NCBI GenBank assembly: GCA_027623295.1
Contig: JAQBXR010000013.1
Coordinates: 3,250-67,249 of the forward strand
Reading direction: 5' to 3'
Length of the DNA: 64,000 nucleotides
From: Planctomycetota bacterium
GTDB lineage: Bacteria > Planctomycetota > UBA1135
This document shows positions 1 through 64,000 of the stretch, piece after piece. The notes under the pieces are model-generated. The model was not told where the DNA came from. It ran no database searches and was given only the letters and a program-made list of their open reading frames with translations. Numbering within the stretch: position 1 is the stretch's first letter; every line of letters starts with the position of its first letter. The position numbers were made by a program, and so were the translations under genes.

Positions 1-2
1 TG

Positions 3-788
3 TTTACCGATGTTCGCTTAGCAGCAAACGTTGGTGGTGATTTCCCGGCTAAAGCATGGGACACTTTGCGCGCACGTGGCACCGACTTTGAAGGACTACA
101 AAAATTCGAAGACAAGCCAACTTTTCGTTGGAGTGGTCGCTATGAAGGTGCCATGAATGAGGCGGAAACTTTGCGCACCGACCTAAATGTCCTGATTGAA
201 CAACCCTTGGTGCCTGAGTCTTACAAAGATTCCAAGTATTTGTTCCTCGCGAACATGGCTCCGGTAACCCAGTTGGAAATCTTGCAGTCCTTTCCGAATG
301 CAACCGCTTTTGCCGACACCATGAATCTGTGGATTGAACATGAGCGCGAAACACTGGAACGCTTGCTCGAGTTGATTTACGGCCTAGTGTTGAACGAAGG
401 CGAGGCCCGCATGTTGACTGGTGAGCACAATCTGCTTCGTGCTGGTGCGGCCCTCCAAGAAATGGGGCCAGAGGTCATTATCATTAAGAAAGGCGAACAT
501 GGAGCTTTCCTGTTCACTCCAGATGGCCGTTTTGGCCTTCCTGCTTATCCAGTGGAGAATGTGGTGGATCCGACTGGGGCTGGCGACAGTTTTGCCGGGG
601 GCCTTATGGGAGCACTTGCTGAAGCAGATGATTTCAGTATGGATTCCTTGCGACGGGCGATGGCTTACGGCACTGTCTGCGCTTCCGTCACTGTGGAAGC
701 CTTTTCTACGGCTGGACTAGAAGCCGCCAGTCGCACCGTCATTCAGGACCGCTACGACGAATTACGCGACTTCTTGCGCTTTTCTTAA
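3..788 (+). CDS. PfkB/ribokinase-family carbohydrate kinase (5' end lies outside the window)
   Basis: Frame open from position 3. C-terminal PfkB signature [14 protein letters not shown], plus IIKKGEHGA and LNEGEAR motifs. Confidence 0.9.
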
Positions 789-852
789 CCATTTATGGGT
801 GTCTTCAAGTGTGGGGGTTCGTCTGCAGGGCGAAGTTTCCATAAAAGGAGTC

Positions 853-880
853 TTGAAATCCCTAACAGAACCCTTACACT
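853..880 (+). promoter_or_regulatory. Putative sigma70 promoter of recA
   Basis: TTGAAA (853-858), 16 nt spacer, TACACT (875-880). AAGGAG Shine-Dalgarno at 891-896 before ATG 904. Confidence 0.5.
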
Positions 881-903
881 TCGAACAACCAAGGAGTACC
901 ACG

Positions 904-2067
904 ATGAATACTAAGAAGAACAAGCCCAACCCATTCCAGGCCACCAAAACCGGAAGCGCCAAACAAAAGGCCATTCAAGAGGCTTTGGCCAATGTCACTA
1001 AAGACTACGGTCCAGAGGCTGTCATGGATTTATCCAAGACCGACATGGGGCCTATCCGTGGCGTGAAAACCGGAACTATCGGCCTGGACGCTGCCCTTGG
1101 AGGCAAAGGCCTTCCACGAGGCCGAGTGATTGAGCTGTATGGTCCAGAATCAAGTGGTAAATCCACTCTGGCCATGTCTGTCATTGCCCAAGCTCAGAAA
1201 GAAGGTGGTTTTTGCCTTTTCATCGATGCTGAGCACGCTTTTGACCCAGAATACGCCAAAAAGCTAGGGCTAAAACTAGATGGCGAACATTTCCTGCTTT
1301 CACAGCCGTCAACCGGTGAAGAAGGCCTAGATATCTGCGAACAGTTTGTGAAATCTAATGCAGTCGATGTCGTGGTCATCGACTCTGTGGCAGCTTTGGT
1401 GCCTAAAGTCGAGATGGCAGGCGAGATTGGAGACACCTTTGTGGGTGTACAGGCTCGCATGATGTCCCAGGCGCTGCGTCGCCTCACCACCGTCATCGGC
1501 AAAACCGACGCGGTGGTCATTTTCATTAACCAGCTGCGCGAGAAAATCGGTGTCATGTTCGGCAACCCAGAAACCACTCCAGGTGGCCGTGCGTTGAAGT
1601 TCTACAGTTCCATTCGCATGGATGTTCGCCGTATTGGCGCCATCAAAAACGGGGAGGAGATCATTGGCAACCGCACCAAGTGCACCGTGGTCAAGAACAA
1701 GGTGGCCCCCCCGTTCCGCCGCGCAGAGTTCGACATTCTCTACGATCAGGGCATCTCCACGGAAGGAGACATCATTGATCTCGGCCTGCAGCATGGTTTA
1801 GTCACCAAAGCAGGGGCCTGGTTCAGCTACCAGCATCCAACCAAAGGTGAAATCCGCCTCGGCCAAGGTCGGGAATCAGTGCGTACTTTGTTGCGTGAAA
1901 ATCCTGAAATGTGCGATGAAATGGACGGGCTCCTCCGCGAGATGATGAATCCGGTTAAAATCGAACCCGTTCAGGAGAAAAAGTCCCCTGAGCCAGAAAC
2001 TGCTTCCAAGGTCGCTGAAGCGGGTGCCTCACCGAAGACAAAGGTGAAAGCTCGTAAAAAGGCCTGA
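904..2067 (+). CDS. recA: Recombinase RecA
   Basis: GPESSGKST Walker [49 protein letters not shown]. Start moved to ATG 904 because of the AAGGAG site. Lys-rich C-terminal tail, no intein. Confidence 0.98.
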
Positions 2068-2103
2068 TTTCAACCCAAAACCCTTCCATGGGCAAAACAA
2101 GGC

Positions 2104-4728
2104 ATGAGTCAACCTAAGAAGGTTGCCGAGATCCGTGAGGCGTTCCTTGGTTTCTTTGAAGCCAAGGAACATCTTCGTTTACCCTCGGATTCCCTAATCC
2201 CGTCAAATGATCCGACCCTGTTGTTCACAGGAGCGGGCATGAACCAATTCAAGGACGAGTTCCTTGGCAAGGGCCGAGATTTCAAACGAGTGACCACTTC
2301 GCAAAAGTGCTTGCGCGTACCTGACCTCGAGAACGTGGGGATTACTCCACGGCATCACACCTTTTTTGAAATGCTTGGCAACTTCTCCTTTGGAGACTAT
2401 TTCAAGCACGAGACCATTCCTTGGGAATGGACCTTCTTCACTGAAGTCTTGGGTTGGGATGCGAATCGTTTTGCCGTAACCATCTTTGAAGAGGATTCAG
2501 AGGCTTTTGACATCTGGCACGATGTGATTGGCATTCCTGCTGAAAAGATTTATCGCTTAGGTGAGAAGGAAAACTTCTGGCCAGCATCGGCGCCGAGCAA
2601 AGGGCCAAACGGCGTGTGTGGCCCTTGTTCCGAGATTTACTGGGATATGGAACCAAGTGTCGCCTACCCGAAAAACGAAGGCTTGGAAGAATTGCCGGAT
2701 CGTTTTGTGGAAGTCGGCAACTGCGTATTCACCCAATTCAATCGACGCGATGGGGGAGTCCTTGAGCCTCTTCCACAAAAGAACATCGATGTTGGCTTAG
2801 GCCTAGAGCGGTTGGCTGCGGTCGCCCAAAACGCGGCCAATAACTTCGAAACCGATCTGTTTGAACCAATCCTTGCTGGCATCCAAGAAGCCAGCGAGAA
2901 GAAATATCAAACGGACAATCCTGATGGCATTCGCATGCGCCGGATTGCAGATCATGCACGTGCCGTATTTTTCTGTATTGCAGATGGTGCTATGCCGGGC
3001 CGCGAAGGTCGAGGTTATGTGGTGCGTAAGATTTTGCGCCGTGCAGTGCGTGATGGCTTGGAGCTTGGCATCGGGGGTTCCTTCCTGGGTGACTTGTTGC
3101 CAGCGGTACAAGAGTCCATGGGAGAGGCTTACCCAGAGCTTCTTGCCCAACAAGATACCATTCGTGCTTTGGTCGAAGGTGAGGAGAGTCGTTTCCGCGA
3201 AGTCTATGCCCGTGGCATTGACCGCTTGGAAACGGACATGGAAACGCAAAAATCGGCTGGCGTCACCATTTTCCCGGGCGACTTGGCCTTCGAACTTCAT
3301 GACACTTACGGTTTCCCGCTCGATACCAGTCGCGTGATTCTTAAGGAGCATGGCTTTAATCTGGATCAAGTTGGCTTCGACGCTGCCATGGAGGCACAAA
3401 AGCAACGTGCGCGATCCGGAAGTGAGATTTCGAGTGAAGTATTCACGCAATCGCTGCCAAGCCGTCTCCAAGCGGAGAGCATCGCCGCCACCGATTTCTA
3501 TGGCTATACCCAGGCCGAGATCGAAGCCAAGTTACTCGGCATCTTGGTCGATGGCGCTTTGGTTGATGGAATAGAAAAGGGCCAAGATGCCGTTTTTGTT
3601 TTTGACCAAAGCACTTTGTATGCCGAGGGGGGTGGACAAGTCGGTGACCAAGGTTGCTGGTTTATCGATTCCAAAAAGGCTTTTGCGATTCAGCAAACGA
3701 CTACGGAAGGCGGTTATTCCTTACATCAAGGCAAGGCTTTGATGAGCATCCAGAAAGGCGCCACCGGTGTCTTAAAATTAAATGTGGAGCGCCGCCAAGC
3801 GGCGGAACGCCATCACACCGCCACGCACTTACTTCATGCTGCTATGAAAGAGGTCGTCGGTGAACACGTAAACCAAGCCGGTTCCAAAGTTTCACCGGAA
3901 GGATTGCGGTTCGATTACACGCATCCAGAGGGTTTAGGTGCCGAAACAATCCGCCGCATTGAAGAGCTCGTCAACAAGCAAGTGCTAATGGCTACTCCGG
4001 TAGAGCAGCGCATGAGTTCCCTTGCGCAAGCAAAGGAAGATGGTGTGACCGCTCTGTTCGGTGAAAAATACGGAAATGAGGTACGTGTTGTTTCTGTACC
4101 GGGATTCTCAATGGAGTTGTGTGGCGGTTGCCACGTGAATAACACCGGCAACATTGGACCTTTCCGAATCCTGGGTGACCGTGCTTTGGCAGCTGGCGTG
4201 CGTCGCATTGAAGCCGTGGCAGGCCCAGCGGCATGGACACTAATCTATGGAGATCAGGCGCAACTCGCCCAAATGTCCGCTGACCTCAAAGCTCCCGTCG
4301 CTCAACTGCCGGCCAAAGTTCTTGCACTTAAGGAAGAACTGAGGGAGGCCAAGCAGCGCAAAGTTGTTGCTGGCCCATCCCCAGACATCCTCGTTGCGGA
4401 ACTTCAGGCTTCTATAGGCCTGGTCGCATGGAAACATTTACCCGATTTAGATTCGGATTCTTTGCGGGCTATCAGCGACTCACTTAAGGGCGCGGGTCTC
4501 CCAGAGGTCGTTCTCCTCACTGGAGGAGACGCCAAATCGGTGCCATTCTTGTTTAATTGTCAAAATGGATCGGCACACAAAGCCGGGGACTTAGCCAAGG
4601 AATTTGGCAAATTAATCTGCGGCGGAGGGGGTGGAAGGCCTGATTTTGCCCAAGGAAAGGGGGCGGATGGCTCCGACCTGAAGGGTGCCGTAGACCAATT
4701 CCAAAAGTCCTTGTCTGCAAGTGCTTGA
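2104..4728 (+). CDS. alaS: Alanine--tRNA ligase
   Basis: DPTLLFTGAGMNQFK, HHTFFEMLGNFSFGDYFK, editing motifs HHTATHLLH and ELCGGCHV, C-terminal GGGGGRPDFAQG. Confidence 0.98.
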   Translation: MSQPKKVAEIREAFLGFFEAKEHLRLPSDSLIPSNDPTLLFTGAGMNQFKDEFLGKGRDFKRVTTSQKCLRVPDLENVGITPRHHTFFEMLGNFSFGDYFKHETIPWEWTFFTEVLGWDANRFAVTIFEEDSEAFDIWHDVIGIPAEKIYRLGEKENFWPASAPSKGPNGVCGPCSEIYWDMEPSVAYPKNEGLEELPDRFVEVGNCVFTQFNRRDGGVLEPLPQKNIDVGLGLERLAAVAQNAANNFETDLFEPILAGIQEASEKKYQTDNPDGIRMRRIADHARAVFFCIADGAMPGREGRGYVVRKILRRAVRDGLELGIGGSFLGDLLPAVQESMGEAYPELLAQQDTIRALVEGEESRFREVYARGIDRLETDMETQKSAGVTIFPGDLAFELHDTYGFPLDTSRVILKEHGFNLDQVGFDAAMEAQKQRARSGSEISSEVFTQSLPSRLQAESIAATDFYGYTQAEIEAKLLGILVDGALVDGIEKGQDAVFVFDQSTLYAEGGGQVGDQGCWFIDSKKAFAIQQTTTEGGYSLHQGKALMSIQKGATGVLKLNVERRQAAERHHTATHLLHAAMKEVVGEHVNQAGSKVSPEGLRFDYTHPEGLGAETIRRIEELVNKQVLMATPVEQRMSSLAQAKEDGVTALFGEKYGNEVRVVSVPGFSMELCGGCHVNNTGNIGPFRILGDRALAAGVRRIEAVAGPAAWTLIYGDQAQLAQMSADLKAPVAQLPAKVLALKEELREAKQRKVVAGPSPDILVAELQASIGLVAWKHLPDLDSDSLRAISDSLKGAGLPEVVLLTGGDAKSVPFLFNCQNGSAHKAGDLAKEFGKLICGGGGGRPDFAQGKGADGSDLKGAVDQFQKSLSASA

Positions 4729-4752
4729 CCTTCTTCCCAGTTCTGAGAAAAT
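4725..4752 (+). promoter_or_regulatory. Putative promoter of the rpmF-plsX-fab operon
   Basis: TTGACC (4725-4730), 16 nt spacer ending in TGA, then GAAAAT (4747-4752). Same architecture occurs upstream of tRNA-Leu and tig. Confidence 0.45.
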
Positions 4753-4792
4753 GGTCGGTCCTAGTGGGGCCTGGTGCCCTTCATAAATCGTC

Positions 4793-4975
4793 ATGGCTGT
4801 TCCAAAGAGAAAAAACTCCAAGTCCCGCGCCCGTAAAGGTCGCGCGGCTATGAAAGCTCCATACGTTGCTATTCGTGCTTGCGCACGTTGTGACTCCATG
4901 GGCAAACCACACACCGTGTGTGATAACTGTGGGCACTACGGTGGCCGCGAGATTATCGCGAAAGACGAATTCTAA
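4793..4975 (+). CDS. rpmF: 50S ribosomal protein L32 (zinc-binding form)
   Basis: MAVPKRKNSKSR N-terminus, CARC and CDNC cysteine pairs, canonical position before plsX. Confidence 0.96.
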   Translation: MAVPKRKNSKSRARKGRAAMKAPYVAIRACARCDSMGKPHTVCDNCGHYGGREIIAKDEF

Positions 4976-4981
4976 AGCTGC

Positions 4982-5977
4982 ATGAGGATTGCGGTTGACA
5001 CGCTCGGTGGTGATCATGCACCACACGAGATTCTGAAGGGTGTTGCCATCGCATTGCGCGAGGGCGGTTTCTCTAGTGAAGAACTCGTGTTAGTTGGTCC
5101 TGAAGAGCTCATCAAGCAATTCCTCAAGGATGAAGGGATTACCGACCTCCCGACCATCGTGCACACCGAAGATGTGATCGAAGGTCATGAGAAGCCGGTA
5201 GTCGGTTTGCGTACCAAACCGAACTCATCCATTTCGCTTTGCGTGAAAACTGTGCGTGCTGGAAATGCCGATGGCTTGATTGCCTTCGGTAACACTGGCG
5301 CCACTGTTGCTGCTGCCACTATGGGACTTGGCATGCTTCCGGGCATTCGCCGTCCTGGCATTGCAGTCACCATTCTTGGGCGCGGTGGACGTTTCGTTTT
5401 GCTTGATGCTGGCGCAAACCCAACGCCGAAACCGGAGCATCTCTTTCAGTACAGCCTCATGGGAGCGGCTATGTCGAAAGATTTGCTTGGCCGCGAGAAC
5501 CCTCGGATTGGATTGCTCAACATCGGTGGGGAAGCAGGCAAGGGCAGTGAAGTCGTTCGTGCCGCTTACGAAACCCTAGAAGCCTCCGCCTTGAACTTCA
5601 TCGGCAACGTGGAAGGCAACGAGTTGTTCGACGACAAGGCTGAAGTCTTCGTCGCCGATGGATTCGTCGGCAACATGGTGCTTAAAGTGGTCGAAGGATT
5701 CGCCGAATACCTGGTGCACTCAGCCGCCAAATCCGAAAACGGAAGCGGCGTTCGCGATGTGCTTCGCGGCATGCTTGGCGCGGCGGACTTCTCAGAAATC
5801 GGCGGTGCCACCCTCCTGGGAGTCAATGGCGTAGTTCTTATTGGGCACGGCCGATCTCACGCGAACGCAGTACTGCCCGCGTTGCGGGCCGTGAAGGCTG
5901 CCATTGAAGCTGGTCTGAACCATCACATTGTCGAAAGCCTCGCTTCCCATGGTGGGGAAGTCCCGAGCAGCTCATGA
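4982..5977 (+). CDS. plsX: Phosphate acyltransferase PlsX
   Basis: MRIAVDTLGGDHAP, LLDAGAN, GLLNIGGEAGKG, FIGNVEG, DGFVGN, GGATLLGVNG..IGHGRS. Confidence 0.96.
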   Translation: MRIAVDTLGGDHAPHEILKGVAIALREGGFSSEELVLVGPEELIKQFLKDEGITDLPTIVHTEDVIEGHEKPVVGLRTKPNSSISLCVKTVRAGNADGLIAFGNTGATVAAATMGLGMLPGIRRPGIAVTILGRGGRFVLLDAGANPTPKPEHLFQYSLMGAAMSKDLLGRENPRIGLLNIGGEAGKGSEVVRAAYETLEASALNFIGNVEGNELFDDKAEVFVADGFVGNMVLKVVEGFAEYLVHSAAKSENGSGVRDVLRGMLGAADFSEIGGATLLGVNGVVLIGHGRSHANAVLPALRAVKAAIEAGLNHHIVESLASHGGEVPSSS

Positions 5978-6969
5978 CCTCACAGGAAGTCACCGTCGGA
6001 ATCGCAGGTATGGGATATTCCATTCCAGACCAAGTGATTGATAACAATTACTTCACTCGGTTTGTCGAAACTTCCGACGAATGGATTGTGCAGCGCACCG
6101 GCATCAAGGAACGGCGTTGGCTGGAGCCAGGCGAGAAGCCAAGTGACTTGTTCACCGCTGCAGCAAAAATGGCACTTGAGAAATCTGGCGTTGCTGCAGA
6201 AGATGTCGACCTCATCATTGTATGCACGGTTTCGGGCGATCATCAAGGCACACCGGCAAGTGCCTGCATTGTCCAAGACAACCTCGGCGCAAAAAATGCT
6301 GCCGCCTTTGATCTCCAAGCCGCCTGTGCCGGATTCCTTTATGGACTTCAGGTAGGCAGCCAGTTTATAAAGAGCGGCACTTATCAAAACGTGTTAGTCA
6401 TTGGCGGAGAGTGCCTCTCGCGCCTGTGCGACATTTATGACCGCAACTCGGTCATTATTTTTGGCGATGGCGCCGGTGCCGCGCTGCTTCAACCACACTC
6501 GGTTTGTAAGCAAGGCCTCATCGAGGACATCACCATTGGCGCAGATGGGTCCGGTGCGCAGTACATCACGCGCCCTCGCGGTGGAGGGATCGAACGCCTC
6601 ACCCCGGAAATTCTTTCCGAAGGCACGCACCTCATTCGCATGCAAGGCCGCGAGGTTTACCGCTTCGCCGTAGCCCGCATGACCTCGCTTATGAAATGGG
6701 CTATGGAAGGCCAGGACCTTGAGGAACTTTCCTTGGTGGTGCCACACCAGGTCAACAAGCGCATTCTTGAAACCGCCACTGAGAAGCTTGGTTTCCCCGA
6801 AGACAAGGTGTTCATTAACATCGACCGCTACGGCAACACTTCGGCTGGTTCGGTGCCTATCGCTATGTGCGAGGCCATCGAAGCCGATCTGTTCGAGAAA
6901 GACAAACTGGTGGTGATTGCCGCCTTTGGTTCTGGCCTTACTTGGGGTGCTGCGCGCATCCGCTGGTAG
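5974..6969 (+). CDS. fabH: 3-oxoacyl-ACP synthase III
   Basis: ETSDEWIVQRTGI, AACAGF (catalytic Cys), FGDGAGA, PHQVN, YGNTSAGS, FGSGLTWG. Confidence 0.96.
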   Translation: MTSQEVTVGIAGMGYSIPDQVIDNNYFTRFVETSDEWIVQRTGIKERRWLEPGEKPSDLFTAAAKMALEKSGVAAEDVDLIIVCTVSGDHQGTPASACIVQDNLGAKNAAAFDLQAACAGFLYGLQVGSQFIKSGTYQNVLVIGGECLSRLCDIYDRNSVIIFGDGAGAALLQPHSVCKQGLIEDITIGADGSGAQYITRPRGGGIERLTPEILSEGTHLIRMQGREVYRFAVARMTSLMKWAMEGQDLEELSLVVPHQVNKRILETATEKLGFPEDKVFINIDRYGNTSAGSVPIAMCEAIEADLFEKDKLVVIAAFGSGLTWGAARIRW

Positions 6970-6997
6970 GCTTCCTCCCCAAACCCCACCAAGAAGC

Positions 6998-7945
6998 ATG
7001 AAATTCGGCCTTTTGTTTCCCGGGCAAGGCGCCCAAGATGTTGGCATGGGCAAGGATTTTGCAGAGGCAAGTCCCGCTGCACGCGCCCTTTTTGAGGAGG
7101 CCGACTCCATTCTCGGATGGCCTCTGTCTAAGCTTTGCTTTGAAGGTCCCATCGAGGACCTGACCGCGACGGACATTGCCCAGCCAGCCATCTACACCTG
7201 TTCCTTAGCCGCACTTGCCGCTTTTGAAGAACAGGCTGGCGCCAAGATTCAGCCAATCATGACTGCGGGACTTTCGCTAGGGGAGTACACCGCCATGGCA
7301 GCCGCCGGTGCTTTTTCCTTCGCCGATGGCCTACGCCTAGTGCGCCTTCGTGGTTCTGCCATGCAAGCCGCCTCCGATGCGATGCCATCCGGTATGGCTT
7401 CGGTTATGGGTATGGAACGCGAAGTCCTGGAATCCTTCTGCGTGGCCGTCTCTAAGGACACCGGCAAAATCTGCCAAGTCGCAAACCTAAACTCGCCCGG
7501 ACAAATCGTGGTCAGCGGTGAAAACGCGGCTCTCGATGTTTTAGAAGCGACCGCAAAAGAAGCGGGTGCACGACGCGTGATTCGTCTTCAAGTTGCTGGG
7601 GCATTCCACTCCGAAGTCATGCGCCCTGCAGCCACGCAATTGGAAGCCGCCCTTGAGAGTACGGATTTCCAAACGCCAAGCTGCCCGGTTTGGCAAAATG
7701 CCACCGCCAAAGCTTCTACTGATCCGTCGGTTCTCAAGGCCAACCTCATTGCGCAACTATGCGCACCGGTTCTTTGGCAAGACTCTTTTGCTGCTATGGC
7801 AAATAGCGCCGAAGGCATTACCTTCTTAGAACCAGCACCTGGCCGAGTCCTCGGTGCCATGGCGAAAAAGATTGCCCCCGGAAGTCATGTGTTGAGCTTA
7901 AAAGATCAACCCGCTCTCGAAGCCCTCCTGCAAAGTAACTTCTAA
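6998..7945 (+). CDS. fabD: Malonyl-CoA-ACP transacylase
   Basis: Starts MKFGLLFPGQGAQ at ATG 6998. GLSLGEY nucleophile motif and GAFHS. Confidence 0.96.
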   Translation: MKFGLLFPGQGAQDVGMGKDFAEASPAARALFEEADSILGWPLSKLCFEGPIEDLTATDIAQPAIYTCSLAALAAFEEQAGAKIQPIMTAGLSLGEYTAMAAAGAFSFADGLRLVRLRGSAMQAASDAMPSGMASVMGMEREVLESFCVAVSKDTGKICQVANLNSPGQIVVSGENAALDVLEATAKEAGARRVIRLQVAGAFHSEVMRPAATQLEAALESTDFQTPSCPVWQNATAKASTDPSVLKANLIAQLCAPVLWQDSFAAMANSAEGITFLEPAPGRVLGAMAKKIAPGSHVLSLKDQPALEALLQSNF

Positions 7946-8691
7946 TGCAAACCCTCAAGAACAAACGCATCCTGGTAACCGGCGCCTCTCGGGGCATCGG
8001 GCAAGCCATTGCTGTGGACCTCGCCAAGCACGGTGCCAAAGTTGCAGTCCTTGCCACGCGCTTAGCCAACCTCGAGCAAACATGTGCGGCGATCGCTGCT
8101 GCTGGTGCCGAGTCACTTCCTTTGGAAGGGGATATCTCCCAAGCATCCACCGCCGTCAATGCGGTGAAAGCGGTAGTCGACGCATGGGGCGGCATCGATG
8201 GATTGGTGGCCAACGCGGGCATTACAAAGGACAACTTATTACTGCGCATGACCGAAGAGCAGTTTGACCAAGTGATCGACGTCAACCTTAAGGGAAGCTT
8301 CCATTTCCTAAAGGCTGTCACCAAGCCGATGATGAAGCAAAGGGCCGGAAGCATTGTGTTTATTGGCTCCGTGGTCGCCGCGATTGGCAACCCTGGCCAG
8401 GCGAATTACTGCGCTGCTAAGGCGGGACTCCACGGCCTGGCTCGTTCCGCTGCCATGGAACTCGGCAGCCGGGGCATTACGGTAAACGTGATTTCCCCAG
8501 GTTTCATTGCCACCGACATGACTTCAGACCTCCCTGAAGCCGCTCAGGACGCCATGAAGAAGAAAATCGCACTTGGACGCCCTGGAAGCGGCCAGGACAT
8601 CGCGGGAGCCGTACGGTTCCTGCAAAGCCCCGACGGCTCCTATATCACCGGACAGGTGATGTTAGTCGACGGAGGCCTTTCCCTCGGGTAG
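7945..8691 (+). CDS. fabG: 3-oxoacyl-ACP reductase
   Basis: [41 protein letters not shown]. Confidence 0.96.
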
Positions 8692-8783
8692 TCGTACAAG
8701 TACAATCTGCCCTGGTCGACACGACGTCGGCCTATCCCTGCTGCCTCCGCAGCCAAACCAGAAGAACCCTCCCGATCAGAATC

Positions 8784-9023
8784 GTGACTGACATCGAAGA
8801 AAAGATCTACGAGATTGTCTGCGAACACATGGGTGCATCGCGTGACAAGCTTGCCCCTGAAACCAGCTTCATTAACGACTTAGGCGCAGACAGCCTTGAC
8901 ACTGTCGAGCTGGTCATGGAATTCGAAAGTGCATTCGACATCACCATCCCAGATGAAGATGCCGAAAAAATCCAGACCGTAGGGAACGCAATTTCCTACA
9001 TTTCCGGAAAGGTTTCCGGCTAG
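8784..9023 (+). CDS. acpP: Acyl carrier protein
   Basis: [14 protein letters not shown] phosphopantetheine motif, [15 protein letters not shown] start. Confidence 0.97.
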
Positions 9024-9067
9024 AGGTTTAGACTTCAGCCAAAACCGGTTTAGAGGAACGCGTAATT

Positions 9068-10336
9068 ATGTCTAGCAAGGCACGTACCGTTGTCATCACC
9101 GGAATTGGTGCGCTAACTCCCTTGGGGATTGGCGCACCTTTAACTTTCGACAAAATGCTCGAAGGTGAAACCGGATTCAAAATGATTGACCGGTGGGATA
9201 CCAGCGAATTTGGAACTCACTTTGCTGCTGAGGTTCGGGGTTGTATTTACAAACCCGAAGATCACTTCACCACACTGCAGTTGCGTCGCATGGACCCATT
9301 TAGTCAGGTTGGCCTAGTTGCCGCCAAAGAAGCATGGGCCGATTCCGGCCTAGATGTGAACGCCATTGACTCTACCCGTGCAGGTGCCATTTTGGGTACC
9401 GGTATAGGAGGCATTCAAAGCATTCTCGAACAGAGCAAGATTCTTGCCGAGAATGGACCGCGTCGCGTCACGCCATACTTCATTTCCAACACCATGGCGA
9501 ATGCGCTAGCCGCAAACGTCGCCATTGAATTTGGATTGCAGGGTGCTTGTTTCTTAACATCTTCCGCGTGCGCCTCTAGCGGACATGCGATTGGAATGGC
9601 TCTTCATGAGATTCGTTCCGGACGCGCAGACATCATGGTTACCGGCGGCTCTGAAACCACCACCAATGAACTTTGTCTTGCCGGATTCAATTCGGTCAAG
9701 GCTTTGTCGAAGCGTAACGATGACATCCACCGTGCTTCCCGCCCATTTGACCGCGACCGAGATGGTTTCGTCATGGGAGAGGGCGCTGGAGTTCTCGTTA
9801 TCGAGTCTCTAGAACACGCCCAAGCGCGTGGAGCCAAGATTTATTGTGAGCTAGCTGGATTCGGTCAATCCGATGACGCTGGACACATTACGGCTCCCGA
9901 CAGCACCGGAAACCGGCCTGCTGCCGCTTTACAGTTAGCCATGAAAGATGCTGGAATCGACCCTTCCGAGGTGGATTACATCAATGCACACGGCACATCC
10001 ACCATGCTTAATGATATGGTGGAGACGAAAGCGATTAAAATCGCTTTGGGTGAAGAGAACGCTAAAAATACGGCGATCTCTTCCACCAAATCCATGATTG
10101 GTCACCTCGTTGGCGCAGCCGCCGGCGTCGAGGCCATCGTCACAGCGCTTTCCCTTCACCGGGGAATCGCCCCTCAGACCCAAAACTACGAAACACCGGA
10201 CCTTGAGAACGGACTTGATTTGGATTACATTCCAAACGAGCCGCGCAAAAAGGCGTTTCGTGCAGCCCTGTCCAACTCCTTAGGATTCGGCGGGCACAAC
10301 GTCAGTATCGCTTTCCGGCGTTTCGACCAAGCCTGA
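9068..10336 (+). CDS. fabF: 3-oxoacyl-ACP synthase II
   Basis: SACASSGHAIG, SRPFDRDRDGFVMGEGAG, INAHGTST, KSMIGHLVGAA, SNSLGFGGHN. Confidence 0.97.
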   Translation: MSSKARTVVITGIGALTPLGIGAPLTFDKMLEGETGFKMIDRWDTSEFGTHFAAEVRGCIYKPEDHFTTLQLRRMDPFSQVGLVAAKEAWADSGLDVNAIDSTRAGAILGTGIGGIQSILEQSKILAENGPRRVTPYFISNTMANALAANVAIEFGLQGACFLTSSACASSGHAIGMALHEIRSGRADIMVTGGSETTTNELCLAGFNSVKALSKRNDDIHRASRPFDRDRDGFVMGEGAGVLVIESLEHAQARGAKIYCELAGFGQSDDAGHITAPDSTGNRPAAALQLAMKDAGIDPSEVDYINAHGTSTMLNDMVETKAIKIALGEENAKNTAISSTKSMIGHLVGAAAGVEAIVTALSLHRGIAPQTQNYETPDLENGLDLDYIPNEPRKKAFRAALSNSLGFGGHNVSIAFRRFDQA

Positions 10337-10357
10337 TTCCCCAGGCGGAGATTTCAA

Positions 10358-10690
10358 GTGCAAAAGAAATTCGCAGAAGCCCTCAAAACCTTCCGTAAAG
10401 AGGTTTACAAGGTCGAGCATGATGCCGACCAACTCAAGGAACTGACCAACGATGCCCTCAACCTTACCAAGGATTCGCTGGACAACGCCTACCACTATCA
10501 CTTCCACAAGTTGCCTGATGCATCTCGTGCTGAAGTCATCAACATGATCAACAACTACACGCTTGAGGCTCTTTTGCCTCCAATCGTGGAAAAGATCAAC
10601 AAGCGTCAGTTGATGGTGGAACGGAAATTAGATCTACTCGTGAGCCTTCTTGAAGATGCACTCGAGAAGATCAATACCGAAGACCACTAA
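10358..10690 (+). CDS. Hypothetical helical/coiled-coil protein, 110 aa
   Basis: Fills the gap between fabF and the next gene. GGAG upstream of GTG, amphipathic helical composition. Confidence 0.7.
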   Translation: MQKKFAEALKTFRKEVYKVEHDADQLKELTNDALNLTKDSLDNAYHYHFHKLPDASRAEVINMINNYTLEALLPPIVEKINKRQLMVERKLDLLVSLLEDALEKINTEDH

Positions 10691-10704
10691 AGGTTTTCCA
10701 CCCG

Positions 10705-12105
10705 ATGCTTTCCAGGGAAGAGCTACGTGCGGCCCTGCAGGACCGAGGACTATCCCAAGTCTGGCTTCCCGCGGAACAAATTGGACCCGAGACGGTAAAT
10801 CGTCTCGAGGGTGACTTATTGCAAATTGATTGGGAGCTCTTCGACCGCCAACGCAAAGCCTTGCGGCGGTCGAAGGAGCGCACGCTTCCGGTAATTACGC
10901 CTCCTACACTGGTGAACCCGTCCAAGAAGGATGGTTCCCTAGAACAAAGTGCGGCGCGAGAAATGGGCGAAGCCGCCTTGCGCGAAGGCGGTGTAGCCAT
11001 CCTCACCGTGGCTGGCGGTCAAGCCTCCCGGCTTGGCTTTGAAGGTCCTAAGGGGGCCTTTCCACTGGGGAACATAAGTGGCGCAAGCTTGTTCCAAATC
11101 ATGGCCGGGCAAATCCGTCGCATGCGCGAAGTTTATGCATGCAACTTGCTTTGGATCATTCAAACGGGTCCAGGCAATCATGAAGAGACCAAAGCTTTCT
11201 TTGAGAAACGAAATCACTTTGGCCTTGGCGCTGCAAGCATGCGTTTCGTTTGCCAAGGAACCTTACCGGCCTTGAGCCCCAAAGGACAGCTTCTGTTAAC
11301 CGCACCGGACAAGTTGTTCCGCAACCCAGACGGACATGGAGGCGTTTATCGCGCCATGAAAATGTCCGGCACACTTGCGGAGTTACGCAAACTGCAAGTC
11401 CACACTTTATTCTATTGCCAGGTCGACAATCCATTGGCATGGATTGGGGATCCCGTTTTCATCGGACATCATCTCCAACAAGAAGCACGCATGTCGGTCA
11501 AGGTCGTTGAGAAAACTAATCCAACCGAAAAAGTTGGACTCGTAGTTGCCGATGGAGACCGAAATACTTGCGTGGAATACTCCGACCTGGCGGAAGAGAT
11601 TCAGGCGGAACGCGCTGCCGACGGGGGATTGAAGTATCGCGCTGGCAACATAGCGATTCATGCCTTCTCTTTGGACTTTATGGAAGAAATGGCGGAAGCG
11701 AACCTGCCACTGCATCTTGCACGCAAAGAGATTTATTGCTTATCCTCCGACGGTGTCACCTTGGCGCCTCGCGATGGCGTGAAATTTGAATCCTTCGTCT
11801 TCGACGCCTTGCCTTTGGCGCGTAAATCCGTGGTCCAACTTGCACTGCGCGAAGAAGAATTTGCACCGGTGAAGAATCGTGAAGGTGTAGATTCCATTCA
11901 AACATCCCGCGAATCATTGACCGCTCGAAGCAAGGATTGGATTGAGATTGCACAGATAGGTGCACCGTTCACGCTATCCAGCAAGGTAGTGGAAATAGAA
12001 AGTGGACTTTGTTTGGGACCCGCTGATCTCACATCCAGAAAACAATCCCTCGAGTGGTTTTGCAACAATCAAATTCTCGGTCTAAAACGCCGGGTTGACG
12101 GTTGA
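10705..12105 (+). CDS. UDPGP-family nucleotidyltransferase (UDP-N-acetylglucosamine pyrophosphorylase-like)
   Basis: VAGGQASRLGFEGPKG, PDGHGG, QVDNPL, EKVG, VEYSDL, KFESFVFD, EEFAPVKN. These are motifs of the UAP1/AGX-type family. Confidence 0.9.
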   Translation: MLSREELRAALQDRGLSQVWLPAEQIGPETVNRLEGDLLQIDWELFDRQRKALRRSKERTLPVITPPTLVNPSKKDGSLEQSAAREMGEAALREGGVAILTVAGGQASRLGFEGPKGAFPLGNISGASLFQIMAGQIRRMREVYACNLLWIIQTGPGNHEETKAFFEKRNHFGLGAASMRFVCQGTLPALSPKGQLLLTAPDKLFRNPDGHGGVYRAMKMSGTLAELRKLQVHTLFYCQVDNPLAWIGDPVFIGHHLQQEARMSVKVVEKTNPTEKVGLVVADGDRNTCVEYSDLAEEIQAERAADGGLKYRAGNIAIHAFSLDFMEEMAEANLPLHLARKEIYCLSSDGVTLAPRDGVKFESFVFDALPLARKSVVQLALREEEFAPVKNREGVDSIQTSRESLTARSKDWIEIAQIGAPFTLSSKVVEIESGLCLGPADLTSRKQSLEWFCNNQILGLKRRVDG

Positions 12106-12143
12106 CCTAGACCAACGGCGCTGAGAACATACGCGCCTTCGTT

Positions 12144-12229
12144 GCCGGAGTGGCGGAATGGCAGACGCGATGGATTCAAAATCCATTTCTCGCAAGGGAG
12201 TGGGGGTTCAAGTCCCCCCTCCGGCACCA
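12144..12229 (+). tRNA. tRNA-Leu (anticodon CAA)
   Basis: Acceptor stem GCCGGAG/CTCCGGC followed by A-CCA. D-loop GGAATGGCAGAC, anticodon arm ATGGA-TTCAAAA-TCCAT, long variable arm, T-loop GGTTCAAGTCC. Confidence 0.97.
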
Positions 12230-12296
12230 TTTTTAAGCAGGCTTGAATTGCCTCACAGAAACTGGGTATATTTTTAGCTTGAGCAATCCTGGACCC

Positions 12297-12863
12297 ATGT
12301 CGCAGCCCTTCCAACCTCTACTAGACGATTTAGTTGATCGCTGTTTCAGTATTACCCTGCATCGCTTACGGGGTGTCCGCGGACTGATTAGCGGTTGGAT
12401 TGAAATCGGCATCCCAGAAGGGGAGGAGCATCGGCTCCGCGAACGCATGGAGGAGGACCTCATCCTGCTCGCCCGTTTAGATTGGCTGCGCTCAATCATG
12501 CACCATGCGCCACCTATCCAGCGTTGTTTTGCAGGGGAGGCCCCACAGGTGTTGCTCGCTGCAGGACTAGGGGTTGGCACTCCGGAGGAAGCCGGTGAAC
12601 GGCTTCCAGACATCAAAGACCCAGAGGCTGCCGTTGCCCTTGCCTTATGGCTACAAGGCGCCACCGTGGCTTACGATTCCGCCTCGATTCGCCTGGAATG
12701 GTTTGGTAACCACCTGGAAGCGCGTTTGGCCGTAACCCAGGATCATGACTGGACAATATGGAAGAACCTATTCGGCCATCTTGTGGTTGAAATGGAACCG
12801 CATCGCATCCGATTCCGCACCAGCTGTTTTGCGCGCTGGAAAGAAATCAGCGCCTCACACTAA
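12297..12863 (+). CDS. Hypothetical protein
   Basis: ORF following the tRNA. In-frame ATG at 12297 chosen. No family recognised. Confidence 0.6.
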   Translation: MSQPFQPLLDDLVDRCFSITLHRLRGVRGLISGWIEIGIPEGEEHRLRERMEEDLILLARLDWLRSIMHHAPPIQRCFAGEAPQVLLAAGLGVGTPEEAGERLPDIKDPEAAVALALWLQGATVAYDSASIRLEWFGNHLEARLAVTQDHDWTIWKNLFGHLVVEMEPHRIRFRTSCFARWKEISASH

Positions 12864-12920
12864 TCTAGCTTGTCCTCGACCCATGGCCTAGAATCCCCTA
12901 AAATGAGGGGTTGAAGGACG

Positions 12921-14495
12921 ATGTCGGTACAGCACGAACAAGAAGATTTCCTCGCCCTGCTTCACGAGCTTGAAGCACGGTGCAAAGTAGACCCCTCTCT
13001 CAATCAGGAGTGGGAAGATGCACGCGCTGATTTCCTCAGTAAGAGCGGAGAAAACGTTCACACCGAGAATCGTTTTCGCGAATGGTTTTTGCTGGAACGT
13101 GTCTCGCCAACCTTAGGTTCACCACCAGCCGTTTTATGGGCTCCGGATGCACCCGAAGTCGATTCCATTTGGCATCGACTTCTAGACTCCTTTTATGGAA
13201 TTTTTCAAGGCATCGGTAATGACGACGAGGGTTTCCCGTTGCTGGAAGATCTTTGGAGCGGGCGTCAAATCCGGTTGATTGGCAGTCGCATGAAGATTGA
13301 CGATACGGGAGTCATGGTGGGTCGTGTCGCTGTGGGTGGGGAGGAACACCATGTACCTTTTCCTGGAACCGCATTCTTGATTGCCCCAGGCCTTGCCGAT
13401 GCTTTAGCTAAAGACCTATCGAGCATTCGTGCAAAACAACCTCGTTCACGGCTCTCCCAGCAACAATGCGAAAATCTGCTGTTGCCTTACAGGGTTGCCC
13501 AAGAAGAGGAAAATCAGTCCACCGAAGATTTCCAACAACAGCTTCGTGAGTTATTGGAAGACCAAAACAAGTGGGACATTCCACAAGTCATTGCCTTACT
13601 CGAAAAAGAAGGGCCGCAAGAAACCCTGAACCAGATTGCCTTTGATTCCGATATTGATTTGGAAGCCCTACGGCATTGCATCCATGGCTTAACCGCGCAG
13701 GGGTCGGACAACCCGATCAGCAGCAAGACTCCGGAGGAAGACCAAGACTACTTAGATCCGAAAGATGTCCTAGAGGCCTTGGAAGCATTCGATACAGCTA
13801 TAGAAAATGGCACGGACCTGGTTCAATCCTTTTCCGCTCTAGAAGAAAAACTAGGGTTCGAAGCGGGAACCAGTGACCCATATCAAGAAGTTCTAAACGA
13901 GGGCACTAGTGCGGAACCAGTAGGCACACAAGAAGCACCCGGTAGCGCCATGTGGATGGCAACCTATCTTTGGGAGCAGGAACAAATGGGAGCGCATCCG
14001 GGCCGAGAATCCCTGGAGGAGATCACCCATTTCCTTGAGTTCTTGCGCAACATATTCGGCCGCAACCTGGAAGCCGATGAAGTGCATCAACACCAAATTC
14101 TGGCCTATTTTTGTCAGGCAGAAAGCTCGGAAATTTTGACCGAACAACTTAGCCACCTAGAACCATTCCTCGCATGGCTGATAGAAGAACAAGGCGCCCT
14201 GATTCAAATGGATCAACCATCTCGAGAACTTATCCATCGGGTGGTTTCTGTGAACCAACACTGGTCTGGATCTGATTCCATCACTGGAAGCATGGCCATG
14301 GTGCAAGAGACGGACCCTTTACAGGTAGGCACCGATAGTGGAGATGCAGCCATCGTGATGGGTTGGCCGGAAGGGTTTGATTTCCAACCTGGAATTGGTG
14401 ATGCCCTGCGTGGCCAGTGGCGGCACGGCAAGTTTCAGATTGGAGCTTGGTTCCCGAAGGCCTTGATGCCAGCGGCAATCCCGACGCCGAGCTAG
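12921..14495 (+). CDS. Hypothetical acidic protein, 524 aa, with a possible tyrosine-recombinase-like SAM/core-binding helical domain
   Basis: Long ORF with GAAGGA upstream. The segment TYLWEQE..EEITHFLEFL..EADEVHQHQILAYF..LSHLEPFLAWLIEEQG follows the helix pattern of XerC/D N-terminal domains. No catalytic R-K-H-R-H-Y domain. Confidence 0.7.
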   Translation: MSVQHEQEDFLALLHELEARCKVDPSLNQEWEDARADFLSKSGENVHTENRFREWFLLERVSPTLGSPPAVLWAPDAPEVDSIWHRLLDSFYGIFQGIGNDDEGFPLLEDLWSGRQIRLIGSRMKIDDTGVMVGRVAVGGEEHHVPFPGTAFLIAPGLADALAKDLSSIRAKQPRSRLSQQQCENLLLPYRVAQEEENQSTEDFQQQLRELLEDQNKWDIPQVIALLEKEGPQETLNQIAFDSDIDLEALRHCIHGLTAQGSDNPISSKTPEEDQDYLDPKDVLEALEAFDTAIENGTDLVQSFSALEEKLGFEAGTSDPYQEVLNEGTSAEPVGTQEAPGSAMWMATYLWEQEQMGAHPGRESLEEITHFLEFLRNIFGRNLEADEVHQHQILAYFCQAESSEILTEQLSHLEPFLAWLIEEQGALIQMDQPSRELIHRVVSVNQHWSGSDSITGSMAMVQETDPLQVGTDSGDAAIVMGWPEGFDFQPGIGDALRGQWRHGKFQIGAWFPKALMPAAIPTPS

Positions 14496-14553
14496 TAGGG
14501 CTAAAGATTCAGGAAAGACACGTTCCCTTGGCTTCTGTTTCGCCCTCAACGTA

Positions 14554-14581
14554 ACGTCCGATAATATATATTATGTTGCGA
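14554..14581 (+). other. dif-like XerCD recombination site
   Basis: ACGTCCGATAA-TATATA-TTATGTTGCGA: 11 bp arm, 6 bp spacer, 11 bp arm. Matches the ..ATAA-N6-TTATGTT.. core of E. coli dif (GGTGCGCATAA TGTATA TTATGTTAAAT). Intergenic, between convergent genes. Confidence 0.75.
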
Positions 14582-14636
14582 TAATCCTATGGCGGGGAGG
14601 CTGTATGACCTTGAAATCAAGCTTTTTGACCCCTCT

Positions 14637-14680
14637 TGGGGATACTCCTGTGGATAACTGTGTGGATAACCCTGGGATAA
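14637..14680 (-). promoter_or_regulatory. Tandem DnaA-box array
   Basis: Perfect TGTGGATAA (TTATCCACA on the minus strand) at 14649-14657 and 14661-14669. Degenerate copies TGGGGATAC at 14637-14645 and CTGGGATAA at 14672-14680. Spacing 12, 12, 11 bp. Confidence 0.75.
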
Positions 14681-14708
14681 ACCGGCTACCGAGTTCTCAC
14701 AACGCCTT

Positions 14709-15308
14709 CTAGGTGCGGCCCAAGAATAAAACCTTGGCCTCGCCCATCGCGTTGTATTCCACGCAACTCACTGACCCTGTAGGAATAACCAGATCATCCC
14801 AGGCCGGCAAATCCAAATGCATGGCGTCCGCCAAAACAGCTCTGATTGGAAACATATGCGATACCAGAGCAACCGCGCCATCGCCGGAATGCTCCTGAAC
14901 GATGTCAGTGAGACACGCCAAAACCCTAGTTCGCAAGTCACCTAAAGATTCGCCCTCATGGGCACGCCAATTCCAAGGATCCAGGCGATGCGATTCCCGG
15001 TCTGCTGGATATTGGGCATCTACCTCATTTGGGGTCTTACCAATCCAGCGTCCGCGGGCGATTTCCTTGAGGCCCTCGAGGCTTCTGATTTCCATGTCCA
15101 TGCGGCCAGCCCTCACCTGTTCGGCCCCAAATTGAGCTCGGCTCAAGGGACTTGCGTAAAGTGCCTGAAGAGGAATGGCTTGCAGTTGTACCGCTGCATT
15201 TTTAGCCTCTATACGGCCCTGCGGACTCAAATCCACCTCGGTGCCGCCATAAAAGGACCCATGCCGAGCTGGGCTGACCGCCCCATGTCGAATCAAAAAA
15301 AGACGCAT
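14709..15308 (-). CDS. Histidine phosphatase family protein (phosphoglycerate mutase/CobC-like)
   Basis: MRLFLIRHG, LYASPLSRA, LKEIARGRWIG, GES, LVSH. Start moved to ATG 15308. Confidence 0.9.
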   Translation of the reverse strand: MRLFLIRHGAVSPARHGSFYGGTEVDLSPQGRIEAKNAAVQLQAIPLQALYASPLSRAQFGAEQVRAGRMDMEIRSLEGLKEIARGRWIGKTPNEVDAQYPADRESHRLDPWNWRAHEGESLGDLRTRVLACLTDIVQEHSGDGAVALVSHMFPIRAVLADAMHLDLPAWDDLVIPTGSVSCVEYNAMGEAKVLFLGRT

Positions 15309-15448
15309 TGCTCTTAAATATACTCTCCAATCCGAGGAAATCAACCAAAAGTGTTCCTGGAAAGGAACCATATGGCTTTTTCAGCCGGGTTTCAGGTTGG
15401 TACAATCTTTGCAATAGTCCTTTGCCTCTAAACCCGAGGAAACTAATC

Positions 15449-17464
15449 ATGAAACGCTGGTACCTGATTTTCACTCTTGCGGCTGGATTCATATTCAGTT
15501 CCGCAGACCTCTCCGCCCACGGTGGAACCTATAAAGGCCCCGGGGATACCGTGCCGCCTGGAGGCGGTGGTGCCTCGCCTGCTGCTCCGAGTTCACCAAG
15601 CTCCCCCAGCTCGCCGAGTACTCCAAGCTCTCCAAGCTCACCATCCACTCCGGCAACCCCGGCGACCCCAGCAACCCCAGGTGGCCCTGCCACTCCGGGC
15701 GCTTCTCCAACCACCGGTGGCGGTGACGCTTTAGGGGCTGACCTCAGTACTTGGGTGTTCTGGTGGGAGTTCAACAAAGACCGCTTTCTTAACCTGAAAG
15801 CAAAGGTCCACGGTGCTGCAACTGTGACCGATGGTGCAGGCCCCTTAGCTGGCCTTGGTGCTGGTGCCCAAGTGGCTAACACTTTGGCTCCAACCACTCC
15901 TCAAATTCAGAACATCATTGTTCCTGCATTGTTCGACCTTATCGAGAAAGAGGATGATCGTGACATTGCAACTGCAACGATGATTGCGTTGGCCAAAATT
16001 GGCTTCCGCGCGGATGACGCACGCAAGGTGTTCGAGAAGCATCTCGACTCCCCGGTTCAGGAAGTTTCTGAGACCGCTGCTCTAGCTTACGGCATCATGA
16101 AAGATGAAGGCGCAATCCCTGCGCTGGAACTTCTTCTGCGGGACAGCAAAGAAGGTCAATCCATGACTGGCGGTTTGGAAGTAGATCTCCGCACCCGCAC
16201 CTTCTCCGCTTACGGCCTGGCACTCATCGCTCGTGAATCTACCAGCGAAGAAGTCAAGCAAAGTGTTGCAGACACTCTCTACGATATCTTAGTCACTGAC
16301 GATTCGGCAATCAAAGACATTCGCGTGGCCTGTGTCATTGGTATTGGAGTTCTAGATCTTACGGAACCAACCGAAATGGTACGTAAGCTTAGTGCGCTGT
16401 TGGATGAGCAAAAAATGGACGAATTGGTTCTTGCTCACATTCCAAACGCAATGGCAAAGTTGTTGCGTAACTTGCCAGCTGGCGACGCAACCCGCGATGC
16501 CACTATCGATCAGTTCATCAAGATTCTCAACAACAAGCCTAAGCGCAAGACGATGGTGCGTCAGTCTACGATTCAGGCTGTAGGTATGCTTGCTGTTGCG
16601 GGTGACCCTCGCAACGAAGATATCTTTGACATCCTTGTGCATCAGCAGAAGAAGGGCAAGGATCAGCAGCTCAAGCACTACACTGCCATCTCCATGGCCT
16701 ACCTCGGCGTTGCCGATAAAGGTAAGACTCGTGACGATGTCACCAAGTTCTTGGTCGACAACATGGTTAAGTCCAGCACTCCATACGAGCCTTGGTGCGG
16801 TCTTGCACTAGGCGTTATGGCCTTCATGCTAAACGAAAACGGTGAAGCCATTAGCCCATTGGTCATGGAGGCAACCTTGACCAAATTCAACAAGACTCGC
16901 TCTCCTGAACCGAAAGGGGCTTACGCAATCGCTCTCGGCCTGATGAAAAACGAAACTGCTAAGACGGATCTTCGGGTAGCTCTTGAAGAGTTCCGTGAGT
17001 CTCAGTTCCGTGGCTACACCGCCATTTCCCTTGGCCTTCTCAATGCTCGTGAATACATGGGTTATGTCGGCGAAGTTGTCGACGAAGCTAAGCGCGATCC
17101 AGACCTGCTCAAGCAAGCCAGTATCGGCCTCGGACTAATGAAGGATCGCAATGCAGTGACCAAGCTCTTGGCCTACCTCGCTCCAGAGGATGGCACGAAG
17201 CCTCGTCTTGCAGTGCTTTCTTCGGTCGCAACTGCCCTGGGTTTCATTGGTGACAAGAGTTCGGTTCAACCGCTCGTCGATACCATGGGCAATGATCGCC
17301 TGACTGAACTTGGTAGGGCTTTCGCCTCGGTTTCTCTTGGAATGGTTGCTGACCAGGGCGCCATGCCTTGGAACTCGGTGTTCGGTGAAGACCTGAACTA
17401 CCGCGCTGCCGTGGCCACCTTGATTGACCAACAAACCGGCACCGGCATCCTCGACATTCTATAA
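15449..17464 (+). CDS. Secreted HEAT/PC-like repeat protein with Pro/Ser/Thr-rich N-terminal linker
   Basis: GAGGA upstream of ATG 15449. Signal peptide MKRWYLIFTLAAGFIFSSADLSA, PSS/PAT repeats, then repeated A(I/L)xLGL helical units. Confidence 0.85.
   Translation: MKRWYLIFTLAAGFIFSSADLSAHGGTYKGPGDTVPPGGGGASPAAPSSPSSPSSPSTPSSPSSPSTPATPATPATPGGPATPGASPTTGGGDALGADLSTWVFWWEFNKDRFLNLKAKVHGAATVTDGAGPLAGLGAGAQVANTLAPTTPQIQNIIVPALFDLIEKEDDRDIATATMIALAKIGFRADDARKVFEKHLDSPVQEVSETAALAYGIMKDEGAIPALELLLRDSKEGQSMTGGLEVDLRTRTFSAYGLALIARESTSEEVKQSVADTLYDILVTDDSAIKDIRVACVIGIGVLDLTEPTEMVRKLSALLDEQKMDELVLAHIPNAMAKLLRNLPAGDATRDATIDQFIKILNNKPKRKTMVRQSTIQAVGMLAVAGDPRNEDIFDILVHQQKKGKDQQLKHYTAISMAYLGVADKGKTRDDVTKFLVDNMVKSSTPYEPWCGLALGVMAFMLNENGEAISPLVMEATLTKFNKTRSPEPKGAYAIALGLMKNETAKTDLRVALEEFRESQFRGYTAISLGLLNAREYMGYVGEVVDEAKRDPDLLKQASIGLGLMKDRNAVTKLLAYLAPEDGTKPRLAVLSSVATALGFIGDKSSVQPLVDTMGNDRLTELGRAFASVSLGMVADQGAMPWNSVFGEDLNYRAAVATLIDQQTGTGILDIL
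15587..15697 (+). repeat. Coding tripeptide repeat (PSS/PST then PAT)
   Basis: PSSPSSPSSPSTPSSPSSPSTPATPATPATPGGPATP. 9-nt periodicity with diverged synonymous codons. Confidence 0.85.
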
Positions 17465-17495
17465 GGCAAAGCCGCGCCCTTCTTTGGGCTACTTT

Positions 17496-17536
17496 CGGAG
17501 GAGACGCAAATGCGTCTCCTCCGTTTCCCATTTTTT
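17496..17536. terminator. Rho-independent terminator between convergent genes
   Basis: Perfect stem CGGAGGAGACGC-AAAT-GCGTCTCCTCCG followed by TTTCCCATTTTTT. Confidence 0.8.
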
Positions 17537-17544
17537 AGCTAGAG

Positions 17545-18291
17545 CTAATTGCCGTCGTCGAACTGGAATTCGGCAACGAGTTCGCGAAACTCGAGAACAA
17601 CCATCTGGCCATTTTCATCTTTAGCAACAACTTGGGCAGCGTCATCTTCGACACGTTTGATGCGGCATGGGCCACGACGTGGGGAAATGATGGCATCGCC
17701 TGGGTTGAGCCAAGGCAAGTCTGCTTCCTGGATCTCTAAGCCGTGGTCAACCAGGTCGTCCGGGTGAGGCTCGCCGGCTAATCCGAATAGGTCGCCTGAG
17801 TCTTGCTCCCATTGGCGGCCCGATGAAGTTACTACCCGCTCTCCGGGCATGACGACATCGACCATCGGTTCAGGCGCGGGTTCAGGCGCGGGAGCGGGAG
17901 CGGGTTCAGGCGCGGGAGCGGGAACTACCTCCTGAAGTTTTGGCCTACCCGCCAACATGCGCATCAAGTCTTCTGCATATTCGCGCAGAACCACGTCCTT
18001 AGTGACATCAACCTGTAACTCCAAACGACCCTGGGCTGGTTTTCCTACCTCGCGCAAATAAGCACTTTCGGGCATGGCCAAGACATCCCACCAGATCTCC
18101 TTGAGGAAGCTTAGTCCCAGCTGCCTGGAGTGTTCCCACTGTAAAGCGGCAACGTTGCCGCCCGATGCCAGCATTCTCTTCAGCAGAGCATCGAGAGTGC
18201 CATTGGGGAGCTCGCGTGTGACTTCCCCACCACCTGGGCGAAAAAGCAACAACTGGTCTGGTTTTGCTGTGCGGCGTAGAAAAGCGCTCAT
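17545..18291 (-). CDS. Hypothetical protein with PAPE linker and C-terminal Tudor/SH3-like domain
   Basis: ATG 18291 overlaps the upstream stop (ATGA). PAPAPEPAPAPAPEPAPEP linker, C-terminal LNPGDAIISPRRGPCRIKRV. Confidence 0.7.
   Translation of the reverse strand: MSAFLRRTAKPDQLLLFRPGGGEVTRELPNGTLDALLKRMLASGGNVAALQWEHSRQLGLSFLKEIWWDVLAMPESAYLREVGKPAQGRLELQVDVTKDVVLREYAEDLMRMLAGRPKLQEVVPAPAPEPAPAPAPEPAPEPMVDVVMPGERVVTSSGRQWEQDSGDLFGLAGEPHPDDLVDHGLEIQEADLPWLNPGDAIISPRRGPCRIKRVEDDAAQVVAKDENGQMVVLEFRELVAEFQFDDGN
17866..17923 (-). repeat. Near-perfect tandem DNA repeat encoding (PA/PE)n
   Basis: Repeated TTCAGGCGCGGG and GAGCGG units on the + strand. Confidence 0.8.
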
Positions 18292-18803
18292 GGCAATAGG
18301 CGCACCGCACCTGTTGCCAACAACAACAAAAGCAAAACCGAGCCCAGCGGATACCAACTGGTCGAAGCTGCACGATCATGCACATACTGGCGACGGGTTT
18401 CAGCCGTGCCTAAATAGGCCTGCACCGACTTTACGGAACGAGTCTCGGTATCCACCCGTCCGGAAAAACGCTTCAGCCAAACATCGGATCGATCGCGACC
18501 TGCGGCAAAATTTGTGGGATTCCAGCAATCGGCTTGCATTGCGAAACGCAAGGCGTCGGGATGCTCCTCGGTAAGGTTGATGATTTCCTTGCGCACTTCG
18601 CCTTCTGCACCTGACCGTAAATATACAAAAGCACGTTCCAGGATGACCAACTCATCGGCACGACGCGAAGCCGGCAAGGCTTCCCATTCCAAATGCAATT
18701 GCAACAATTGCTTTGCATCTACTGGAACCGCCGAAGAATCTTGCGCCAACACCACGGAAGGCACAGCAAAAAAGGCGCACAGGAAAAGCAGTAAGCTCTT
18801 CAC
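18288..18803 (-). CDS. Hypothetical exported membrane-anchored protein
   Basis: GTG start at 18803 overlaps the previous stop. N-terminal signal peptide (..VVLA-QD) and C-terminal hydrophobic helix. Confidence 0.7.
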   Translation of the reverse strand: MKSLLLFLCAFFAVPSVVLAQDSSAVPVDAKQLLQLHLEWEALPASRRADELVILERAFVYLRSGAEGEVRKEIINLTEEHPDALRFAMQADCWNPTNFAAGRDRSDVWLKRFSGRVDTETRSVKSVQAYLGTAETRRQYVHDRAASTSWYPLGSVLLLLLLATGAVRLLP

Positions 18804-20359
18804 TAGGGAGCCTCCTGCCACCACTCAATGGTCTGCTGCATAAGTAACGGATTGAGGTCATCGGAAAACGGCATTACGCCCAACTTGGCTACGCCACCTT
18901 CCCGGGTTTGCCCAGGAAGACAAGCTGAGCCAACCTCTACCGGCACATGACTAGGCAGCAAATCCACCAACTTGTGCAAAGATGGGAAAGGGAAGTCGCG
19001 ACGTGCAAAAACCACCCAGTTCCGGCTACGAGGCACTCGATGCATACGAATGTTGTCACCAAAGCTGAGTTCCAAACCTTTGCGAATGCGGTCTACGAAA
19101 CCAATCTCTGCATCGATACTTGCGGTAGTTCCAAGATTCAACACCAGCAAACCACCTGGCCGTAAATGCTCATACACCTCGGCGAAAAACTCCTGCGTGG
19201 CAAGGTGCAGAGGAATTTCAAACTGGCGGGCATAAGCATCGAGCAGGACGATATCTAAGTCATCTCCTGCCACCTGTAAAAGGCTTCTGGCATCTGCGCC
19301 CGCAACCACTTCCACCTGCGCCGCGGCTTCCGCGCTTAAAGGCATCCAAGCATTGCCAAGTTCCACTACAGCAGGATCGAGCTCCACCCCCACGGCATCC
19401 AATGCTAAGGGTGCCGCGCCAAACATAAGAGGCTGCATGGTGCTGCCCGCGCCAAATCCAAGAATCCAGGTCTTTAGGAGCGAAACATCGTCCTTAGGTA
19501 ATTGATAGCGCGCATAAATGGGCGCCAAAGCAAATAGGTCGTAATATCCACCTGGCCAAACTTGGCCTGGACGCCAAACCGATTGGAAGGAGTCCAATCC
19601 TTCATTCATTTGCAACCAACGCTCGCCATCCTCAAATTCGATCACGCGTAAGTGCTGATAAGAACTATCTGCGACCGCCTTGACCTCGGCACCCACAGGC
19701 AAGTTAGCGCCGGAAGCTGGATCTGGAATCATGAGCAAGGCCAGCGGCAAAATAGCTGCCGCGCTAAGTCCCTTGCGTCCCCATAACAAAGCTCCTGCGA
19801 CCAACAAGGCCACGCAGGTCAGAACCAAGGTCAAACGCACCCCGAGACTAGGAATTGCGTAGAAAGTAGAGAAAAGCACACCAGCTAAGGACCCAAGAGT
19901 GCCCACCGCAGAAATGTCTCCCGCAGCACGGCCAGGCCCGCGTTCTGCAGAACGAATCTGCACCAACAAAGGGCTCAACATAGAGAGCATGAAGACTGGC
20001 GGCACGAAGAACAGCATGGCCGCGGTGAATGCACCTCTCTGGAATACACCAGCAGCTTCATCGAGAGTCAGGCCTTCGGGCAACAGGGTTTCGGCAAAGG
20101 GCTCCAGCAAGAAGATGCCCGAGCTCAATAACACTCCCCCAACAAACAGACAAATAGCTGCCGCCTTCATCGGAGCTGCGCTGCGATTCGCAAGCCGTCC
20201 GCCTAACCAGCCGCCAAACGCAATGGACGCAAGCACCAAACCAATCTGTTGGCTCCACACCAAGGCGGAGGTACCAAACCAGGGTGCAAGCAAATGCACC
20301 CCAAGAATCTCAACGGCAAGCACAGCGAATCCTGCCAACCCTGCAGCGAGCAAAGTCAT
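18803..20359 (-). CDS. Fused membrane (MFS-like)/spermidine synthase-like methyltransferase
   Basis: N-terminal transmembrane block (EILGVHLLAPWFGTS..W, GTLGSLAG). C-terminal SAM-fold motifs ILGFGAGS, GVELDPAVV, ADAR, LLDAY, HLATQEFF. Confidence 0.85.
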   Translation of the reverse strand: MTLLAAGLAGFAVLAVEILGVHLLAPWFGTSALVWSQQIGLVLASIAFGGWLGGRLANRSAAPMKAAAICLFVGGVLLSSGIFLLEPFAETLLPEGLTLDEAAGVFQRGAFTAAMLFFVPPVFMLSMLSPLLVQIRSAERGPGRAAGDISAVGTLGSLAGVLFSTFYAIPSLGVRLTLVLTCVALLVAGALLWGRKGLSAAAILPLALLMIPDPASGANLPVGAEVKAVADSSYQHLRVIEFEDGERWLQMNEGLDSFQSVWRPGQVWPGGYYDLFALAPIYARYQLPKDDVSLLKTWILGFGAGSTMQPLMFGAAPLALDAVGVELDPAVVELGNAWMPLSAEAAAQVEVVAGADARSLLQVAGDDLDIVLLDAYARQFEIPLHLATQEFFAEVYEHLRPGGLLVLNLGTTASIDAEIGFVDRIRKGLELSFGDNIRMHRVPRSRNWVVFARRDFPFPSLHKLVDLLPSHVPVEVGSACLPGQTREGGVAKLGVMPFSDDLNPLLMQQTIEWWQEAP

Positions 20360-20368
20360 CTTAGCCCT

Positions 20369-21550
20369 CTAGCCGTCGGTAGGTTCTTCAGCCTCAGTTG
20401 GCAAATCCAACCGATGTAACTGCGCTGGATAAACCGAGCCATCTAAGAGGCCCACATAGTTCTCCAGCAGGGTGCCTAAAGAACGCGAGGCCTGGTATGA
20501 GTAAGACTCACCATTCCGCAAAATGGTAATGGGCTTGTCCAAGTCGACCAAGATGTCATTCAACATCAGGCGCACTTGGTAAACGTAAGCACCATCGATG
20601 GTGATGGTATTGGTGCCGCGGTCGACAGAAACCTTCAAACGAGTAGACTCGCCCTCAGGAACGGCTTTCCCGGTATCGTATTTCACGGCTTGCACCCAGT
20701 AAAAAACACCTTGCCATGGTTCCACCAACTCCACATCGAAGCTGGTTGGATATTTATTTGCAGCTTCTAAGCCAAGCATCCAGGTTGCTGCAGCTTCCAC
20801 CGAATCCTGCTTTTCAACCGGAAGCATGGCATGGTTAGCCGCACCTTTGACTTCGCCAGTTTCACCTTCGACAAAAGCCACTCCAGAAAAGAAATGTGGA
20901 AGCACTGCGGCATAAGCCGCGGCGAAGGATGCTCCTTGATCCCCTTTGCCAATCATGAATAAACGACTTCGGTCCAGGCGATAGGCCACGGTGCAGCGAC
21001 CAATAGGGCCAATGATAAGTTGCCGCCCTTCCTCTTCCATCAGGGCTGACTTGTCCAAACCGGAGATCATCGGCGCAAAAATAATGAAGGCCTCTTTGGT
21101 CTCCTCCGTGAGTCCATCAATCGTGGCCTGAGGATCGGAATCCAAAAGCAAGATGCCAGGGTAATTCACTTTGTCAGGGTTATAGCCTGCAGGCAGCCAA
21201 ATCAAGAACGTGCCATAGGCACCCAAGTCTTGTTCGATCACCTTTCCCTTCTTGACGTCCGGGCCAGACCTATCGAAACTGCGTCCAGTCTGCAGAACAA
21301 TCTCCCAGTCACGAACCAAAGACAAGGCGGAACGTCCCTTCAGCTTCTTATCCATCTTCTGGACGATGTCATCAAGCTTAAGCAGCATTTCGGAAGCCTT
21401 AGCATGGTCACTTTCAATTTTGGCGTCGACCCATTCCCCAAACGGCTTACCGAGCTTCTTGATGTCACCGGAGTTCATTTCCGGTTCAGACTGCGCTGCA
21501 AGTGGCAACGCAAATGCCATTACGGCGATAAAGGAGTGGATTCGCTTCAT
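20369..21550 (-). CDS. Secreted alpha/beta-hydrolase-like protein, probably non-catalytic
   Basis: Signal peptide. WLPAGYNPDKVNYPGILLL and YRLDRSRLFMIGKGDQG resemble esterase/PHB-depolymerase folds but lack the nucleophile Ser. Confidence 0.65.
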   Translation of the reverse strand: MKRIHSFIAVMAFALPLAAQSEPEMNSGDIKKLGKPFGEWVDAKIESDHAKASEMLLKLDDIVQKMDKKLKGRSALSLVRDWEIVLQTGRSFDRSGPDVKKGKVIEQDLGAYGTFLIWLPAGYNPDKVNYPGILLLDSDPQATIDGLTEETKEAFIIFAPMISGLDKSALMEEEGRQLIIGPIGRCTVAYRLDRSRLFMIGKGDQGASFAAAYAAVLPHFFSGVAFVEGETGEVKGAANHAMLPVEKQDSVEAAATWMLGLEAANKYPTSFDVELVEPWQGVFYWVQAVKYDTGKAVPEGESTRLKVSVDRGTNTITIDGAYVYQVRLMLNDILVDLDKPITILRNGESYSYQASRSLGTLLENYVGLLDGSVYPAQLHRLDLPTEAEEPTDG

Positions 21551-21562
21551 GATGTGCCTAGC

Positions 21563-22090
21563 TTAAAGGCGCGAGATTCGGGTAGCGAGCACAGCTTGCG
21601 CGAGTTCGCGTGTGGTGGAAACGGAAGAAACCTGATTTGGCAGGTCCATGGAAAGCCAATCGAGATTTCCGCGGAAACGGGAGTCCCCGGAATAGGCCTG
21701 AAGCCCCGTTTTAAGTGCTTCTTGGGTCTCAGAGAGACGGCCTTCACCCCAAAGAGATAAAGCTCGTTCCAGGTCCGAGTTGGCCCTTTCGGTTAACCTT
21801 ATTTCCGGCAGCGGTAACCCTTGCCGCCGGCAGTAAAGAATGAAATTTGCCTGTGCAGTATCAGTGCCTTCTGCTGCCATGTAGACCCAGCCTTCGCGGA
21901 CAAGGTCCGGAGGGCCGTGCTCGACGCGCGTGAGCGACTGAAATAATGCTTTCCGCCACGGCAACCGTTCCGGGTGGGGTTCGCTGAGGAGCACCCGAAC
22001 CCGCTCTACGTGGCGCTCAGGAAGGGGGCCTTGAAGCGCAGTGGTTTCCGGGGCGAAAATGCCCCATAACCACAAAATTAATCCAACCAA
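21563..22090 (-). CDS. Hypothetical protein
   Basis: ORF overlapping the purM stop. Hydrophobic N-terminus and TPR-like helix pair. Confidence 0.6.
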   Translation of the reverse strand: MVGLILWLWGIFAPETTALQGPLPERHVERVRVLLSEPHPERLPWRKALFQSLTRVEHGPPDLVREGWVYMAAEGTDTAQANFILYCRRQGLPLPEIRLTERANSDLERALSLWGEGRLSETQEALKTGLQAYSGDSRFRGNLDWLSMDLPNQVSSVSTTRELAQAVLATRISRL

Positions 22091-23124
22091 GCCACGCCCT
22101 CAATATCGGCGCAAATTTCACCCATGGCGAAGGCGGTTTGGCCTTGTGCTTCTAGGGCAGCAAGGAATTCTTGCTCGGCATCTGCATCCACCACCAAAAT
22201 CATGCCAACGCCCATATTGAAGGCCTTCCAGCTTTCATCACGTTCGACATTTCCAGCCTTGCAGAGTTGAGTGAACACATTTTGTGCAGGTACTGCCTTG
22301 CGTGACACCTTGGCGCCAAGGCCGTTTAGGACCCGCGGCAGGTTGCCTGGTACGCCACCACCCGTGATATGCGCCATGGCATGCAAGGCTTTGTTCTTCA
22401 GGTACGGCCGCAACGGCTCTAGATAACAGAGGTGCGGATCGAGGAGGACATCGGCCGCGCTGCGGGTGTCGCCGGGGAAAGTATCGGTGTACTGAATCCC
22501 CATGCGCTCTTCGACAATGCGGCGCGCCAGGGAATATCCGTTGGTATGCAAGCCCACCGAAGGTAAACCGATTAACTTGTCGCCATGCTTGACCGAACTT
22601 CCGTCAATCAAGTAATCGCGATCCACCACACCAACCACGGTGCCGACGAGATCGAACTCGCCTTCCGGGTAGACGCCGGGCATTTCCGCGGTCTCGCCGC
22701 CGAGCAATGCCACCTTGTGGTCGGTACAGGCATCCGCCACCCCGGTAATCACAGACGCCACCATGACAGGGTCCAGCTTGCCCACCCCGACGTAATCGAG
22801 GAAGAACAACGGCTCCGCGCCCTGCACCAAGATGTCGTTGATGCAATGCTGCACCAAACAACGCCCCACGGTGTCAAAACGTTCCATGGCAGATGCAATC
22901 CGAATTTTGGTGCCTACACCATCATTCGAGGCCACCAAAACTGGCTTTTCGGCAAGTCCATCGGCGCGGAATAACCCGCCAAAACTGCCTACATCGGCCA
23001 ATACACGTTCACCATGGCTACGGCGAATCGCCTTCTTGGATGCATCAAGAGCAGCCTCCGCCGCGGCGATATCAACGCCTGCGTCACGGTAGCTAAGAGA
23101 ATTCGAGGAGGTCGGCTCGCTCAT
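22078..23124 (-). CDS. purM: Phosphoribosylformylglycinamidine cyclo-ligase
   Basis: SYRDAGVDI, DGVGTK, GAEPLFFLDY, GGETAEMPG, GLHTNGYSL, HITGGG, FNMGVGM. Start moved to ATG 23124. Confidence 0.97.
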   Translation of the reverse strand: MSEPTSSNSLSYRDAGVDIAAAEAALDASKKAIRRSHGERVLADVGSFGGLFRADGLAEKPVLVASNDGVGTKIRIASAMERFDTVGRCLVQHCINDILVQGAEPLFFLDYVGVGKLDPVMVASVITGVADACTDHKVALLGGETAEMPGVYPEGEFDLVGTVVGVVDRDYLIDGSSVKHGDKLIGLPSVGLHTNGYSLARRIVEERMGIQYTDTFPGDTRSAADVLLDPHLCYLEPLRPYLKNKALHAMAHITGGGVPGNLPRVLNGLGAKVSRKAVPAQNVFTQLCKAGNVERDESWKAFNMGVGMILVVDADAEQEFLAALEAQGQTAFAMGEICADIEGVAWLD

Positions 23125-23166
23125 CGCCCACGATTCTACCTGCTCGCGCGTATCATTCCTGCAACG

Positions 23167-24282
23167 ATGTCTTCCTCCCGCCGCCTTGTCATTCTTGGAG
23201 CCACCGGGACTGTTGGAACACAAGCCCTCAGCATCCTGGAAGAGTCCTCCTCGCCGCTCGAGGTGGTGGCTTTGTCCTGCCATCAACAGGGTGGGAAACT
23301 GGAAAAAATGGGGCCGCCACAGGCGCAGCGTTTCCAGACCAGCCAACCGGATCAACACGCTGCCTTGCTCGCCTATTTGGAGCAAGGCGATTACGACGTC
23401 TGCCTCCATGGAATTGTCGGGGCCGCTGGGCTCCCCTTCACCGAAGCGGTTCTCAAGACCGGCCGCACTTTGGCCCTGGCGAACAAGGAATCCCTGGTCA
23501 TGGCGGGTGATTTACTCATGCCCCTGGCGCGTAAAACTGGGGCTGAAATCGTGCCCGTCGACTCCGAGCATTCGGCCATTTTCCAATGCATGGTGGGCGC
23601 CTCGCAAAAGGATGTACGGCATCTTTGGTTGACCGCATCGGGTGGTGCTCTGCGCGATTTTCCGATGCAAGACCTAGCCAGGGTTACTCCAGCTCAAGCC
23701 TTAGATCATCCGAACTGGGACATGGGACCGCGCATTACGGTGGATTCCGCAACCATGATGAACAAGGCTTTTGAAATCATCGAAGCGCGTTTCTTGTTCG
23801 ATATTGCGGCGCCGGAAATTAAAGTGCTGGTCCATCGCCAATCCGTCATTCACTCGATGGTTGAGTTTTTAGATGGCTCCATGCTTGCACAACTCGGTCC
23901 GCCCGACATGAGTTTGCCGATTCACTACGCGATTCATTATCCCGAGCGTTTAACTTCTCCCCTGCAAGGCTTCGATGCGCAAATGTTCTCCAAGCTAACC
24001 TTTGAAGAACCCGATGTCGCGCGTTACCCCGCATTAAAACTAGGCTGGATGGCTGCGGAAATGGGAGGCAACTCCGGGGCAGTCTTAAACGCTGCCGATG
24101 AAGTAGCCGTTGCCGCTTTCTTGGCCGGCGAAATTTCATATCAGAAGATTGCGGAGCTGTGTCAAGCAGCTCTCGAAAACATGGGTGGCGACCCCATTCC
24201 TAACTTAACCGCGGTTTACGCTGCCGATCAGCGCGCGCGTGATTTCGTTGCCGACCTTCTTAGCACGACTACAAGCAGATGA
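23167..24282 (+). CDS. dxr: 1-deoxy-D-xylulose-5-phosphate reductoisomerase
   Basis: ILGATGTVG, LALANKESLV, PVDSEHSAIFQ, HPNWDMGPRITVDSATMMNK, NAADEVAV. Start ATG 23167. Confidence 0.97.
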   Translation: MSSSRRLVILGATGTVGTQALSILEESSSPLEVVALSCHQQGGKLEKMGPPQAQRFQTSQPDQHAALLAYLEQGDYDVCLHGIVGAAGLPFTEAVLKTGRTLALANKESLVMAGDLLMPLARKTGAEIVPVDSEHSAIFQCMVGASQKDVRHLWLTASGGALRDFPMQDLARVTPAQALDHPNWDMGPRITVDSATMMNKAFEIIEARFLFDIAAPEIKVLVHRQSVIHSMVEFLDGSMLAQLGPPDMSLPIHYAIHYPERLTSPLQGFDAQMFSKLTFEEPDVARYPALKLGWMAAEMGGNSGAVLNAADEVAVAAFLAGEISYQKIAELCQAALENMGGDPIPNLTAVYAADQRARDFVADLLSTTTSR

Positions 24283-26075
24283 TGGCCACCCTTTTCACAG
24301 TCCTAGGCATTGGCCTCCTCCTTCTGCTACACGAAGCAGGACACTACTATGCTGCTCGCGCGGTCGGGATTAAGGTGCATGTGTTTTCGTTGGGCTTTGG
24401 GCCTAAGATCGTTGAATGGCGTTACAACGATTGCGATTTCCGTTTGGCTTGGATCCCCCTAGGCGGCTACGTGCGGGTTGCTGGGGAAGACCCAAATGTT
24501 GCACCAAAGCCAGGTGATTTGTTTTACGCAAGTGCACCGAAGCGGTTGCTGTTCTATTCGGGCGGCATCATCATCAACTTCCTGTTTGCTTTTTTATTGA
24601 TTCCAATTCTGTTCATGGTTGGAGTTCCGTTTGAGGCTCCAGTGATTGGCAGCGTGAATCCTGGTGAGGCGGCATGGGAAGCTGGCGTGCAAGCCGGAGA
24701 TCGCGTGATTGAAGTAGATGGTCGCACGGTTTATGGATTCCGCCATGTGCATTCCTCGGTAGCTCTTGCACCACGCGAGGCGCCCATCGAAATGGTGGTT
24801 GTGGGGCTGGATGGCGAAACGCGTCATCTACAACTAACTCCGGAATACAACTCGGAGAAAGGGTTTCAAGGTATCGGCGCGAATCCCTTTTTGGAACTAC
24901 GTTTCAAAGCTGGCACCGAACTAGCCAAAGCCGCCAAGGGCGCTGCGATTCAAAGCGTGAATGGTGTGCCTAGCAATAGCGGAGCCTTGTTCGCTGCAAT
25001 TTTGGAAGACGCGCGACAAAACATGGCGCCGCTTCAGGTGACCTACCTAAGCGACGATGGCATCCTTCGCGCAGCGACGGTGGAAGCCAGCATGATCACG
25101 CCAGAAAATGCGCCCGACCAAATCGGTATTGCGCCGTTGCGGCGTAAGGTAGAAACGGCATCTGGGCCACTGGATCAAGTATTCCTCAAAGGCACCGAAT
25201 TGGTGCGCGTGAATCAACGGGAAATCCGCGGCCGGGGCGATGTCCTGCTCGCGATTCACGCTGCAGGCGGCCTTGAATCCTTTGCTTATCTCCCCGACGG
25301 CCCCGATTCCACTCCAGTCGAAACAGTTCTAGAGGCGCCAATCCTGATGACCTCTTCCGATGCATCGTCTAATCTGCACTTGACCGCCACATCGGAGGTG
25401 CGGTATTCGGTTTACCCCGGAAGCGCGGCCGAGCGGGCCGGATTAGAAGATGGCTGCCGCATTCTTCGCGTCGATGATGAGCCGGTTCCAAGCTTTGAGG
25501 AACTGCGCAGTTTGGTCCTAGGCATAGAACCCTCGGCGCAAGGTGAAACTAAGATCACCCTCGACGTCATCGACCCTGGCGAACAATTCTCGCGCAAGGT
25601 GGACATCGCCTTGGCGCCGATTCCAGGAGTGGCGTATGACCTGGAAATGCAGGTCGCCATGGAAAAGGTACGAACCAACAGCCCTTTGCGTGCGGTGTCT
25701 TTAGGATTTTTAGAAGCTAAAAGCATGGTTGGCGAAGTCTTGACTACCTTGCAACGCATGGTTTCTGGTTCCATCGACAAAAAGAATCTGGGTGGCATCA
25801 TTAGCATTGGAACCGCTACGCACAGTTTTGCAAGCCAAGGTTTGATCCCTTTGTTCTTCTTCCTGTGCATGATTTCAGTCAACCTCGGCGTGCTCAACCT
25901 CATGCCGATTCCAGCTCTAGATGGTGGACACATCGTGTTTGCGCTTTATGAAATCATCGTCCGACGCCCTGTCAGCATGGCCGTGCAGAACGGCTTTCAA
26001 GTGATTGGTGTTTTTGTGGTTCTCTTTCTGCTGATCTTCGTAACCACCATGGATATTCAACGCTTGTTTGCTTGA
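24279..26075 (+). CDS. rseP: Site-2 (RIP) zinc metalloprotease RseP with PDZ domains
   Basis: HEAGH, IPLGGYV, PDZ repeats, NLMPIPALDGGH. Canonical position after dxr. Confidence 0.93.
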   Translation: MMATLFTVLGIGLLLLLHEAGHYYAARAVGIKVHVFSLGFGPKIVEWRYNDCDFRLAWIPLGGYVRVAGEDPNVAPKPGDLFYASAPKRLLFYSGGIIINFLFAFLLIPILFMVGVPFEAPVIGSVNPGEAAWEAGVQAGDRVIEVDGRTVYGFRHVHSSVALAPREAPIEMVVVGLDGETRHLQLTPEYNSEKGFQGIGANPFLELRFKAGTELAKAAKGAAIQSVNGVPSNSGALFAAILEDARQNMAPLQVTYLSDDGILRAATVEASMITPENAPDQIGIAPLRRKVETASGPLDQVFLKGTELVRVNQREIRGRGDVLLAIHAAGGLESFAYLPDGPDSTPVETVLEAPILMTSSDASSNLHLTATSEVRYSVYPGSAAERAGLEDGCRILRVDDEPVPSFEELRSLVLGIEPSAQGETKITLDVIDPGEQFSRKVDIALAPIPGVAYDLEMQVAMEKVRTNSPLRAVSLGFLEAKSMVGEVLTTLQRMVSGSIDKKNLGGIISIGTATHSFASQGLIPLFFFLCMISVNLGVLNLMPIPALDGGHIVFALYEIIVRRPVSMAVQNGFQVIGVFVVLFLLIFVTTMDIQRLFA

Positions 26076-26076
26076 T

Positions 26077-26952
26077 ATGCGCGCCTGGCTCCAACTAGCA
26101 CGTATTGCTTTAATGCCCACGATCCTGTGGGACTTTTACGTCGGTCTAATCTTGGTCGGTGGCATTTTCGAACGCACCACTCTGCTTGCTGGGGCCGCCT
26201 TATTGCTGCTGTACCACGGTGGCATGATGCTGAATGATTTGCGCGATGTGCAAGAAGACATGGAGGCCGAGCGCAAGCGCCCGCTGGTAGATGGGCGCAT
26301 CTCCAAGGGTGCCGCCACCCTTATGATTCTGTTGTTCTTTGGCGGTGCCATCGCCTTAGCGGAACTAGCTGGCCCACATTTGCGTTGGCCTACTTTGGTC
26401 CTGCTGGTTTTAATCCTGATCTACGATCTCGCCGGTTCCGGATTCCGGCAACAACTCGGGCCGGCGCTCCTCGCAGCTGCCCGCTCCCTTAGTTTGAGCT
26501 TTGCCGCCTACGCATCTCTCGGATTTGATTCTGGACTGGCAGAATTGGGCTACGGACCAGTTGGCGCCTATGCCCTCTATTTCCTGTTCGCCTCACGTCT
26601 TGCACAAAAAGAAGAGCACGGTGTTCAGGGGGTCAACGGCTTAACCTTCCTCTTCATGGCAAGCTTGGCGCCAGCAGTTCTATTTTACGATAGCGAGGTT
26701 TCCCCTATCTTCATTCCGGTTTGGATTTGCGTGGCACTTTACCTTTTACGCCCAGCATTCCAAGCACGTTACGAATTCTGGGGACCAGACAAAGTCCAAG
26801 CGATGGTGCGTCATGCCCTTGGTTCCGCACCCCTGATTCCAGGACTGGTGTTGCTTGCAAGTGGTGAAACCCACCTCATGCTGCAGTCCGTGCTTTCCAT
26901 TCCGGTATGCCTTTCCGTGCGCTTCTTGGCGAAAACTTGGGCGCCGGAATAG
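26077..26952 (+). CDS. UbiA-family prenyltransferase
   Basis: WLQLARI, GMMLNDLRDVQED..ERKRPLVDGRIS Asp-rich motif, multiple transmembrane helices. Confidence 0.85.
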   Translation: MRAWLQLARIALMPTILWDFYVGLILVGGIFERTTLLAGAALLLLYHGGMMLNDLRDVQEDMEAERKRPLVDGRISKGAATLMILLFFGGAIALAELAGPHLRWPTLVLLVLILIYDLAGSGFRQQLGPALLAAARSLSLSFAAYASLGFDSGLAELGYGPVGAYALYFLFASRLAQKEEHGVQGVNGLTFLFMASLAPAVLFYDSEVSPIFIPVWICVALYLLRPAFQARYEFWGPDKVQAMVRHALGSAPLIPGLVLLASGETHLMLQSVLSIPVCLSVRFLAKTWAPE

Positions 26953-26957
26953 AAGGC

Positions 26958-28607
26958 TTAGTAATACTCGCTTAAGATTCCAGTAATGAAGGATTGGATT
27001 TCGGCGCGGGGTTCGGACGCAGAAAGTTCCATCAGAATATGGAAGCCTTCCTGACGGAAAATTTGCGGGATTTTCTCCATAGTCGCTCTGCGCACGCGAT
27101 CATCGACCTCTGGCGAAGAGGCTAGGTAGATCAAAAACTCTCTGGCAGCAGGGTTCTCAGGGTAGCGCCCAACACCGGGCACTACCATTTTCGCAATGGT
27201 CAGATTGGGGTTTTGCTCCCAGATCTGCCGAAACATGGGAATGGTTTGCTCACCAAAATTGGCAAGAATTGTTCCAGAGACGCTGCGCACCTTTGGATCT
27301 TCTTCTTTATCGAGCACACGTTGTAATAGAAACTTGGCAGCTTCTGGAGAGCCTGTGCGCGTTAAAGCCTTAAGCAAACTCGATTGATGCTCACCGAGAG
27401 CAAATGGCCAACGTGGAATCAAGATGGCAGCAGTGCGTTCATCAGCTACGCCTTCCTTGCCCAAAACCTGCACGGCTTGAACGGATCCCTTTCCGGTTGG
27501 GAACTCCCGAGCAAGGCGCAGAAAAGGATCGAGACGATTCTTCTGACCACGTTCAATTAAGGCCAATAAGGCATTGAACCGAACATCTTCGTCTTCGGCG
27601 CTATCGGCAAGGCTTTCTAAAACCCCTAAACCAACGCCCTCAGCCACAGCATCGTCACGACGCAACAGGCCGATTAATGTGAGTTGAGTTGCGACTTCTG
27701 TAGTGCTCGCCAAGGCAAGCACTGATTCCCAGTCACCCAACTCCCCCAACATTTGCAAAGCCAAGGAACGGGTGCCGGAAGAAGGGTAAGCGGTTGGATC
27801 TAAATAGGGGCGAATGTTGTCCGCCACATCGCGGTCACCAAGCGCAATTCGAATGCCATAGGCTTGCAGGGATGGGAAGGGCGCTAAACGCGGCTCCAAC
27901 TCTTGAAGCGCCAAGACTGCGCCAGGTTGATCCACCAAAAGCAAAGCCTTCCAACAAGATTCTCCGGCGACATCGCCAGCCGTTGAGTTCAACCAATCGC
28001 GACTTCCTTGTACAAGATACGCAATGGATTCTGCGTTTCCATAAAAGGCAAGCGCCTGCAAACCGGCAGTGCGCGGTGCCACCTCAGTTTCCTTGGAAAC
28101 CAATTCTAGGACCTCTAACTCTTTACCCTCCGGCAACAACCGGGAAATGGCTTCAAATGCTGCCGAGCGCACCACGGGTGCCTGATTCAATCGTAATATT
28201 TCCAACAACACCTCGGACCCTTCCGAGTTCTCTGAGATCGATAAGGCACTACACAGGCTTACCAGAAACCCCATCGAGGACCGACTTCCGGCTTCTTTCC
28301 GCAGCGCATCCATAAGGAAGGGCGTGGCTTCAGGGCCAAGTTCGCCCAAACGCTCCAAAGCGAAATGATGGGCGTCTTTCGTGCCAATGCGCAAATGCTC
28401 AATGTATCGCTGTGCCCAGGCATCTTCCGCTGGTGGTTCATAGGGCAAACGCACCGAGCCTTCGCGAAAAACCTCGGGCGAATGCATGACTACGTTTTCC
28501 TGTTGGGCACCTTTCGAGGCTTCCTCTCCTCCGCAACTTGGCAGCGCGGCGGCTGCAGCAAACGGCAGGACTAGGCAGGCAGAAATCGGGTAGAATAGTC
28601 GCTTCAT
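26958..28607 (-). CDS. HEAT-repeat lipoprotein
   Basis: MKR, hydrophobic stretch, lipobox LPSC. Repeated VRxxAxxAL helices. Confidence 0.8.
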   Translation of the reverse strand: MKRLFYPISACLVLPFAAAAALPSCGGEEASKGAQQENVVMHSPEVFREGSVRLPYEPPAEDAWAQRYIEHLRIGTKDAHHFALERLGELGPEATPFLMDALRKEAGSRSSMGFLVSLCSALSISENSEGSEVLLEILRLNQAPVVRSAAFEAISRLLPEGKELEVLELVSKETEVAPRTAGLQALAFYGNAESIAYLVQGSRDWLNSTAGDVAGESCWKALLLVDQPGAVLALQELEPRLAPFPSLQAYGIRIALGDRDVADNIRPYLDPTAYPSSGTRSLALQMLGELGDWESVLALASTTEVATQLTLIGLLRRDDAVAEGVGLGVLESLADSAEDEDVRFNALLALIERGQKNRLDPFLRLAREFPTGKGSVQAVQVLGKEGVADERTAAILIPRWPFALGEHQSSLLKALTRTGSPEAAKFLLQRVLDKEEDPKVRSVSGTILANFGEQTIPMFRQIWEQNPNLTIAKMVVPGVGRYPENPAAREFLIYLASSPEVDDRVRRATMEKIPQIFRQEGFHILMELSASEPRAEIQSFITGILSEYY

Positions 28608-29646
28608 GTCGGACTCAAAGGCAGCAAAAAGCCAGCTTGGCTACAGCATTGGCCCCCATCACTTCAAGTATGGTCTATCGCTGGCACCAATGGCAGGTAA
28701 CACAAACCTAGCATACCGTCGCTTGTGCAGGCGGTTTGGCGCGGAGTTGACCACTACGGAAATGGTGAGTTCCATGGCCTTGCACCATAACGATGAAAAA
28801 ACGCTGACCTATTTGGAGCGTGGCGATGACGAGGAACCGGTCGCAGCCCAATTGTTTGGCTCCGACCCGGAAATCTTGGCCAAAGCTGCGCGCAAAGTGC
28901 AAGAACGTGGTTTTCATATCGTGGACCTGAACATTGGCTGTCCGGTGCCCAAGATTACCGGCGGCGGCGGCGGTAGTGCCTTATTGCGTGATCCCGAATT
29001 GGCCGAGCGATGCGTGGCCGCTATGCATGCGGCTACCGATATTCCAGTCACCGTAAAAATGCGTGCAGGCTGGGATGAACAAGATCGCTCGGCGCCAGAG
29101 TTTGCCAAACGCATGGAACAAGCCGGCGCTGTTGGCTTAACCGTGCACGGCCGAACGCGGGAACAGAAGTACACCGGCTATGCTGATCTCAAGGTTATCC
29201 AGGCCATCAACGAAGCCATTTCAATCCCTGTGGTCGGCAACGGAGATGTCGTGGATTTGGATTCCGCCAAACGTATGGCGCAAACCGGTGTTGCTGGCAT
29301 CGCCATCGGGCGTGGCGCGCTCGGCCGCCCATGGCTCTTCGATCAAACCCGAGCGATGTTAGCCGGCGATGTGATTCCAGAAGATCCAACCATGCAAGTC
29401 CGCGCTCAACTTTTGCTCGAGCTAGGAGCTGGCGTTTGCGGAATCTACGGAGAGCACCGCGGCATGCGCATCATGCGACGCCTCGCCACCGACTTCTTCC
29501 GTGGCATTTCAGGTGCTCCCACTATGCGCAAAGCCAGCCACGCCCTTGAGAGCATGGCTGACTTAGAACGCTTGGCTACTCGGATTTCTGACTCGGCAAA
29601 TACTGATCCAAGTCAGCTAAATCTGGACGACTCCCGTCCCAGTTAA
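28606..29646 (+). CDS. dusB: tRNA-dihydrouridine synthase (DusB-type)
   Basis: LAPMAG, TTEMV, QLFGSDP, DLNIGCPVPKI, GSALL, VTVKMR, VHGRTREQ, GNGDV, GRGALGRPW. Confidence 0.92.
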   Translation: MSDSKAAKSQLGYSIGPHHFKYGLSLAPMAGNTNLAYRRLCRRFGAELTTTEMVSSMALHHNDEKTLTYLERGDDEEPVAAQLFGSDPEILAKAARKVQERGFHIVDLNIGCPVPKITGGGGGSALLRDPELAERCVAAMHAATDIPVTVKMRAGWDEQDRSAPEFAKRMEQAGAVGLTVHGRTREQKYTGYADLKVIQAINEAISIPVVGNGDVVDLDSAKRMAQTGVAGIAIGRGALGRPWLFDQTRAMLAGDVIPEDPTMQVRAQLLLELGAGVCGIYGEHRGMRIMRRLATDFFRGISGAPTMRKASHALESMADLERLATRISDSANTDPSQLNLDDSRPS

Positions 29647-31081
29647 GGCCCTGGACGGTAAACAACTTGGTGGCGGCTTTGGCATAGTCCATGCGCGCCT
29701 GGAACTCCTGTGTTTCCGCTACCGAAAGATCGGTCTGAAACTCCAGAACTTGAAAGTTGGTCGAAGCCCCTTCCTGCAAACGACGCTGCTCCGCTTCTAA
29801 CTGACGTCGGGCAACCGCACTCGCACGCGTAGTTACGGTGACGCGCTGCGCATTAAAGTTGATATTACGTACCGCATCGCGCACTTCATTGGCGATTTCA
29901 TTTTCCCGGTCACGCAAGTTGCGCACCGCCAAACGGTTCAACTGACGCGTCCGGTTTTCCCGACCCTCGTACTGCGCATTGCCGATTGGAATCTCAAACA
30001 GTAAACCAACGTTGTAGCCGGGTAAATCGCGGTCGGTCAGGCTGCTAAAAGCATCTCCAACTTGCGTCTCCTGCGCCGAATAGCTTCCGCTACCGGTGAG
30101 GTCCAACAGCGGCAAGGTATTGCGCTGAGCGACTTTCCAATCCAAATCGGTTTGGTCAATATCAATGCGCAGCTGACGAAGGTCAGCGCGGTATTCGCGC
30201 GCGGTTTCAAAAGAATCACGCCAATCAAGTTCCATGCTTTCAGCCACTGGAGGCAGACTGGATGGCTGCAATTCTAAATCCCATTGACCGCCATCTTCCA
30301 AACCGAATAATAAGATACGCAAACGGTCTGCGGATTGATGCACGGTGTTGTGCGCGGTGAGCAAGGCATCGGTCCGGGAAGCGATATCGGCTTCGGTTTG
30401 CACCACTTCTACTTCAGCAACTGCGCCAACGCGATACTTCGCTTCGGTCAGTGCTTTAAGCTCTTCTGCAAGCGATAAAGAGCGCTGCTTGACATCGCGG
30501 TCGGCATAGGCAAAGGCTAGGTCCCAATAAGCATCTACGGCGGCTTGCACGACGTCGGTGCCAGCTTGACGAATGCCAGCTAAATCACGGTCTCGCGCGA
30601 ACTCAGCCAGACGTATGGCTTGGGTTCCAGTCATATTCCATGCACCACGCAACAAAGGCTGGGTGAAGTTCAGCGCGACCGAAACATCGGACTGCGGAGC
30701 CGGCAGAAAACTGGCATCGTTATAGCTTTCTGTGAAAGACAAGTTGAACGAGCCACCCGTGGTTAAGGCTTGGCGGATGCCCTGGTTGGCATCGAAACGC
30801 TTACTCTTGGTGGTACCAAAGGCGCTAAAGAAACCATTTGCTGGCGACTCATCAAAGGAGTAGGTGGCATCTGCGAAAAGCACCGGATCAAAGGCGCCAT
30901 CGGCCTCAAGCACGCCGCCTTCTGCAGCTAGGGCGCGCAACCTGGCTTGTGCCAACATAGGTGCTTGTTCGGACGCAAGTAGGACCACTTCCTCCAAACT
31001 GAGCTGGAGAACCGGCGGGGTTTCAGGTTCCTGAGCGCAAAGCGTTGCCAGGAAGATGGGAGCAAAACAGAGGGACAGCAT
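29576..31081 (-). CDS. TolC-family outer membrane protein
   Basis: Signal peptide, LSLEEVV, FTQPLLRG, AYWDL, LPLLDL, EIPIGN, EQRRLQEGASTNFQVL. Two outer-membrane efflux repeats. Confidence 0.9.
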   Translation of the reverse strand: MLSLCFAPIFLATLCAQEPETPPVLQLSLEEVVLLASEQAPMLAQARLRALAAEGGVLEADGAFDPVLFADATYSFDESPANGFFSAFGTTKSKRFDANQGIRQALTTGGSFNLSFTESYNDASFLPAPQSDVSVALNFTQPLLRGAWNMTGTQAIRLAEFARDRDLAGIRQAGTDVVQAAVDAYWDLAFAYADRDVKQRSLSLAEELKALTEAKYRVGAVAEVEVVQTEADIASRTDALLTAHNTVHQSADRLRILLFGLEDGGQWDLELQPSSLPPVAESMELDWRDSFETAREYRADLRQLRIDIDQTDLDWKVAQRNTLPLLDLTGSGSYSAQETQVGDAFSSLTDRDLPGYNVGLLFEIPIGNAQYEGRENRTRQLNRLAVRNLRDRENEIANEVRDAVRNINFNAQRVTVTTRASAVARRQLEAEQRRLQEGASTNFQVLEFQTDLSVAETQEFQARMDYAKAATKLFTVQGLNWDGSRPDLADLDQYLPSQKSE

Positions 31082-31162
31082 GGTAGTAAGGGGCTACCGG
31101 AAGCAGCCACGGGCATATCCTACGCACCTGCGGCCCGGAAGTTGGCAAGGAATGGGGTGCGC

Positions 31163-31861
31163 CTAGTTTTCGCTCAAGAAGGGTGCGCCTTTCCAAGCCA
31201 GAGGGGCCTCGGCAGTTGAAGCTAATTCCCCCGTCAACACCCAGTGCCAGGCGGCATAGGCGCTTCGAGACGCGTCATCGGCGCCGGGCGATACCTTGCT
31301 ATCCGCGCCAAAAGCTTGGATTTGGGCATCGTTTTGAGAGAAGACGCCTTCCTCACAGGCGGCCAAAAATGCGCTCCACTCTGCTTGCTCCACAGCAGGA
31401 ACTGGGCGCTGGGCCGTCTTCCAATTCATGCTGACCCGCGCCATGCGGCTTGCTTGCTCCAAGGCACGCAATTGCTCAGCCTTCAAGATCGGCTGCTCCG
31501 AATCGAACTCATCTTCGGGACCAATGATGGTGTAACCCGAGTCGCCATCGACAGCGTCTTCGCGCCAGCCTGCGTCGGAGTATTCCTGGCGTGGCTCGAA
31601 ACCGAGTTTTGGCTTTTCGGTTTCCATCGGGCCAAACATATAGAACAAGGCAGCTACAGGAGCCGCTGCAATGGTCATGACTAACATGCCGGCCGCCACA
31701 CGAATCAGTGGGTTGGACTGCATGGCAGAGCGGAAGCTCCAACTTTGGCGCACGCGAGCCTCTAGAACTTCGAAAAAATCCTCTGACAATTCCGGCTGCG
31801 GGTATGCAGAACGCAACTCCTCAGCAAAAAGATCAAGCTCGTTTTCTTCTTCGAGATTCAT
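31163..31861 (-). CDS. Putative anti-sigma factor (single transmembrane helix)
   Basis: Overlaps the ECF sigma stop. Short cytoplasmic N-terminus, one transmembrane helix, extracytoplasmic C-terminus. Confidence 0.65.
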   Translation of the reverse strand: MNLEEENELDLFAEELRSAYPQPELSEDFFEVLEARVRQSWSFRSAMQSNPLIRVAAGMLVMTIAAAPVAALFYMFGPMETEKPKLGFEPRQEYSDAGWREDAVDGDSGYTIIGPEDEFDSEQPILKAEQLRALEQASRMARVSMNWKTAQRPVPAVEQAEWSAFLAACEEGVFSQNDAQIQAFGADSKVSPGADDASRSAYAAWHWVLTGELASTAEAPLAWKGAPFLSEN

Positions 31862-32412
31862 GCTTCGTTACCGGGGTTTAGGTTTTGCACGCGATCGCGC
31901 AAACGGCGCAGGCTGTAGTAAACCCGCGATTTCACCGTTCCAATGGGGATGTCCAAAATCATCGAGACCTCTTTGTAGGGAAGTTGCTGAAGCACCGCAA
32001 GCTCGAGAAGTTCACGCGTCTCTTGGTCAAGTTTGCCGAGTGCGGCGCGGAGTTGAACCACGCGGTCATCGCGATCGGCGGACTCCACGGGGCCCAGTTG
32101 TACATCCAAGCCTTCGTTGGCCTCTTCTGAGGAGAACTCACGGCCGGAGCGTCGGCGATTATCGATCCACAGGTTGCGCGCGATGTGCAGGCAAAATGCA
32201 TCCAAACGCCCGCTAGGTTGGTAGCGAGGCAAGTTCTGGATGATGCGGACGAAAACATTTTGGACCAGGTCTTCTGCAGTGGATGGCTGCGCGCCTTGAC
32301 GGAGAAAGTAGCCCTTGAGCCGAGGGGCCATTTCCGAAACCAACTCGTCAAAGGCAGCGGAATCGCCGGCTTTAAATCGAACGAGGTAGTCATCTGGGGC
32401 TCCCGTGCTCAT
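31858..32412 (-). CDS. ECF RNA polymerase sigma factor
   Basis: GDSAAFDELV, AEDLVQNVF, IARNLWID..RR, LPYKEVS..LDIPIGTVKSR. Confidence 0.93.
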   Translation of the reverse strand: MSTGAPDDYLVRFKAGDSAAFDELVSEMAPRLKGYFLRQGAQPSTAEDLVQNVFVRIIQNLPRYQPSGRLDAFCLHIARNLWIDNRRRSGREFSSEEANEGLDVQLGPVESADRDDRVVQLRAALGKLDQETRELLELAVLQQLPYKEVSMILDIPIGTVKSRVYYSLRRLRDRVQNLNPGNEA

Positions 32413-32452
32413 GAACAAGGTCTGCAGGTAAACGGGTTAAGGGCAACAGAGT

Positions 32453-32935
32453 TCACGCTTTCTGCACCTTTTCCCAAGAATTTTTGAGGTCTTTTCGCAG
32501 AGCCTCAGAACGCGGGCCAAGGCCCATTAATTGCAGTAAACGTCCACTTTTCTCCACTATTAGACGGATTTCCAGCCGATCTGCAGGCCACCACTGCTCC
32601 AGGCGGTCAGCCCACTCCACTAAAACGACGTGCTCTTGGTCAAAACGTTCACACAAGCCTTCGCCGAGCAAGGAATCCATACGCGCTTCGAAATAGGCAT
32701 CTAGGTGTAAAACCGGGTGCCGCCCCTCATGCTCTTGACACAGGAGATATGTCGGCGAGCGCAACGGGGTGCTGCATTTCAAGCCGCGCCCGATGCCGCG
32801 GCTAATGCTCGTTTTACCGGTGCCAAGCTCCCCAATCAGGGCAACGCAATCTCCTGCCAGAAGAAGGCCTCCGAGAAGTTCACCAAAGCACTCCGATTGC
32901 GCTTCGTCGGCCAAGAAATAGGCGTGAGGCTTCAT
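32453..32935 (-). CDS. tsaE: tRNA threonylcarbamoyladenosine biosynthesis ATPase TsaE
   Basis: GELGTGKT, SPTY, HLDAY, VEWA. Conserved thiL-tsaE pairing. Confidence 0.93.
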   Translation of the reverse strand: MKPHAYFLADEAQSECFGELLGGLLLAGDCVALIGELGTGKTSISRGIGRGLKCSTPLRSPTYLLCQEHEGRHPVLHLDAYFEARMDSLLGEGLCERFDQEHVVLVEWADRLEQWWPADRLEIRLIVEKSGRLLQLMGLGPRSEALRKDLKNSWEKVQKA

Positions 32936-33840
32936 GACCAATGATGCTCCCAGCCTTTCGCTTTGAGTCGTTTACCACGACCATTTTCAAGCCATCGAAG
33001 CTTCGAGCCTTCCGTGACGAAGCCGATGGCATGTATGCCCACCTTACGCAAAGTACGATCCTCCATCGCACGTTTGGATTGACTCGGATTCAGAATGACA
33101 AGCAACTCATAGTCTTCCCCTTCCCCCACAGCAGATTCCCAACCGGCTTGATTTTGGCTAAGAGACCTATCTAAAGGCAATGCGGTGAGTTCGATTTCTG
33201 CACCCACCGCACTCGCGCGCAAGATACGCGGCAAGTCCTTGGCGAGACCATCGGACAAATCCATCATCGCATGAGGCTTAAAGTTTTGCACCAAGCGTTT
33301 CCCTTCGCGCAGCCGCGGTTCGGGAAGTAGATGGGAGCCTGTAGTGAAAGATGCCCCGAGTTTCCCAGTGACGAGGATGACATCGCCAGGTTTCGCGCCG
33401 GCACGTCCTGGAACCGGACCGTTGTCCAACCCCATGGCGGTACAAGTTAAAACTACCTGAGAGGATTGACTACAATCCCCGCCGATGACCGGGACTTGGA
33501 AGGCATCGGCCTCTTTGAGGAAAGCTTTAGCAAGGGTGCGAATCTGTGACGCGGTCCAATCCGTAGGCAAAGCCAAAGTCCAAGAGACGGTCCAAGGTGT
33601 CGCCCCCACCGCGGCAAGGTCACTCAAGGTACGGCGCAGGAGTTTGCGCGCATACGCGGTTGGGGTGGCATGGACATCTAAATGCACGCCGCCAACGACT
33701 TGGTCGACGGTTTGCAGCAATCGACGCCCCTTTGGAGGGGTCAATTGCGCACAATCTGAACCTGGACCCAGAATCCCCTTTCTTCCGGCGAAGGAAGATT
33801 GGAAAATGCGATGCAGGCTTTCCTCGCTGAAGCCACTCAT
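32932..33840 (-). CDS. thiL: Thiamine-monophosphate kinase
   Basis: GPGSDCA, LSDLAAVGATP, IGGD, VTGKLG, MMDLSDGL, GEDYELL. Start ATG 33840. Confidence 0.92.
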   Translation of the reverse strand: MSGFSEESLHRIFQSSFAGRKGILGPGSDCAQLTPPKGRRLLQTVDQVVGGVHLDVHATPTAYARKLLRRTLSDLAAVGATPWTVSWTLALPTDWTASQIRTLAKAFLKEADAFQVPVIGGDCSQSSQVVLTCTAMGLDNGPVPGRAGAKPGDVILVTGKLGASFTTGSHLLPEPRLREGKRLVQNFKPHAMMDLSDGLAKDLPRILRASAVGAEIELTALPLDRSLSQNQAGWESAVGEGEDYELLVILNPSQSKRAMEDRTLRKVGIHAIGFVTEGSKLRWLENGRGKRLKAKGWEHHWS

Positions 33841-33843
33841 CTT

Positions 33844-34329
33844 ATGTACCCTAGGACTCGGACCCCACGCCAGAATCGCGGCCTCACTCGTTTCGAGTGG
33901 CTGTGGACGCTGCTGTTGCTTGCCTTCATTATTGGCACGATTGTAAGCACCCTCGACGCAGAAGTTGAGCGTGGAAACGAACGAATGGCGCGCGACGCGA
34001 TTTCTTACCTTTCCAGCCAACTCTATCTTGGACTGGAAACGCAAGACTTTGCCAGTCCGGAAACTCTTCCGCTTCCTATGTTGGGCCCTGGACTGCCGCC
34101 GCGTGGTCTTCCCCTCGGCGGTGAAGAACCTGCGCGCCTAGCCAGCATCATGCCCACATCCGGTTATCTGCCGGTGGACCCTTGGGGTCGTGGCTATGTG
34201 CTCCTTTTGGGCACCGCCGACGGCATGCTCAGTCTGTTTGTCGTCTCCAGCGGCGGCTCCGGTATTTTGCCAATCGACGTAGGATTAACCACGCCGCTTG
34301 CCGCGCGCGTGCACTTCCCAATCAACTAG
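33844..34329 (+). CDS. Pilin/pseudopilin-like protein (GspG-like C-terminus)
   Basis: Basic leader, then G|LTRFE followed by a hydrophobic helix (class III signal-like). PVDPWGRGY..VVSSG motif as in GspG. Confidence 0.7.
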   Translation: MYPRTRTPRQNRGLTRFEWLWTLLLLAFIIGTIVSTLDAEVERGNERMARDAISYLSSQLYLGLETQDFASPETLPLPMLGPGLPPRGLPLGGEEPARLASIMPTSGYLPVDPWGRGYVLLLGTADGMLSLFVVSSGGSGILPIDVGLTTPLAARVHFPIN

Positions 34330-34931
34330 CGATCCCACGCACGGCTGAGCTCAGTCATGGTGACAAGGTTCTTCGCCGCACGCAAAACGGCAACCCCGTA
34401 AGCCCCGGCTGCTTTGCAGGCTGCCACCCGTTCTGCGGACTGGATTCCACCAATGGCGATGACCGGTACCTTGGTGTTTGCACAAAGGGATTCCAGGCGT
34501 TCTAAACCCCGCGCTTTGAGAAAGCCTTGCTTTTCCGGCGTATCCCAAATCGGGCCAAAAATAAGGAAGTTGGCACCATCCCTTACCGCGGTCTGAACTT
34601 CTTCTTCGGAGTGCGTCGATTTCCCAAGAAGTAGGCTAGGGAATCGTTTTTTATAAACCGCTAAAGGCAAACTGCGGAAACCTGCAATCACGGCATGAGC
34701 CTCAGTAGCCTGTGCATAATCGGCCATGCCGTGGACGGCAACAAAGGATTTCTGCGCGACCATTGCCCTAAGGACTTGCAGAGATTCTCTCGGTTCGCAC
34801 CTAGGTCTGCGTAAGGTTACCGCTGCAGCTGGCGCTGCGGTCGTCAACCAAGCTTGGCCTTCCGCAAATCCCTCGAGGTCCGAGCAAATGGCCCAAATCC
34901 CCTTTGGAATACTGCTTGCCTGGTGCATCAT
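34326..34931 (-). CDS. Thiamine phosphate synthase/TenI family protein
   Basis: GKSTHS.EE, FGPIWDTPEK, PVIAIGGI, GAYGVAV. N-terminal QxRxK motif is degenerate. Confidence 0.8.
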   Translation of the reverse strand: MMHQASSIPKGIWAICSDLEGFAEGQAWLTTAAPAAAVTLRRPRCEPRESLQVLRAMVAQKSFVAVHGMADYAQATEAHAVIAGFRSLPLAVYKKRFPSLLLGKSTHSEEEVQTAVRDGANFLIFGPIWDTPEKQGFLKARGLERLESLCANTKVPVIAIGGIQSAERVAACKAAGAYGVAVLRAAKNLVTMTELSRAWDR

Positions 34932-36925
34932 TAAGCCGAGCGCAAACTCGCGCCGTAATCACGCACCCAAGCGGAAAGGGCTTCCACTTTCACTTCACTA
35001 TGCAACTTTACGGTGCTGTCATCGACCCGATCGAAACCAATGTCACGCAACCCCGGGTGGAGAGAAATGCGATCTAGGACCTCTTTCTGTTCACAAAAAA
35101 GATGGCCGCCTTCAGACAAAGTCACCAGGCCACCTTTCCGCGCCCAAGATTCCAATGAGTAACTAACGTTTTGCGGCATTGGAGTGCGGCTGTTTTCGGT
35201 CAGCAGCTTTGTAATTTCATCTAACCGCATGCCTTCTGATAAAGCTCGGTGCAAACTCGCAGGAGTGATGCGGTAATGATAGAGAGAGTCCGTGAATTCA
35301 CGATCTGCAAAACGATCGAGGCGATATACCAACTCATGGCATCGACGGTCGGGGAACAACACGACTTCAAAGTCAGGGTTCACCACAATATGACCACTAC
35401 CTTCGATTTCACGGCCCGGCATGATGTCAAGCAACTCCGCCCCTACGCGAGTGAGTCGAATCGCCACAGCACGGCCAATGTCGTCATAGGCCATATCGAT
35501 GATGCCGAGCAAATACAGGTATTTGCGCATCCAAACGAACAAGTTCCAGGACAGGCTTCGCAGGTCTGAGGAGGAGCGCACCGGAAAAGACGACTTATCG
35601 TTCGCTGTTTCTTCGGCAGAAGTCAGGTCCGCAAGGTGGTGGTTGCGAGCCACGAATGGGAGAAACATCGCGTCGTACCAAACGCCTGGTTCGAGACGTT
35701 TGATGTAGCGCAAAGTGGTCCGCCGCAAGCGAAACTGGTGACTTAAATCGCCAGGCAACTCGCGATCTTCCACGAACCAGTCCAGCATTAAGCGTTGTTT
35801 CTCGCGCAGAGTCATGCTCAGAAAGGTTTGCGCTTGCGGAGTTAAGCGAAAACTACGCGTACCGGTGCGGTCGATAAAATTGCACGCAAGAGCAAAACGA
35901 TACTCGAGTTCGAGGATTTCGAAACGTCGAAACTCGCGACCCGGGTTCGGCAGCAGCTGTTCGGCAATTCGCTTGCCGGTACTTTTATAAATCGTTCCGC
36001 GGGTGGTGAAGCGGACCGTATCACCTGCCACGAAGGAGGCAAAACGGGAAAAGTTCGACACAAAATCAACACCTATCGAAGCGATCGATTCCGGACTCGG
36101 CTCCCCCGTCAACGAATGGTTTTTCAAAATCGCGACGACCACTTCCTGAAACAAGCACAGCACCCGTCCATTTTGACGAATGCCGGAGTTCTCTAAGTTC
36201 AGGGACAACCGCGTACCCAAAGAGTTTTTCTCTAGAGCTTTAAGGACCACATCGATCTTCGTCTCACGACCAAGTTCATCGTAATCGCCAACCGGTAACA
36301 AGCCGCCCCAGCGCATGGCGAGATCTTCCACAATTTCACGCACGAGGGGTTCCAAGTTTTCGAGGCGCGATAGCACGGCAGCTTCACTTGCAAGCAGGGT
36401 GTACATTTTGCGCACCGCTTCACCACCGGAAGCGCCTGGAATTTTGGTGCGGTAAAACTCGGTCAACCAGCCACGCAGCGAGATGGGACTGCTCGTGACT
36501 AACTCCTGCGCACCCTTTGCGGGCAACACGGCAGCCAGTTCTTCTGGGATGCCCCAAAGATTCGTAGTGGCACCATTGCTGCTATGACTCAAATGAGCCA
36601 CAAGCCCAGTGGAAACAAGATCGGCGAGTGCAGGGCGCACACTTCGCTCAGCAACCCCTTCCTTGATTGCGTTGGAACGCAAGGCATCAAAATCATGGCC
36701 ACCACCTGCGCCTTCACTAAGTACACGGAATACGGGAGCCAAAGCTCCGTAGAGGCCTGAACAAAAATTGCTAACCGAAACCGGGTCCACCATGCGGTTG
36801 CGCAGGTTTTGCACCAAGTCGGCACGACGGGCCGGCGGAGTTCCTCCAATCCAGCGGTCGTGCAAATCGATCAACTCACTTTCCGAACGGGAAGCGAGAG
36901 TGCGAGCAAGGGAGAGGCGAACCAT
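34931..36925 (-). CDS. XPB-associated protein with C-terminal helicase-associated (Helicase_C_3-like) domain
   Basis: C-terminal IVVNPDFEV..RFAD..YHYRITPASLHRAL..G..PMPQNV..L..W parallels the N-terminal domain of the adjacent XPB (HTYRITPVSVWNA..GIPQNF..W). Confidence 0.8.
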   Translation of the reverse strand: MVRLSLARTLASRSESELIDLHDRWIGGTPPARRADLVQNLRNRMVDPVSVSNFCSGLYGALAPVFRVLSEGAGGGHDFDALRSNAIKEGVAERSVRPALADLVSTGLVAHLSHSSNGATTNLWGIPEELAAVLPAKGAQELVTSSPISLRGWLTEFYRTKIPGASGGEAVRKMYTLLASEAAVLSRLENLEPLVREIVEDLAMRWGGLLPVGDYDELGRETKIDVVLKALEKNSLGTRLSLNLENSGIRQNGRVLCLFQEVVVAILKNHSLTGEPSPESIASIGVDFVSNFSRFASFVAGDTVRFTTRGTIYKSTGKRIAEQLLPNPGREFRRFEILELEYRFALACNFIDRTGTRSFRLTPQAQTFLSMTLREKQRLMLDWFVEDRELPGDLSHQFRLRRTTLRYIKRLEPGVWYDAMFLPFVARNHHLADLTSAEETANDKSSFPVRSSSDLRSLSWNLFVWMRKYLYLLGIIDMAYDDIGRAVAIRLTRVGAELLDIMPGREIEGSGHIVVNPDFEVVLFPDRRCHELVYRLDRFADREFTDSLYHYRITPASLHRALSEGMRLDEITKLLTENSRTPMPQNVSYSLESWARKGGLVTLSEGGHLFCEQKEVLDRISLHPGLRDIGFDRVDDSTVKLHSEVKVEALSAWVRDYGASLRSA

Positions 36926-36927
36926 GT

Positions 36928-38628
36928 CTAGGATTGCGAGGACAACAAGCTTTCTGCGGGAAGGATTTGATAGGTGTAACCTTGCTCGGTCAGGAATCGC
37001 TGACGCTTCTCGGCAAAATCTTGATCGGACGTTCCTTCACTCACCAGGGTGTAGAAAGTTGCACCTCGACCGTCCTTCTTCGGTCGTAAGATCCGGCCTA
37101 AACGCTGGGCCTCTTCTTGGCGTGAGCCATACGTGCCCGAGATCTGCAGGAGCACGTTAGCATCGGGCAGGTCAATCGCGAAGTTGCCGACCTTAGAAAC
37201 CAACAAGACCCTTTCGGTGCCATCGCGGAAGGCTTGATACAGCGTATCGCGTTCTGGATTTGGCATTTTTCCGGTAATCAAGGGCACGCCTAGTTCCTTT
37301 TCCAAAGCATGCAGCTGGTCTAGGTACTGGCCAATAATTAAGACGCGATCGCTACTGTGCTTTTCGAGCAAGGCAATGAGGGAATCGGTTTTACTTGGGT
37401 TCTCGGAAGCCAAACGGAATCGGGCACGTTTGCCAGAAGCCAAGTACTCCAAACGTAATTCCTCACTGAGTGGAACGCGCACTTCCACACACTCAACCGT
37501 AGCGATGTAACCACGCCGTTCCAGGTCTTTCCACGGTGCGTCGTAACGCTTTGGCCCAATCATGCAAAAGACTTCATCTTCCTTGCCGTCTTCTCTCACC
37601 AATGTTGCAGTAAGGCCAAGCCGACGACGCGCTTGAATTTCAGCGGTTGCGCGGAAAACCGGAGCAGGCAGCAAGTGCACCTCGTCGTAGATAATGAGGC
37701 CCCAATCTCCTGAAGAGAACAAGTCGAAGTGGACAAAGTCTTCCGTCTTGCTCTTACGGTAAGTCAGAATCTGATAAGTGGTCAAAGTAACCGGCTTAAT
37801 TTCCTTAACCTCTCCGGAATATTCACCGATTTGGTCCTCGGTAAGTTCGGTTTTATCCAACAACTCACGACGCCATTGACGTAGTGCCACCGTATTAGGC
37901 GTGACGATTAAAGTATGCGCGCCCACAGCTTCCATGGAAGCCAAGCCAACGATGGTTTTCCCGGCACCGCAAGGCAGAACCACCACACCGCTGCCGCCAT
38001 CTACGCGACCGCCTTGGTGAAAACTCTCAACCGCATCGATTTGGTAGGGACGTAAAGCAAACTCCTCGCCATTGGCCATCGTGGTACGCACCTTGATGTC
38101 CAGAGAGGAACCTTGGACATAACCCGCCAAGTCGCGCACGGGATAACCCAACTTCATGAGGCGCTCTTTGACTAAACCGCGACGCGCTTTGGTCACCGTG
38201 GCAAAACCTTCACCCCTCTCATAAGAGTCAAAGTGGCACACAAGATCGGGATCGTGCGACAACTCCGCAAGCACCTTGGGCTCAGTAGTCTCTAGGCGCA
38301 GCAATGCCTTATTTTCGGGATCTGCAACCAAGCAGAAAACTTCAGAACGAAAAAACCAAGTGGTCACTTCCACCTGGAAGTTCTGAGGGATGCCATAGCG
38401 CGCATTCTCCGCCAGAAAACTTAAGACTTGGTCTGCATTCATGCCCACCGCACCGGCATTCCAAACTGAAACCGGGGTAATCCGGTAGGTGTGCAAATAC
38501 TCTGGCGACTTGACCAATTCTGTGAACGGCAACAGACCACTACGCATCGCGACAAAGTCAGGATGAGCGGTCTCCACCACGATAGTCATATCGCTTTGGA
38601 GGATTAACGGGCGGTCGCCGAGGCTCAA
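36928..38628 (-). CDS. XPB/Ssl2 (Rad25)-like SF2 DNA repair helicase
   Basis: LRPYQ, VLPCGAGKT, DEVH, GLTATLVREDG (RED motif), QEEAQRLGRILRPK. TTG start abuts the uvrA-like stop. Confidence 0.95.
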   Translation of the reverse strand: MSLGDRPLILQSDMTIVVETAHPDFVAMRSGLLPFTELVKSPEYLHTYRITPVSVWNAGAVGMNADQVLSFLAENARYGIPQNFQVEVTTWFFRSEVFCLVADPENKALLRLETTEPKVLAELSHDPDLVCHFDSYERGEGFATVTKARRGLVKERLMKLGYPVRDLAGYVQGSSLDIKVRTTMANGEEFALRPYQIDAVESFHQGGRVDGGSGVVVLPCGAGKTIVGLASMEAVGAHTLIVTPNTVALRQWRRELLDKTELTEDQIGEYSGEVKEIKPVTLTTYQILTYRKSKTEDFVHFDLFSSGDWGLIIYDEVHLLPAPVFRATAEIQARRRLGLTATLVREDGKEDEVFCMIGPKRYDAPWKDLERRGYIATVECVEVRVPLSEELRLEYLASGKRARFRLASENPSKTDSLIALLEKHSSDRVLIIGQYLDQLHALEKELGVPLITGKMPNPERDTLYQAFRDGTERVLLVSKVGNFAIDLPDANVLLQISGTYGSRQEEAQRLGRILRPKKDGRGATFYTLVSEGTSDQDFAEKRQRFLTEQGYTYQILPAESLLSSQS

Positions 38629-41600
38629 TTAAGTCGCAAAAAGGGGATGATGTTCCCTCCATTCATGCCCGGAATGGGCAAAGGGGAAGCCTGCAATTCT
38701 AGAGGAAATCTGCTCCGCCTCCAAGGGAATCCACCCAGCCAAAGCTAAACCGACCCGTGCCCCTCCAGAACTGGCTGGTCCGACATCCGCTGCAGAAGCC
38801 ATCCAGGTGGCGAAAGGAGCCAACATACGCGTGCCCCTGGGTAGCCCTCGAAGCGGCGCATCGAGTTCAAAACTGCCTAGTCCAAACTCCGAAGCCCATG
38901 TAAATACAGCATTTAGGCGTGGATGGTCAGCAAAGAGCTGCTGTAGGTCGGCAATCTTCTGATGGCCGAGATCCATCCATCGCACGCCGCGCTCCTCGAG
39001 AGCTGCCATAGCACTTGACCAGCCAGTTCCATGGCAACTGCGACAGGAAAGAGACCACTCTGGATGCAGCCAAATACGGCGTTTCCCGAGGCAAACAGGG
39101 CATCGGTGGGCGGAACGCTGGACATCTAAGTCTTCTGGCCCCCATCCATTGAGGCGGGCGGTTTCGGACTTCTGGAAGTAACTGCTGAGCTCCCCCTCCA
39201 CGCTTAAGGCGCTGCGTAAATCGACATCGGCCTTCGCGCGCGGCGGATCGCACCACTCTTTCATGGAGAATGGCATAGGAAAAGGCATCGGCGGATCAAG
39301 GAGCAGATTTTCCTTGGCCGTAGGAGTGGACTCAAGCGCCCATCCTTCCGGGTCGGTGAAGTGGAAGATGGAATCGCCCTTGAGCATGCGGGTGGCAAAT
39401 CGTTTCGCAATCGCGGGAGGCAAACCAGAAAGCGGTTGATCGGCAAGCAAGACGACGCCTTGCAGTGGATTTAATAACCAACCGGCCAAACGCGCCGCTT
39501 GTTTTTCCAAATCGGTGAGTGAAGTCCAGGTATGCCCAACCGTCCGCGATAATAGTGAGGTTCCGGCTAACAACTCCAGGCTCTGTACAAAGAGTGGCGC
39601 GATGTCCTCTTGTTCCGCACAAACGCGCAGCACATCTCGCAACGGATAACCCTCTAACTCCGATGCTTTCAAAGTACCGAGGCGCGCCTCCATCGGAATG
39701 TTTGCACGTTCACAATCGCGACACGACTCCGGATGAAAATGCCATTGATGCTTAAAGCTGTTGGGATCCACCGCCAATGCTTTTCCTTCTCCGAGCAAGG
39801 CCGCATGATGCGCGATGTCACGTAAACGCCCTACGGCATCTTCTTGCAGCGGGTTAAAACGATCAAGCCAAACTAAGTCACCCGACTGCAAAGGCTCCTG
39901 CTCCTCACGACGCCAACGTATGGTTTTCCCACCGCGCAAGAAACGTCGAAAGCCGGCGGCTTGTAACCATGCGCTATGCTCTTTACGTGCCAAAAAAGCA
40001 TAAGGTAAGGGAGTGGCAAATATGAGGTCATCGGTCTTGGATAAGGTGCGTGCGGCTTGTTCAAAAGACAACCACGGGCCGCCTCCACCACATCCAGCGC
40101 AAACCGAACTGCCGTGGGTTTCCAACACCTTCTGGATAGGCGCGGCTAAGCCGAGCACTTCCGCTAAATGGGTGCCGCGAGGTGGGTCTACTGGCCACGC
40201 GGCAGGCGTCCAATCCTCTTCCATCTGAGCGGAAGACGTCGCACGCTCCTCGGCTTCGACGCCGACTAAATCATGCAGAAGTGGGCTTCGCATGGCCAAT
40301 TCGCGGGCCAACTCTTTTTCCAAGTGATGGCGGCCGGAACGTTCAACATCTTCCTCGAAACGTCGACTCCGCAAGGGTTGACGAGGCGGCGGCAGCGGTG
40401 GTTCTAACTCCGTGCGACGCCGAGAAACTAACCAATGCCCAGTTGGAGTGTCTTTCTTAAGGACCCCTTCCACCTTGCCTTGATAAATCAACTGTCCACC
40501 TTCCGCTCCTGCGCCAGGACCGATTTCCATCATCCAGTCCGCGGACCGCAAAAGGTACTCATGGTGCTCGACCACCCAAAAACTATGGCCATCCTTGCAG
40601 AGCTCCCGCAACAACTGCACCACGCGCCGCGCTTCCTGCACCGGCAAGCCTAAACATGGTTCATCCAGGAGAAACAATTTCGGCGCACCGGGTCGTGCAG
40701 TAGAAAGAACTCGCGCCAAAGCGATGCGGCCGCGTTCCCCCAAAGATAGGAAACGTCCGCGTTCACCAAGGGTGCGATTCCCCATGCCAAGTGCGATGAG
40801 ATGACGCACCGTATTGCGTAACCTTCCTTTGGCTGGAAGACGCTTTTCCAGTTTATCCAAAGGTGTGGTCAACCAGTCACGCAAAGGGCGGTTGCGTAAA
40901 CGCAAGTCCAACAAGTCGTTGCGCAAACCCAATCCATCGCAAGCGGTGCATGGAAGATGATGCGCATCGATGGCATAACCATTACAAACCGGACATGCGC
41001 CTTTGCCAGGCCGCGCCACTAAAGCACCCGCTTCAATCCCACGAATACGTGCTTCTTCGCTTGAGGCAAAGGCTGCCCGAACTTCCTGCCAAACTCCGGA
41101 CAAAGTGGCAATGGTGCTTGCCGGCGACCATCGCAAAGCACGCTCCAGTAAGGAATGCACACCACCTTCAGGGATTTTACCCTGTACGTTTTCCTCGGCA
41201 CGAAGTCGTGGAAGAATTTCCTGCTCCAGCAAGGTGCTTTTCCCGCTTCCCGACACACCGCAAAAAGTCACGACACGCCCTAATGGAACACTCAACTTTT
41301 TCATGCTTAAGTGCCGTGCCTTAATCTTCGGGAAGTGCAAATACTCCTTCGCTTGGGTCGCGGTTGAGGGGTCGTCAACCCAGTCCTCTTGGGGCAACTC
41401 ATCACGCTTACCTTGGCAGACAACCTTGCCGCCTCCAGGACCACCCTGTGGCCCTAAAGCCAACCAGTGATGCGCTGCTTCCAGAAACTCACGCGCGGGA
41501 TCCGCAGTCAAAACGGTGTTGCCTTGTGCCACTAATTCCTGCAGCAAGGCCGCCACAGTTTGCCGCTCCTTGCCATGCAATCCCATTCCGGGTTCATCCA

Positions 41601-42630
41601 ACAAAACTGTTTGGCCGCGGCGCACTTGCGCAATCCACGACACCAACTCCAAACGCCTTGCTTCGCCGAGGGAGAGAGTTCCCAATAAGCGGTCTCCAGC
41701 TAGGTGCCCGAGGCCAGTGCGTTGCAACAACTCTAGCCGGCGACGTGCACGGCCCTGCTTCGGTAACGGTTTCAAGTCGAGCCACTCTTGCAACGGCAAA
41801 CCCATCCAAGTGGACCATGCCTTGCCATCGAGAATGCGGTCCTGCAGTTCCAGATTCCGATACCAATCTTCCTGTGCATGGCTCGCGTGCTGCAAACCAC
41901 ACTCAGGACATCGGTCGGCGGCGGCGAAGTTGAAGGTCTGCTGATCCACCACCAAGCGCATGGCCACGCCACGGGCTAGGGATGAGGCCAGTGCATCGCG
42001 AAGCCGCGTTTCTTGGCCTGAGCGCCACTTAAAACGATCTAATAAGAGCCATGCATCTTCCACCAGACGTGAGGGCGCTTCTTCCAGGCGGGCAAGGGTT
42101 TTGCCTACGCGATAACGCGTCCATCCCGCTTGAAGGAGAGCAGCGGAATCGGCATCAGAAGCGGCGGATAACACCAAAACCGTGGAACTCTCTTGCCACC
42201 GCTCACTCATAGCCAACAAGCCTTCTACGGAAGGTGGACGCCAAGTGGATGAGCATGCAGTGCATTGATAGAGACCCTCTTGGGTCCATGCCTTCTGCAA
42301 GAGAGACAAGAGATCCAGCACCTCCACCAAAGCAGCCTTCTTACGCCCGCGCGGAATCTCCCCAGCCGAGGCAATCACCGGATCTAAACCAACCACCCCA
42401 TCGGCCAAGGGCTTCAACCAAGATTCTTCAAGCCCAGGCAAGGCGCGTGGGTCTTCAAGAATTTCAAAACGTCGGCGCGAAACGGGTTCCAAAACGCCAA
42501 ACAGCAAAGCACTCTTGCCGGCACCACTCGGCCCATGCACGGCAGTCCAACTGCCGCGTTGCAATTCCAGGTCGAGGTTCTTTAAGTTGCCCGCACGCAA
42601 ACCCTGCAGACGTATCGAGTCCTCAGACAT
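38629..42630 (-). CDS. Divergent tandem UvrA-like ABC ATPase with degenerate C-terminal half
   Basis: NLKNLDL, GPSGAGKS, TLSLGE..R, LLDEP, GVSGSGKST, LSLGE, LLDEP, VVEHH, GPGAGAEGG. Four CxxC..CxxC zinc fingers. ATPase motifs eroded in the second half. Confidence 0.85.
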   Translation of the reverse strand: MSEDSIRLQGLRAGNLKNLDLELQRGSWTAVHGPSGAGKSALLFGVLEPVSRRRFEILEDPRALPGLEESWLKPLADGVVGLDPVIASAGEIPRGRKKAALVEVLDLLSLLQKAWTQEGLYQCTACSSTWRPPSVEGLLAMSERWQESSTVLVLSAASDADSAALLQAGWTRYRVGKTLARLEEAPSRLVEDAWLLLDRFKWRSGQETRLRDALASSLARGVAMRLVVDQQTFNFAAADRCPECGLQHASHAQEDWYRNLELQDRILDGKAWSTWMGLPLQEWLDLKPLPKQGRARRRLELLQRTGLGHLAGDRLLGTLSLGEARRLELVSWIAQVRRGQTVLLDEPGMGLHGKERQTVAALLQELVAQGNTVLTADPAREFLEAAHHWLALGPQGGPGGGKVVCQGKRDELPQEDWVDDPSTATQAKEYLHFPKIKARHLSMKKLSVPLGRVVTFCGVSGSGKSTLLEQEILPRLRAEENVQGKIPEGGVHSLLERALRWSPASTIATLSGVWQEVRAAFASSEEARIRGIEAGALVARPGKGACPVCNGYAIDAHHLPCTACDGLGLRNDLLDLRLRNRPLRDWLTTPLDKLEKRLPAKGRLRNTVRHLIALGMGNRTLGERGRFLSLGERGRIALARVLSTARPGAPKLFLLDEPCLGLPVQEARRVVQLLRELCKDGHSFWVVEHHEYLLRSADWMMEIGPGAGAEGGQLIYQGKVEGVLKKDTPTGHWLVSRRRTELEPPLPPPRQPLRSRRFEEDVERSGRHHLEKELARELAMRSPLLHDLVGVEAEERATSSAQMEEDWTPAAWPVDPPRGTHLAEVLGLAAPIQKVLETHGSSVCAGCGGGGPWLSFEQAARTLSKTDDLIFATPLPYAFLARKEHSAWLQAAGFRRFLRGGKTIRWRREEQEPLQSGDLVWLDRFNPLQEDAVGRLRDIAHHAALLGEGKALAVDPNSFKHQWHFHPESCRDCERANIPMEARLGTLKASELEGYPLRDVLRVCAEQEDIAPLFVQSLELLAGTSLLSRTVGHTWTSLTDLEKQAARLAGWLLNPLQGVVLLADQPLSGLPPAIAKRFATRMLKGDSIFHFTDPEGWALESTPTAKENLLLDPPMPFPMPFSMKEWCDPPRAKADVDLRSALSVEGELSSYFQKSETARLNGWGPEDLDVQRSAHRCPVCLGKRRIWLHPEWSLSCRSCHGTGWSSAMAALEERGVRWMDLGHQKIADLQQLFADHPRLNAVFTWASEFGLGSFELDAPLRGLPRGTRMLAPFATWMASAADVGPASSGGARVGLALAGWIPLEAEQISSRIAGFPFAHSGHEWREHHPLFAT

Positions 42631-42632
42631 GC

Positions 42633-43481
42633 TTAACTCTCTCGATCCCCTAGATTGGGGAAATCATCGCCTCGATTTTCGGCCAGGATTTGACGCGTAG
42701 CTTCGACCAGCTTGGTGGGACCGGCAATGAGATTGGCATCAAACACCCAATCGCCTCCGGGGCGCAAAGTGTCCACCACACCTCCAGCTTCTTGTACCAA
42801 GAGACCGGCAGCGGCCACATCCCATGGGGAAAGATGCATTTCCCAAAAGGCATCGATGCGACCAGCGGCAACGTATGCCAGGTCGATGGCCGCTGAACCC
42901 ATGCGCCGAATACCGCGTTGGTGCAGGAACATGCGGTTGAAGTTCTCGAGGTTGTTGTCCGCGAGCAGATGCCGGCGATAAGGAAAACCTGTCGCAAACA
43001 AGGAATCCAGGGGTTGGGAGCTGTTTGAGACTTGAATCGACTTTCCATTTAGGAAAGCGCCACCGCCGCGAATCGCAATGAAGGTCTCTCCCAAACGTGG
43101 TAAATGCACGACGGCAACTTCCGGTACCCCACGACGAAGACGGGCAATCGATACCGCAAACATCGGCAGTTCATGCACGAAATTTACGGTGCCATCCAAG
43201 GGGTCAATGCACCACATCGACTCGGCATTGGGATTGCGCATCGGCTCATTGGCACTTTCTTCGGCAAGAAAAGCGTCGCTGGGGAAAGCGTCTCCTAAAT
43301 GCTTCAACAAATAAGCTTCACTGGCCAGATCCGCCTCTGTCACCAAATCGCGTTTGGCGCTTTTTGAGCCGATCTGATCACTACTTAGTCGCCCGCTCCA
43401 ATCAAGGAGGATTTTGCCAGCACCCACGGCAAGTTCTTCGGCTTTTGCAAGCACCCCATCTAACTCCGAGTTTTGGTTCAT
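42633..43481 (-). CDS. suhB: Inositol monophosphatase family protein
   Basis: DLVTEAD, LAEE, WCIDPLDGTVNF, RRMGSAAIDL, WDVAAAGL. Confidence 0.92.
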   Translation of the reverse strand: MNQNSELDGVLAKAEELAVGAGKILLDWSGRLSSDQIGSKSAKRDLVTEADLASEAYLLKHLGDAFPSDAFLAEESANEPMRNPNAESMWCIDPLDGTVNFVHELPMFAVSIARLRRGVPEVAVVHLPRLGETFIAIRGGGAFLNGKSIQVSNSSQPLDSLFATGFPYRRHLLADNNLENFNRMFLHQRGIRRMGSAAIDLAYVAAGRIDAFWEMHLSPWDVAAAGLLVQEAGGVVDTLRPGGDWVFDANLIAGPTKLVEATRQILAENRGDDFPNLGDRES

Positions 43482-44926
43482 GCTTCTTCCTGAAGGAACT
43501 GAGTGAAAAACTCAGTTTGCAAGGCTTGAAAACGGCGATTGTTGGTGTTCTTGTTCTTGGAGCGATCGAAATTGACCAAAAAGGAAAACACTGCGATACG
43601 ATCATCCGGCAATAACAAATAGCCACTCAAAGAACTTGCTCCAAGAATGAACCCAGTTTTCGCATGCAAACGTTGCGGTGCAAAGATGGCATCCTTAAAT
43701 CTCGGTTTCAAACTGCCGTCCACTCCACCAATCGGTAGGGTGTCAAAGAATAAAGCTCCACGTGGGTGTTCTGCCATGGCACGCAGGATGGCGCACATCT
43801 CCTCAGCAGTACAGGTGTTTAAGTCTTCGCTATCGGAGCGAGTCAAGCCGCTGCCATCGGCCTGTTTAAAGGTCAAATCTCGCTTGAGAGCTTCACTTAA
43901 AACTTCGTGAATCGCTGCGATGCCAGAGGCGTAATCACCCGCTTGTTTGCGCTCGGCGCCCAGAGTTTTCAACACCACCTCGGCCAGAAAGTTATCGCTT
44001 TCCTTGTTGGTAACCACGAGCACATCGGCAAGGGTCCAAGCGGAGCGCCAATCGAGTAACAACTCGCCGGAGCTCTCTGCTGCACTGGAGTCTAAATGCC
44101 GAACTTCCTCGACGGTAACGCCATACTTAAGCAACGCAGTCTTTAGCCATGCGGCATACAACACCTGAGGATCTTGCACCGCAAAACGCACACTCTCCTC
44201 CTTACCACTCAAGGAAGGAGCCACCATAATTTCATTGGGTTGACTTCCCCACCATGCAGAAATCGACTGGCCGCGTTTTTGGGCATACCGAATCTTCATA
44301 CCTTGGGAGACATCAGGCAGCGTCCAGACCTTGTCGCCTGAAATGTAAACTTCGAGGACTCCGCCTTCGACCGATAGCGCGGAAACCGGGGCGCAATAAG
44401 TGGCTTGCGCTTGATTACTAGGCCAACCGGAATGCCGAACCTGGTCGCCAAAATAACGCCCATCTAACTCCAAGACGGATAGGGTTGTTTTACCGTGCTG
44501 CTTCAAAGAATCCGCCATATCGCGCGCAAAACGATCGGCATAATCGACATCGCCAATGCGGCGCAGGGATGGATCACCTTTCCCTACCACGCGCACGATG
44601 TCCTCGTTCAGATAGACCTCGGTATACCAACGATAGGTGTCCTCCAGCGCCATTAAGGCTGCTGTGGTGGTAAGGATTTTGGTGTTCGATGCCAGACTTT
44701 GCGGGTCATCGCCACGGAAATCGTAAAGGACTTCGCCATCCAACAACGCAACATGCACCGCGACTTCGAGGAAGCGCTCGCCATCCACCGCAGCCAGCAT
44801 CGCATCCAATTCTGGACGCGCCATCTGCGGCGATGCCACGGCATCCACCTGCCCGGCCTGTGCGGCAAGGCCAGCAGGTGCCCAACACAACAGAATGGCA
44901 CTAAGGCCAATCCGCATGCTCGCCAT
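43478..44926 (-). CDS. dacB: D-alanyl-D-alanine carboxypeptidase/endopeptidase (peptidase S13, PBP4)
   Basis: Signal peptide. SxxK (ASNTK), SDN, KTG, DGSGL, GKGDPSL. Confidence 0.92.
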   Translation of the reverse strand: MASMRIGLSAILLCWAPAGLAAQAGQVDAVASPQMARPELDAMLAAVDGERFLEVAVHVALLDGEVLYDFRGDDPQSLASNTKILTTTAALMALEDTYRWYTEVYLNEDIVRVVGKGDPSLRRIGDVDYADRFARDMADSLKQHGKTTLSVLELDGRYFGDQVRHSGWPSNQAQATYCAPVSALSVEGGVLEVYISGDKVWTLPDVSQGMKIRYAQKRGQSISAWWGSQPNEIMVAPSLSGKEESVRFAVQDPQVLYAAWLKTALLKYGVTVEEVRHLDSSAAESSGELLLDWRSAWTLADVLVVTNKESDNFLAEVVLKTLGAERKQAGDYASGIAAIHEVLSEALKRDLTFKQADGSGLTRSDSEDLNTCTAEEMCAILRAMAEHPRGALFFDTLPIGGVDGSLKPRFKDAIFAPQRLHAKTGFILGASSLSGYLLLPDDRIAVFSFLVNFDRSKNKNTNNRRFQALQTEFFTQFLQEEA

Positions 44927-46506
44927 TAGGGGCGTACTCCTTCAAATGCCACGGCCCACGCACAGGCGGTATATAACTTCGCGATTAAGGAGATTTTCTG
45001 GCCATCGATGGTTTCAGCGATGTCGGTTGGCTGGTGGTAGGACTTGTTGGAATTGAGGTCGGCTTCAAAGAAGAACAGACCCACCACTCCCTGCTGATGG
45101 AAACTGTACTGATCACTACGCGCATACAAATCACGCCCTTGTTCATTGTCCATCTTTAATGGACTCTTAATCCGCTTATGCATGTCCTCGACCAAATCAG
45201 TCCATCCCGGGCGATCCCAAAGACCGCCGATGTTGATTTTCTTGGTGTCGCCGCGCCCCACCATGTCCATGTTCAACATGGCCACAGCATTTTTTAGCGG
45301 AAAGACTGGTTCTTCGCAGTAAGCCTTGGAACCCAGTAATCCCATTTCCTCTCCCGTAAACCAGAGAAACAGGATGTCGATTTCGGGTTTGGTCCCAGAC
45401 AAGCCTTGCGCGACTTCCAACAAGGCAGCACTGCCGCTTGCATTGTCATCGGCGCCTGGGCGCAACTGAAAACGAACGTTATCGGCCGTCACATCGAAAC
45501 CAACGTGATCCAAGTGTGCGCCCAAAACAAGATGTTGGCCATCCCCCAATTTCCCAGGGAGAAGGGCTGCCAAGTTGAAGGAATTGCGATTGCCGCTCTC
45601 CCATGCCACGCCGAGACGAATCTCGACGCCCTTTTTAGTTTTCAACGTTTTGGCCTTCTTCAATTTCTCCATGCTGTAATAAAGCGCGGTGAAGTCCTCG
45701 TCAAAAATCCGCCCTGCAACCTCTCGGGAAACCGACATAACCGGAAAGGCCGGCAAGCCAAAGTTCTGCTGTAAACCTACTGGGCCGGCATTCCGGGTGT
45801 CCACAAAAGGCGACATGCCTGGTACCGGGAAGGTTTCGTCGATCAACATGCCCGGATCAGGGATTAGCACCAAAGCTATTCCACCGGCTTTTTCAATTTC
45901 ATCCGCCTTCAGCTTCACTTCCGAATAACGCGTTGAGGCGGTGCCATCGAAACGACGAGATTTAGGGTCATCCGCAAACGGTTCGCGGGTGAAGGCGAAA
46001 ACGATTTTACCCTTTACATCATTCTTCTTAATGTCCCGCCACTTTTCATTTTTGGAATCAATCGCGTAACCGATGAACACGCCTTCACCAAAAGCACTTT
46101 CTTCATGGCTACCGATGATGGGTACAAAATCTTTCTCCAACACCAAAGGCATTTCCTCCTTTAGGCCGCTTACTTCAAACTGACTCTCGGCACCAGCAAT
46201 GACACATCGCACGGCAACGGGAACCCGAAAGGATTCGCCATTGGCCGGTTGATAACCCAAAGCTTCCAGTTGCTCCTCCACATATTTTGCAGCCTTGTCG
46301 TGCCCTGGAGTTAAGGTGCCGCGGCCACCCATGCCAGGTGCGGCGAGAATTTGCACGTTGTCATAGCTATCCTCCTCCGAAATCGTCGCCAGCACTTCCT
46401 CCAAAGTAGTGCGCTCGTAAACCTTAGCTGTGGTGTCAGGTTCTTGCGCCCAAAGGGTTGGCGGAATCGCAAGAAGAGCAGTAAGGAGGAAGAGGATGAG
46501 TTTCAT
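44926..46506 (-). CDS. Secreted M28-family metallopeptidase with PA domain
   Basis: Signal peptide from ATG 46506. GAHLDH, GADDNASG, GEEMGLLGS, NMDMVGR, SDQYSF, YHQPTD. Confidence 0.92.
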   Translation of the reverse strand: MKLILFLLTALLAIPPTLWAQEPDTTAKVYERTTLEEVLATISEEDSYDNVQILAAPGMGGRGTLTPGHDKAAKYVEEQLEALGYQPANGESFRVPVAVRCVIAGAESQFEVSGLKEEMPLVLEKDFVPIIGSHEESAFGEGVFIGYAIDSKNEKWRDIKKNDVKGKIVFAFTREPFADDPKSRRFDGTASTRYSEVKLKADEIEKAGGIALVLIPDPGMLIDETFPVPGMSPFVDTRNAGPVGLQQNFGLPAFPVMSVSREVAGRIFDEDFTALYYSMEKLKKAKTLKTKKGVEIRLGVAWESGNRNSFNLAALLPGKLGDGQHLVLGAHLDHVGFDVTADNVRFQLRPGADDNASGSAALLEVAQGLSGTKPEIDILFLWFTGEEMGLLGSKAYCEEPVFPLKNAVAMLNMDMVGRGDTKKINIGGLWDRPGWTDLVEDMHKRIKSPLKMDNEQGRDLYARSDQYSFHQQGVVGLFFFEADLNSNKSYHQPTDIAETIDGQKISLIAKLYTACAWAVAFEGVRP

Positions 46507-47480
46507 GAGAGATAGCCTTGGGGTGAGGCAGCGTGCCAGCGTACCGCGGAATCCACTATGGCGGATAACTCGGAACGGGTGGCGGTCCAACCGAGAACCT
46601 GCTTAGCGAGTGCTGGATCGGCGACCAGGCGTGCAGGGTCGCCAGGACGACGTGGTGCAGCATGCCAAACGATGGACTTTCCGGTAGCGGCCTCCACGGC
46701 CTGCAAGACCTCTAGGACCGAATGTCCCTTGCCTGTCCCAAGGTTCAAGGAAATCGGTGTGCCTCCATCAAACAGGTACTGTAGGGCGCGCACATGGGCA
46801 TCGGCCAGGTCTTCAATGTGAATGTAATCTCGCACACAAGTGCCGTCCGGCGTGGGCCAGTCCATCCCAAAGACCGACATCGGCTCATTCAAAAGGCCCA
46901 TGGCGCTCAAAATGGCGCGCGGAATGATATGCGGTTCCGGGTCGTGGTGCTCTCCGTAGCCCGCTTCAGCTTCGGCACCTGCGGCATTGAAGTAACGCAA
47001 CGCCACAAAATCTCCTTGGTCAGCTGCAGCGCGATCTTGCAAGACCCGTTCGGCAGCCAACTTGGTCGCGCCGTATGGATTCACCGGTTGTGGCGTCAGC
47101 TTCTCCGACAGCAGCTCGACATCGGGTTCGCCGTAGGTGGCGCAGGTCGAACTAAAAACGAAAGGAACCTGCGGAAAGGCTTCGCAAAGGTGGATGACCG
47201 GCACCAGGTTGGCATGCCAATAACGCAAAGGCTGCACCACACTTTCTGCGATGTAAGCGCGCGCGGCAAAATGAATGATGCCATCGAAGGATTCGCGATT
47301 GGCAAAGTCTTGAACTTTGGTGGCATCGCGCAAATCGAATTCCTCGACCGCACCCTTCCATGCACCGCGATGCCCTTCTGAGAAATCGTCGACCACGAAG
47401 ACCTCGAAACCATGGCGTTCTAGAAGACGGGCCGTTGCCGAACCGATGTAGCCGCAGCCACCTGTAACCAGGATTCTCAT
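46503..47480 (-). CDS. galE: UDP-glucose 4-epimerase
   Basis: MRILVTGGCGYIGS, HFAA, FSSTCATYG, NPYGATK, LRYFNAAG, DGTCVRDYIH. Confidence 0.95.
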   Translation of the reverse strand: MRILVTGGCGYIGSATARLLERHGFEVFVVDDFSEGHRGAWKGAVEEFDLRDATKVQDFANRESFDGIIHFAARAYIAESVVQPLRYWHANLVPVIHLCEAFPQVPFVFSSTCATYGEPDVELLSEKLTPQPVNPYGATKLAAERVLQDRAAADQGDFVALRYFNAAGAEAEAGYGEHHDPEPHIIPRAILSAMGLLNEPMSVFGMDWPTPDGTCVRDYIHIEDLADAHVRALQYLFDGGTPISLNLGTGKGHSVLEVLQAVEAATGKSIVWHAAPRRPGDPARLVADPALAKQVLGWTATRSELSAIVDSAVRWHAASPQGYLS

Positions 47481-48673
47481 CCCCCTAGTTTGGCGCCATC
47501 GGGCGCCTCTTTCCACCAAGTCCACCAAGCTAGTTTGAGATTACGCCGTTCCTCCAACTCAGGGTCCAAACCGACTCCAATAGTGTGCCCAGTGATGCTC
47601 TCCGCTGCACTACGCGCAGCTGCGAACTGTGATCGATTCTCGGGGGTCATGGCATCCAGGACGGATGGCATGTCCGCAGCGGTACCGAGGACTCCCAGGG
47701 CGCGCAGGGCGGCGGTCGCAACTTGCGTATCTTCATGCAGTGCTAGTGGGGCGATGGCTTCTGTACGTCCAACTTGCGAACGTATGGCCAACTGCTCCAG
47801 CGCCAAACGCATGACGCGCACATCGGGATCATTCAGCGCGAATTCAAAGGTGCCGATGTCTTTGGGAAAACGATCGCGCGCGAGATAACGAATGCCTTCC
47901 AACCGAATGTCGGGGTTGATGTGATGACGAAGCAGCATGAGGGCATCGGCCACGTTCTCAGGCTGCCCTAATTCAAAAGCATGCAAACGCTCTACCACAC
48001 GTTTCTCTTCCTCGTGCAAATCCACTCCATCTAGGGCGCGTTCAATGCAAATCGTAGCGCGAGTTAAATCTCCAAGCTGCTCGTGCAAACTCGAAGCACG
48101 CTGCCACCACTCTTGCGCATCTCGGCCAGTTGTTAGGTTGCCAAGTTGCTCACAGAGCAAAGCCGCATCTAACTTGCGCTCCCCCTGCAACAGCAGAGTC
48201 ACCATTGCGGATAAGGCATAAGCCTGTTCCTTAGGATCCGCAAAGGTGTGATCCAGAACGTCTAGGGCTTCCATGTCACGACCGGTTTGCTGATAGTCAT
48301 CGGCAAGATCAATGCGCAACCAAATGTCATCGGGACGCGTTTCTAAAAGTTTGGCACGCACTTCTGCAGAGCGGAAAGGGTCTCCGCCCTTCTCCGCGAG
48401 GGCTGCCCGATGAAACCAAAAGTCTTCATCCAACTCAGCCTCTGGCAAGGTGGCATAACGGTCTAGCCACAGGCCAGCTTCACCGTAATCCAAACGCGCT
48501 TCTGCCGTGCGTGCTAAATCCATCCAAGAATCGGATGGAACCTGTTGCGAATACGGCTCTTGAGACTCCAAAGGGTACTCAGGTGAGGTCGCTGTGCAGG
48601 AGCCGAATAGCAAAACACTCAAGCACAGGCTCATGAGCCCCGCAAGTGCGGAAAGAGGTGGGTTGAAATTCAT
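47477..48673 (-). CDS. TPR/HEAT-repeat lipoprotein
   Basis: Lipobox LFGSC. TPR-like helices followed by HEAT repeats (LNDPDVRV..ALRALG). Confidence 0.75.
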   Translation of the reverse strand: MNFNPPLSALAGLMSLCLSVLLFGSCTATSPEYPLESQEPYSQQVPSDSWMDLARTAEARLDYGEAGLWLDRYATLPEAELDEDFWFHRAALAEKGGDPFRSAEVRAKLLETRPDDIWLRIDLADDYQQTGRDMEALDVLDHTFADPKEQAYALSAMVTLLLQGERKLDAALLCEQLGNLTTGRDAQEWWQRASSLHEQLGDLTRATICIERALDGVDLHEEEKRVVERLHAFELGQPENVADALMLLRHHINPDIRLEGIRYLARDRFPKDIGTFEFALNDPDVRVMRLALEQLAIRSQVGRTEAIAPLALHEDTQVATAALRALGVLGTAADMPSVLDAMTPENRSQFAAARSAAESITGHTIGVGLDPELEERRNLKLAWWTWWKEAPDGAKLGG

Positions 48674-49908
48674 TGCAAGCGAGCGAGCTGATTCCAGAAA
48701 TCGGGGAAGGATTTGGCAACGCAGCTGCGCTCCCCAATCTCCAACTTAGGATAACGTAAGGATGCGATTCCCGCGGACATGGCAAGACGATGGTCATTGC
48801 TGGAATCAAAAGGGCCTGAAGTCTCCGAAGATGTACCCGGCTGAATGAGTAGGGTTTCCCCTTGTTCAGTCATTTCCCCACCGAGGATTGCGGCAAGACG
48901 TTGCATGCCATCTAGGCGGTTCGATTCCTTAAAGCGCAAACGCTCGGGATGAACAAAACGGATACCGTGGGGAAGTTGGCTCGCCAGCACGGCAAGCGCG
49001 GGTCCACTGTCAGGGGAATCTTGCAAATCAAATACCGGCACTTCCCCGAAGGACGATGTCTTGTGCTCCAACCCAAGTGGAATCAGAGTAGAGCCTTCCA
49101 CCCGAAGGAGTTGATGCTTCTCCAGGAACTGCAGAACGGCACGGTCCGGATGTGCGGCACCCCATGCCTGGCTAATTCCGATCTCCTGCTGGAGAAGAAT
49201 GGCTGCGACGGCAAAAAACACCACGGCGGAGGCATCGGATGGAACCGCATAGTTTTGGCCCGTGCCATATCCGACAGCTTGCTTCCAAACCAAGGGTTGG
49301 ATCTGCAGGACCTCGGCGCCGCGGAATTGTTGCAGCATGGTGACCGTCATGTCCAAATAGCCACGTGAAACTGGTTCCATGCCAAGATTCCACCTTTGCG
49401 CCTGCCGACCTGAGGCCATCAGGAAGCCACTGAAAAACTGACTGCTCAAATCCACTGGGATCTGCATGGTTTCAGGAATCGCAGAAGCCTCCGCTTGGAG
49501 GTGGAAGCCGTGTTCTGTCGGGGTCAACGAAGCCCCTTGGAGAGCCAAGGCATCGACCAAGGCTTGTTGCGGACGGTTGCGTAATCCTTCTGCCACATGG
49601 AGTTGCAAATCCTGGGGGGCTGCGGCCAACATGGGAACCAGAAAACGCAGGGTGGAGCCACCTTCACCGAGCGATAGGGCATCGACCGCGGCGGTGCGTG
49701 GACCACCGCCACCGGAAATGCGCACTTGAATGCCTCCCTCATGGCAAATTGGAACCCCCAAAGCACCCAGCGCAGAAAGCAAGAATTTGCTGTCTTCCCC
49801 ACTGCTCAGCCCTGAAACCACACTTTCACCCTCTGCTAAGGCAGCTAAAATCAGCGCTCGTTGCGAGGCAGATTTACATCCTGGTAGGTCAAGGGTGACG
49901 CGCGGCAT
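48670..49908 (-). CDS. aroA: 3-phosphoshikimate 1-carboxyvinyltransferase (divergent)
   Basis: LPGCKSASQRAL, SSQFFSG, SRGYLDMT, RFKESNRL, DHRLAMS, VAKSFPDFW. Confidence 0.9.
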   Translation of the reverse strand: MPRVTLDLPGCKSASQRALILAALAEGESVVSGLSSGEDSKFLLSALGALGVPICHEGGIQVRISGGGGPRTAAVDALSLGEGGSTLRFLVPMLAAAPQDLQLHVAEGLRNRPQQALVDALALQGASLTPTEHGFHLQAEASAIPETMQIPVDLSSQFFSGFLMASGRQAQRWNLGMEPVSRGYLDMTVTMLQQFRGAEVLQIQPLVWKQAVGYGTGQNYAVPSDASAVVFFAVAAILLQQEIGISQAWGAAHPDRAVLQFLEKHQLLRVEGSTLIPLGLEHKTSSFGEVPVFDLQDSPDSGPALAVLASQLPHGIRFVHPERLRFKESNRLDGMQRLAAILGGEMTEQGETLLIQPGTSSETSGPFDSSNDHRLAMSAGIASLRYPKLEIGERSCVAKSFPDFWNQLARLQ

Positions 49909-49912
49909 AGGA

Positions 49913-49926
49913 AGATTCTAGAATCT
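49913..49926. promoter_or_regulatory. Palindromic bidirectional -10 element between aroA and purC
   Basis: The 14-bp palindrome AGATTCTAGAATCT gives TAGAAT on both strands, 5 nt before the purC ATG and 6 nt before the aroA ATG. Confidence 0.7.
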
Positions 49927-49929
49927 GTC

Positions 49930-50871
49930 ATGGCCAGTGCATCCCCCTCCGACCTCACTTCCCAAGGTTATGCCGGTGGCATAGAAATTCCTGGGTGGGA
50001 TTTGTTTTACAAAGGTAAGGTTCGCGACCTTTACCGGCACCCAAATCACCCGGAGCACATGATGATGGTCGCCACCGACCGCCTCAGTGCTTTTGATGTG
50101 GTCATGGCAGAAACTATCCCGGATCGCGGTCGGGTGCTCACCCATATCACCGAGTTTTGGCTGCAAGAGTTTGCCGATTGGATGCCAGCCGCACGCGAGA
50201 CCTGTGATCCCGCCGCCATCCCCGATTTGCCTGCCGAATTTCACGACGCCTTGCGCGGACGCGTGACTTGGACGCGGGTAGCCGATCGAGTCAATGTCGA
50301 GGTGGTCTTGCGCGCCTACCTTGCAGGTTCAGGCTTCCGTGAGTACTCCAAAACAGGTCGCCTTTGGGACCATGCCTTGCCGGAGGGTTTGCAGAACTCT
50401 TCGCAACTTCCAGAGGTCTTGCACACGCCTACGACTAAAGCGGAAGTCGATGAACCGATTTCCTGGAACGAAGCCATTGCATTGATTGGAAGCGAAAACG
50501 AAGCCGCTCAAATTCATAAACTTGCTTTACGTATATTCAACCAAGCCAGCGAACGCGCGGCCGCCAAAGGGGTAGTCCTTGCCGATACCAAGTTTGAGTT
50601 CGGCCGCCTCGATGGAAGGCTCGTCCTGATTGACGAAGTCATGACTCCTGACAGCTCCCGCTATTGGCCAAAGGATCAAATCGAAGCCGGCAAGGAGCCA
50701 CCAAGCTTTGACAAAGAAATCGTGCGCAGTTTCCTACGTACGATCACCGAGTGGGACAAGACTCCACCACCTCCAAGCATTCCAGAAGATGTCATTGCGC
50801 AAACCCGCGAGCGCTACTTGGACATCTGTGAGATTCTGACTGGCAGCTTGCCGGTTTCTGTTTCGCGGTAA
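49930..50871 (+). CDS. purC: SAICAR synthase
   Basis: KGKVRDLY, TDRLSAFD, TPTTKA, LADTKFEFG, DEVMTPDSSRYW, SFDKE. Confidence 0.97.
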   Translation: MASASPSDLTSQGYAGGIEIPGWDLFYKGKVRDLYRHPNHPEHMMMVATDRLSAFDVVMAETIPDRGRVLTHITEFWLQEFADWMPAARETCDPAAIPDLPAEFHDALRGRVTWTRVADRVNVEVVLRAYLAGSGFREYSKTGRLWDHALPEGLQNSSQLPEVLHTPTTKAEVDEPISWNEAIALIGSENEAAQIHKLALRIFNQASERAAAKGVVLADTKFEFGRLDGRLVLIDEVMTPDSSRYWPKDQIEAGKEPPSFDKEIVRSFLRTITEWDKTPPPPSIPEDVIAQTRERYLDICEILTGSLPVSVSR

Positions 50872-50887
50872 TCAAAGGAATCCTGAA

Positions 50888-52720
50888 TTATTGGGGCGCC
50901 CGGCAATCATGCTCGGCGACCTTGGCGCTCCTTGCCACGCGCGCCAAGGAAATCTCAAGCAGGGCGATGTCCGCTGGAGTCACTCCAGCCAGCCGTCCTG
51001 CACTCCCCAAAGTTTCAGGACGGACTACTTCCAGGGTCAAGCGGGCTTCATTGCGAAAGCCCTTGATTTCGGCATAGATGAAGTCCGCTGGAATCAATGT
51101 GGCCTCGCGCTCTGCAGAGCGTTCCACCCAAGCCGTTTGACGTTTGACGTAACCCTCGTATTGCACATCGGCCTCAAGGGTTTCCCAATCACGGTTGGTG
51201 AGTTCAAAGCGCGCGCTTTCCGGAACGTCCGCCAGAACTTTCTGCCACCCACCATGCTTCGGGTGACGCAGTAAAGCTAAGTGCACTCCTAACTCGCCTC
51301 GCGCCAAATCCAAGCGCGCTTTGCGTGCTTGATAGCGTTCAAAACGTTGCACACTACATCCGTCGAACTTTTGCGCGATGGGAGTCAAACGGATGTCCGC
51401 ATTATCATGCCGCAGCAACAAGCGATGCTCTGCGCGAGAAGTAAACATGCGATAAGGCTCGGTTGGATCGCTGACCACTAAGTCATCAATCAACACACCG
51501 ATGTAAGCCTCGTGCCGTCCCAACACAATGGAATCGCGTCCGAGGATTTTGAGCGCTGCATTCCAACCAGCCATCAAACCTTGCGCTGCGGCTTCTTCGT
51601 ATCCAGAAGTTCCACAGATTTGTCCGGCTAAGTAAAGCCCACTCCAATCACGCAACTCCAAGGTCCGATGCAAACACCTTGGCGCAACATGGGTGTACTC
51701 CACGGCATAACCCGGTTGCACAATCACCGCGTTTTCCATGCCCACGCAGGTACGCACAAACTGTTCCTGGATTTCCACTGGCAGAGAGGTCGAAATCCCG
51801 TTGGCGTACAGTAAATTGCTATTTAGGCCTTCTGGCTCCAAAAAGATATTGTGTGCATCGCGCTCTGCAAAGCGCACTACCTTGTCTTCCAAGGATGGGC
51901 AATAGCGCGGCCCGACGCCCTCGATACGGCCGGCATACATTGGAGCTAGATGCAGATTATCGCGCACGATTTCCTGCGTGCGTTTGACGGTTGTAGTTTG
52001 CCAACACACCACCTGCTTTCCCTCAAGGCGGTCATTCATAAAGCTAAATGGCACTGGGTCTTCATCGCCATATTGCTCGGACATGACCGAATAATCCACC
52101 GAGTCCGCTGCAATACGGGGTGGCGTTCCAGTTTTCAAACGCGCAGTGGGCAACTTCATCTTACGCAGAGCCTCGCCGAGGCCAGCCGCTCCAGCTTCTC
52201 CCACGCGACCGCCTTCGGTTTTCACCAAGCCGGTATGCAGCAATCCTTCCAAGAAAGTTCCGGTCGTTAGCACCACCGCCTTAGCGAAATACTCGCGGCC
52301 ATCGGCCATAACGACTCCAAGAATTTGGTGGTCATTCCACAGCAAATCTACCGCCTCACCTTCGATGACCGACAAGCCCTCCTGCTGCGCAACCATTTCC
52401 TGGGCAATCCGCTCATAGCGATCGCGGTCACACTGCGCGCGCGGCGATTGCACCGCACGGCCTTTCGAAGTATTCAGCATGCGAAACTGGATGCCGGCGC
52501 GGTCGGTAATCAGGCCCATCCAGCCGCCCAAGGCATCAATCTCGCGGGTCAACTGGCCCTTGCCTATACCGCCAATCGCTGGATTACACGACATGCGCCC
52601 GATGGCGTTGGCTTCGAGCGAGACCAAACCAGCCTGCAAGCCCAAACGTGCCACCACCGCAGCGGCTTCTAAGCCAGCATGGCCGCCGCCGATCACCAGG
52701 ACATCGTAATTTTTGAGCAT
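50888..52720 (-). CDS. mnmG: tRNA uridine-5-carboxymethylaminomethyl modification enzyme MnmG (GidA)
   Basis: GGGHAG, MSCNPAIGG, RLKTGTPPR, GPRYCPSLEDK, AGQICGTSGYEEAAAQG, EPYRMFTSRAE. Confidence 0.97.
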   Translation of the reverse strand: MLKNYDVLVIGGGHAGLEAAAVVARLGLQAGLVSLEANAIGRMSCNPAIGGIGKGQLTREIDALGGWMGLITDRAGIQFRMLNTSKGRAVQSPRAQCDRDRYERIAQEMVAQQEGLSVIEGEAVDLLWNDHQILGVVMADGREYFAKAVVLTTGTFLEGLLHTGLVKTEGGRVGEAGAAGLGEALRKMKLPTARLKTGTPPRIAADSVDYSVMSEQYGDEDPVPFSFMNDRLEGKQVVCWQTTTVKRTQEIVRDNLHLAPMYAGRIEGVGPRYCPSLEDKVVRFAERDAHNIFLEPEGLNSNLLYANGISTSLPVEIQEQFVRTCVGMENAVIVQPGYAVEYTHVAPRCLHRTLELRDWSGLYLAGQICGTSGYEEAAAQGLMAGWNAALKILGRDSIVLGRHEAYIGVLIDDLVVSDPTEPYRMFTSRAEHRLLLRHDNADIRLTPIAQKFDGCSVQRFERYQARKARLDLARGELGVHLALLRHPKHGGWQKVLADVPESARFELTNRDWETLEADVQYEGYVKRQTAWVERSAEREATLIPADFIYAEIKGFRNEARLTLEVVRPETLGSAGRLAGVTPADIALLEISLARVARSAKVAEHDCRAPQ

Positions 52721-52773
52721 CGTTTCAAACGGGAGGACGCAACCTGCCGAGCTCGGTATCCTAAAGCACTCTG

Positions 52774-54054
52774 ATGTTTACTGTAGCCCTTCTGCTGTGC
52801 GCACCGCTCGCCATTTCCAACCCTCAACAACCGAGTGCTGGATTCGAGAAGCTGACTGCCTCGTTGGAACAGCGTACCGCCGCACGCCGGGTTGCTGCTG
52901 AGAAAGCCTGGACGGAACACGGGGCGGCTTATTTGGCCCAACCGGCGCGCGCCACCATGGATCCGCTCCTCGATTTCACGCCAGAAATCCAGGAACCACT
53001 CATGAAAGCTTTAGAACAGAGCATCCGCGGCGAATTGACCCAGCCTGATGCCCAGATTAGCATTCTCCTGCTTTTGGCGCGCTGCCTGAACTCCGCTGGT
53101 TCTGCAAAATTGATTGCACTTTTGCCGCAACTTTCGCTCGATCAGCAAGCCAAAACCTTACGCACGGTCATCGAGCAGGGCGGCCCACGCACCTTAAGCC
53201 AAGCGCGTACTTATCTCGACCACTCTACCCCAGCCCTGCGCCAAGCCGCTCTTGAAGGTCTACTCCTTCACCTAAGCCCGGCTGAGATGCCTGCTCTGAT
53301 TGCTCGCTTCGACTACGCGCACATGGATTTAGAAGTCTTTGGCGCCATGCTCGACAGCCTTGCCGAACGCGAAATCCCGGCCGAGTTCCAACTCCCCGCC
53401 GACACTTTCCAGCAAAGTCAGCGTGCCTTCTTAGCTGGGGCCGTGAACTTTCTGACCCAGCACCCTCAAGATAACGCTGAAGATTTCTTGCTCGATCGCG
53501 TGCTTGACCGCCGCAATGCTGGCCTATCCATGGAAGCCAAGACCGAATCTCTTCACGCTTACGAAGCCGGTGCGCAATCCTTCCGCTGGGATACTGGCGT
53601 ACGCACGCTGGCCCGCGACCTCAAGGAGATGCCGCGCACCCCCTTCAGCATGGAAGTTGCGTGGACCCTGCATCGTCTCGGCGAAAAAGCCGGGCGCAGC
53701 TATCTGTTAGAACTGCCGGAAGACATCGCCCGCCGTAATCCAGACGATTGGCGCGCGCAGTTCTCCTTGGCCCAACTCCAGGTCGAAGTGAGTGAGTTTT
53801 CTTCTGCCTATCGCCTTTACAAAAAGACCCTCGATTCACTTGAAGGCACCCCTGCGGCCAAGCGGGTGGAGAAATGGGACTACTTTTACGCTGCCCGCGC
53901 TGCTGCCGGTTCCAAGCACTCAAAAGAAGCTGGTCAGTGGCTGGAAGCCTCGCGATTGACCCCAGAGAAGCTCGCGCCCTTCCGCGACTTACCCGAATTT
54001 GAACCATACCTCAAAAAGGACCCCTTCAAACGGCTTCTAACGGTTGCCGATTAG
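52774..54054 (+). CDS. Exported HEAT/TPR-repeat protein
   Basis: N-terminal signal-like segment, helical repeats, C-terminal TPR-like YFYAARAAA. Confidence 0.7.
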   Translation: MFTVALLLCAPLAISNPQQPSAGFEKLTASLEQRTAARRVAAEKAWTEHGAAYLAQPARATMDPLLDFTPEIQEPLMKALEQSIRGELTQPDAQISILLLLARCLNSAGSAKLIALLPQLSLDQQAKTLRTVIEQGGPRTLSQARTYLDHSTPALRQAALEGLLLHLSPAEMPALIARFDYAHMDLEVFGAMLDSLAEREIPAEFQLPADTFQQSQRAFLAGAVNFLTQHPQDNAEDFLLDRVLDRRNAGLSMEAKTESLHAYEAGAQSFRWDTGVRTLARDLKEMPRTPFSMEVAWTLHRLGEKAGRSYLLELPEDIARRNPDDWRAQFSLAQLQVEVSEFSSAYRLYKKTLDSLEGTPAAKRVEKWDYFYAARAAAGSKHSKEAGQWLEASRLTPEKLAPFRDLPEFEPYLKKDPFKRLLTVAD

Positions 54055-54108
54055 TCCCGGCGACGGGAGAATGTCCGGTCCTGGGTTATGTGAACCCACC
54101 CAAAAGAC

Positions 54109-55443
54109 GTGTCGAAATCCTTCCCCATTGAAGCCGACAAGACCGAACTCGGTGCTTGTCACTACAAAATCTCCGTCAAGGTACCTGCTGAGCGGGTGGC
54201 TGAGGAATTTGATCATGCTTATAAATCCGCTTCGCGGGGCATGAAGATTCCTGGTTTCCGTCCTGGCAAAGCACCGGCCTCGGTTCTCCGCCAACTCCTA
54301 GGCGAAGGCATTCAGGAACACGCTACGGAGCATCTCTTCGAACACACTTCTGGCGACGCCCTCGGCGTAGTCGGTTTGCGTAACGAAGTTCTGCGCATGT
54401 TGGAATTCGATCCAAGCAAGTACAGCGTAGAAGAAGGCGTTGCGTTGGAGTTTGAATTCGAAGTCGAAACCATGCCTAAAGTCGAGCTTCCGGAATGGTC
54501 CGAAATCGATGTCAAGCCTGCCGAAACCAAGCCCTCCGAAGAGCAGATTCAAGAAGCTCTGAATGGCCTCGGCCAGAACCACTCCAAGTTCGAGGAAGTC
54601 GAAGGCGGCAGTGTTGACGAAGAGCTCCTCGCGGAAATCGATTTGCTCTACACTCTCGATGGTGAATACGGCCCAGAGGCCAAAGAACTCAAATTCGGCC
54701 TCGGTTCCCCACTTTACGGTGCAGATCCAGAAAAGTACGACGAAGCCCTACGTGGCGCTCAAGCTGGAAGCGAGTTCGAGTTGGAAGTTGATTTCAACGA
54801 AGGCTTCTCCAAGGAAGAGTGGGTTGGTAAGAAAGGTATCGCCAAGATTAAGGTGCTTAAGATTCTGAGTCAGCGTCCGGCAACCAAGGAAGAGCTCTGC
54901 GAAAAACTTGGCCTGGAAAGCCCCGAAATTCTTGACGAGCGCCTGGAAGCTCGCATTGCTGCCGACAACGCACAGCGAGAGCGGGAACGTCAGGCGCATG
55001 AGATTCTTGCCACCATCGCGGAAATGCGTCCTTTCGAACTACCTGCCCGCATGATCGAAGAGGAAGCTGCCGCGACGACTAAGTCGAATAAGGAGCGCAT
55101 GATCCAACAAGGAGCAAGCGAAGAGCAGGCTGAGGAAGAAGCTGTCAAACACGAGAATCAAATGCAGGAGGATGCCAAGAAGCGCCTCAAGCACTGGTTC
55201 ATTCTGCGTAAGATTGGACAAAACCAGAAAGTTCGCGTGACTTCAAAGGATATGGACATGGCATACCGCTCCATTTCCATGCATCAGCAGGTCGACATCA
55301 AGATGGTCAAGACCTTCTATAAGGAGCAGAACATGGTCGACAACCTGCGCGGCGAGATTCTGGAATCCAAGGTCCGCTCTGAAATCGTGGACATCGTGGC
55401 TAAGCATCGCGAACAAAAGGCCCTAGCGCCGCTGGAATCCTAA
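54109..55443 (+). CDS. tig: Trigger factor
   Basis: KIPGFRPGKAP ribosome-binding motif. Canonical tig-clpP-clpX order. Confidence 0.93.
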   Translation: MSKSFPIEADKTELGACHYKISVKVPAERVAEEFDHAYKSASRGMKIPGFRPGKAPASVLRQLLGEGIQEHATEHLFEHTSGDALGVVGLRNEVLRMLEFDPSKYSVEEGVALEFEFEVETMPKVELPEWSEIDVKPAETKPSEEQIQEALNGLGQNHSKFEEVEGGSVDEELLAEIDLLYTLDGEYGPEAKELKFGLGSPLYGADPEKYDEALRGAQAGSEFELEVDFNEGFSKEEWVGKKGIAKIKVLKILSQRPATKEELCEKLGLESPEILDERLEARIAADNAQRERERQAHEILATIAEMRPFELPARMIEEEAAATTKSNKERMIQQGASEEQAEEEAVKHENQMQEDAKKRLKHWFILRKIGQNQKVRVTSKDMDMAYRSISMHQQVDIKMVKTFYKEQNMVDNLRGEILESKVRSEIVDIVAKHREQKALAPLES

Positions 55444-55457
55444 AGGAGTCTGGCTTA

Positions 55458-55500
55458 AAACGCCGAGGGCTTCCTTAGGGGGCTCTCGACGTTTCTTTTT
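55458..55500 (+). terminator. Putative Rho-independent terminator after tig
   Basis: Imperfect stem AAACGCCGAGGGCTTCC / GGGGCTCTCGACGTTT followed by CTTTTT. Confidence 0.6.
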
Positions 55501-55547
55501 GCACGTTGAAGTTTGATTATGCCCTCACGGAACGCTACTTTCCTGCC

Positions 55548-56162
55548 ATGAACTCACCTGAGCACCAGCCCACACAAGGCTTCTCCATTCCTTACGTCAT
55601 CGAGAAGACCGGTCGTGGTGAGCGCACATACGACCTCTACTCCCGCCTGCTTGAGGATCGCATCATCTTCCTGGGCACTGGAGTGGACGACATGGTCGCC
55701 AACGTCATCGTCGCCCAGCTCTTGTTCCTGTTTAAGCAGAACAAGAACCAGGACATTCAAATGTACATCAACTCCCCTGGGGGTTCGGTGACTGCTGGAT
55801 TGGCGATTTACGACACCATGCAGTACATCGATTGCGATGTATCTACTTTCTGCATCGGCCAATGCGCCTCCATGGGCGCGGTTCTTTTGGGTGGTGGCGC
55901 TCCCAAGAAGCGCTTCATCCTGCCGAACTCGCGGGTCATGATTCACCAGCCTTGGGGTGGGACGCAGGGCACTGCCAGCGACATGGAGATTCAGGTCGCT
56001 GAGATTCTTCACTTGAAGAGGCGCCTAAACGCTATTCTTGCCCATCACAGCGGCAAGACCATCAAGCAGGTGGAGAAGGCTACCGACCGCGATAACTTCC
56101 TTTCCGCTGAGGAAAGCGTGGAATTCGGTTTGGTTGACCAGATTATCGGCTCTGTCGAGTAA
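55548..56162 (+). CDS. clpP: ATP-dependent Clp protease proteolytic subunit
   Basis: [41 protein letters not shown]. Start ATG 55548. Confidence 0.97.
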
Positions 56163-56224
56163 GGAAACTACTTCCTACCGCATTAGAGCGCGGCAAAGCC
56201 CTTGTCATCGTGTAGACTGTACCG

Positions 56225-57559
56225 ATGGCAAGGGGCCAAGACCGAAGTGAAGTAGAACGTTGCACTTTCTGTGAGAAGGTGCGCGCTCAGGTGGAATCGT
56301 TAATCGCGGGACCTCCCGGGATTTACATTTGCAATGAGTGCGTTGAAATTTGCAACTCGATTCTCCATGAGGAGGACCGCCGCTTGCAGCAAGTCACCGA
56401 ACCGGTTGCCGAAACCGCGGCCGGCGGCTTCCTCACTCCGCGTGAAATCGTGGAGCGCTTGGACGAATACGTTTACAGCCAGGAAAGCGCGAAACGAGTC
56501 TTGGCGGTAGCGGTGCACAACCACTACAAACGCTTGGAAGTTTCCGCCTCCCTAGCGAAGGAAGGTCAAAGCAAGCCAGAATGGGCAAATGTGGAATTGG
56601 AGAAATCCAACGTCCTGCTCATCGGCCCCACCGGATCGGGCAAGACTTTGCTTGCCCGCACTTTGGCACGCATCCTGAATGTGCCCTTCGCGATTGCAGA
56701 TGCTACCACCCTTACCGAAGCTGGTTATGTGGGTGAAGATGTCGAGAACATCTTGCTTAAGCTACTGCAGTCCAGCGACTTTGATTTAGAGAAAGCTCAA
56801 CGCGGCATTATCTACATCGACGAGATCGACAAAATTGCGCGCACCACTTCCAACGTAAGCATTACGCGTGACGTCAGCGGCGAAGGCGTGCAACAGGCCT
56901 TGCTCAAGATTCTGGAAGGATCGGTCGCCAACGTGCCCCCTCAAGGTGGACGCAAACATCCGGAACAGTCCTGCATTCAAATGGACACCTCCGGCATTCT
57001 CTTTATCTGTGGGGGAACTTTCTCCGGCATTGAAGAAATCATCGGACGTCGCGTAGGCGAAGGTTCGATTGGCTTCCACCCAGCGGAAGAAGCCCCCGAA
57101 GCGATGGCGGTGAAAGACCTCAACGACCGAGATCGCCTGGTGCCTCTTTTGGACACCAAGGATTTAGTCGACTTCGGTTTGATTCCTGAGTTCGTCGGAC
57201 GCCTCCCGGTCCACGTGCATCTTTCGGGGCTCAGCGCCGAAGACCTCGTCCACGTTTTGGTCGAGCCAAAGAACGCTTTGATTCGTCAGTTCCAGGCTTA
57301 CTTTGCCATGGAAGGACACGAATTGTCCTTCACCGACGCATCACTGGAAGAGATTGCCAAAAAGGCTTTCGACCGTGAAACTGGTGTTCGTGCGCTACGT
57401 TCCATTTTGGAAGGCGTGCTGCATGACCTCATGTTCCACCTTCCGGAATACGGCAAGCCTGGGCGCAGTTTCGTCATCACCGGCGAAATGATTCGCTCCG
57501 GAAAGGCCAACGTGCTCTTGGAAGGCGGCGAGGGCGGCAAGCGGCGCGAAACCGCTTAA
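56225..57559 (+). CDS. clpX: ATP-dependent Clp protease ATP-binding subunit
   Basis: C4 zinc finger (CTFC..ICNEC), [31 protein letters not shown] and IGF loops. Confidence 0.98.
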
Positions 57560-57582
57560 GGCCAGCACACTACAGGTTGTTC

Positions 57583-59316
57583 ATGATTGGTCTCCTAACG
57601 GCCTTGGTTCTGGCGTCGGTGCAGCAAACACCGTCCTTGCCATTCCAATTTGATTTACCTCAAGGCTACAGCGCCTTTGAGGAATCCGCGGAAGGTCCAG
57701 GCTCTTGGGTCAGCACGCGCAAAGATGAGGGCGCGAGTTTCCGCGTAAGGCACTATGCGGTTACGCCGGGAGCGATTCCAGCGGCAGTAGCCAAGGATAT
57801 TCGCGACCGCATGTGGGCTCCGCGGCTGCATGGCATCGAACATGGCTTTGAGGCATGGGCGGGCAAGGTCGATGGCATCGAGGCAGCAGGTTGGATTATT
57901 TCCTACCAAGCTGACCGCAGCAGCATGACCATCCTGGAACGCATAGCCATTCAGGGCGAGGCCATGACCATGGTGGTCTGGGAAGGTCCCTCTGCTGGCC
58001 AGGAAGCCGCCTCAAAAATCCTAGATGACTTCACTGTGCCGGAAGCCTGGCTATCCATGCCCGCACCCGAGTATGACATCTACCGCGGGCTCGGCCCCTC
58101 GGCAAATGCACCGATGTTTCCAGGCGGTCTCGAGATCGACGTCTTCCTGCATTCTTTTGCAGTCGACGAGTTCTTCACCGTGCGCATCACTTATATTCCC
58201 GGACTAGCGCCAATCACTACGCAAGATCTCTCCTGGGTAATCCCTGAGGGCGCCAGCGTCCAAGAACAAGTCGATGATTTGGGTGGCCGTCGCATTGTGT
58301 ACCGCATCCCCATGGATCAAGCCTCTGGACTTGGCGGAAGTTATGGGATTACGCGCCTGGAAGGGCAAGAATTTAGTGCGCTAAATCCTCTGTGGCTTGC
58401 CCTGCCATCGCCCGCTGCGAGTATGAGGAACGTGCAAGCTCCGGCTTGGAAGATGACCATCACCCACCTTGCCAACCTGGAAGCAATTTCGACTTCGGTT
58501 ACGCGCAAGGATTTTGACGAAGCGAACAAGGCAACCATCACCGAGTTTGATGGACTTCAGGCTGGTGTTGCCTGGCCTTTCTTTTTGATTGGCGATTACG
58601 AGTTGCATCAAACCAGCAATCAAAACTGGCACCTGCGCTTGGACAGCAAGGCAACGCTACCGGAAGACGCCATGCTTGAGGTTATGCGGTTGCGCAAAGT
58701 TCTCGACGAGTGGCTTCCCCGAAACCACAGCCATTGGAACCTTGCTTCGTTTGCCTACATTGGAGATCGCGTAATGCCCGGCCTAATCGTCCTGGATGAG
58801 CAACGCAATTGGTTCACCTCTCCAGTCGATGGCACTCTAGATGGCCTCAGTCGCCGCACCGCACTTGCGCGCCTGCTTTGCCAAGAACCATTTGGTGCAC
58901 GCCTTCATGGTCGTGGAAGTGCTGCGTTATTCCTGGAAGCTTCGCTTGCTGAATACGCTACTTGGCGATTGCTCGAAGCCGCCGGAAACCAAGCCGATGC
59001 CGATGCCCTCCAGAAACAGTGGAGATCCAGCGAGTCACAAGCGGGCAAACTTCCTCAGCCACTTTCGATGTTAGAAAGCGGCGACCTCTACGGTCCACGG
59101 CGCTTGCTAAGCTTTGGTCCCCTGGTATGGCAAGCCATCGAAAAGCAGTGTGGCCGCGAGGCTTTCGATGCCATCCTTCGCGAGAAAATGGCGGAAGGAT
59201 TTTCCTGGTCGACTCAAGACCTTGAAGTTGCTTTGAAGGCTATCAATCCCAAAATTGATTGGGATGCTTTTTTCCTAAAGCACGTTTACGGGCGTCATTT
59301 GCCCGGTGCGGAATAA
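57583..59316 (+). CDS. Secreted protein with degenerate M1 aminopeptidase-like C-terminal region
   Basis: Signal peptide. LARLLCQEPFG..FLEASLAEY and ..G.EAFDAILR..FF resemble the M1 AHELAHQWFG..WLNEGFAEY layout but lack the zinc-binding His residues. Confidence 0.6.
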   Translation: MIGLLTALVLASVQQTPSLPFQFDLPQGYSAFEESAEGPGSWVSTRKDEGASFRVRHYAVTPGAIPAAVAKDIRDRMWAPRLHGIEHGFEAWAGKVDGIEAAGWIISYQADRSSMTILERIAIQGEAMTMVVWEGPSAGQEAASKILDDFTVPEAWLSMPAPEYDIYRGLGPSANAPMFPGGLEIDVFLHSFAVDEFFTVRITYIPGLAPITTQDLSWVIPEGASVQEQVDDLGGRRIVYRIPMDQASGLGGSYGITRLEGQEFSALNPLWLALPSPAASMRNVQAPAWKMTITHLANLEAISTSVTRKDFDEANKATITEFDGLQAGVAWPFFLIGDYELHQTSNQNWHLRLDSKATLPEDAMLEVMRLRKVLDEWLPRNHSHWNLASFAYIGDRVMPGLIVLDEQRNWFTSPVDGTLDGLSRRTALARLLCQEPFGARLHGRGSAALFLEASLAEYATWRLLEAAGNQADADALQKQWRSSESQAGKLPQPLSMLESGDLYGPRRLLSFGPLVWQAIEKQCGREAFDAILREKMAEGFSWSTQDLEVALKAINPKIDWDAFFLKHVYGRHLPGAE

Positions 59317-59347
59317 ATCTCCGTCCGCCCACTTCCCCCCAAAAATC

Positions 59348-60277
59348 ATGCGCATCTACTACCACCGCGACTTTGATGGCATGGCTTCCGCCGCCATTCT
59401 TGCGGATGCTCTCGAGAAATCTCGCAACGAAACCCAAGTCCGTTGGGCCGGGGTGAACTTTGACCGCACTTTGAACTGGGAAGACTTTGCCATGGGGCAG
59501 ACCTTTGCCGTCGTGGATTTTCATTTCCATCCACGTGCAAAGTATTGGTTTGATCACCACCCCACCACCTTCCTCACTGAGGAAGACCAGGCCAAGTTCA
59601 CCCCCGATGAAAACCGCTGCTTCGATCCAGAAGCGCCAAGCTGTCCGCCGATTATCTTGAAGCATGCCATCGAGCATTGGGGTTATGAACCACCAGCGCA
59701 CTTTGCCGAGTTGTCTAAGTGGTCGGACATTATCGATGCTGCGCGTTTTGGAACTGCCGACCAATCTTTGTTTGGCACCGAAGCCGCGATTCGAGTGAGC
59801 CGCGCTTTGACTTGTTCACCGGATTTAAGCTTTCATGACAAGGTGGTTGGCATGATGCGCGACAAGCCGCTGCTGCAGGTGGCCAACGATCCAACCATGG
59901 ATAAGTGCTATCAGCGTTCTTGCCGTAACCGCGACAATGCTTTGGAGAACTTCAGCGCCAACGTCCAAATGCGTTCTGCTACCGCACTGTTGGCCGATTT
60001 ACGTTCGCGCAAGATTCGCCGTGAACGCTTTGCGCCGTTCTACCTGAATCCAGAAATCAATTACGCCGTCACTTTGTTGCCGACCCGTGCTGGAGTCCAC
60101 ATCACAGTGGCTTCGAACCCATGGAACCGGCCAAAGAGTGATTTCCATCTTGGCAATGAGATGAAAAAATATGGCGGTGGCGGACATCAAGGCGTCGGTG
60201 GGTGCAATCCTCCCGATGAAACTACAGGACTTGCGTGGGCACATGAGATTTACCACGCTGTCGAAGGTCTCAGTTAA
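59348..60277 (+). CDS. DHH-family phosphoesterase
   Basis: YHRDFDGMAS, VVDF, WFDHH, C-terminal GGGGH. Start ATG 59348. Confidence 0.85.
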   Translation: MRIYYHRDFDGMASAAILADALEKSRNETQVRWAGVNFDRTLNWEDFAMGQTFAVVDFHFHPRAKYWFDHHPTTFLTEEDQAKFTPDENRCFDPEAPSCPPIILKHAIEHWGYEPPAHFAELSKWSDIIDAARFGTADQSLFGTEAAIRVSRALTCSPDLSFHDKVVGMMRDKPLLQVANDPTMDKCYQRSCRNRDNALENFSANVQMRSATALLADLRSRKIRRERFAPFYLNPEINYAVTLLPTRAGVHITVASNPWNRPKSDFHLGNEMKKYGGGGHQGVGGCNPPDETTGLAWAHEIYHAVEGLS

Positions 60278-60280
60278 ATC

Positions 60281-61324
60281 ATGGAATCCCTGCTTGAATC
60301 CCATCCATCCGCTTGGCCGGAGATCTTTAAGGAACTAGGTGTCCCCTCGTTCCATGGGAAGATTGCCGCGCGTTGGGTGTTTCAGCGGGGCGCGACCTCG
60401 TGGCAAGAGATGACCGATCTCCCGGCAAGTTTGCGCGAAATGCTGGAAGCCCAAACGCCTCTGCAGCGTGCACGCCTGGTCGACAAATCCGAAGCCCGCG
60501 ATGGTGCCGTCAAAGTCCTTCTTGCAATGGAAGACGACGCCACTGTGGAAGCTGTCGGCATGCCCGGCACCGATGGCCGCACCTTGTGCTTGAGTACCCA
60601 AGTCGGATGCGCAGTCAAATGCGGTTTTTGCGCAAGTGGCATGGAGGGTTTAAGCCGCAACTTGACTCAGGGTGAAATCCTGGAACAAGTGCTGTGGCTG
60701 CGACGCGCTCAGGGAGCCTTCCAGCGTATTGTGGTTATGGGCATGGGAGAAGCCGGCCACAACCTCGACGCCGTCCTGGGAGCCTTAGACGTACTCCTCG
60801 ATGACACTGGCTTTGGCCTTTCCGCGCGACGCATCACTCTGAGCACGGTTGGGCCTAAAAATGCCCTGCCACGGATTGCTGCGTGGGGACGGCCGGTCAA
60901 TATGGCGCTTTCGTTGCACGCGCCAGACGACCTCCTGCGCCAACAGCTGGTTCCTGGAGTGGCCAATCGTACTATTGCCGAAACCTTGGCCGAGGCCGAT
61001 GAACTCTTTGTTGCTCATGGCCGCGAGTACACCGTGGAATATGTGCTCTTGGCGGGCGTCAATGACTCGCCAGAACAGGCTGAAGCCCTGGCATCTCTTT
61101 TGTTTCGACGTCGCTGCCACGTGAATCTGATTCCCTTTAACCCTGTTCCGGAACTGGATTACGCGCGACCGGAGTCCATGGTTCAGGAAGATTTCGCGAA
61201 ACGCCTGCGAGAACGCGGCCTATCCGTTACCTTAAGAAGGAGTCTCGGGCGAGAATCTGATGCTGCTTGCGGCCAATTGCGCCGACGCAGCTTGCCCACC
61301 GACGACCTCCGAACGGAAGTTTAA
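60281..61324 (+). CDS. rlmN: 23S rRNA (adenine-C2)-methyltransferase RlmN (radical SAM)
   Basis: LCLSTQVGCAVKCGFCASG, VMGMGE, SLHAP, EYVLL.GVND, NLIPFN, AACGQL. Confidence 0.93.
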   Translation: MESLLESHPSAWPEIFKELGVPSFHGKIAARWVFQRGATSWQEMTDLPASLREMLEAQTPLQRARLVDKSEARDGAVKVLLAMEDDATVEAVGMPGTDGRTLCLSTQVGCAVKCGFCASGMEGLSRNLTQGEILEQVLWLRRAQGAFQRIVVMGMGEAGHNLDAVLGALDVLLDDTGFGLSARRITLSTVGPKNALPRIAAWGRPVNMALSLHAPDDLLRQQLVPGVANRTIAETLAEADELFVAHGREYTVEYVLLAGVNDSPEQAEALASLLFRRRCHVNLIPFNPVPELDYARPESMVQEDFAKRLRERGLSVTLRRSLGRESDAACGQLRRRSLPTDDLRTEV

Positions 61325-61333
61325 TCCAACACC

Positions 61334-64000
61334 ATGCGTTTTCTTCTACTGCTTGCTTGCCTGACCCTTCTTCCCGCTAGCGGCGGTGGTGAGAACCCAT
61401 TCCTTGAGAAACAACTCGCAACGGCCACGCGCTTATTGGAAGCCGGCAAAACTGCGGAAGCTCGTGGGTATATCGAGCGAGCACTGGAGCGCGATGACCA
61501 GCACTTAGGTGCCCTGCGTTTATGGGCACAAGTTTGCGCTAAAGGGGGTGACAATGACACTGCGGCTTATGCGCTGCACTCTTGGCTAGAAGTAGTGCGG
61601 GCGGCAGAGAAACCGACCGTTAAGAAGGTGATCATCAAAGAAGTTGAGGCGGAACTTGACCTGATCGATGTTGAGGCTAGGAGCTTCCGCAAACTCACAG
61701 ACCTTTACATCAAGGAGTTGTTGAAGCTCGAAGAGGATCACGTCAAGAAAGGACGGTTTCACTCGGCGCTTGCGATCCTCGATGAAGTGCTGCACATTGA
61801 TCCACGGAATCCGGAAGGACTGCGTTTATACAAAGAGATTCAACGCGAAGGCGGAGCCGATATCGCCACCGAAGATCTTTACGCCGGAACCGATCCAGGC
61901 GCGGGCGTCGACCCAGAGTGGATTGCAGAAGAAAATGCTAAACACGTGGAATGGGAAAATGCGTGGCGCAAAGAAACCGAGCATTACCGTATTCGCACCA
62001 ATGCTGGCTATATGGTTTTGCAAACGGCTGGCATTGCCATGGATCAAATGAACTTGGCCTACCGTCGCTTCTTTCACTACAAGGAAGATGGCGGAGCCGT
62101 GCCCAAGATCGATGTCCACGTTTTCAAAAACCGCGAGGAATACTTAGAACTCGGCAAAGACCCAGTGGACTGGTCTGCGGGCCACTTTACCGGCGATTCG
62201 GTGGAAACTTATATTGGCGGAGCCGAAGGGGAAGATGGCATCCGCGGAATGTACAGCGTGTTGTTCCACGAAGCCGCGCACCAGTTTGTTTCGTTAACCG
62301 GTAAAGGCGGTGTGCCTGGATGGTTAAATGAAGCTTACGCATCGTTTTTTGAAGGCACTACGATTTTGTCGAACGGAACTGTGCGCTGGAACCGAGTTAA
62401 CAATGGGCGTTTGTTTGCACTAGCTCCACGCCTGGAGTCCGGTTGGATGACCGACCACAACGATGGCATCCGTGATGCTAGCGGCGAATGGGGTGCTCCA
62501 ACCAAAGCACCGAGCTTGCGCATTCTGATTGAGAACCGGTATGAATGGGGCCCACCTTGGTATGCACCCACCTGGGGCGTGGTTTACTTTTTGTATAACT
62601 ACCGCGATCCAGAAACCGGCATTCCAGTTCTGCGCGCACCACTGCATGAGTACTACTTGTCCGGTGCCGGCAGCGTGGGCCCGAGCCGCCGCATTGAGCA
62701 TTTTGAAGAAATCGTTTTGGTTGGCGAAAACTCCCCCGCCAAAACCGTCGATGAGCTCACTGAAATTTGGGCTGAGTGGTTGTTGGAATTGCGCGATCGT
62801 CAACTGGGTCAAGGCAATGCGGAAGCCGATCTACTGCACTATGCCGATCTTGCCCTAGCACGAGGAGACAGCGAGTTGGCCCTTTCTATGCTGGAAGAAG
62901 CCCTGCTTTACGCCCCGGACAATCCGGAGACCCAATGGGAGTTAGCCAAGGTTTTGGAAGAACTCGGCAAAGATGACCGTGCGAGTTCTATGTACAGCAC
63001 CTTCGCTGCCGAACTGGAAATGCGCGGCCTTGCGGACAAGGATGATCGTTATGGTCAGGCACGCAAACTCATGGAAGAGCTAGACCCTCTCTTCCAAAAG
63101 CATAAGAAGTTGAAAATCAAGCTCGGCACCGATGGCCTGACCTTGGCCAAGACTTATCGAGCACGCGAAATGCCACGCATGGCCATGGAGATTGCGCGGC
63201 GTATGTCGGCGAGTTGGTCCATGCCAGAAGCCCTTGCCTTTTACACCGATGTTGCGCGCGAAAGCGGCATCAGCTTGGCGCGCTGGAAGATTGCCTACAA
63301 CGAGCTCACCCTCGATGGCTGGCAGCCCAATAAGTACTATCGCGCTTACGGCAAGATTGTCGATGTGCTGGTCGTCGATGATCCACTCATTAAAACTCCA
63401 CCCGGCTCCTTTCAGACGCAAGAGCTCTCCGCCGACGTTTCTTTCGATGCCGATTACTCCATTGAATCGGAGTTTCGTTTCGGCAAGGAACCAAACTTTA
63501 TGGGTTTGTGCTTCGGACGTAAAGACGGCAACAACACCCATGCTGTAGGTCTATACCCCAAAGGCGCTCTCGACGTCGCGACCAAGGCTGGTGGCAGCTG
63601 GACCACACGTGACCATCAACAGCTTTCCATCGCGCCTGGTTGGCACAAAATCAAGATTGACGTGGTCACTCAAACTGGTGCTTATGCCGCCGTCGACATT
63701 TACTTCGACGACTTGTATTTGCGTAGCATCGAAATGCCACGTGACAGTGTGCGAGGAGGTTTTGGCCTTATCACAGGTACTGGCGATGGGCACTTCCGCA
63801 ACATTCGGATTCTGGAACGAGACCCACATGATCCAGCCGCCCGCATTGAACGAGAGTTGGCTCTCAAGGAGCGTCTAGAGGATCCAAGCAGTCGTGCACC
63901 AGGTGTTTTTCAAGGTGTCGCCCCTCCTGACTTCAGCACCTTGCACGGCAAGTGGTTGCAAGGTGAACCGATGACCTTGCTCGACAATTACGGTCACCCC
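61334..64000 (+). CDS. Large secreted TPR plus zinc-metallopeptidase (DUF1570/MA-like) multidomain protein, truncated at the window end
   Basis: Absent from the ORF track because it has no stop in the window. ATG 61334 begins MRFLLLLACLTLLPA. TPR helices, LFHEAAHQF (62267-62281) and GWLNEAYASFFE gluzincin motifs, later a beta-rich domain. Confidence 0.88.
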   Translation, partial: MRFLLLLACLTLLPASGGGENPFLEKQLATATRLLEAGKTAEARGYIERALERDDQHLGALRLWAQVCAKGGDNDTAAYALHSWLEVVRAAEKPTVKKVIIKEVEAELDLIDVEARSFRKLTDLYIKELLKLEEDHVKKGRFHSALAILDEVLHIDPRNPEGLRLYKEIQREGGADIATEDLYAGTDPGAGVDPEWIAEENAKHVEWENAWRKETEHYRIRTNAGYMVLQTAGIAMDQMNLAYRRFFHYKEDGGAVPKIDVHVFKNREEYLELGKDPVDWSAGHFTGDSVETYIGGAEGEDGIRGMYSVLFHEAAHQFVSLTGKGGVPGWLNEAYASFFEGTTILSNGTVRWNRVNNGRLFALAPRLESGWMTDHNDGIRDASGEWGAPTKAPSLRILIENRYEWGPPWYAPTWGVVYFLYNYRDPETGIPVLRAPLHEYYLSGAGSVGPSRRIEHFEEIVLVGENSPAKTVDELTEIWAEWLLELRDRQLGQGNAEADLLHYADLALARGDSELALSMLEEALLYAPDNPETQWELAKVLEELGKDDRASSMYSTFAAELEMRGLADKDDRYGQARKLMEELDPLFQKHKKLKIKLGTDGLTLAKTYRAREMPRMAMEIARRMSASWSMPEALAFYTDVARESGISLARWKIAYNELTLDGWQPNKYYRAYGKIVDVLVVDDPLIKTPPGSFQTQELSADVSFDADYSIESEFRFGKEPNFMGLCFGRKDGNNTHAVGLYPKGALDVATKAGGSWTTRDHQQLSIAPGWHKIKIDVVTQTGAYAAVDIYFDDLYLRSIEMPRDSVRGGFGLITGTGDGHFRNIRILERDPHDPAARIERELALKERLEDPSSRAPGVFQGVAPPDFSTLHGKWLQGEPMTLLDNYGHP

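What the first reader, a model, noticed from the sequence alone, without database searches (positions are those of the whole stretch)
14496..14708. A dif-like XerCD site sits about 55 bp from a helically phased DnaA-box array
Seen: one 213-bp intergenic region holds ACGTCCGATAA-TATATA-TTATGTTGCGA (14554-14581, dif architecture). It also has an IHF-like AATCAAGCTTTTT (14615-14627, one mismatch to WATCAANNNNTTR) and four same-orientation DnaA boxes spaced 12/12/11 bp, two of them perfect. Known: dif normally marks the terminus, while DnaA arrays mark oriC or DnaA-regulatory loci such as E. coli datA and DARS. No dnaA, dnaN or rep gene is adjacent. Inference, three options: (a) a terminus-located DnaA titration or reactivation site that couples the end of replication to re-initiation, (b) an origin next to dif, implying strongly asymmetric or unidirectional replication with the AT-rich dif core doubling as unwinding element, or (c) the relic of a replicon integrated at dif.
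Basis: partly seen in the sequence, partly recalled or inferred. Interest (0 to 1): 0.85.

Follow-up and report, generated by a model that had tools for sequence, protein, structure and literature searches.

The report
DnaA-box array phased beside terminus dif
This is the chromosome's dimer-resolution site (dif) at the replication terminus, and next to it sits a conserved row of binding sites for the replication initiator DnaA, kept at whole helical turns from dif, which suggests an undescribed link between finishing and starting replication.

Summary
Window 14554-14581 is a unique, canonical 11-6-11 dif site. Window 14637-14680 holds four same-orientation DnaA boxes spaced 12/12/11 bp, two of them perfect.

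GC skew, gene orientation, the position of dnaA and three near-complete relatives place dif at the terminus. The origin lies at dnaA-dnaN on other contigs.

The pairing is conserved. In 32 of 38 dif loci of the window's family, a phased, same-orientation TGTGGAnAA array lies 58-145 bp beyond the XerD arm. It never lies on the XerC side. Spacer and flanks are at random-level identity, and the downstream gene varies or is missing.

The new result is that the dif-to-array distance is quantised. The period is 10.7-10.8 bp, and 0 of 5000 random sets match it. It is not the array's own 12-bp period. This argues that proteins on the two elements work on one face of the helix.

Best reading: a composite terminus element in which a head-to-tail DnaA oligomer communicates with dif-bound XerCD/FtsK. 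The origin and integrated-replicon readings are rejected. A pure titration site or a DnaA operator remain rivals. The IHF-like site is not conserved. No binding was tested. My literature searches found no description of such a pairing.

The parts
12921..14495 (+). Upstream convergent ORF (524 aa), a neighbour of dif conserved across the family, with no known family
   Evidence: ORF. No Pfam hit, no NCBIfam hit, no PDB sequence match below E 0.1. Syntenic to the left of dif in most family loci.
14554..14564 (+). dif, XerC-type arm (ACGTCCGATAA)
   Evidence: Columns at 1.0-2.0 bits across 32 family loci. The naming of the arms rests on recalled likeness to E. coli dif.
14565..14570 (+). dif central region (TATATA)
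   Evidence: It varies among relatives, for example TGTATA, TATACA, TAAATA.
14571..14581 (+). dif, XerD-type arm (TTATGTTGCGA)
   Evidence: TTATGTTG is conserved across the order.
14582..14636 (.). Spacer between dif and the array. Its sequence is not conserved but its length is constrained to helical-turn classes.
   Evidence: Mean pairwise identity 0.49-0.50 in the genus, against 0.48 for random sequence. No column above 0.7 bit. Distance periodicity of 10.7-10.8 bp.
14615..14627 (+). IHF-like motif AATCAAGCTTTTT (one mismatch to WATCAANNNNTTR). Probably not a functional part.
   Evidence: Present, but a match with at most 1 mismatch occurs in only 4 of 23 spacers.
14637..14645 (+). DnaA box 1, weak (TGGGGATAC)
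   Evidence: Relatives carry TGTGGAAAG at this register.
14649..14657 (+). DnaA box 2, perfect (TGTGGATAA, the complement of TTATCCACA)
14661..14669 (+). DnaA box 3, perfect (TGTGGATAA)
14672..14680 (+). DnaA box 4, degenerate (CTGGGATAA). The yGGGAwAA form is conserved and lies 11 bp after box 3.
14709..15371 (-). Downstream convergent ORF, histidine phosphatase family. It neighbours dif across the order.
   Evidence: Pfam His_Phos_1, E 6.4e-44. Synteny shown.

Best explanation
The 28-mer at 14554-14581 is the chromosome's XerCD/FtsK dimer-resolution site (dif) at the replication terminus. The organism is probably an uncultured planctomycete without FtsZ.

On the XerD-arm side of dif sits a selected, head-to-tail array of three to four DnaA boxes with a 12-bp repeat. 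This array should assemble an ATP-DnaA-type oligomer.

The array is always on the same side of dif and in the same orientation. Its distance from dif changes only in steps of one helical turn. I therefore infer that the DnaA oligomer and the proteins on dif (XerC/XerD, or FtsK arriving on the XerD side) contact each other by looping 70-140 bp of unconserved spacer. They would then form one composite terminus element.

My preferred direction is that DnaA acts as an accessory or regulatory partner of Xer recombination, as ArgR, PepA and ArcA do at plasmid Xer sites. That would make terminus processing sensitive to initiator status. The reverse direction, in which dif-bound proteins modulate a DnaA complex at termination or division, is nearly as likely.

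Shown here: the identity of dif and its terminus location; the conservation, uniqueness, side, orientation and phasing of the array.

Inferred only: DnaA binding, the contact between the two elements, and the direction of control.
For: dif identity and uniqueness:
- The site has 11-6-11 architecture and is unique in the genome, scoring 40.8 bits against 12.7 for the next best site.
- There is exactly one match in each of 32 of 49 family genomes, and none to the reversed control.
- The motif is found in 89 of 201 genomes of the order, again with none to the reversed control.

Terminus location:
- Skew falls across dif in 5 of 5 genomes examined, and ORFs converge on it.
- At the dnaA junction, 6 of 6 bins are negative and then 6 of 6 are positive.
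- In three near-complete relatives dif lies 50-55% of the way round from dnaA.

Proteins present:
- Two Xer-family recombinases (318.8 and 270.6 bits) and FtsK with a gamma domain.
- DnaA has a standard domain IV.

The array:
- It is the only phased pair of boxes in the genome.
- By a fixed criterion it is present on the XerD side in the forward orientation at 32 of 38 family dif loci. It is present at 0 of 34 on the XerC side and at 1 of 38 in reverse.
- In the genus (9 genomes, 36 pairs) mean identity is 0.91 for dif and 0.76 for the array, but 0.49-0.51 for spacer and flanks, against 0.48 for random sequence.
- The array persists in 19 loci that lack the co-directional MaoC gene. It is followed by different genes in other families.

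Phasing:
- Centre-to-centre distances fall in classes near 73, 84.5, 95, 105, 116, 127.5 and 138 bp.
- Rayleigh R is 0.82-0.86 at T = 10.7-10.8 bp, whether anchored on the first or the last box, and with n = 32, 22-23 or 16-17.
- 0 of 5000 random sets reach this value, and R at 12 bp is only 0.38-0.47.
- Within the genus alone the values are 96.5-97.5, 107.5, 117.5 and 128.5 bp, giving R 0.98.
- No element at a fixed position lies between dif and the array that could be the phased partner instead.

Precedents:
- Plasmid Xer sites use about 180 bp of adjacent accessory sequences that bind host proteins (PMC2699498, passages).
- FtsK needs the DNA next to the XerD site (PMC2673442, abstract).
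- Same-orientation boxes support head-to-tail ATP-DnaA oligomers at oriC and datA (PMC5742627, passages).
Against: - No binding or recombination data exist. DnaA binding is inferred from motif matches only.
- dif works without the array. The array is missing at 6 of 38 family dif loci and at 0 of 44 loci in families f10, f7, f3, f5 and f9. Only weak forms occur in f2 (0 of 3 by the strict criterion) and f8 (1 of 3).
- In 13 loci the array abuts or overlaps the start of a MaoC-type gene. In genus g9 a sigma-70-like promoter pattern lies between dif and the array. Both fit an operator role.
- The phasing test uses related genomes. Collapsing to genus classes or to distinct values reduces this dependence but does not remove it.
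- Box calling can shift an anchor by 12 bp.
- Skew does not invert cleanly in G013, G017 and G018; it only drops.
- My searches found no reported DnaA-Xer or DnaA-FtsK interaction.
- All genomes are incomplete draft assemblies (about 70-96% complete), and taxon names were not available.
Confidence: 0.45

Rival explanations
1. A datA-like DnaA sink at the terminus that is independent of Xer. The array titrates ATP-DnaA or promotes its hydrolysis. Its place as the last locus replicated makes its copy number double only at termination, which delays re-initiation.
For: - The boxes are in one orientation and closely spaced, as in the essential datA boxes and the oriC oligomerisation regions (PMC5742627).
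- In the window the array lies between convergent genes, as the datA core lies downstream of genes.
- It is the strongest DnaA-box site in the genome by motif.
- Titration alone gives stable cycles in slow growth in E. coli (PMC13674477, abstract passage).
- The array is under selection without a downstream gene.
Against: - Titration needs neither a fixed side, nor a fixed orientation, nor helical phasing relative to dif.
- Three or four boxes make a small sink.
- The IHF site that datA requires is not conserved.
- datA lies near oriC, not at the terminus.
Confidence: 0.2
2. A DnaA operator. The array sits between a promoter just right of dif and the first rightward gene (MaoC-type dehydratase, CoA-transferase or other), so that DnaA represses or times that gene. 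Its nearness to dif would then be inherited synteny.
For: - In 13 of 13 family loci with the MaoC gene, the array ends at or within the start codon region.
- In family f2 one consensus box lies about 25 nt upstream of a CoA-transferase ORF.
- A TTGnnn-17/18-TAGGAT pattern lies between dif and the array in genus g9.
Against: - 19 loci keep the array without that gene. In the window's genus the array faces the 3' end of a convergent gene yet is conserved at 0.76 identity, against 0.49 for its flanks.
- Family f10 has the MaoC gene beside dif without any array.
- The downstream gene differs between families.
- The array's reading frame relative to the ORF differs between genera.
- No promoter-like site was found in the window, and no conserved element at a fixed position lies right of dif.
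- This model does not predict phasing to dif.
Confidence: 0.12
3. A polar replication-fork pause site. A tight head-to-tail DnaA oligomer next to dif slows one fork so that forks meet at dif in a lineage without Tus or RTP.
For: - The array has a constant orientation and lies on one side of dif.
- In vitro, DnaB alone cannot pass an oriC-bound DnaA complex (PMC11952115, abstract).
Against: - The barrier is on one side only.
- SSB lets DnaB pass in the same study.
- This model gives no reason for helical phasing.
- No data on fork arrest exist.
Confidence: 0.05
4. The 12-mer repeats bind a protein other than DnaA, for example a lineage-specific terminus protein. The likeness to the DnaA box would then be partial coincidence.
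For: - The repeat unit is 12 bp with a conserved C-rich tail (TGTGGAnAAsyC), which is longer than the 9-mer box.
- No binding data exist.
Against: - Eight of nine box positions fit TTnTCCACA in almost every copy.
- The same box types occur in the dnaA-dnaN intergenic region.
- DnaA has a standard DNA-binding domain.
Confidence: 0.08
5. An origin of replication (main or back-up) beside dif, or the relic of a replicon integrated at dif. These are the reader's options (b) and (c).
For: A cluster of DnaA boxes lies 55-70 bp from an AT-rich hexamer.
Against: - The skew polarity is that of a terminus.
- A clean origin-type skew switch, boxes and an AT-rich stretch lie at dnaA-dnaN on other contigs.
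- dif lies opposite dnaA in three near-complete relatives.
- The spacer is 48% G+C and no unwinding element abuts the array.
- No rep gene is present. Synteny holds across the family, and selection acts on the array alone.
Confidence: 0.03

Closest known systems
Chromosomal dif with XerC/XerD and FtsK (E. coli type)
   Same: A 28-bp site with two 11-bp arms and a 6-bp centre. It is single-copy and lies at the skew switch opposite the origin. Two Xer paralogues and FtsK with a gamma domain are present.
   Different: No chromosomal dif is known to me with a conserved protein-binding array beside it (my recollection, plus the searches). The organism appears to lack FtsZ (in a genome 88% complete). 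The 2011 survey failed to predict a dif in its one planctomycete genome (PMC3025954, passages).
Accessory sequences of plasmid Xer sites (cer, psi, mwr) with ArgR, PepA and ArcA
   Same: A stretch next to the XerCD core binds a host DNA-binding protein and builds a defined architecture that controls recombination (PMC2699498, passages; bioRxiv 10.64898/2026.02.23.706985, seen only as the search listing).
   Different: Here the binding sites are DnaA boxes. They lie on the XerD side, whereas I recall plasmid accessory sequences lying on the XerC side. The site is chromosomal, and an FtsK with gamma domain is present. The region is 60-150 bp long rather than about 180 bp. No recombination data exist.
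E. coli datA (DnaA-ATP hydrolysis and titration locus)
   Same: A non-origin cluster of same-orientation DnaA boxes in a region downstream of genes, suited to head-to-tail ATP-DnaA oligomers (PMC5742627).
   Different: datA needs an IHF site between its boxes and lies near oriC. Here no IHF site is conserved, the boxes are contiguous with a 12-bp repeat, and the locus is at the terminus and phased to dif.
E. coli DARS1 and DARS2 (DnaA-reactivating sequences)
   Same: A small non-origin DnaA-box cluster.
   Different: [quoted passage not shown] Here all boxes point the same way.
oriC DnaA-oligomerisation region
   Same: Closely spaced same-orientation boxes, with strong boxes flanked by weaker ones.
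   Different: The array is not at the skew minimum. It has no adjacent unwinding element and is not next to dnaA or dnaN.
Bacillus subtilis DnaA-box clusters outside oriC (recalled, not checked in a paper here)
   Same: Intergenic clusters of DnaA boxes that bind DnaA away from the origin.
   Different: As I recall, they are mostly origin-proximal and are not linked to dif. A search for 'DnaA box cluster' in the 2026 review PMC13220808 found no passage.

Membership tests
dif (XerCD chromosome dimer-resolution site) | 28-bp site: two 11-bp arms with partial dyad symmetry around a 6-bp centre | tested here: met
   ACGTCCGATAA-TATATA-TTATGTTGCGA. Columns at 1.0-2.0 bits across 32 loci.
dif (XerCD chromosome dimer-resolution site) | One copy per chromosome | tested here: met
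   40.8 bits against 12.7 for the next best site in the genome. Exactly one match in each of 32 of 49 family genomes.
dif (XerCD chromosome dimer-resolution site) | Lies at the replication terminus, at the skew switch opposite oriC | tested here: met
   Skew falls across dif in 5 of 5 genomes, though only 2 show a clean change of sign. dif lies 50-55% of the way round from dnaA in 3 near-complete relatives that lack the array. The origin-type switch is at dnaA.
dif (XerCD chromosome dimer-resolution site) | Cognate XerC, XerD and FtsK with gamma domain are encoded | tested here: met
   Both recombinases score just under the NCBIfam equivalog cut-offs (318.8 against 335; 270.6 against 329.6).
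dif (XerCD chromosome dimer-resolution site) | Recombined by XerCD in an FtsK-dependent way | not testable with these tools
   Needs a recombination assay.
oriC | A DnaA-box cluster next to an AT-rich unwinding element, at the cumulative-skew minimum | tested here: not met
   A cluster is present, but the skew polarity is that of a terminus. The spacer is 48% G+C. A candidate oriC lies at dnaA-dnaN.
datA-type locus | Essential boxes in one orientation | tested here: met
   compared with PMC5742627.
datA-type locus | An essential IHF-binding site between the boxes | tested here: not met
   No room between the contiguous boxes. An IHF-like motif occurs in 4 of 23 spacers only. The specificity of the lineage's IHF is unknown.
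datA-type locus | Promotes DnaA-ATP hydrolysis | not testable with these tools
   Needs biochemistry.
DARS | Core of three boxes with box I opposite to boxes II and III | tested here: not met
   All boxes point the same way. Definition taken.
Xer accessory sequences (cer/psi type) | DNA adjacent to the core binds host architectural proteins | tested here: inconclusive
   Adjacent conserved protein-binding motifs are present, but they are DnaA boxes rather than ArgR, PepA or ArcA sites. Binding was not tested.
Xer accessory sequences (cer/psi type) | Defined geometry between the accessory sites and the core | tested here: met
   Fixed side and orientation. Distance lattice of 10.7-10.8 bp.
Xer accessory sequences (cer/psi type) | Required for recombination and confers resolution selectivity | not testable with these tools
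   Related families and 6 of 38 family loci have dif without an array, so the array cannot be generally required.

The most novel reading that the evidence does not exclude
DnaA is a physical partner of the XerCD/FtsK-dif machine. A head-to-tail DnaA oligomer is held on one face of the helix 7-13 turns from the XerD arm and loops onto the dif complex. Chromosome dimer resolution or terminus processing and the state of the replication initiator would then control each other. This would be a terminus checkpoint in bacteria without FtsZ, and the first natural case of a chromosomal dif with an accessory protein array.
Probability: 0.35. Interest if true: 0.9.

Novelty: new variant of a known kind. 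Interest (0 to 1): 0.72.

Why it matters
How bacteria tell the initiation machinery that a round of replication and segregation is finished is an old open question. Known DnaA-regulatory loci (datA, DARS) act through their map position and are not tied to termination.

Here the genome's strongest DnaA-box site is welded to dif at the terminus. It is kept there across at least 15 genera and is kept in rotational register with dif.

That gives a concrete, testable candidate for cross-talk between initiator status and dimer resolution or division. It occurs in a lineage that divides without FtsZ. It also supplies a dif consensus for an order in which dif prediction had failed in the one planctomycete genome surveyed in 2011.

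If the array proves to be only a titration site or an operator, the finding is still a clean natural example of a DnaA-box cluster at the terminus.

Tried and rejected
Origin reading: rejected on skew polarity, the position of dnaA and the lack of an unwinding element.

Integrated-replicon relic: rejected on family-wide synteny and on selection confined to dif and the array.

IHF site: not conserved.

Known RNA or structured RNA in the intergenic region:
- Rfam gave only a chance miRNA match at E 0.37.
- The fold z-score was -0.19.

Promoter and terminator scan of 14300-14900: 0 sites of either kind.

Coding reading of the array: rejected, because its frame relative to the MaoC ORF differs between genera and one genus has in-frame TAA codons inside the boxes.

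12-bp ladder as the source of the distance classes: rejected, because the peak is at 10.7-10.8 bp and R at 12 bp is 0.38-0.47.

A conserved promoter at a fixed distance from dif as the phased partner: not seen.

RNA evidence: no RNA holder listed.

The neighbouring 524-aa protein: no family or solved relative found. The Atlas gave only sub-0.9 leads to planctomycete hypothetical proteins.

Second multi-box locus in genus g9: no dnaA or dnaN within the 2-3 kb fetched. Left open.

Phylum-wide scan with a strict combined pattern (gap 58-88, no mismatch): only G000 matched, out of 401 genomes. It also missed the 3 other family genomes in that sample, so it says little.

Literature: seven full-text searches found no paper describing DnaA boxes beside dif.

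Full report
WHAT IS THERE

The window is contig C29:3250-67249 of a 2.45-Mb, 34-contig draft genome that is 88% complete. The 213-bp region 14496-14708 lies between two convergent ORFs. One is a 524-aa protein with no known family (12921-14495, +). The other is a histidine-phosphatase-family protein (14709-15371, -).

- ACGTCCGATAA-TATATA-TTATGTTGCGA at 14554-14581.
- AATCAAGCTTTTT at 14615-14627.
- Four + strand DnaA boxes at 14637, 14649, 14661 and 14672, spaced 12/12/11 bp. The middle two are perfect TGTGGATAA.

This is not chance:
- The window holds 2 perfect boxes against 0.28 expected.
- The whole genome holds 11, and these two are 12 bp apart.
- They are the only pair of boxes with at most 1 mismatch at 11-13 bp spacing in one orientation in the genome.

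THE 28-MER IS THE CHROMOSOME'S dif, AT THE TERMINUS

I built a weight matrix from 50 dif sites of other families of the same order, so none came from the window's own family. It scores this site 40.8 bits. The next best site in the genome scores 12.7.

The 24-mer core, with up to 3 mismatches, occurs exactly once in each of 32 of 49 genomes of the family. It never matches in the reversed-pattern control. A slightly degenerate form occurs in 89 of 201 genomes of the order, again with no control hits.

The genome encodes:
- Two Xer-family recombinases, best matching XerC (318.8 bits) and XerD (270.6 bits). Both are just under the equivalog cut-offs.
- An FtsK with a gamma domain.

Evidence on polarity:
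- On C29, GC skew is weakly positive left of dif and clearly negative right of it. Long ORFs run toward dif from the left.
- Skew also falls across dif in G004, G013, G017 and G018. Only G000 and G004 show a clean change of sign. In the other three the skew merely drops.
- dnaA is split over the ends of contigs C11 and C5, with dnaN next to it. Joining the two contigs through dnaA gives 6 of 6 negative 10-kb bins followed by 6 of 6 positive ones, which is an origin-type switch.
- The dnaA-dnaN spacer holds several boxes and an AT-rich stretch.
- In three near-complete chromosomes of the order the same dif motif lies 50-55% of the way round from dnaA. These are G151, G097 and G028. They belong to families without the array.

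The organism is probably a planctomycete. The evidence for this is modest:
- A planctomycete-type PSD1 domain is present.
- No FtsZ C-terminal domain was found in this 88%-complete genome.
- The Atlas gave weak leads to planctomycete proteins.
- Names of relatives were not available.

The 2011 survey of dif sites failed to predict one in its single planctomycete genome (PMC3025954, passages).

THE DnaA-BOX ARRAY IS A CONSERVED PARTNER OF dif

I oriented every locus by dif and applied one criterion. The criterion was at least two boxes matching TGTGGAnAA with at most one mismatch, in the same orientation, spaced 11-13 or 23-25 bp, and within 220 bp. Results:
- XerD side, forward orientation: 32 of 38 family dif loci.
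- XerD side, reverse orientation: 1 of 38.
- XerC side, either orientation: 0 of 34.
- One locus, G052, was dropped because only 12 bp of flank was available.

The array has a fixed anatomy. It consists of three 12-mers TGTGGAnAAnnn followed 11 bp later by a degenerate yGGGAwAA.

In a family-wide scan for a phased pair of boxes, about 45 of 53 matches are this dif-adjacent array. The other 8 include a second multi-box locus in genus g9, and coding-sequence coincidences such as a gyrB motif.

In the window's genus (9 genomes, 36 pairs) mean pairwise identities are:
- dif: 0.91.
- Array: 0.76.
- Spacer: 0.49-0.50.
- The 45 bp after the array: 0.49.
- The 45 bp before dif: 0.51.
- Random 45-mers: 0.48.

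So there are two islands of selection in an otherwise saturated intergenic region.

The array is not universal:
- 6 of 38 family loci lack it. These are mostly small genomes in which the phosphatase gene's 3' end has moved to within 50-200 bp of dif.
- It is absent at 0 of 32, 0 of 6, 0 of 3, 0 of 1 and 0 of 2 dif loci of families f10, f7, f3, f5 and f9.
- Families f8 and f2 have weaker forms, with one consensus box at +70 to +106 and degenerate neighbours. They pass the strict criterion at 1 of 3 and 0 of 3 loci.

IS THE ARRAY JUST THE OPERATOR OF A NEIGHBOURING GENE?

The locus is syntenic. The family-wide order is 524-aa gene, dif, array, then the phosphatase gene on the other strand. The phosphatase gene neighbours dif across the order.

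The gene between the array and the phosphatase varies:
- A MaoC-type dehydratase in part of the family and in f10.
- A family III CoA-transferase in f2.
- Other ORFs in f8.
- Nothing in the window's genus.

Family tallies:
- MaoC gene with array: 13 loci.
- No MaoC gene, with array: 19 loci.
- No MaoC gene, no array: 6 loci.
- MaoC gene without array: 0 loci in the family, but this combination does occur in f10.

Where the MaoC gene is present, the array ends at or within its start region. In genus g9 a TTGnnn-17/18-TAGGAT pattern lies between dif and the array. An operator role in those lineages is therefore plausible.

That role cannot explain several things:
- The conservation of the array in 19 loci without the gene.
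- The absence of the array beside the same gene in f10.
- The change of downstream gene between families.

In the window itself, no promoter-like or terminator-like site, known RNA family or stable fold was found.

THE NEW RESULT: HELICAL PHASING BETWEEN dif AND THE ARRAY

The spacer has no conserved sequence. No column exceeds 0.7 bit in the 60 bp right of dif. Its length, however, is constrained.

Centre-to-centre distances from the dif central region to the first strong box, in the 32 array-bearing loci, fall near 73, 84.5, 95, 105, 116, 127.5 and 138 bp. A Rayleigh periodogram gives the following:
- First-box anchor: peak at 10.7-10.8 bp, with R 0.82 (n = 32), 0.85 (23 genus-level classes) and 0.82 (17 distinct values).
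- Last-box anchor: peak at 10.7 bp, with R 0.86, 0.84 and 0.80.
- In every case 0 of 5000 random uniform sets reach the observed R, taking the maximum over periods of 9-13 bp.
- R at 12 bp is 0.38-0.47, so the classes are not made by adding or losing 12-bp boxes.
- Within the window's genus alone the last-box distances are 96.5, 96.5, 97.5, 107.5, 107.5, 117.5, 117.5, 117.5 and 128.5 bp, giving R 0.98 at 10.5 bp.

A period of 10.7 bp is the helical repeat of DNA. As I recall, looping systems in vivo give about 11 bp.

Caveats:
- The genomes are related. Collapsing them to classes lessens this dependence but does not abolish it.
- Only the 32 array-positive loci can enter the test.

INTERPRETATION

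The array has a fixed side, a fixed orientation and rotational register over 7-13 turns, across a spacer that is free to change in sequence. These are the marks of two protein-DNA complexes that must face each other.

Same-orientation, closely spaced boxes are the design that supports head-to-tail ATP-DnaA oligomers at oriC and datA. DARS needs an inverted box (PMC5742627, passages). The genome's DnaA has a normal DNA-binding domain.

On the other element, FtsK acts on the DNA next to the XerD arm (PMC2673442, abstract). Plasmid Xer sites already use adjacent accessory sequences bound by host proteins to control recombination (PMC2699498, passages).

I therefore favour a composite terminus element in which a DnaA oligomer communicates with dif-bound XerCD/FtsK. 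Binding, contact and the direction of control are inferred and have not been shown.

Because dif exists without the array in related lineages, the array is an add-on regulator and not a requirement for Xer recombination.

Rivals, in order:
1. A datA-like sink at the terminus that does not involve Xer.
2. A DnaA operator for the rightward gene.
3. Another protein binding the 12-mers.
4. A one-sided fork pause site. DnaB alone cannot pass an oriC-bound DnaA complex in vitro, but passes with SSB (PMC11952115, abstract).
5. An origin or a replicon relic, which the data reject.

NOVELTY

Seven full-text searches found no description of DnaA boxes beside dif or of a DnaA-Xer link. Supplements were closed.

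I rate the finding as a new variant of known kinds: a non-origin DnaA-box cluster, and a Xer site with accessory sequences. Interest is high because it makes cross-talk between initiation and terminus processing directly testable.

LIMITS

- All evidence is comparative and motif-based, on draft genomes without names.
- Two of my pattern searches were mistyped and are void.
- No RNA data were available.

Noticed in passing
window 12921-14495 (+): A 524-aa protein with no Pfam, NCBIfam or PDB relative. It is conserved immediately left of dif in most genomes of the family (27-76% identity) but not in other families of the order.
   Followed up: partly
window about 14538-14548; the same offset in L039, L044, L060, L036, L146-L148: A weakly conserved TTTyGCCC motif lies 10-20 nt left of the XerC arm of dif (0.8-0.9 bit at two columns). 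It could be a terminator tail of the upstream gene or an extension of the site.
   Followed up: no
G000 contigs C11:139082-139507 and C5:154989-156704 (L001, L018): dnaA is split across two contig ends. The dnaA-dnaN spacer (about 360 bp) holds TGTGGATAA, CTTTCCACA, GGTGGAAAG and TTCTCCACA boxes and an AT-rich stretch. A clean minus-to-plus skew switch lies there, so this is the likely oriC.
   Followed up: partly
L149-L152 (genus g9: G044:C138, G045:C219, G046:C60, G047:C1): A second locus with 4-5 DnaA boxes, including a phased pair, about 200 bp long. No dnaA or dnaN lies within the 2-3 kb fetched. Its role is unknown.
   Followed up: partly
L155 (G064:C33:188000-191200): The gyrB-type coding motif read as EIVDNSVDE produces two phased pseudo-DnaA boxes (TGTGGACAACTCTGTGGACGA). 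This is a recurrent false positive for scans of DnaA-box arrays.
   Followed up: no
G051: L055 (C112) and L156 (C605): One draft genome carries two dif-like loci, one without the array and one with array plus MaoC gene. This suggests a mixed bin or a duplicated region.
   Followed up: no
L139-L145 and family loci (right of dif): The slot between dif and the conserved phosphatase gene holds different genes in different families: a MaoC dehydratase, a family III CoA-transferase, a secreted ORF plus an aldehyde-dehydrogenase-like ORF, or nothing. It is a hot spot of gene turnover directly beside dif.
   Followed up: partly
L146-L148 (genus g17): The XerD arm of dif is changed to TTATGAATAG in three genomes that still keep the array at lattice distances. 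This is a natural variant useful for testing arm specificity.
   Followed up: no
G097:C1: Ten weak Bac_DnaA ATPase-domain matches (25-29 bits) in near-identical copies are scattered over one chromosome. They are probably helper ATPases of a multicopy insertion sequence.
   Followed up: no

Follow-up and report, generated by a model that had tools for sequence, protein, structure and literature searches.

The window, a stretch of 64,000 nucleotides from the genome of a Planctomycetota bacterium, contains three consecutive genes on the minus strand, which encode a UvrA-derived protein (P0001), an XPB helicase and a partner protein (P0003). The genes and the domains discussed below are the following:

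38629-42630, minus strand: gene of the 1333-residue UvrA-derived protein P0001 (open reading frame, ATG start)
40429-42630, minus strand: module 1 of P0001, a UvrA-type double ABC ATPase, residues 1-734 (motifs and family-profile alignment)
41899-42264, minus strand: UBD1, a UvrB-binding-type domain within Zn module 1, residues 123-244 (hhalign)
38632-40428, minus strand: module 2 of P0001, a UvrA fold without ATPase motifs, residues 735-1333 (hhalign, AlphaFold/Foldseek)
39712-40101, minus strand: UBD2, a second UvrB-binding-type domain within the second Zn module 1, residues 844-973 (hhalign)
36928-38628, minus strand: gene of the XPB helicase, 566 residues (open reading frame, TTG start)
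34931-36925, minus strand: gene of the putatively p52/Tfb2-like partner P0003, 664 residues (open reading frame, ATG start)
35024-35386, minus strand: clutch-type domain common to the partner and the XPB N-terminus, partner residues 514-634 (PF13625, 65.2 bits)

As read from the sequence, 0 bases separate the TAA of the UvrA-like gene from the TTG of the XPB gene, and the XPB TAG is followed after 2 bases by the ATG of the partner, which confirms the three-gene cassette described in the initial annotation. The trio is flanked by an inositol monophosphatase gene upstream, whose TAA precedes the UvrA-like ATG by 2 bases, and by a TenI-like gene downstream, whose ATG overlaps the partner TAA by 1 base; since junctions of the same type occur at these outer neighbours, the tight packing characterizes the entire gene row and not the trio alone. 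Neither uvrB nor uvrC is present on the contig of the window, in agreement with the earlier observation that the window has neither; the two genes adjoin each other on a different contig of this genome.

P0001 matches the class I UvrA equivalog models partially and does not reach their cut-offs, with 277.6 bits for NF001503 (cut-off 1147) and 269.8 bits for TIGR00630 (cut-off 729.8), i.e. scores of about a third of the cut-off or less. With E-values down to 7e-103, a profile built from 21 sequences of the family finds solved UvrA chains; the alignment spans the two ABC domains as well as the UvrB-binding domain of these structures and contains no insertion domain. Two UvrA modules are present in one polypeptide (hhalign; fold of residues 735-1333, E 1.2e-17): P0001 is an asymmetric single-chain pseudo-dimer and a decayed descendant of the tandem (double-length) UvrA published for the Planctomycetota.

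Module 1 carries two complete sets of core ATPase motifs, namely Walker A (GPSGAGKS at site I, GVSGSGKS at site II), the signature LSLGE at both sites and Walker B (LLDEPG and LLDEPC), all of which are invariant across the 21 family sequences. The H-loop is lost at site I (TADPAR) and retained at site II (VVEHH). Positions 1-247 of the family profile correspond to residues 1-260 of T. maritima UvrA and positions 282-732 to residues 431-913, so that module 1 has no room for the insertion domain. Its Zn module 1 (CxxC at 123-126 and 241-244) encloses UBD1; residues 105-260 align with positions 99-265 of canonical planctomycete UvrA halves (hhalign, probability 98.5%, E 2.6e-15). The Pfam UvrB-interaction model PF17760 has no match in P0001 at E 0.01, which means that the UvrB interface could have changed; one family member matches the model with E 0.0017. 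Module 1 may sense damage poorly: it has neither an insertion domain nor the site-I H-loop, and its Zn3 CxxC pairs are separated by 11 residues, versus 19 in canonical halves. An excerpt of a review (PMC7835731) attributes most DNA contacts of UvrA to its insertion domain and to signature domain II.

In module 2, Walker A is missing at both sites, both signatures are lost (SLTDLEK and GLPRGTR stand in their place), and the Walker B sequence is LADQPL, without the glutamate; P0001 is not a tandem of two complete, ATPase-competent modules. Three CxxC pairs are retained. The module nevertheless aligns with canonical UvrA halves (hhalign, probability 98.9%, E 3.7e-17), and its AlphaFold model (mean pLDDT 84.3) has UvrA chains as top Foldseek matches, with E-values from 1.2e-17 to 1e-8 at 10-14% identity. 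Module 2, which has no ATPase motifs, is probably a structural relic. It does not decay freely, as indicated by a mean column identity of 46% over 21 sequences and by a dN of 0.14 against a close relative, far below a dS of ~2.5 that is itself saturated. Within its Zn module 1 (CxxC at 844-847 and 970-973), UBD2 aligns with canonical positions 104-262 (probability 96.2%, E 2.2e-9) and with UBD1 (97.5%, E 6.2e-12; both hhalign). Judging from these profile alignments, both UBDs appear to be homologous to the canonical UvrB-binding domain.

The insertion domain, together with Zn module 2, is absent from both modules, and PF17755 has no match in P0001. Its position holds 0 residues in eight of nine N-parts of the family, the ninth having 3, and 0 in all three aligned C-terminal modules, versus 102-135 in canonical halves. 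XPB-linked UvrA paralogues in five genomes of sister families are intermediates towards this architecture: nine of their ten halves have no insertion domain and PF17760 is kept, and in two of the five genomes the second half is also without ATPase motifs. The loss of the insertion domain was observed in XPB-linked UvrA copies only.

The genome that harbours P0001 has no match above the UvrA cut-off, its best score (213.8 bits) being that of the P0001 gene itself. A match over the cut-off occurs in one of 19 family genomes and a strong match (E <= 1e-90) in two of 49 (22 genera), all of these genomes being MAGs of 69-92% completeness in which close kin are not independent samples. In 47 of the 49, no UvrA-family gene occurs other than the UvrA-derived one; one of the two exceptions (G001) has an 825-residue class-II-like gene without UvrB-binding domain. 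The other components of excision repair are retained: the genome encodes UvrB (916.8 bits), UvrC (404.4 bits) and Mfd (827.1 bits; its reading frame also contains a stretch resembling UvrB domain 2), and UvrB is present in all 31 relatives, including all 19 family genomes. The check for a separate canonical uvrABC set that the initial annotation suggested came out contrary to expectation: uvrB and uvrC are there, and a second UvrA is not. Identity of UvrB domain 2, which binds UvrA, is 0.64 within the family (rest of the protein 0.70) and 0.42 between this and other families (rest 0.59); from these values the domain appears to have been reshaped on the family stem and then held under constraint. 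As the only UvrA of its family, P0001 most likely still acts as the damage sensor that loads UvrB.

The identification of the second gene as XPB holds, with 807.3 bits for NF045503 (cut-off 610) over model positions 1-547 of 548 and the Pfam domains Helicase_C_3, ResIII and ERCC3_RAD25_C. The translation contains GAGKT, DEVH and RED (located by eye), which we take to be helicase motifs I and II and the RED motif. As had been noticed at the outset, the C-terminus of the partner shares the N-terminal domain of XPB: PF13625 (Helicase_C_3) matches both XPB residues 8-128 and partner residues 514-634. Mycobacterial XPB presumably also has a neighbouring Helicase_C_3 protein. The partner family profile matches the N-terminal domain of human XPB (E 4.7e-5), and the clutch-type domain superimposes on the XPB NTD in 9a88_A with Z 15.0 and an rmsd of 2.0 Å over 92 residues (VIA-align). 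The partner consists of winged-helix repeats followed by this C-terminal XPB-NTD/p52-clutch-type domain, and the best Foldseek matches of its structure model (mean pLDDT 83.0) are Tfb2/p52 chains with E-values from 3.7e-9 to 1e-6; the top 12 are all such chains or entries containing them. VIA-align yields Z 11.2 and an rmsd of 3.1 Å over 149 residues for 6tru_D, the N-terminal half of p52, and Z 14.3 over 298 residues for 9pd3_D. By its modelled fold the partner is therefore predicted to be p52/Tfb2-like. The p52/Tfb2 model PF03849 has no match in P0003 and matches three of 16 relatives, at best with 24.3 bits (threshold 34.5) and over profile positions 247-356 only. PF13625 is the sole Pfam family of the partner, with no match to a nuclease or Bax1-type family.

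Of 18 loci from relatives within the same taxonomic order, 15 show the arrangement UvrA-family gene, XPB, partner; so do 62 of 65 assessable Planctomycetota loci, which were taken from the best 80 of 351 partner relatives among GTDB species genomes, so the trio is not a chance adjacency of one genome. Full-length canonical tandem UvrAs adjoin XPB in three genomes (G023, G026, G027), which indicates that the linkage came before the change of architecture and can exist without it. A functional tie between UvrA and XPB is plausible and not more than that, because the conserved synteny also spans unrelated neighbouring genes.

These observations could be accommodated in the following manner, to which we assign a probability of about 0.45: a decayed tandem UvrA still carries out UvrBC repair, and the XPB-p52-like pair is co-transcribed with it, probably for the same damage response. 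The cassette would be the form that the uvrA-xpb-p52-like row of the phylum takes in one planctomycete family. P0001 would descend from the tandem UvrA, with two ATP sites kept in module 1 and module 2 persisting as a relic. The two modules may pair within one chain, the pseudo-dimer replacing the second identical subunit. The DNA-contacting insertion domain would have been lost from both modules and the Zn-flanked UvrB-binding-type domain kept in both. P0001 may then function as the damage sensor that loads UvrB for ordinary UvrBC excision, Mfd possibly handing it over to UvrB. XPB and the p52-like regulator would form a translocase pair as in TFIIH, encoded on the same transcript as P0001 and probably acting in the same damage response.

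A possible but rather unlikely alternative is that synteny alone unites the trio: P0001 performs ordinary excision repair, the XPB-p52-like pair acts in an unrelated DNA transaction, and the genes adjoin as part of a planctomycete chromosomal row that is conserved and tightly packed. The row M28 peptidase, S13 peptidase, inositol monophosphatase, UvrA, XPB, partner, TenI-like, AIR-synthase-type, TsaE and ECF sigma is indeed kept in all 22 family-type loci, its downstream part in 11 of 19 more distant ones, and the unrelated neighbours also meet at junctions of 0-2 bases or overlap. XPB and partner occur without UvrA in three of the 65 loci, and the partner family is also encoded in Chloroflexota, Myxococcota and Spirochaetota clusters, where no link to UvrA was seen. 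Against mere synteny, the trio persists longer than its flanks: in four distant loci (L080, L081, L096, L107) it is intact and none of the flank genes was found; moreover, in all five genomes with two UvrA loci the XPB-adjacent copy is the one with changed architecture, and this changed architecture is the form that the family retained as its sole UvrA.

Alternatively, the two UBDs may serve different motors, recruiting UvrB and the XPB-p52-like translocase on opposite sides, with XPB supplying the DNA opening or clamping that neither the missing insertion domains nor the inactive module can still provide. The UBDs have diverged and both are conserved, one of them in a module without another obvious job; the operon linkage and the confinement of insertion-domain loss to XPB-linked copies would also fit. 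Profile comparison revealed no similarity of the partner to UvrB, including its domain 2, or to the UvrA-like protein, however, and canonical tandem UvrAs already stand beside XPB, which makes such a dual role improbable. Somewhat further from probable is the specific form in which the tandem UvrA, half of it dead, acts as a two-handed adaptor, one UBD holding UvrB and the other recruiting the XPB-p52-like translocase; if true, the UvrABC sensor and a DNA opener of the TFIIH type would be united in one bacterial repair complex, and in this family the XPB pair would compensate for the missing insertion domains and the inactive ATPase module. Excision independent of UvrB, in which, as the initial annotation supposed, the divergent UvrA loads the XPB-partner complex instead of UvrB, is highly improbable: operon linkage, translational coupling and the strong divergence of the UvrA speak for it, but uvrB, uvrC and mfd are retained in genome and family with P0001 as the one UvrA to serve them, two UBDs are kept, the UvrA-binding domain of UvrB is constrained within the family, and no nuclease is linked to the trio, so that of the proposed hybrid repair system the conserved linkage and the p52-like partner stand and the replacement of UvrB is not supported.

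A decayed tandem UvrA that probably still serves UvrBC repair beside an XPB pair resembles several known systems in part. In TFIIH, the XPB-p52(-p8) assembly (6nmi; excerpts of PMC6422496) likewise places an NTD-bearing XPB beside a winged-helix and clutch-type protein, a likeness known here from genes and models; the partner differs in being bacterial, in its length (664 versus ~460 residues) and in scoring under the Pfam Tfb2 threshold, and the trio has no p8, p34, p44 or XPD context. Mycobacterial XPB belongs to the same NCBIfam equivalog, and the excerpted text of its report (Balasingham et al. 2012, PMC3353954) describes no UvrA linkage. The archaeal XPB-Bax1 helicase-nuclease pair (abstract of PMC7672443) also combines XPB with a dedicated neighbour-encoded partner; P0003 was rejected as a Bax1-type nuclease in view of its family matches and p52-like fold, and the trio is bordered by the inositol monophosphatase and TenI-like genes.

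Among the UvrA proteins, class I enzymes (3pih, 2r6f, 3uwx, 3zqj) share with P0001 the ABC-ABC core, Zn modules 1 and 3, a putative UvrB-binding-type domain at the homologous place and a genome with UvrB, UvrC and Mfd; P0001 differs by the absence of the insertion domain, Zn module 2 and the site-I H-loop, and by a dead second module that is fused to the first and replaces another identical subunit. Class II proteins (D. radiodurans UvrA2, Ecm16) have likewise lost one of two accessory domains, being without the UvrB-binding domain and keeping the insertion domain according to the excerpted part of PMC3167621. The pattern in P0001 is the reverse, with the UvrB-binding-type domain kept twice and the insertion domain lost, and an assignment to class II was rejected. 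Closest is the tandem UvrA of the same phylum, which has two complete modules of ~900-950 residues each (excerpts of Mahajan et al. 2021, PMC8567305, which do not mention XPB). Common to both are the position directly upstream of XPB and two modules in one chain; P0001 departs from it in its 1333 residues, the loss of both insertion domains and a module 2 without ATPase motifs. The double-length UvrA of the phylum was thus already known, and what is new is its decayed 1333-residue form.

The three genes lie on one strand of the window, and the reading frames and stop and start junctions described in the initial annotation are all borne out by the sequence:

38629-42630, minus strand: gene of the UvrA-derived protein P0001, 1333-aa ORF
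36928-38628, minus strand: XPB gene, 566-aa ORF, TTG start
34931-36925, minus strand: gene of the partner protein P0003, 664-aa ORF

Read in sequence, the TAA stop of P0001 abuts the TTG of XPB with zero gap, and the TAG stop of XPB is followed by 2 bases and then the ATG of the partner. The genes flanking the trio on both sides are equally tightly packed, so that spacing alone says nothing special about it, and a scan for promoters and terminators returned a site count not above that of shuffled sequence. By its sequence, the second of the three genes encodes a genuine XPB, as had been proposed: its product scores 807.3 bits on NF045503 (cut-off 610), and the translation carries the GAGKT, DEVH and RED motifs. 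The claimed resemblance between the C-terminal region of the partner and the N-terminal domain of XPB holds as well, Pfam placing PF13625 at the XPB N-terminus and at residues 514-634 of P0003. P0001 gives partial matches to UvrA models, far under their cut-offs, in keeping with the divergence ascribed to it.

P0001 can be divided into module 1 (residues 1-734) and module 2 (residues 735-1333), with the UvrB-binding-type domains UBD1 (123-244) and UBD2 (844-973), respectively. A profile of 21 members from the planctomycete family of the window's genome aligns to T. maritima UvrA (3pih) as two pieces, residues 282-732 of P0001 matching residues 431-913; no counterpart of the UvrA insertion domain was found in this alignment. 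In module 1, Walker A (GPSGAGKS and GVSGSGKS in the window's P0001), the LSLGE signature and the Walker B DEP of both sites, together with the site-II H-loop, are invariant in 21 of 21 family sequences. TADPAR takes the place of the site-I H-loop, the Zn3 spacer is shortened, and the signal for PF17760 stays below threshold.

Pfam, applied to module 2 alone, found zinc-ribbon-type noise and no family, so that its homology had to be sought by profile-profile and fold comparison. Against canonical planctomycete UvrA halves, residues 962-1325 align to positions 403-895 (probability 98.9%, E 3.7e-17) and residues 753-972 to positions 34-255 (95.6%); UBD2 aligns to the canonical UvrB-binding domain at a probability of 96.2%, and to UBD1 at 97.5%. 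For the AlphaFold model of residues 735-1333 (mean pLDDT 84.3, pTM 0.75), Foldseek ranks UvrA chains highest (E 1.2e-17 to 1e-8, 10-14% identity). Judged by profile and predicted fold, residues 735-1333 are a second UvrA module. Walker A is absent from both of its sites, the signatures are degenerate and Walker B reads DQP; three CxxC pairs are retained. Module 2 is conserved, with a mean column identity of 46% over 21 sequences, and since dS is saturated (~1.6-2.8 or undefined), the ratios of 0.03-0.09 tell only that dN is far under dS. On these sequence features, P0001 is a tandem UvrA turned asymmetric: one module is live and the other a structural relic, both insertion domains are gone, and the UvrB-binding-type domain is present twice. 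In a 5.8-billion-protein collection, proteins of its type form about 42 clusters; where named, they are labelled “hypothetical protein” or “excinuclease ABC subunit A”.

Of the separate canonical uvrABC set to which the initial annotation had referred, uvrB (916.8 bits) and the adjoining uvrC (404.4 bits) were found, but a canonical uvrA was not: the window's assembly (2.45 Mb, 88% complete) holds zero matches above the UvrA cut-off. Such a match occurs in 1 of 19 family genomes, and a UvrA match at E <= 1e-90 in 2 of 49 (22 genera, 69-92% complete); the cut-off is passed by 11 of 12 genomes of the order's other families. Of the two strong matches, one is fragmentary and lies where a contig ends; the other, on a 12-kb contig that could be native or misbinned, is the sole such match within the genus of the window's genome (class I/II names as in PMC3167621):

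L117:559-3036 (genome G001, 12-kb contig C94): 825-aa class-II-like UvrA, insertion domain present, UvrB-binding domain absent

UvrB was found in all 31 relatives: 27 have it above cut-off, and the gene of the other 4 is split or truncated, for the most part where a contig ends. Mfd is present in the own genome (827.1 bits), its UvrB-domain-2-like stretch in the same frame. Domain 2 is described as the UvrA-binding domain of UvrB (PMC3167621). In a comparison of 9 family and 8 other sequences, identity within the family is 0.64 for this domain versus 0.70 for the rest of the protein; between the family and other families it is 0.42 versus 0.59. Domain 2 has been reshaped between families and kept within, which fits co-adaptation to a changed UvrA rather than an orphaned domain. 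A three-chain complex prediction with UBD1, UBD2 and UvrB domain 2, in which a control could not be told apart from the test, spoke neither for nor against their binding.

Relatives of the same order point to a possible origin of the asymmetric form. Three genomes (G023, G026, G027) each encode, beside XPB, a single tandem UvrA whose two halves are complete, and in a fourth (G024) one complete tandem UvrA lies away from it. Five others (G019, G022, G025, G028, G030) combine complete tandem or paired UvrAs distant from XPB with a diverged tandem beside it; these diverged tandems keep PF17760, but 9 of their 10 halves are without the insertion domain. In the second half of the XPB-linked copy of G019 and G028, the signatures, the Walker B glutamate, the H-loop and the site-II Walker A are lost:

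L020:4245-9146 (G019): XPB-linked tandem UvrA paralogue, second half retains site-I Walker A
L021:8185-12927 (G028): XPB-linked tandem UvrA paralogue, second half retains site-I Walker A

By their motifs, these two paralogues look like an intermediate towards P0001; the window's family is further along the same trend than its sister families, and without another UvrA. The motif pattern of the G019 and G028 paralogues favours a live first half and a dead second half. The maximum-likelihood tree favours a descent of module 1 from an ancestral second half: it places the family's module 1 among the second halves of XPB-linked tandem UvrAs (18-row clade, SH-aLRT 100), on a stem branch that is very long (1.94) in this quick tree, and the alternative placement with first halves survives an AU test (p 0.18).

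The family profile of the partner matches the human XPB N-terminal domain (E 4.7e-5), and its match to yeast Tfb2 is weak (E 0.011); the Pfam Tfb2 model gives a sub-threshold match, limited to its C-terminal part, in 3 of 16 partner relatives. Foldseek ranks Tfb2/p52 chains first for the model of P0003 (mean pLDDT 83.0, pTM 0.56), at E 3.7e-9 to 1e-6 and with the low global TM expected of a chain of mobile domains. VIA-align superposed the model on the N-terminal half of p52 (6tru_D; Z 11.2, rmsd 3.1 Å, 149 residues), on human p52 (9pd3_D; Z 14.3, 298 residues) and on the XPB N-terminal domain (Z 15.0, rmsd 2.0 Å, 92 residues). The clutch of p52 and the N-terminal domain of XPB have one fold in common, and in TFIIH they pair to recruit XPB (PMC6422496). 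Profile and fold matches and this pairing together lead us to read P0003 as a bacterial p52-like protein, which by analogy may bind XPB. A role of the partner as stand-in for UvrB domain 2 was rejected: compared by profile with both UvrB and the UvrA-like family, the partner family showed no similarity (probability 0.1%).

The linkage is kept in relatives, contrary to the chance adjacency that the initial annotation had weighed. Among 18 loci cut from 17 relatives within the same order, 15 encode the UvrA-family protein, XPB and the partner in this order on one strand, two XPB and the partner alone, and one a lone second XPB copy (L030, G025:C9:15571-17196; 531 bits to the window's XPB; adjacent partner and UvrA absent). 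In locus L017 (G022:C1, partner region 4121-6952; genome of 7 Mb in 8 contigs), the XPB-adjacent partner gene is in two or three reading-frame pieces, which could reflect a frameshift or an assembly error. Alignment of 16 partners against one genome per GTDB species found relatives encoded in 351 stretches. Among the best 80 of these 351, which are nearest to the query and nearly all from Planctomycetota, a UvrA-family gene lies directly upstream of XPB in 62; at least 1.5 kb upstream of XPB is without one in 3, the upstream side is cut off in 8, and XPB is unseen at a contig end in 7. Clusters from Chloroflexota, Myxococcota and Spirochaetota also contain partner family members.

The trio is itself part of a longer conserved block, comprising genes for an M28 peptidase, an S13 peptidase, an inositol monophosphatase, UvrA, XPB, the partner, a TenI-like protein, an AIR-synthase-type protein, TsaE and an ECF sigma factor:

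29576-46590 of the window, and loci L035-L071 and L083: ten-gene syntenic row, many junctions of 0-2 bases or overlaps

This row is present in 22 of 22 family-type loci, and its downstream part from AIR synthase to ECF sigma in 11 of 19 more distant ones. The conserved block being wider than the trio, adjacency is weaker evidence for a common function than first appears, and pure synteny, with UvrA and the XPB pair functionally untied, is a serious if somewhat unlikely explanation; no more than four loci, all of them distant (L080, L081, L096, L107), have the trio without any flanking gene of the row. Directly downstream of the ECF sigma gene, a 232-aa ORF (31163-31861, minus strand) matches no Pfam family; its position suggests an anti-sigma factor.

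The reading that we prefer, at a probability of about 0.45, is that P0001 acts as a pseudo-dimer in the family's excision repair. P0001 would fold back on itself in the fashion of a UvrA dimer and sense damage with two ATP sites instead of four; its UvrB-binding-type domains would load UvrB and receive Mfd, and the XPB-p52-like pair would be co-expressed with it and act in the same response. Against this reading stand the loss of the insertion domains and of the H-loop, the short Zn3 spacer and the sub-threshold PF17760 signal, any of which could mean an altered job. An adaptor with two hands, by which P0001 recruits both UvrB and the XPB-p52-like pair, would suit its two binding-type domains and the operon alike, and is improbable. 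Less probable still is the original proposal that this UvrA serves XPB and its partner “instead of UvrB”, given the UvrB kept throughout the relatives; overall, the observation is confirmed and its interpretation partly supported. A defence system was rejected, the locus being a conserved chromosomal housekeeping row: the PADLOC matches mad3 (142 bits, P0001) and PbeA (83 bits, XPB) are read as generic ABC and SF2 similarity, and P0003 had zero matches. The match of mad3, a MADS defence component, covers P0001 (38629-42630) in four stretches and is taken as common UvrA-type ABC ancestry, not MADS membership.

Bacterial XPB is described as lacking an established function (PMC3353954, PMC13024598). 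A double-length UvrA has been published for Planctomycetes, in a passage without mention of XPB (Mahajan et al. 2021, PMC8567305); in the open-licence literature, judged mainly by titles and abstracts, neither a UvrA-XPB operon nor a bacterial p52 relative was found. The UvrA half of the operon is hence already published; a half-dead, insertion-domain-less UvrA as a whole family's only UvrA is new. Among the few genomic leads to the function of bacterial XPB is its phylum-wide operon with UvrA. The 49 genomes from 22 genera amount to a natural experiment, in which UvrA has lost its insertion domain and one of two live modules while UvrB, UvrC and Mfd are kept. Three questions become testable: whether UvrA needs four ATP sites and insertion domains, whether the XPB-p52-like pair has a part in UvrA-dependent repair, and whether a fused homodimer can evolve into an asymmetric sensor. 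For the last, the eukaryotic MutS homologues provide a precedent of a homodimer that became an asymmetric sensor; the p52-like partner, in turn, bears on the origin of the XPB-p52 module of TFIIH.
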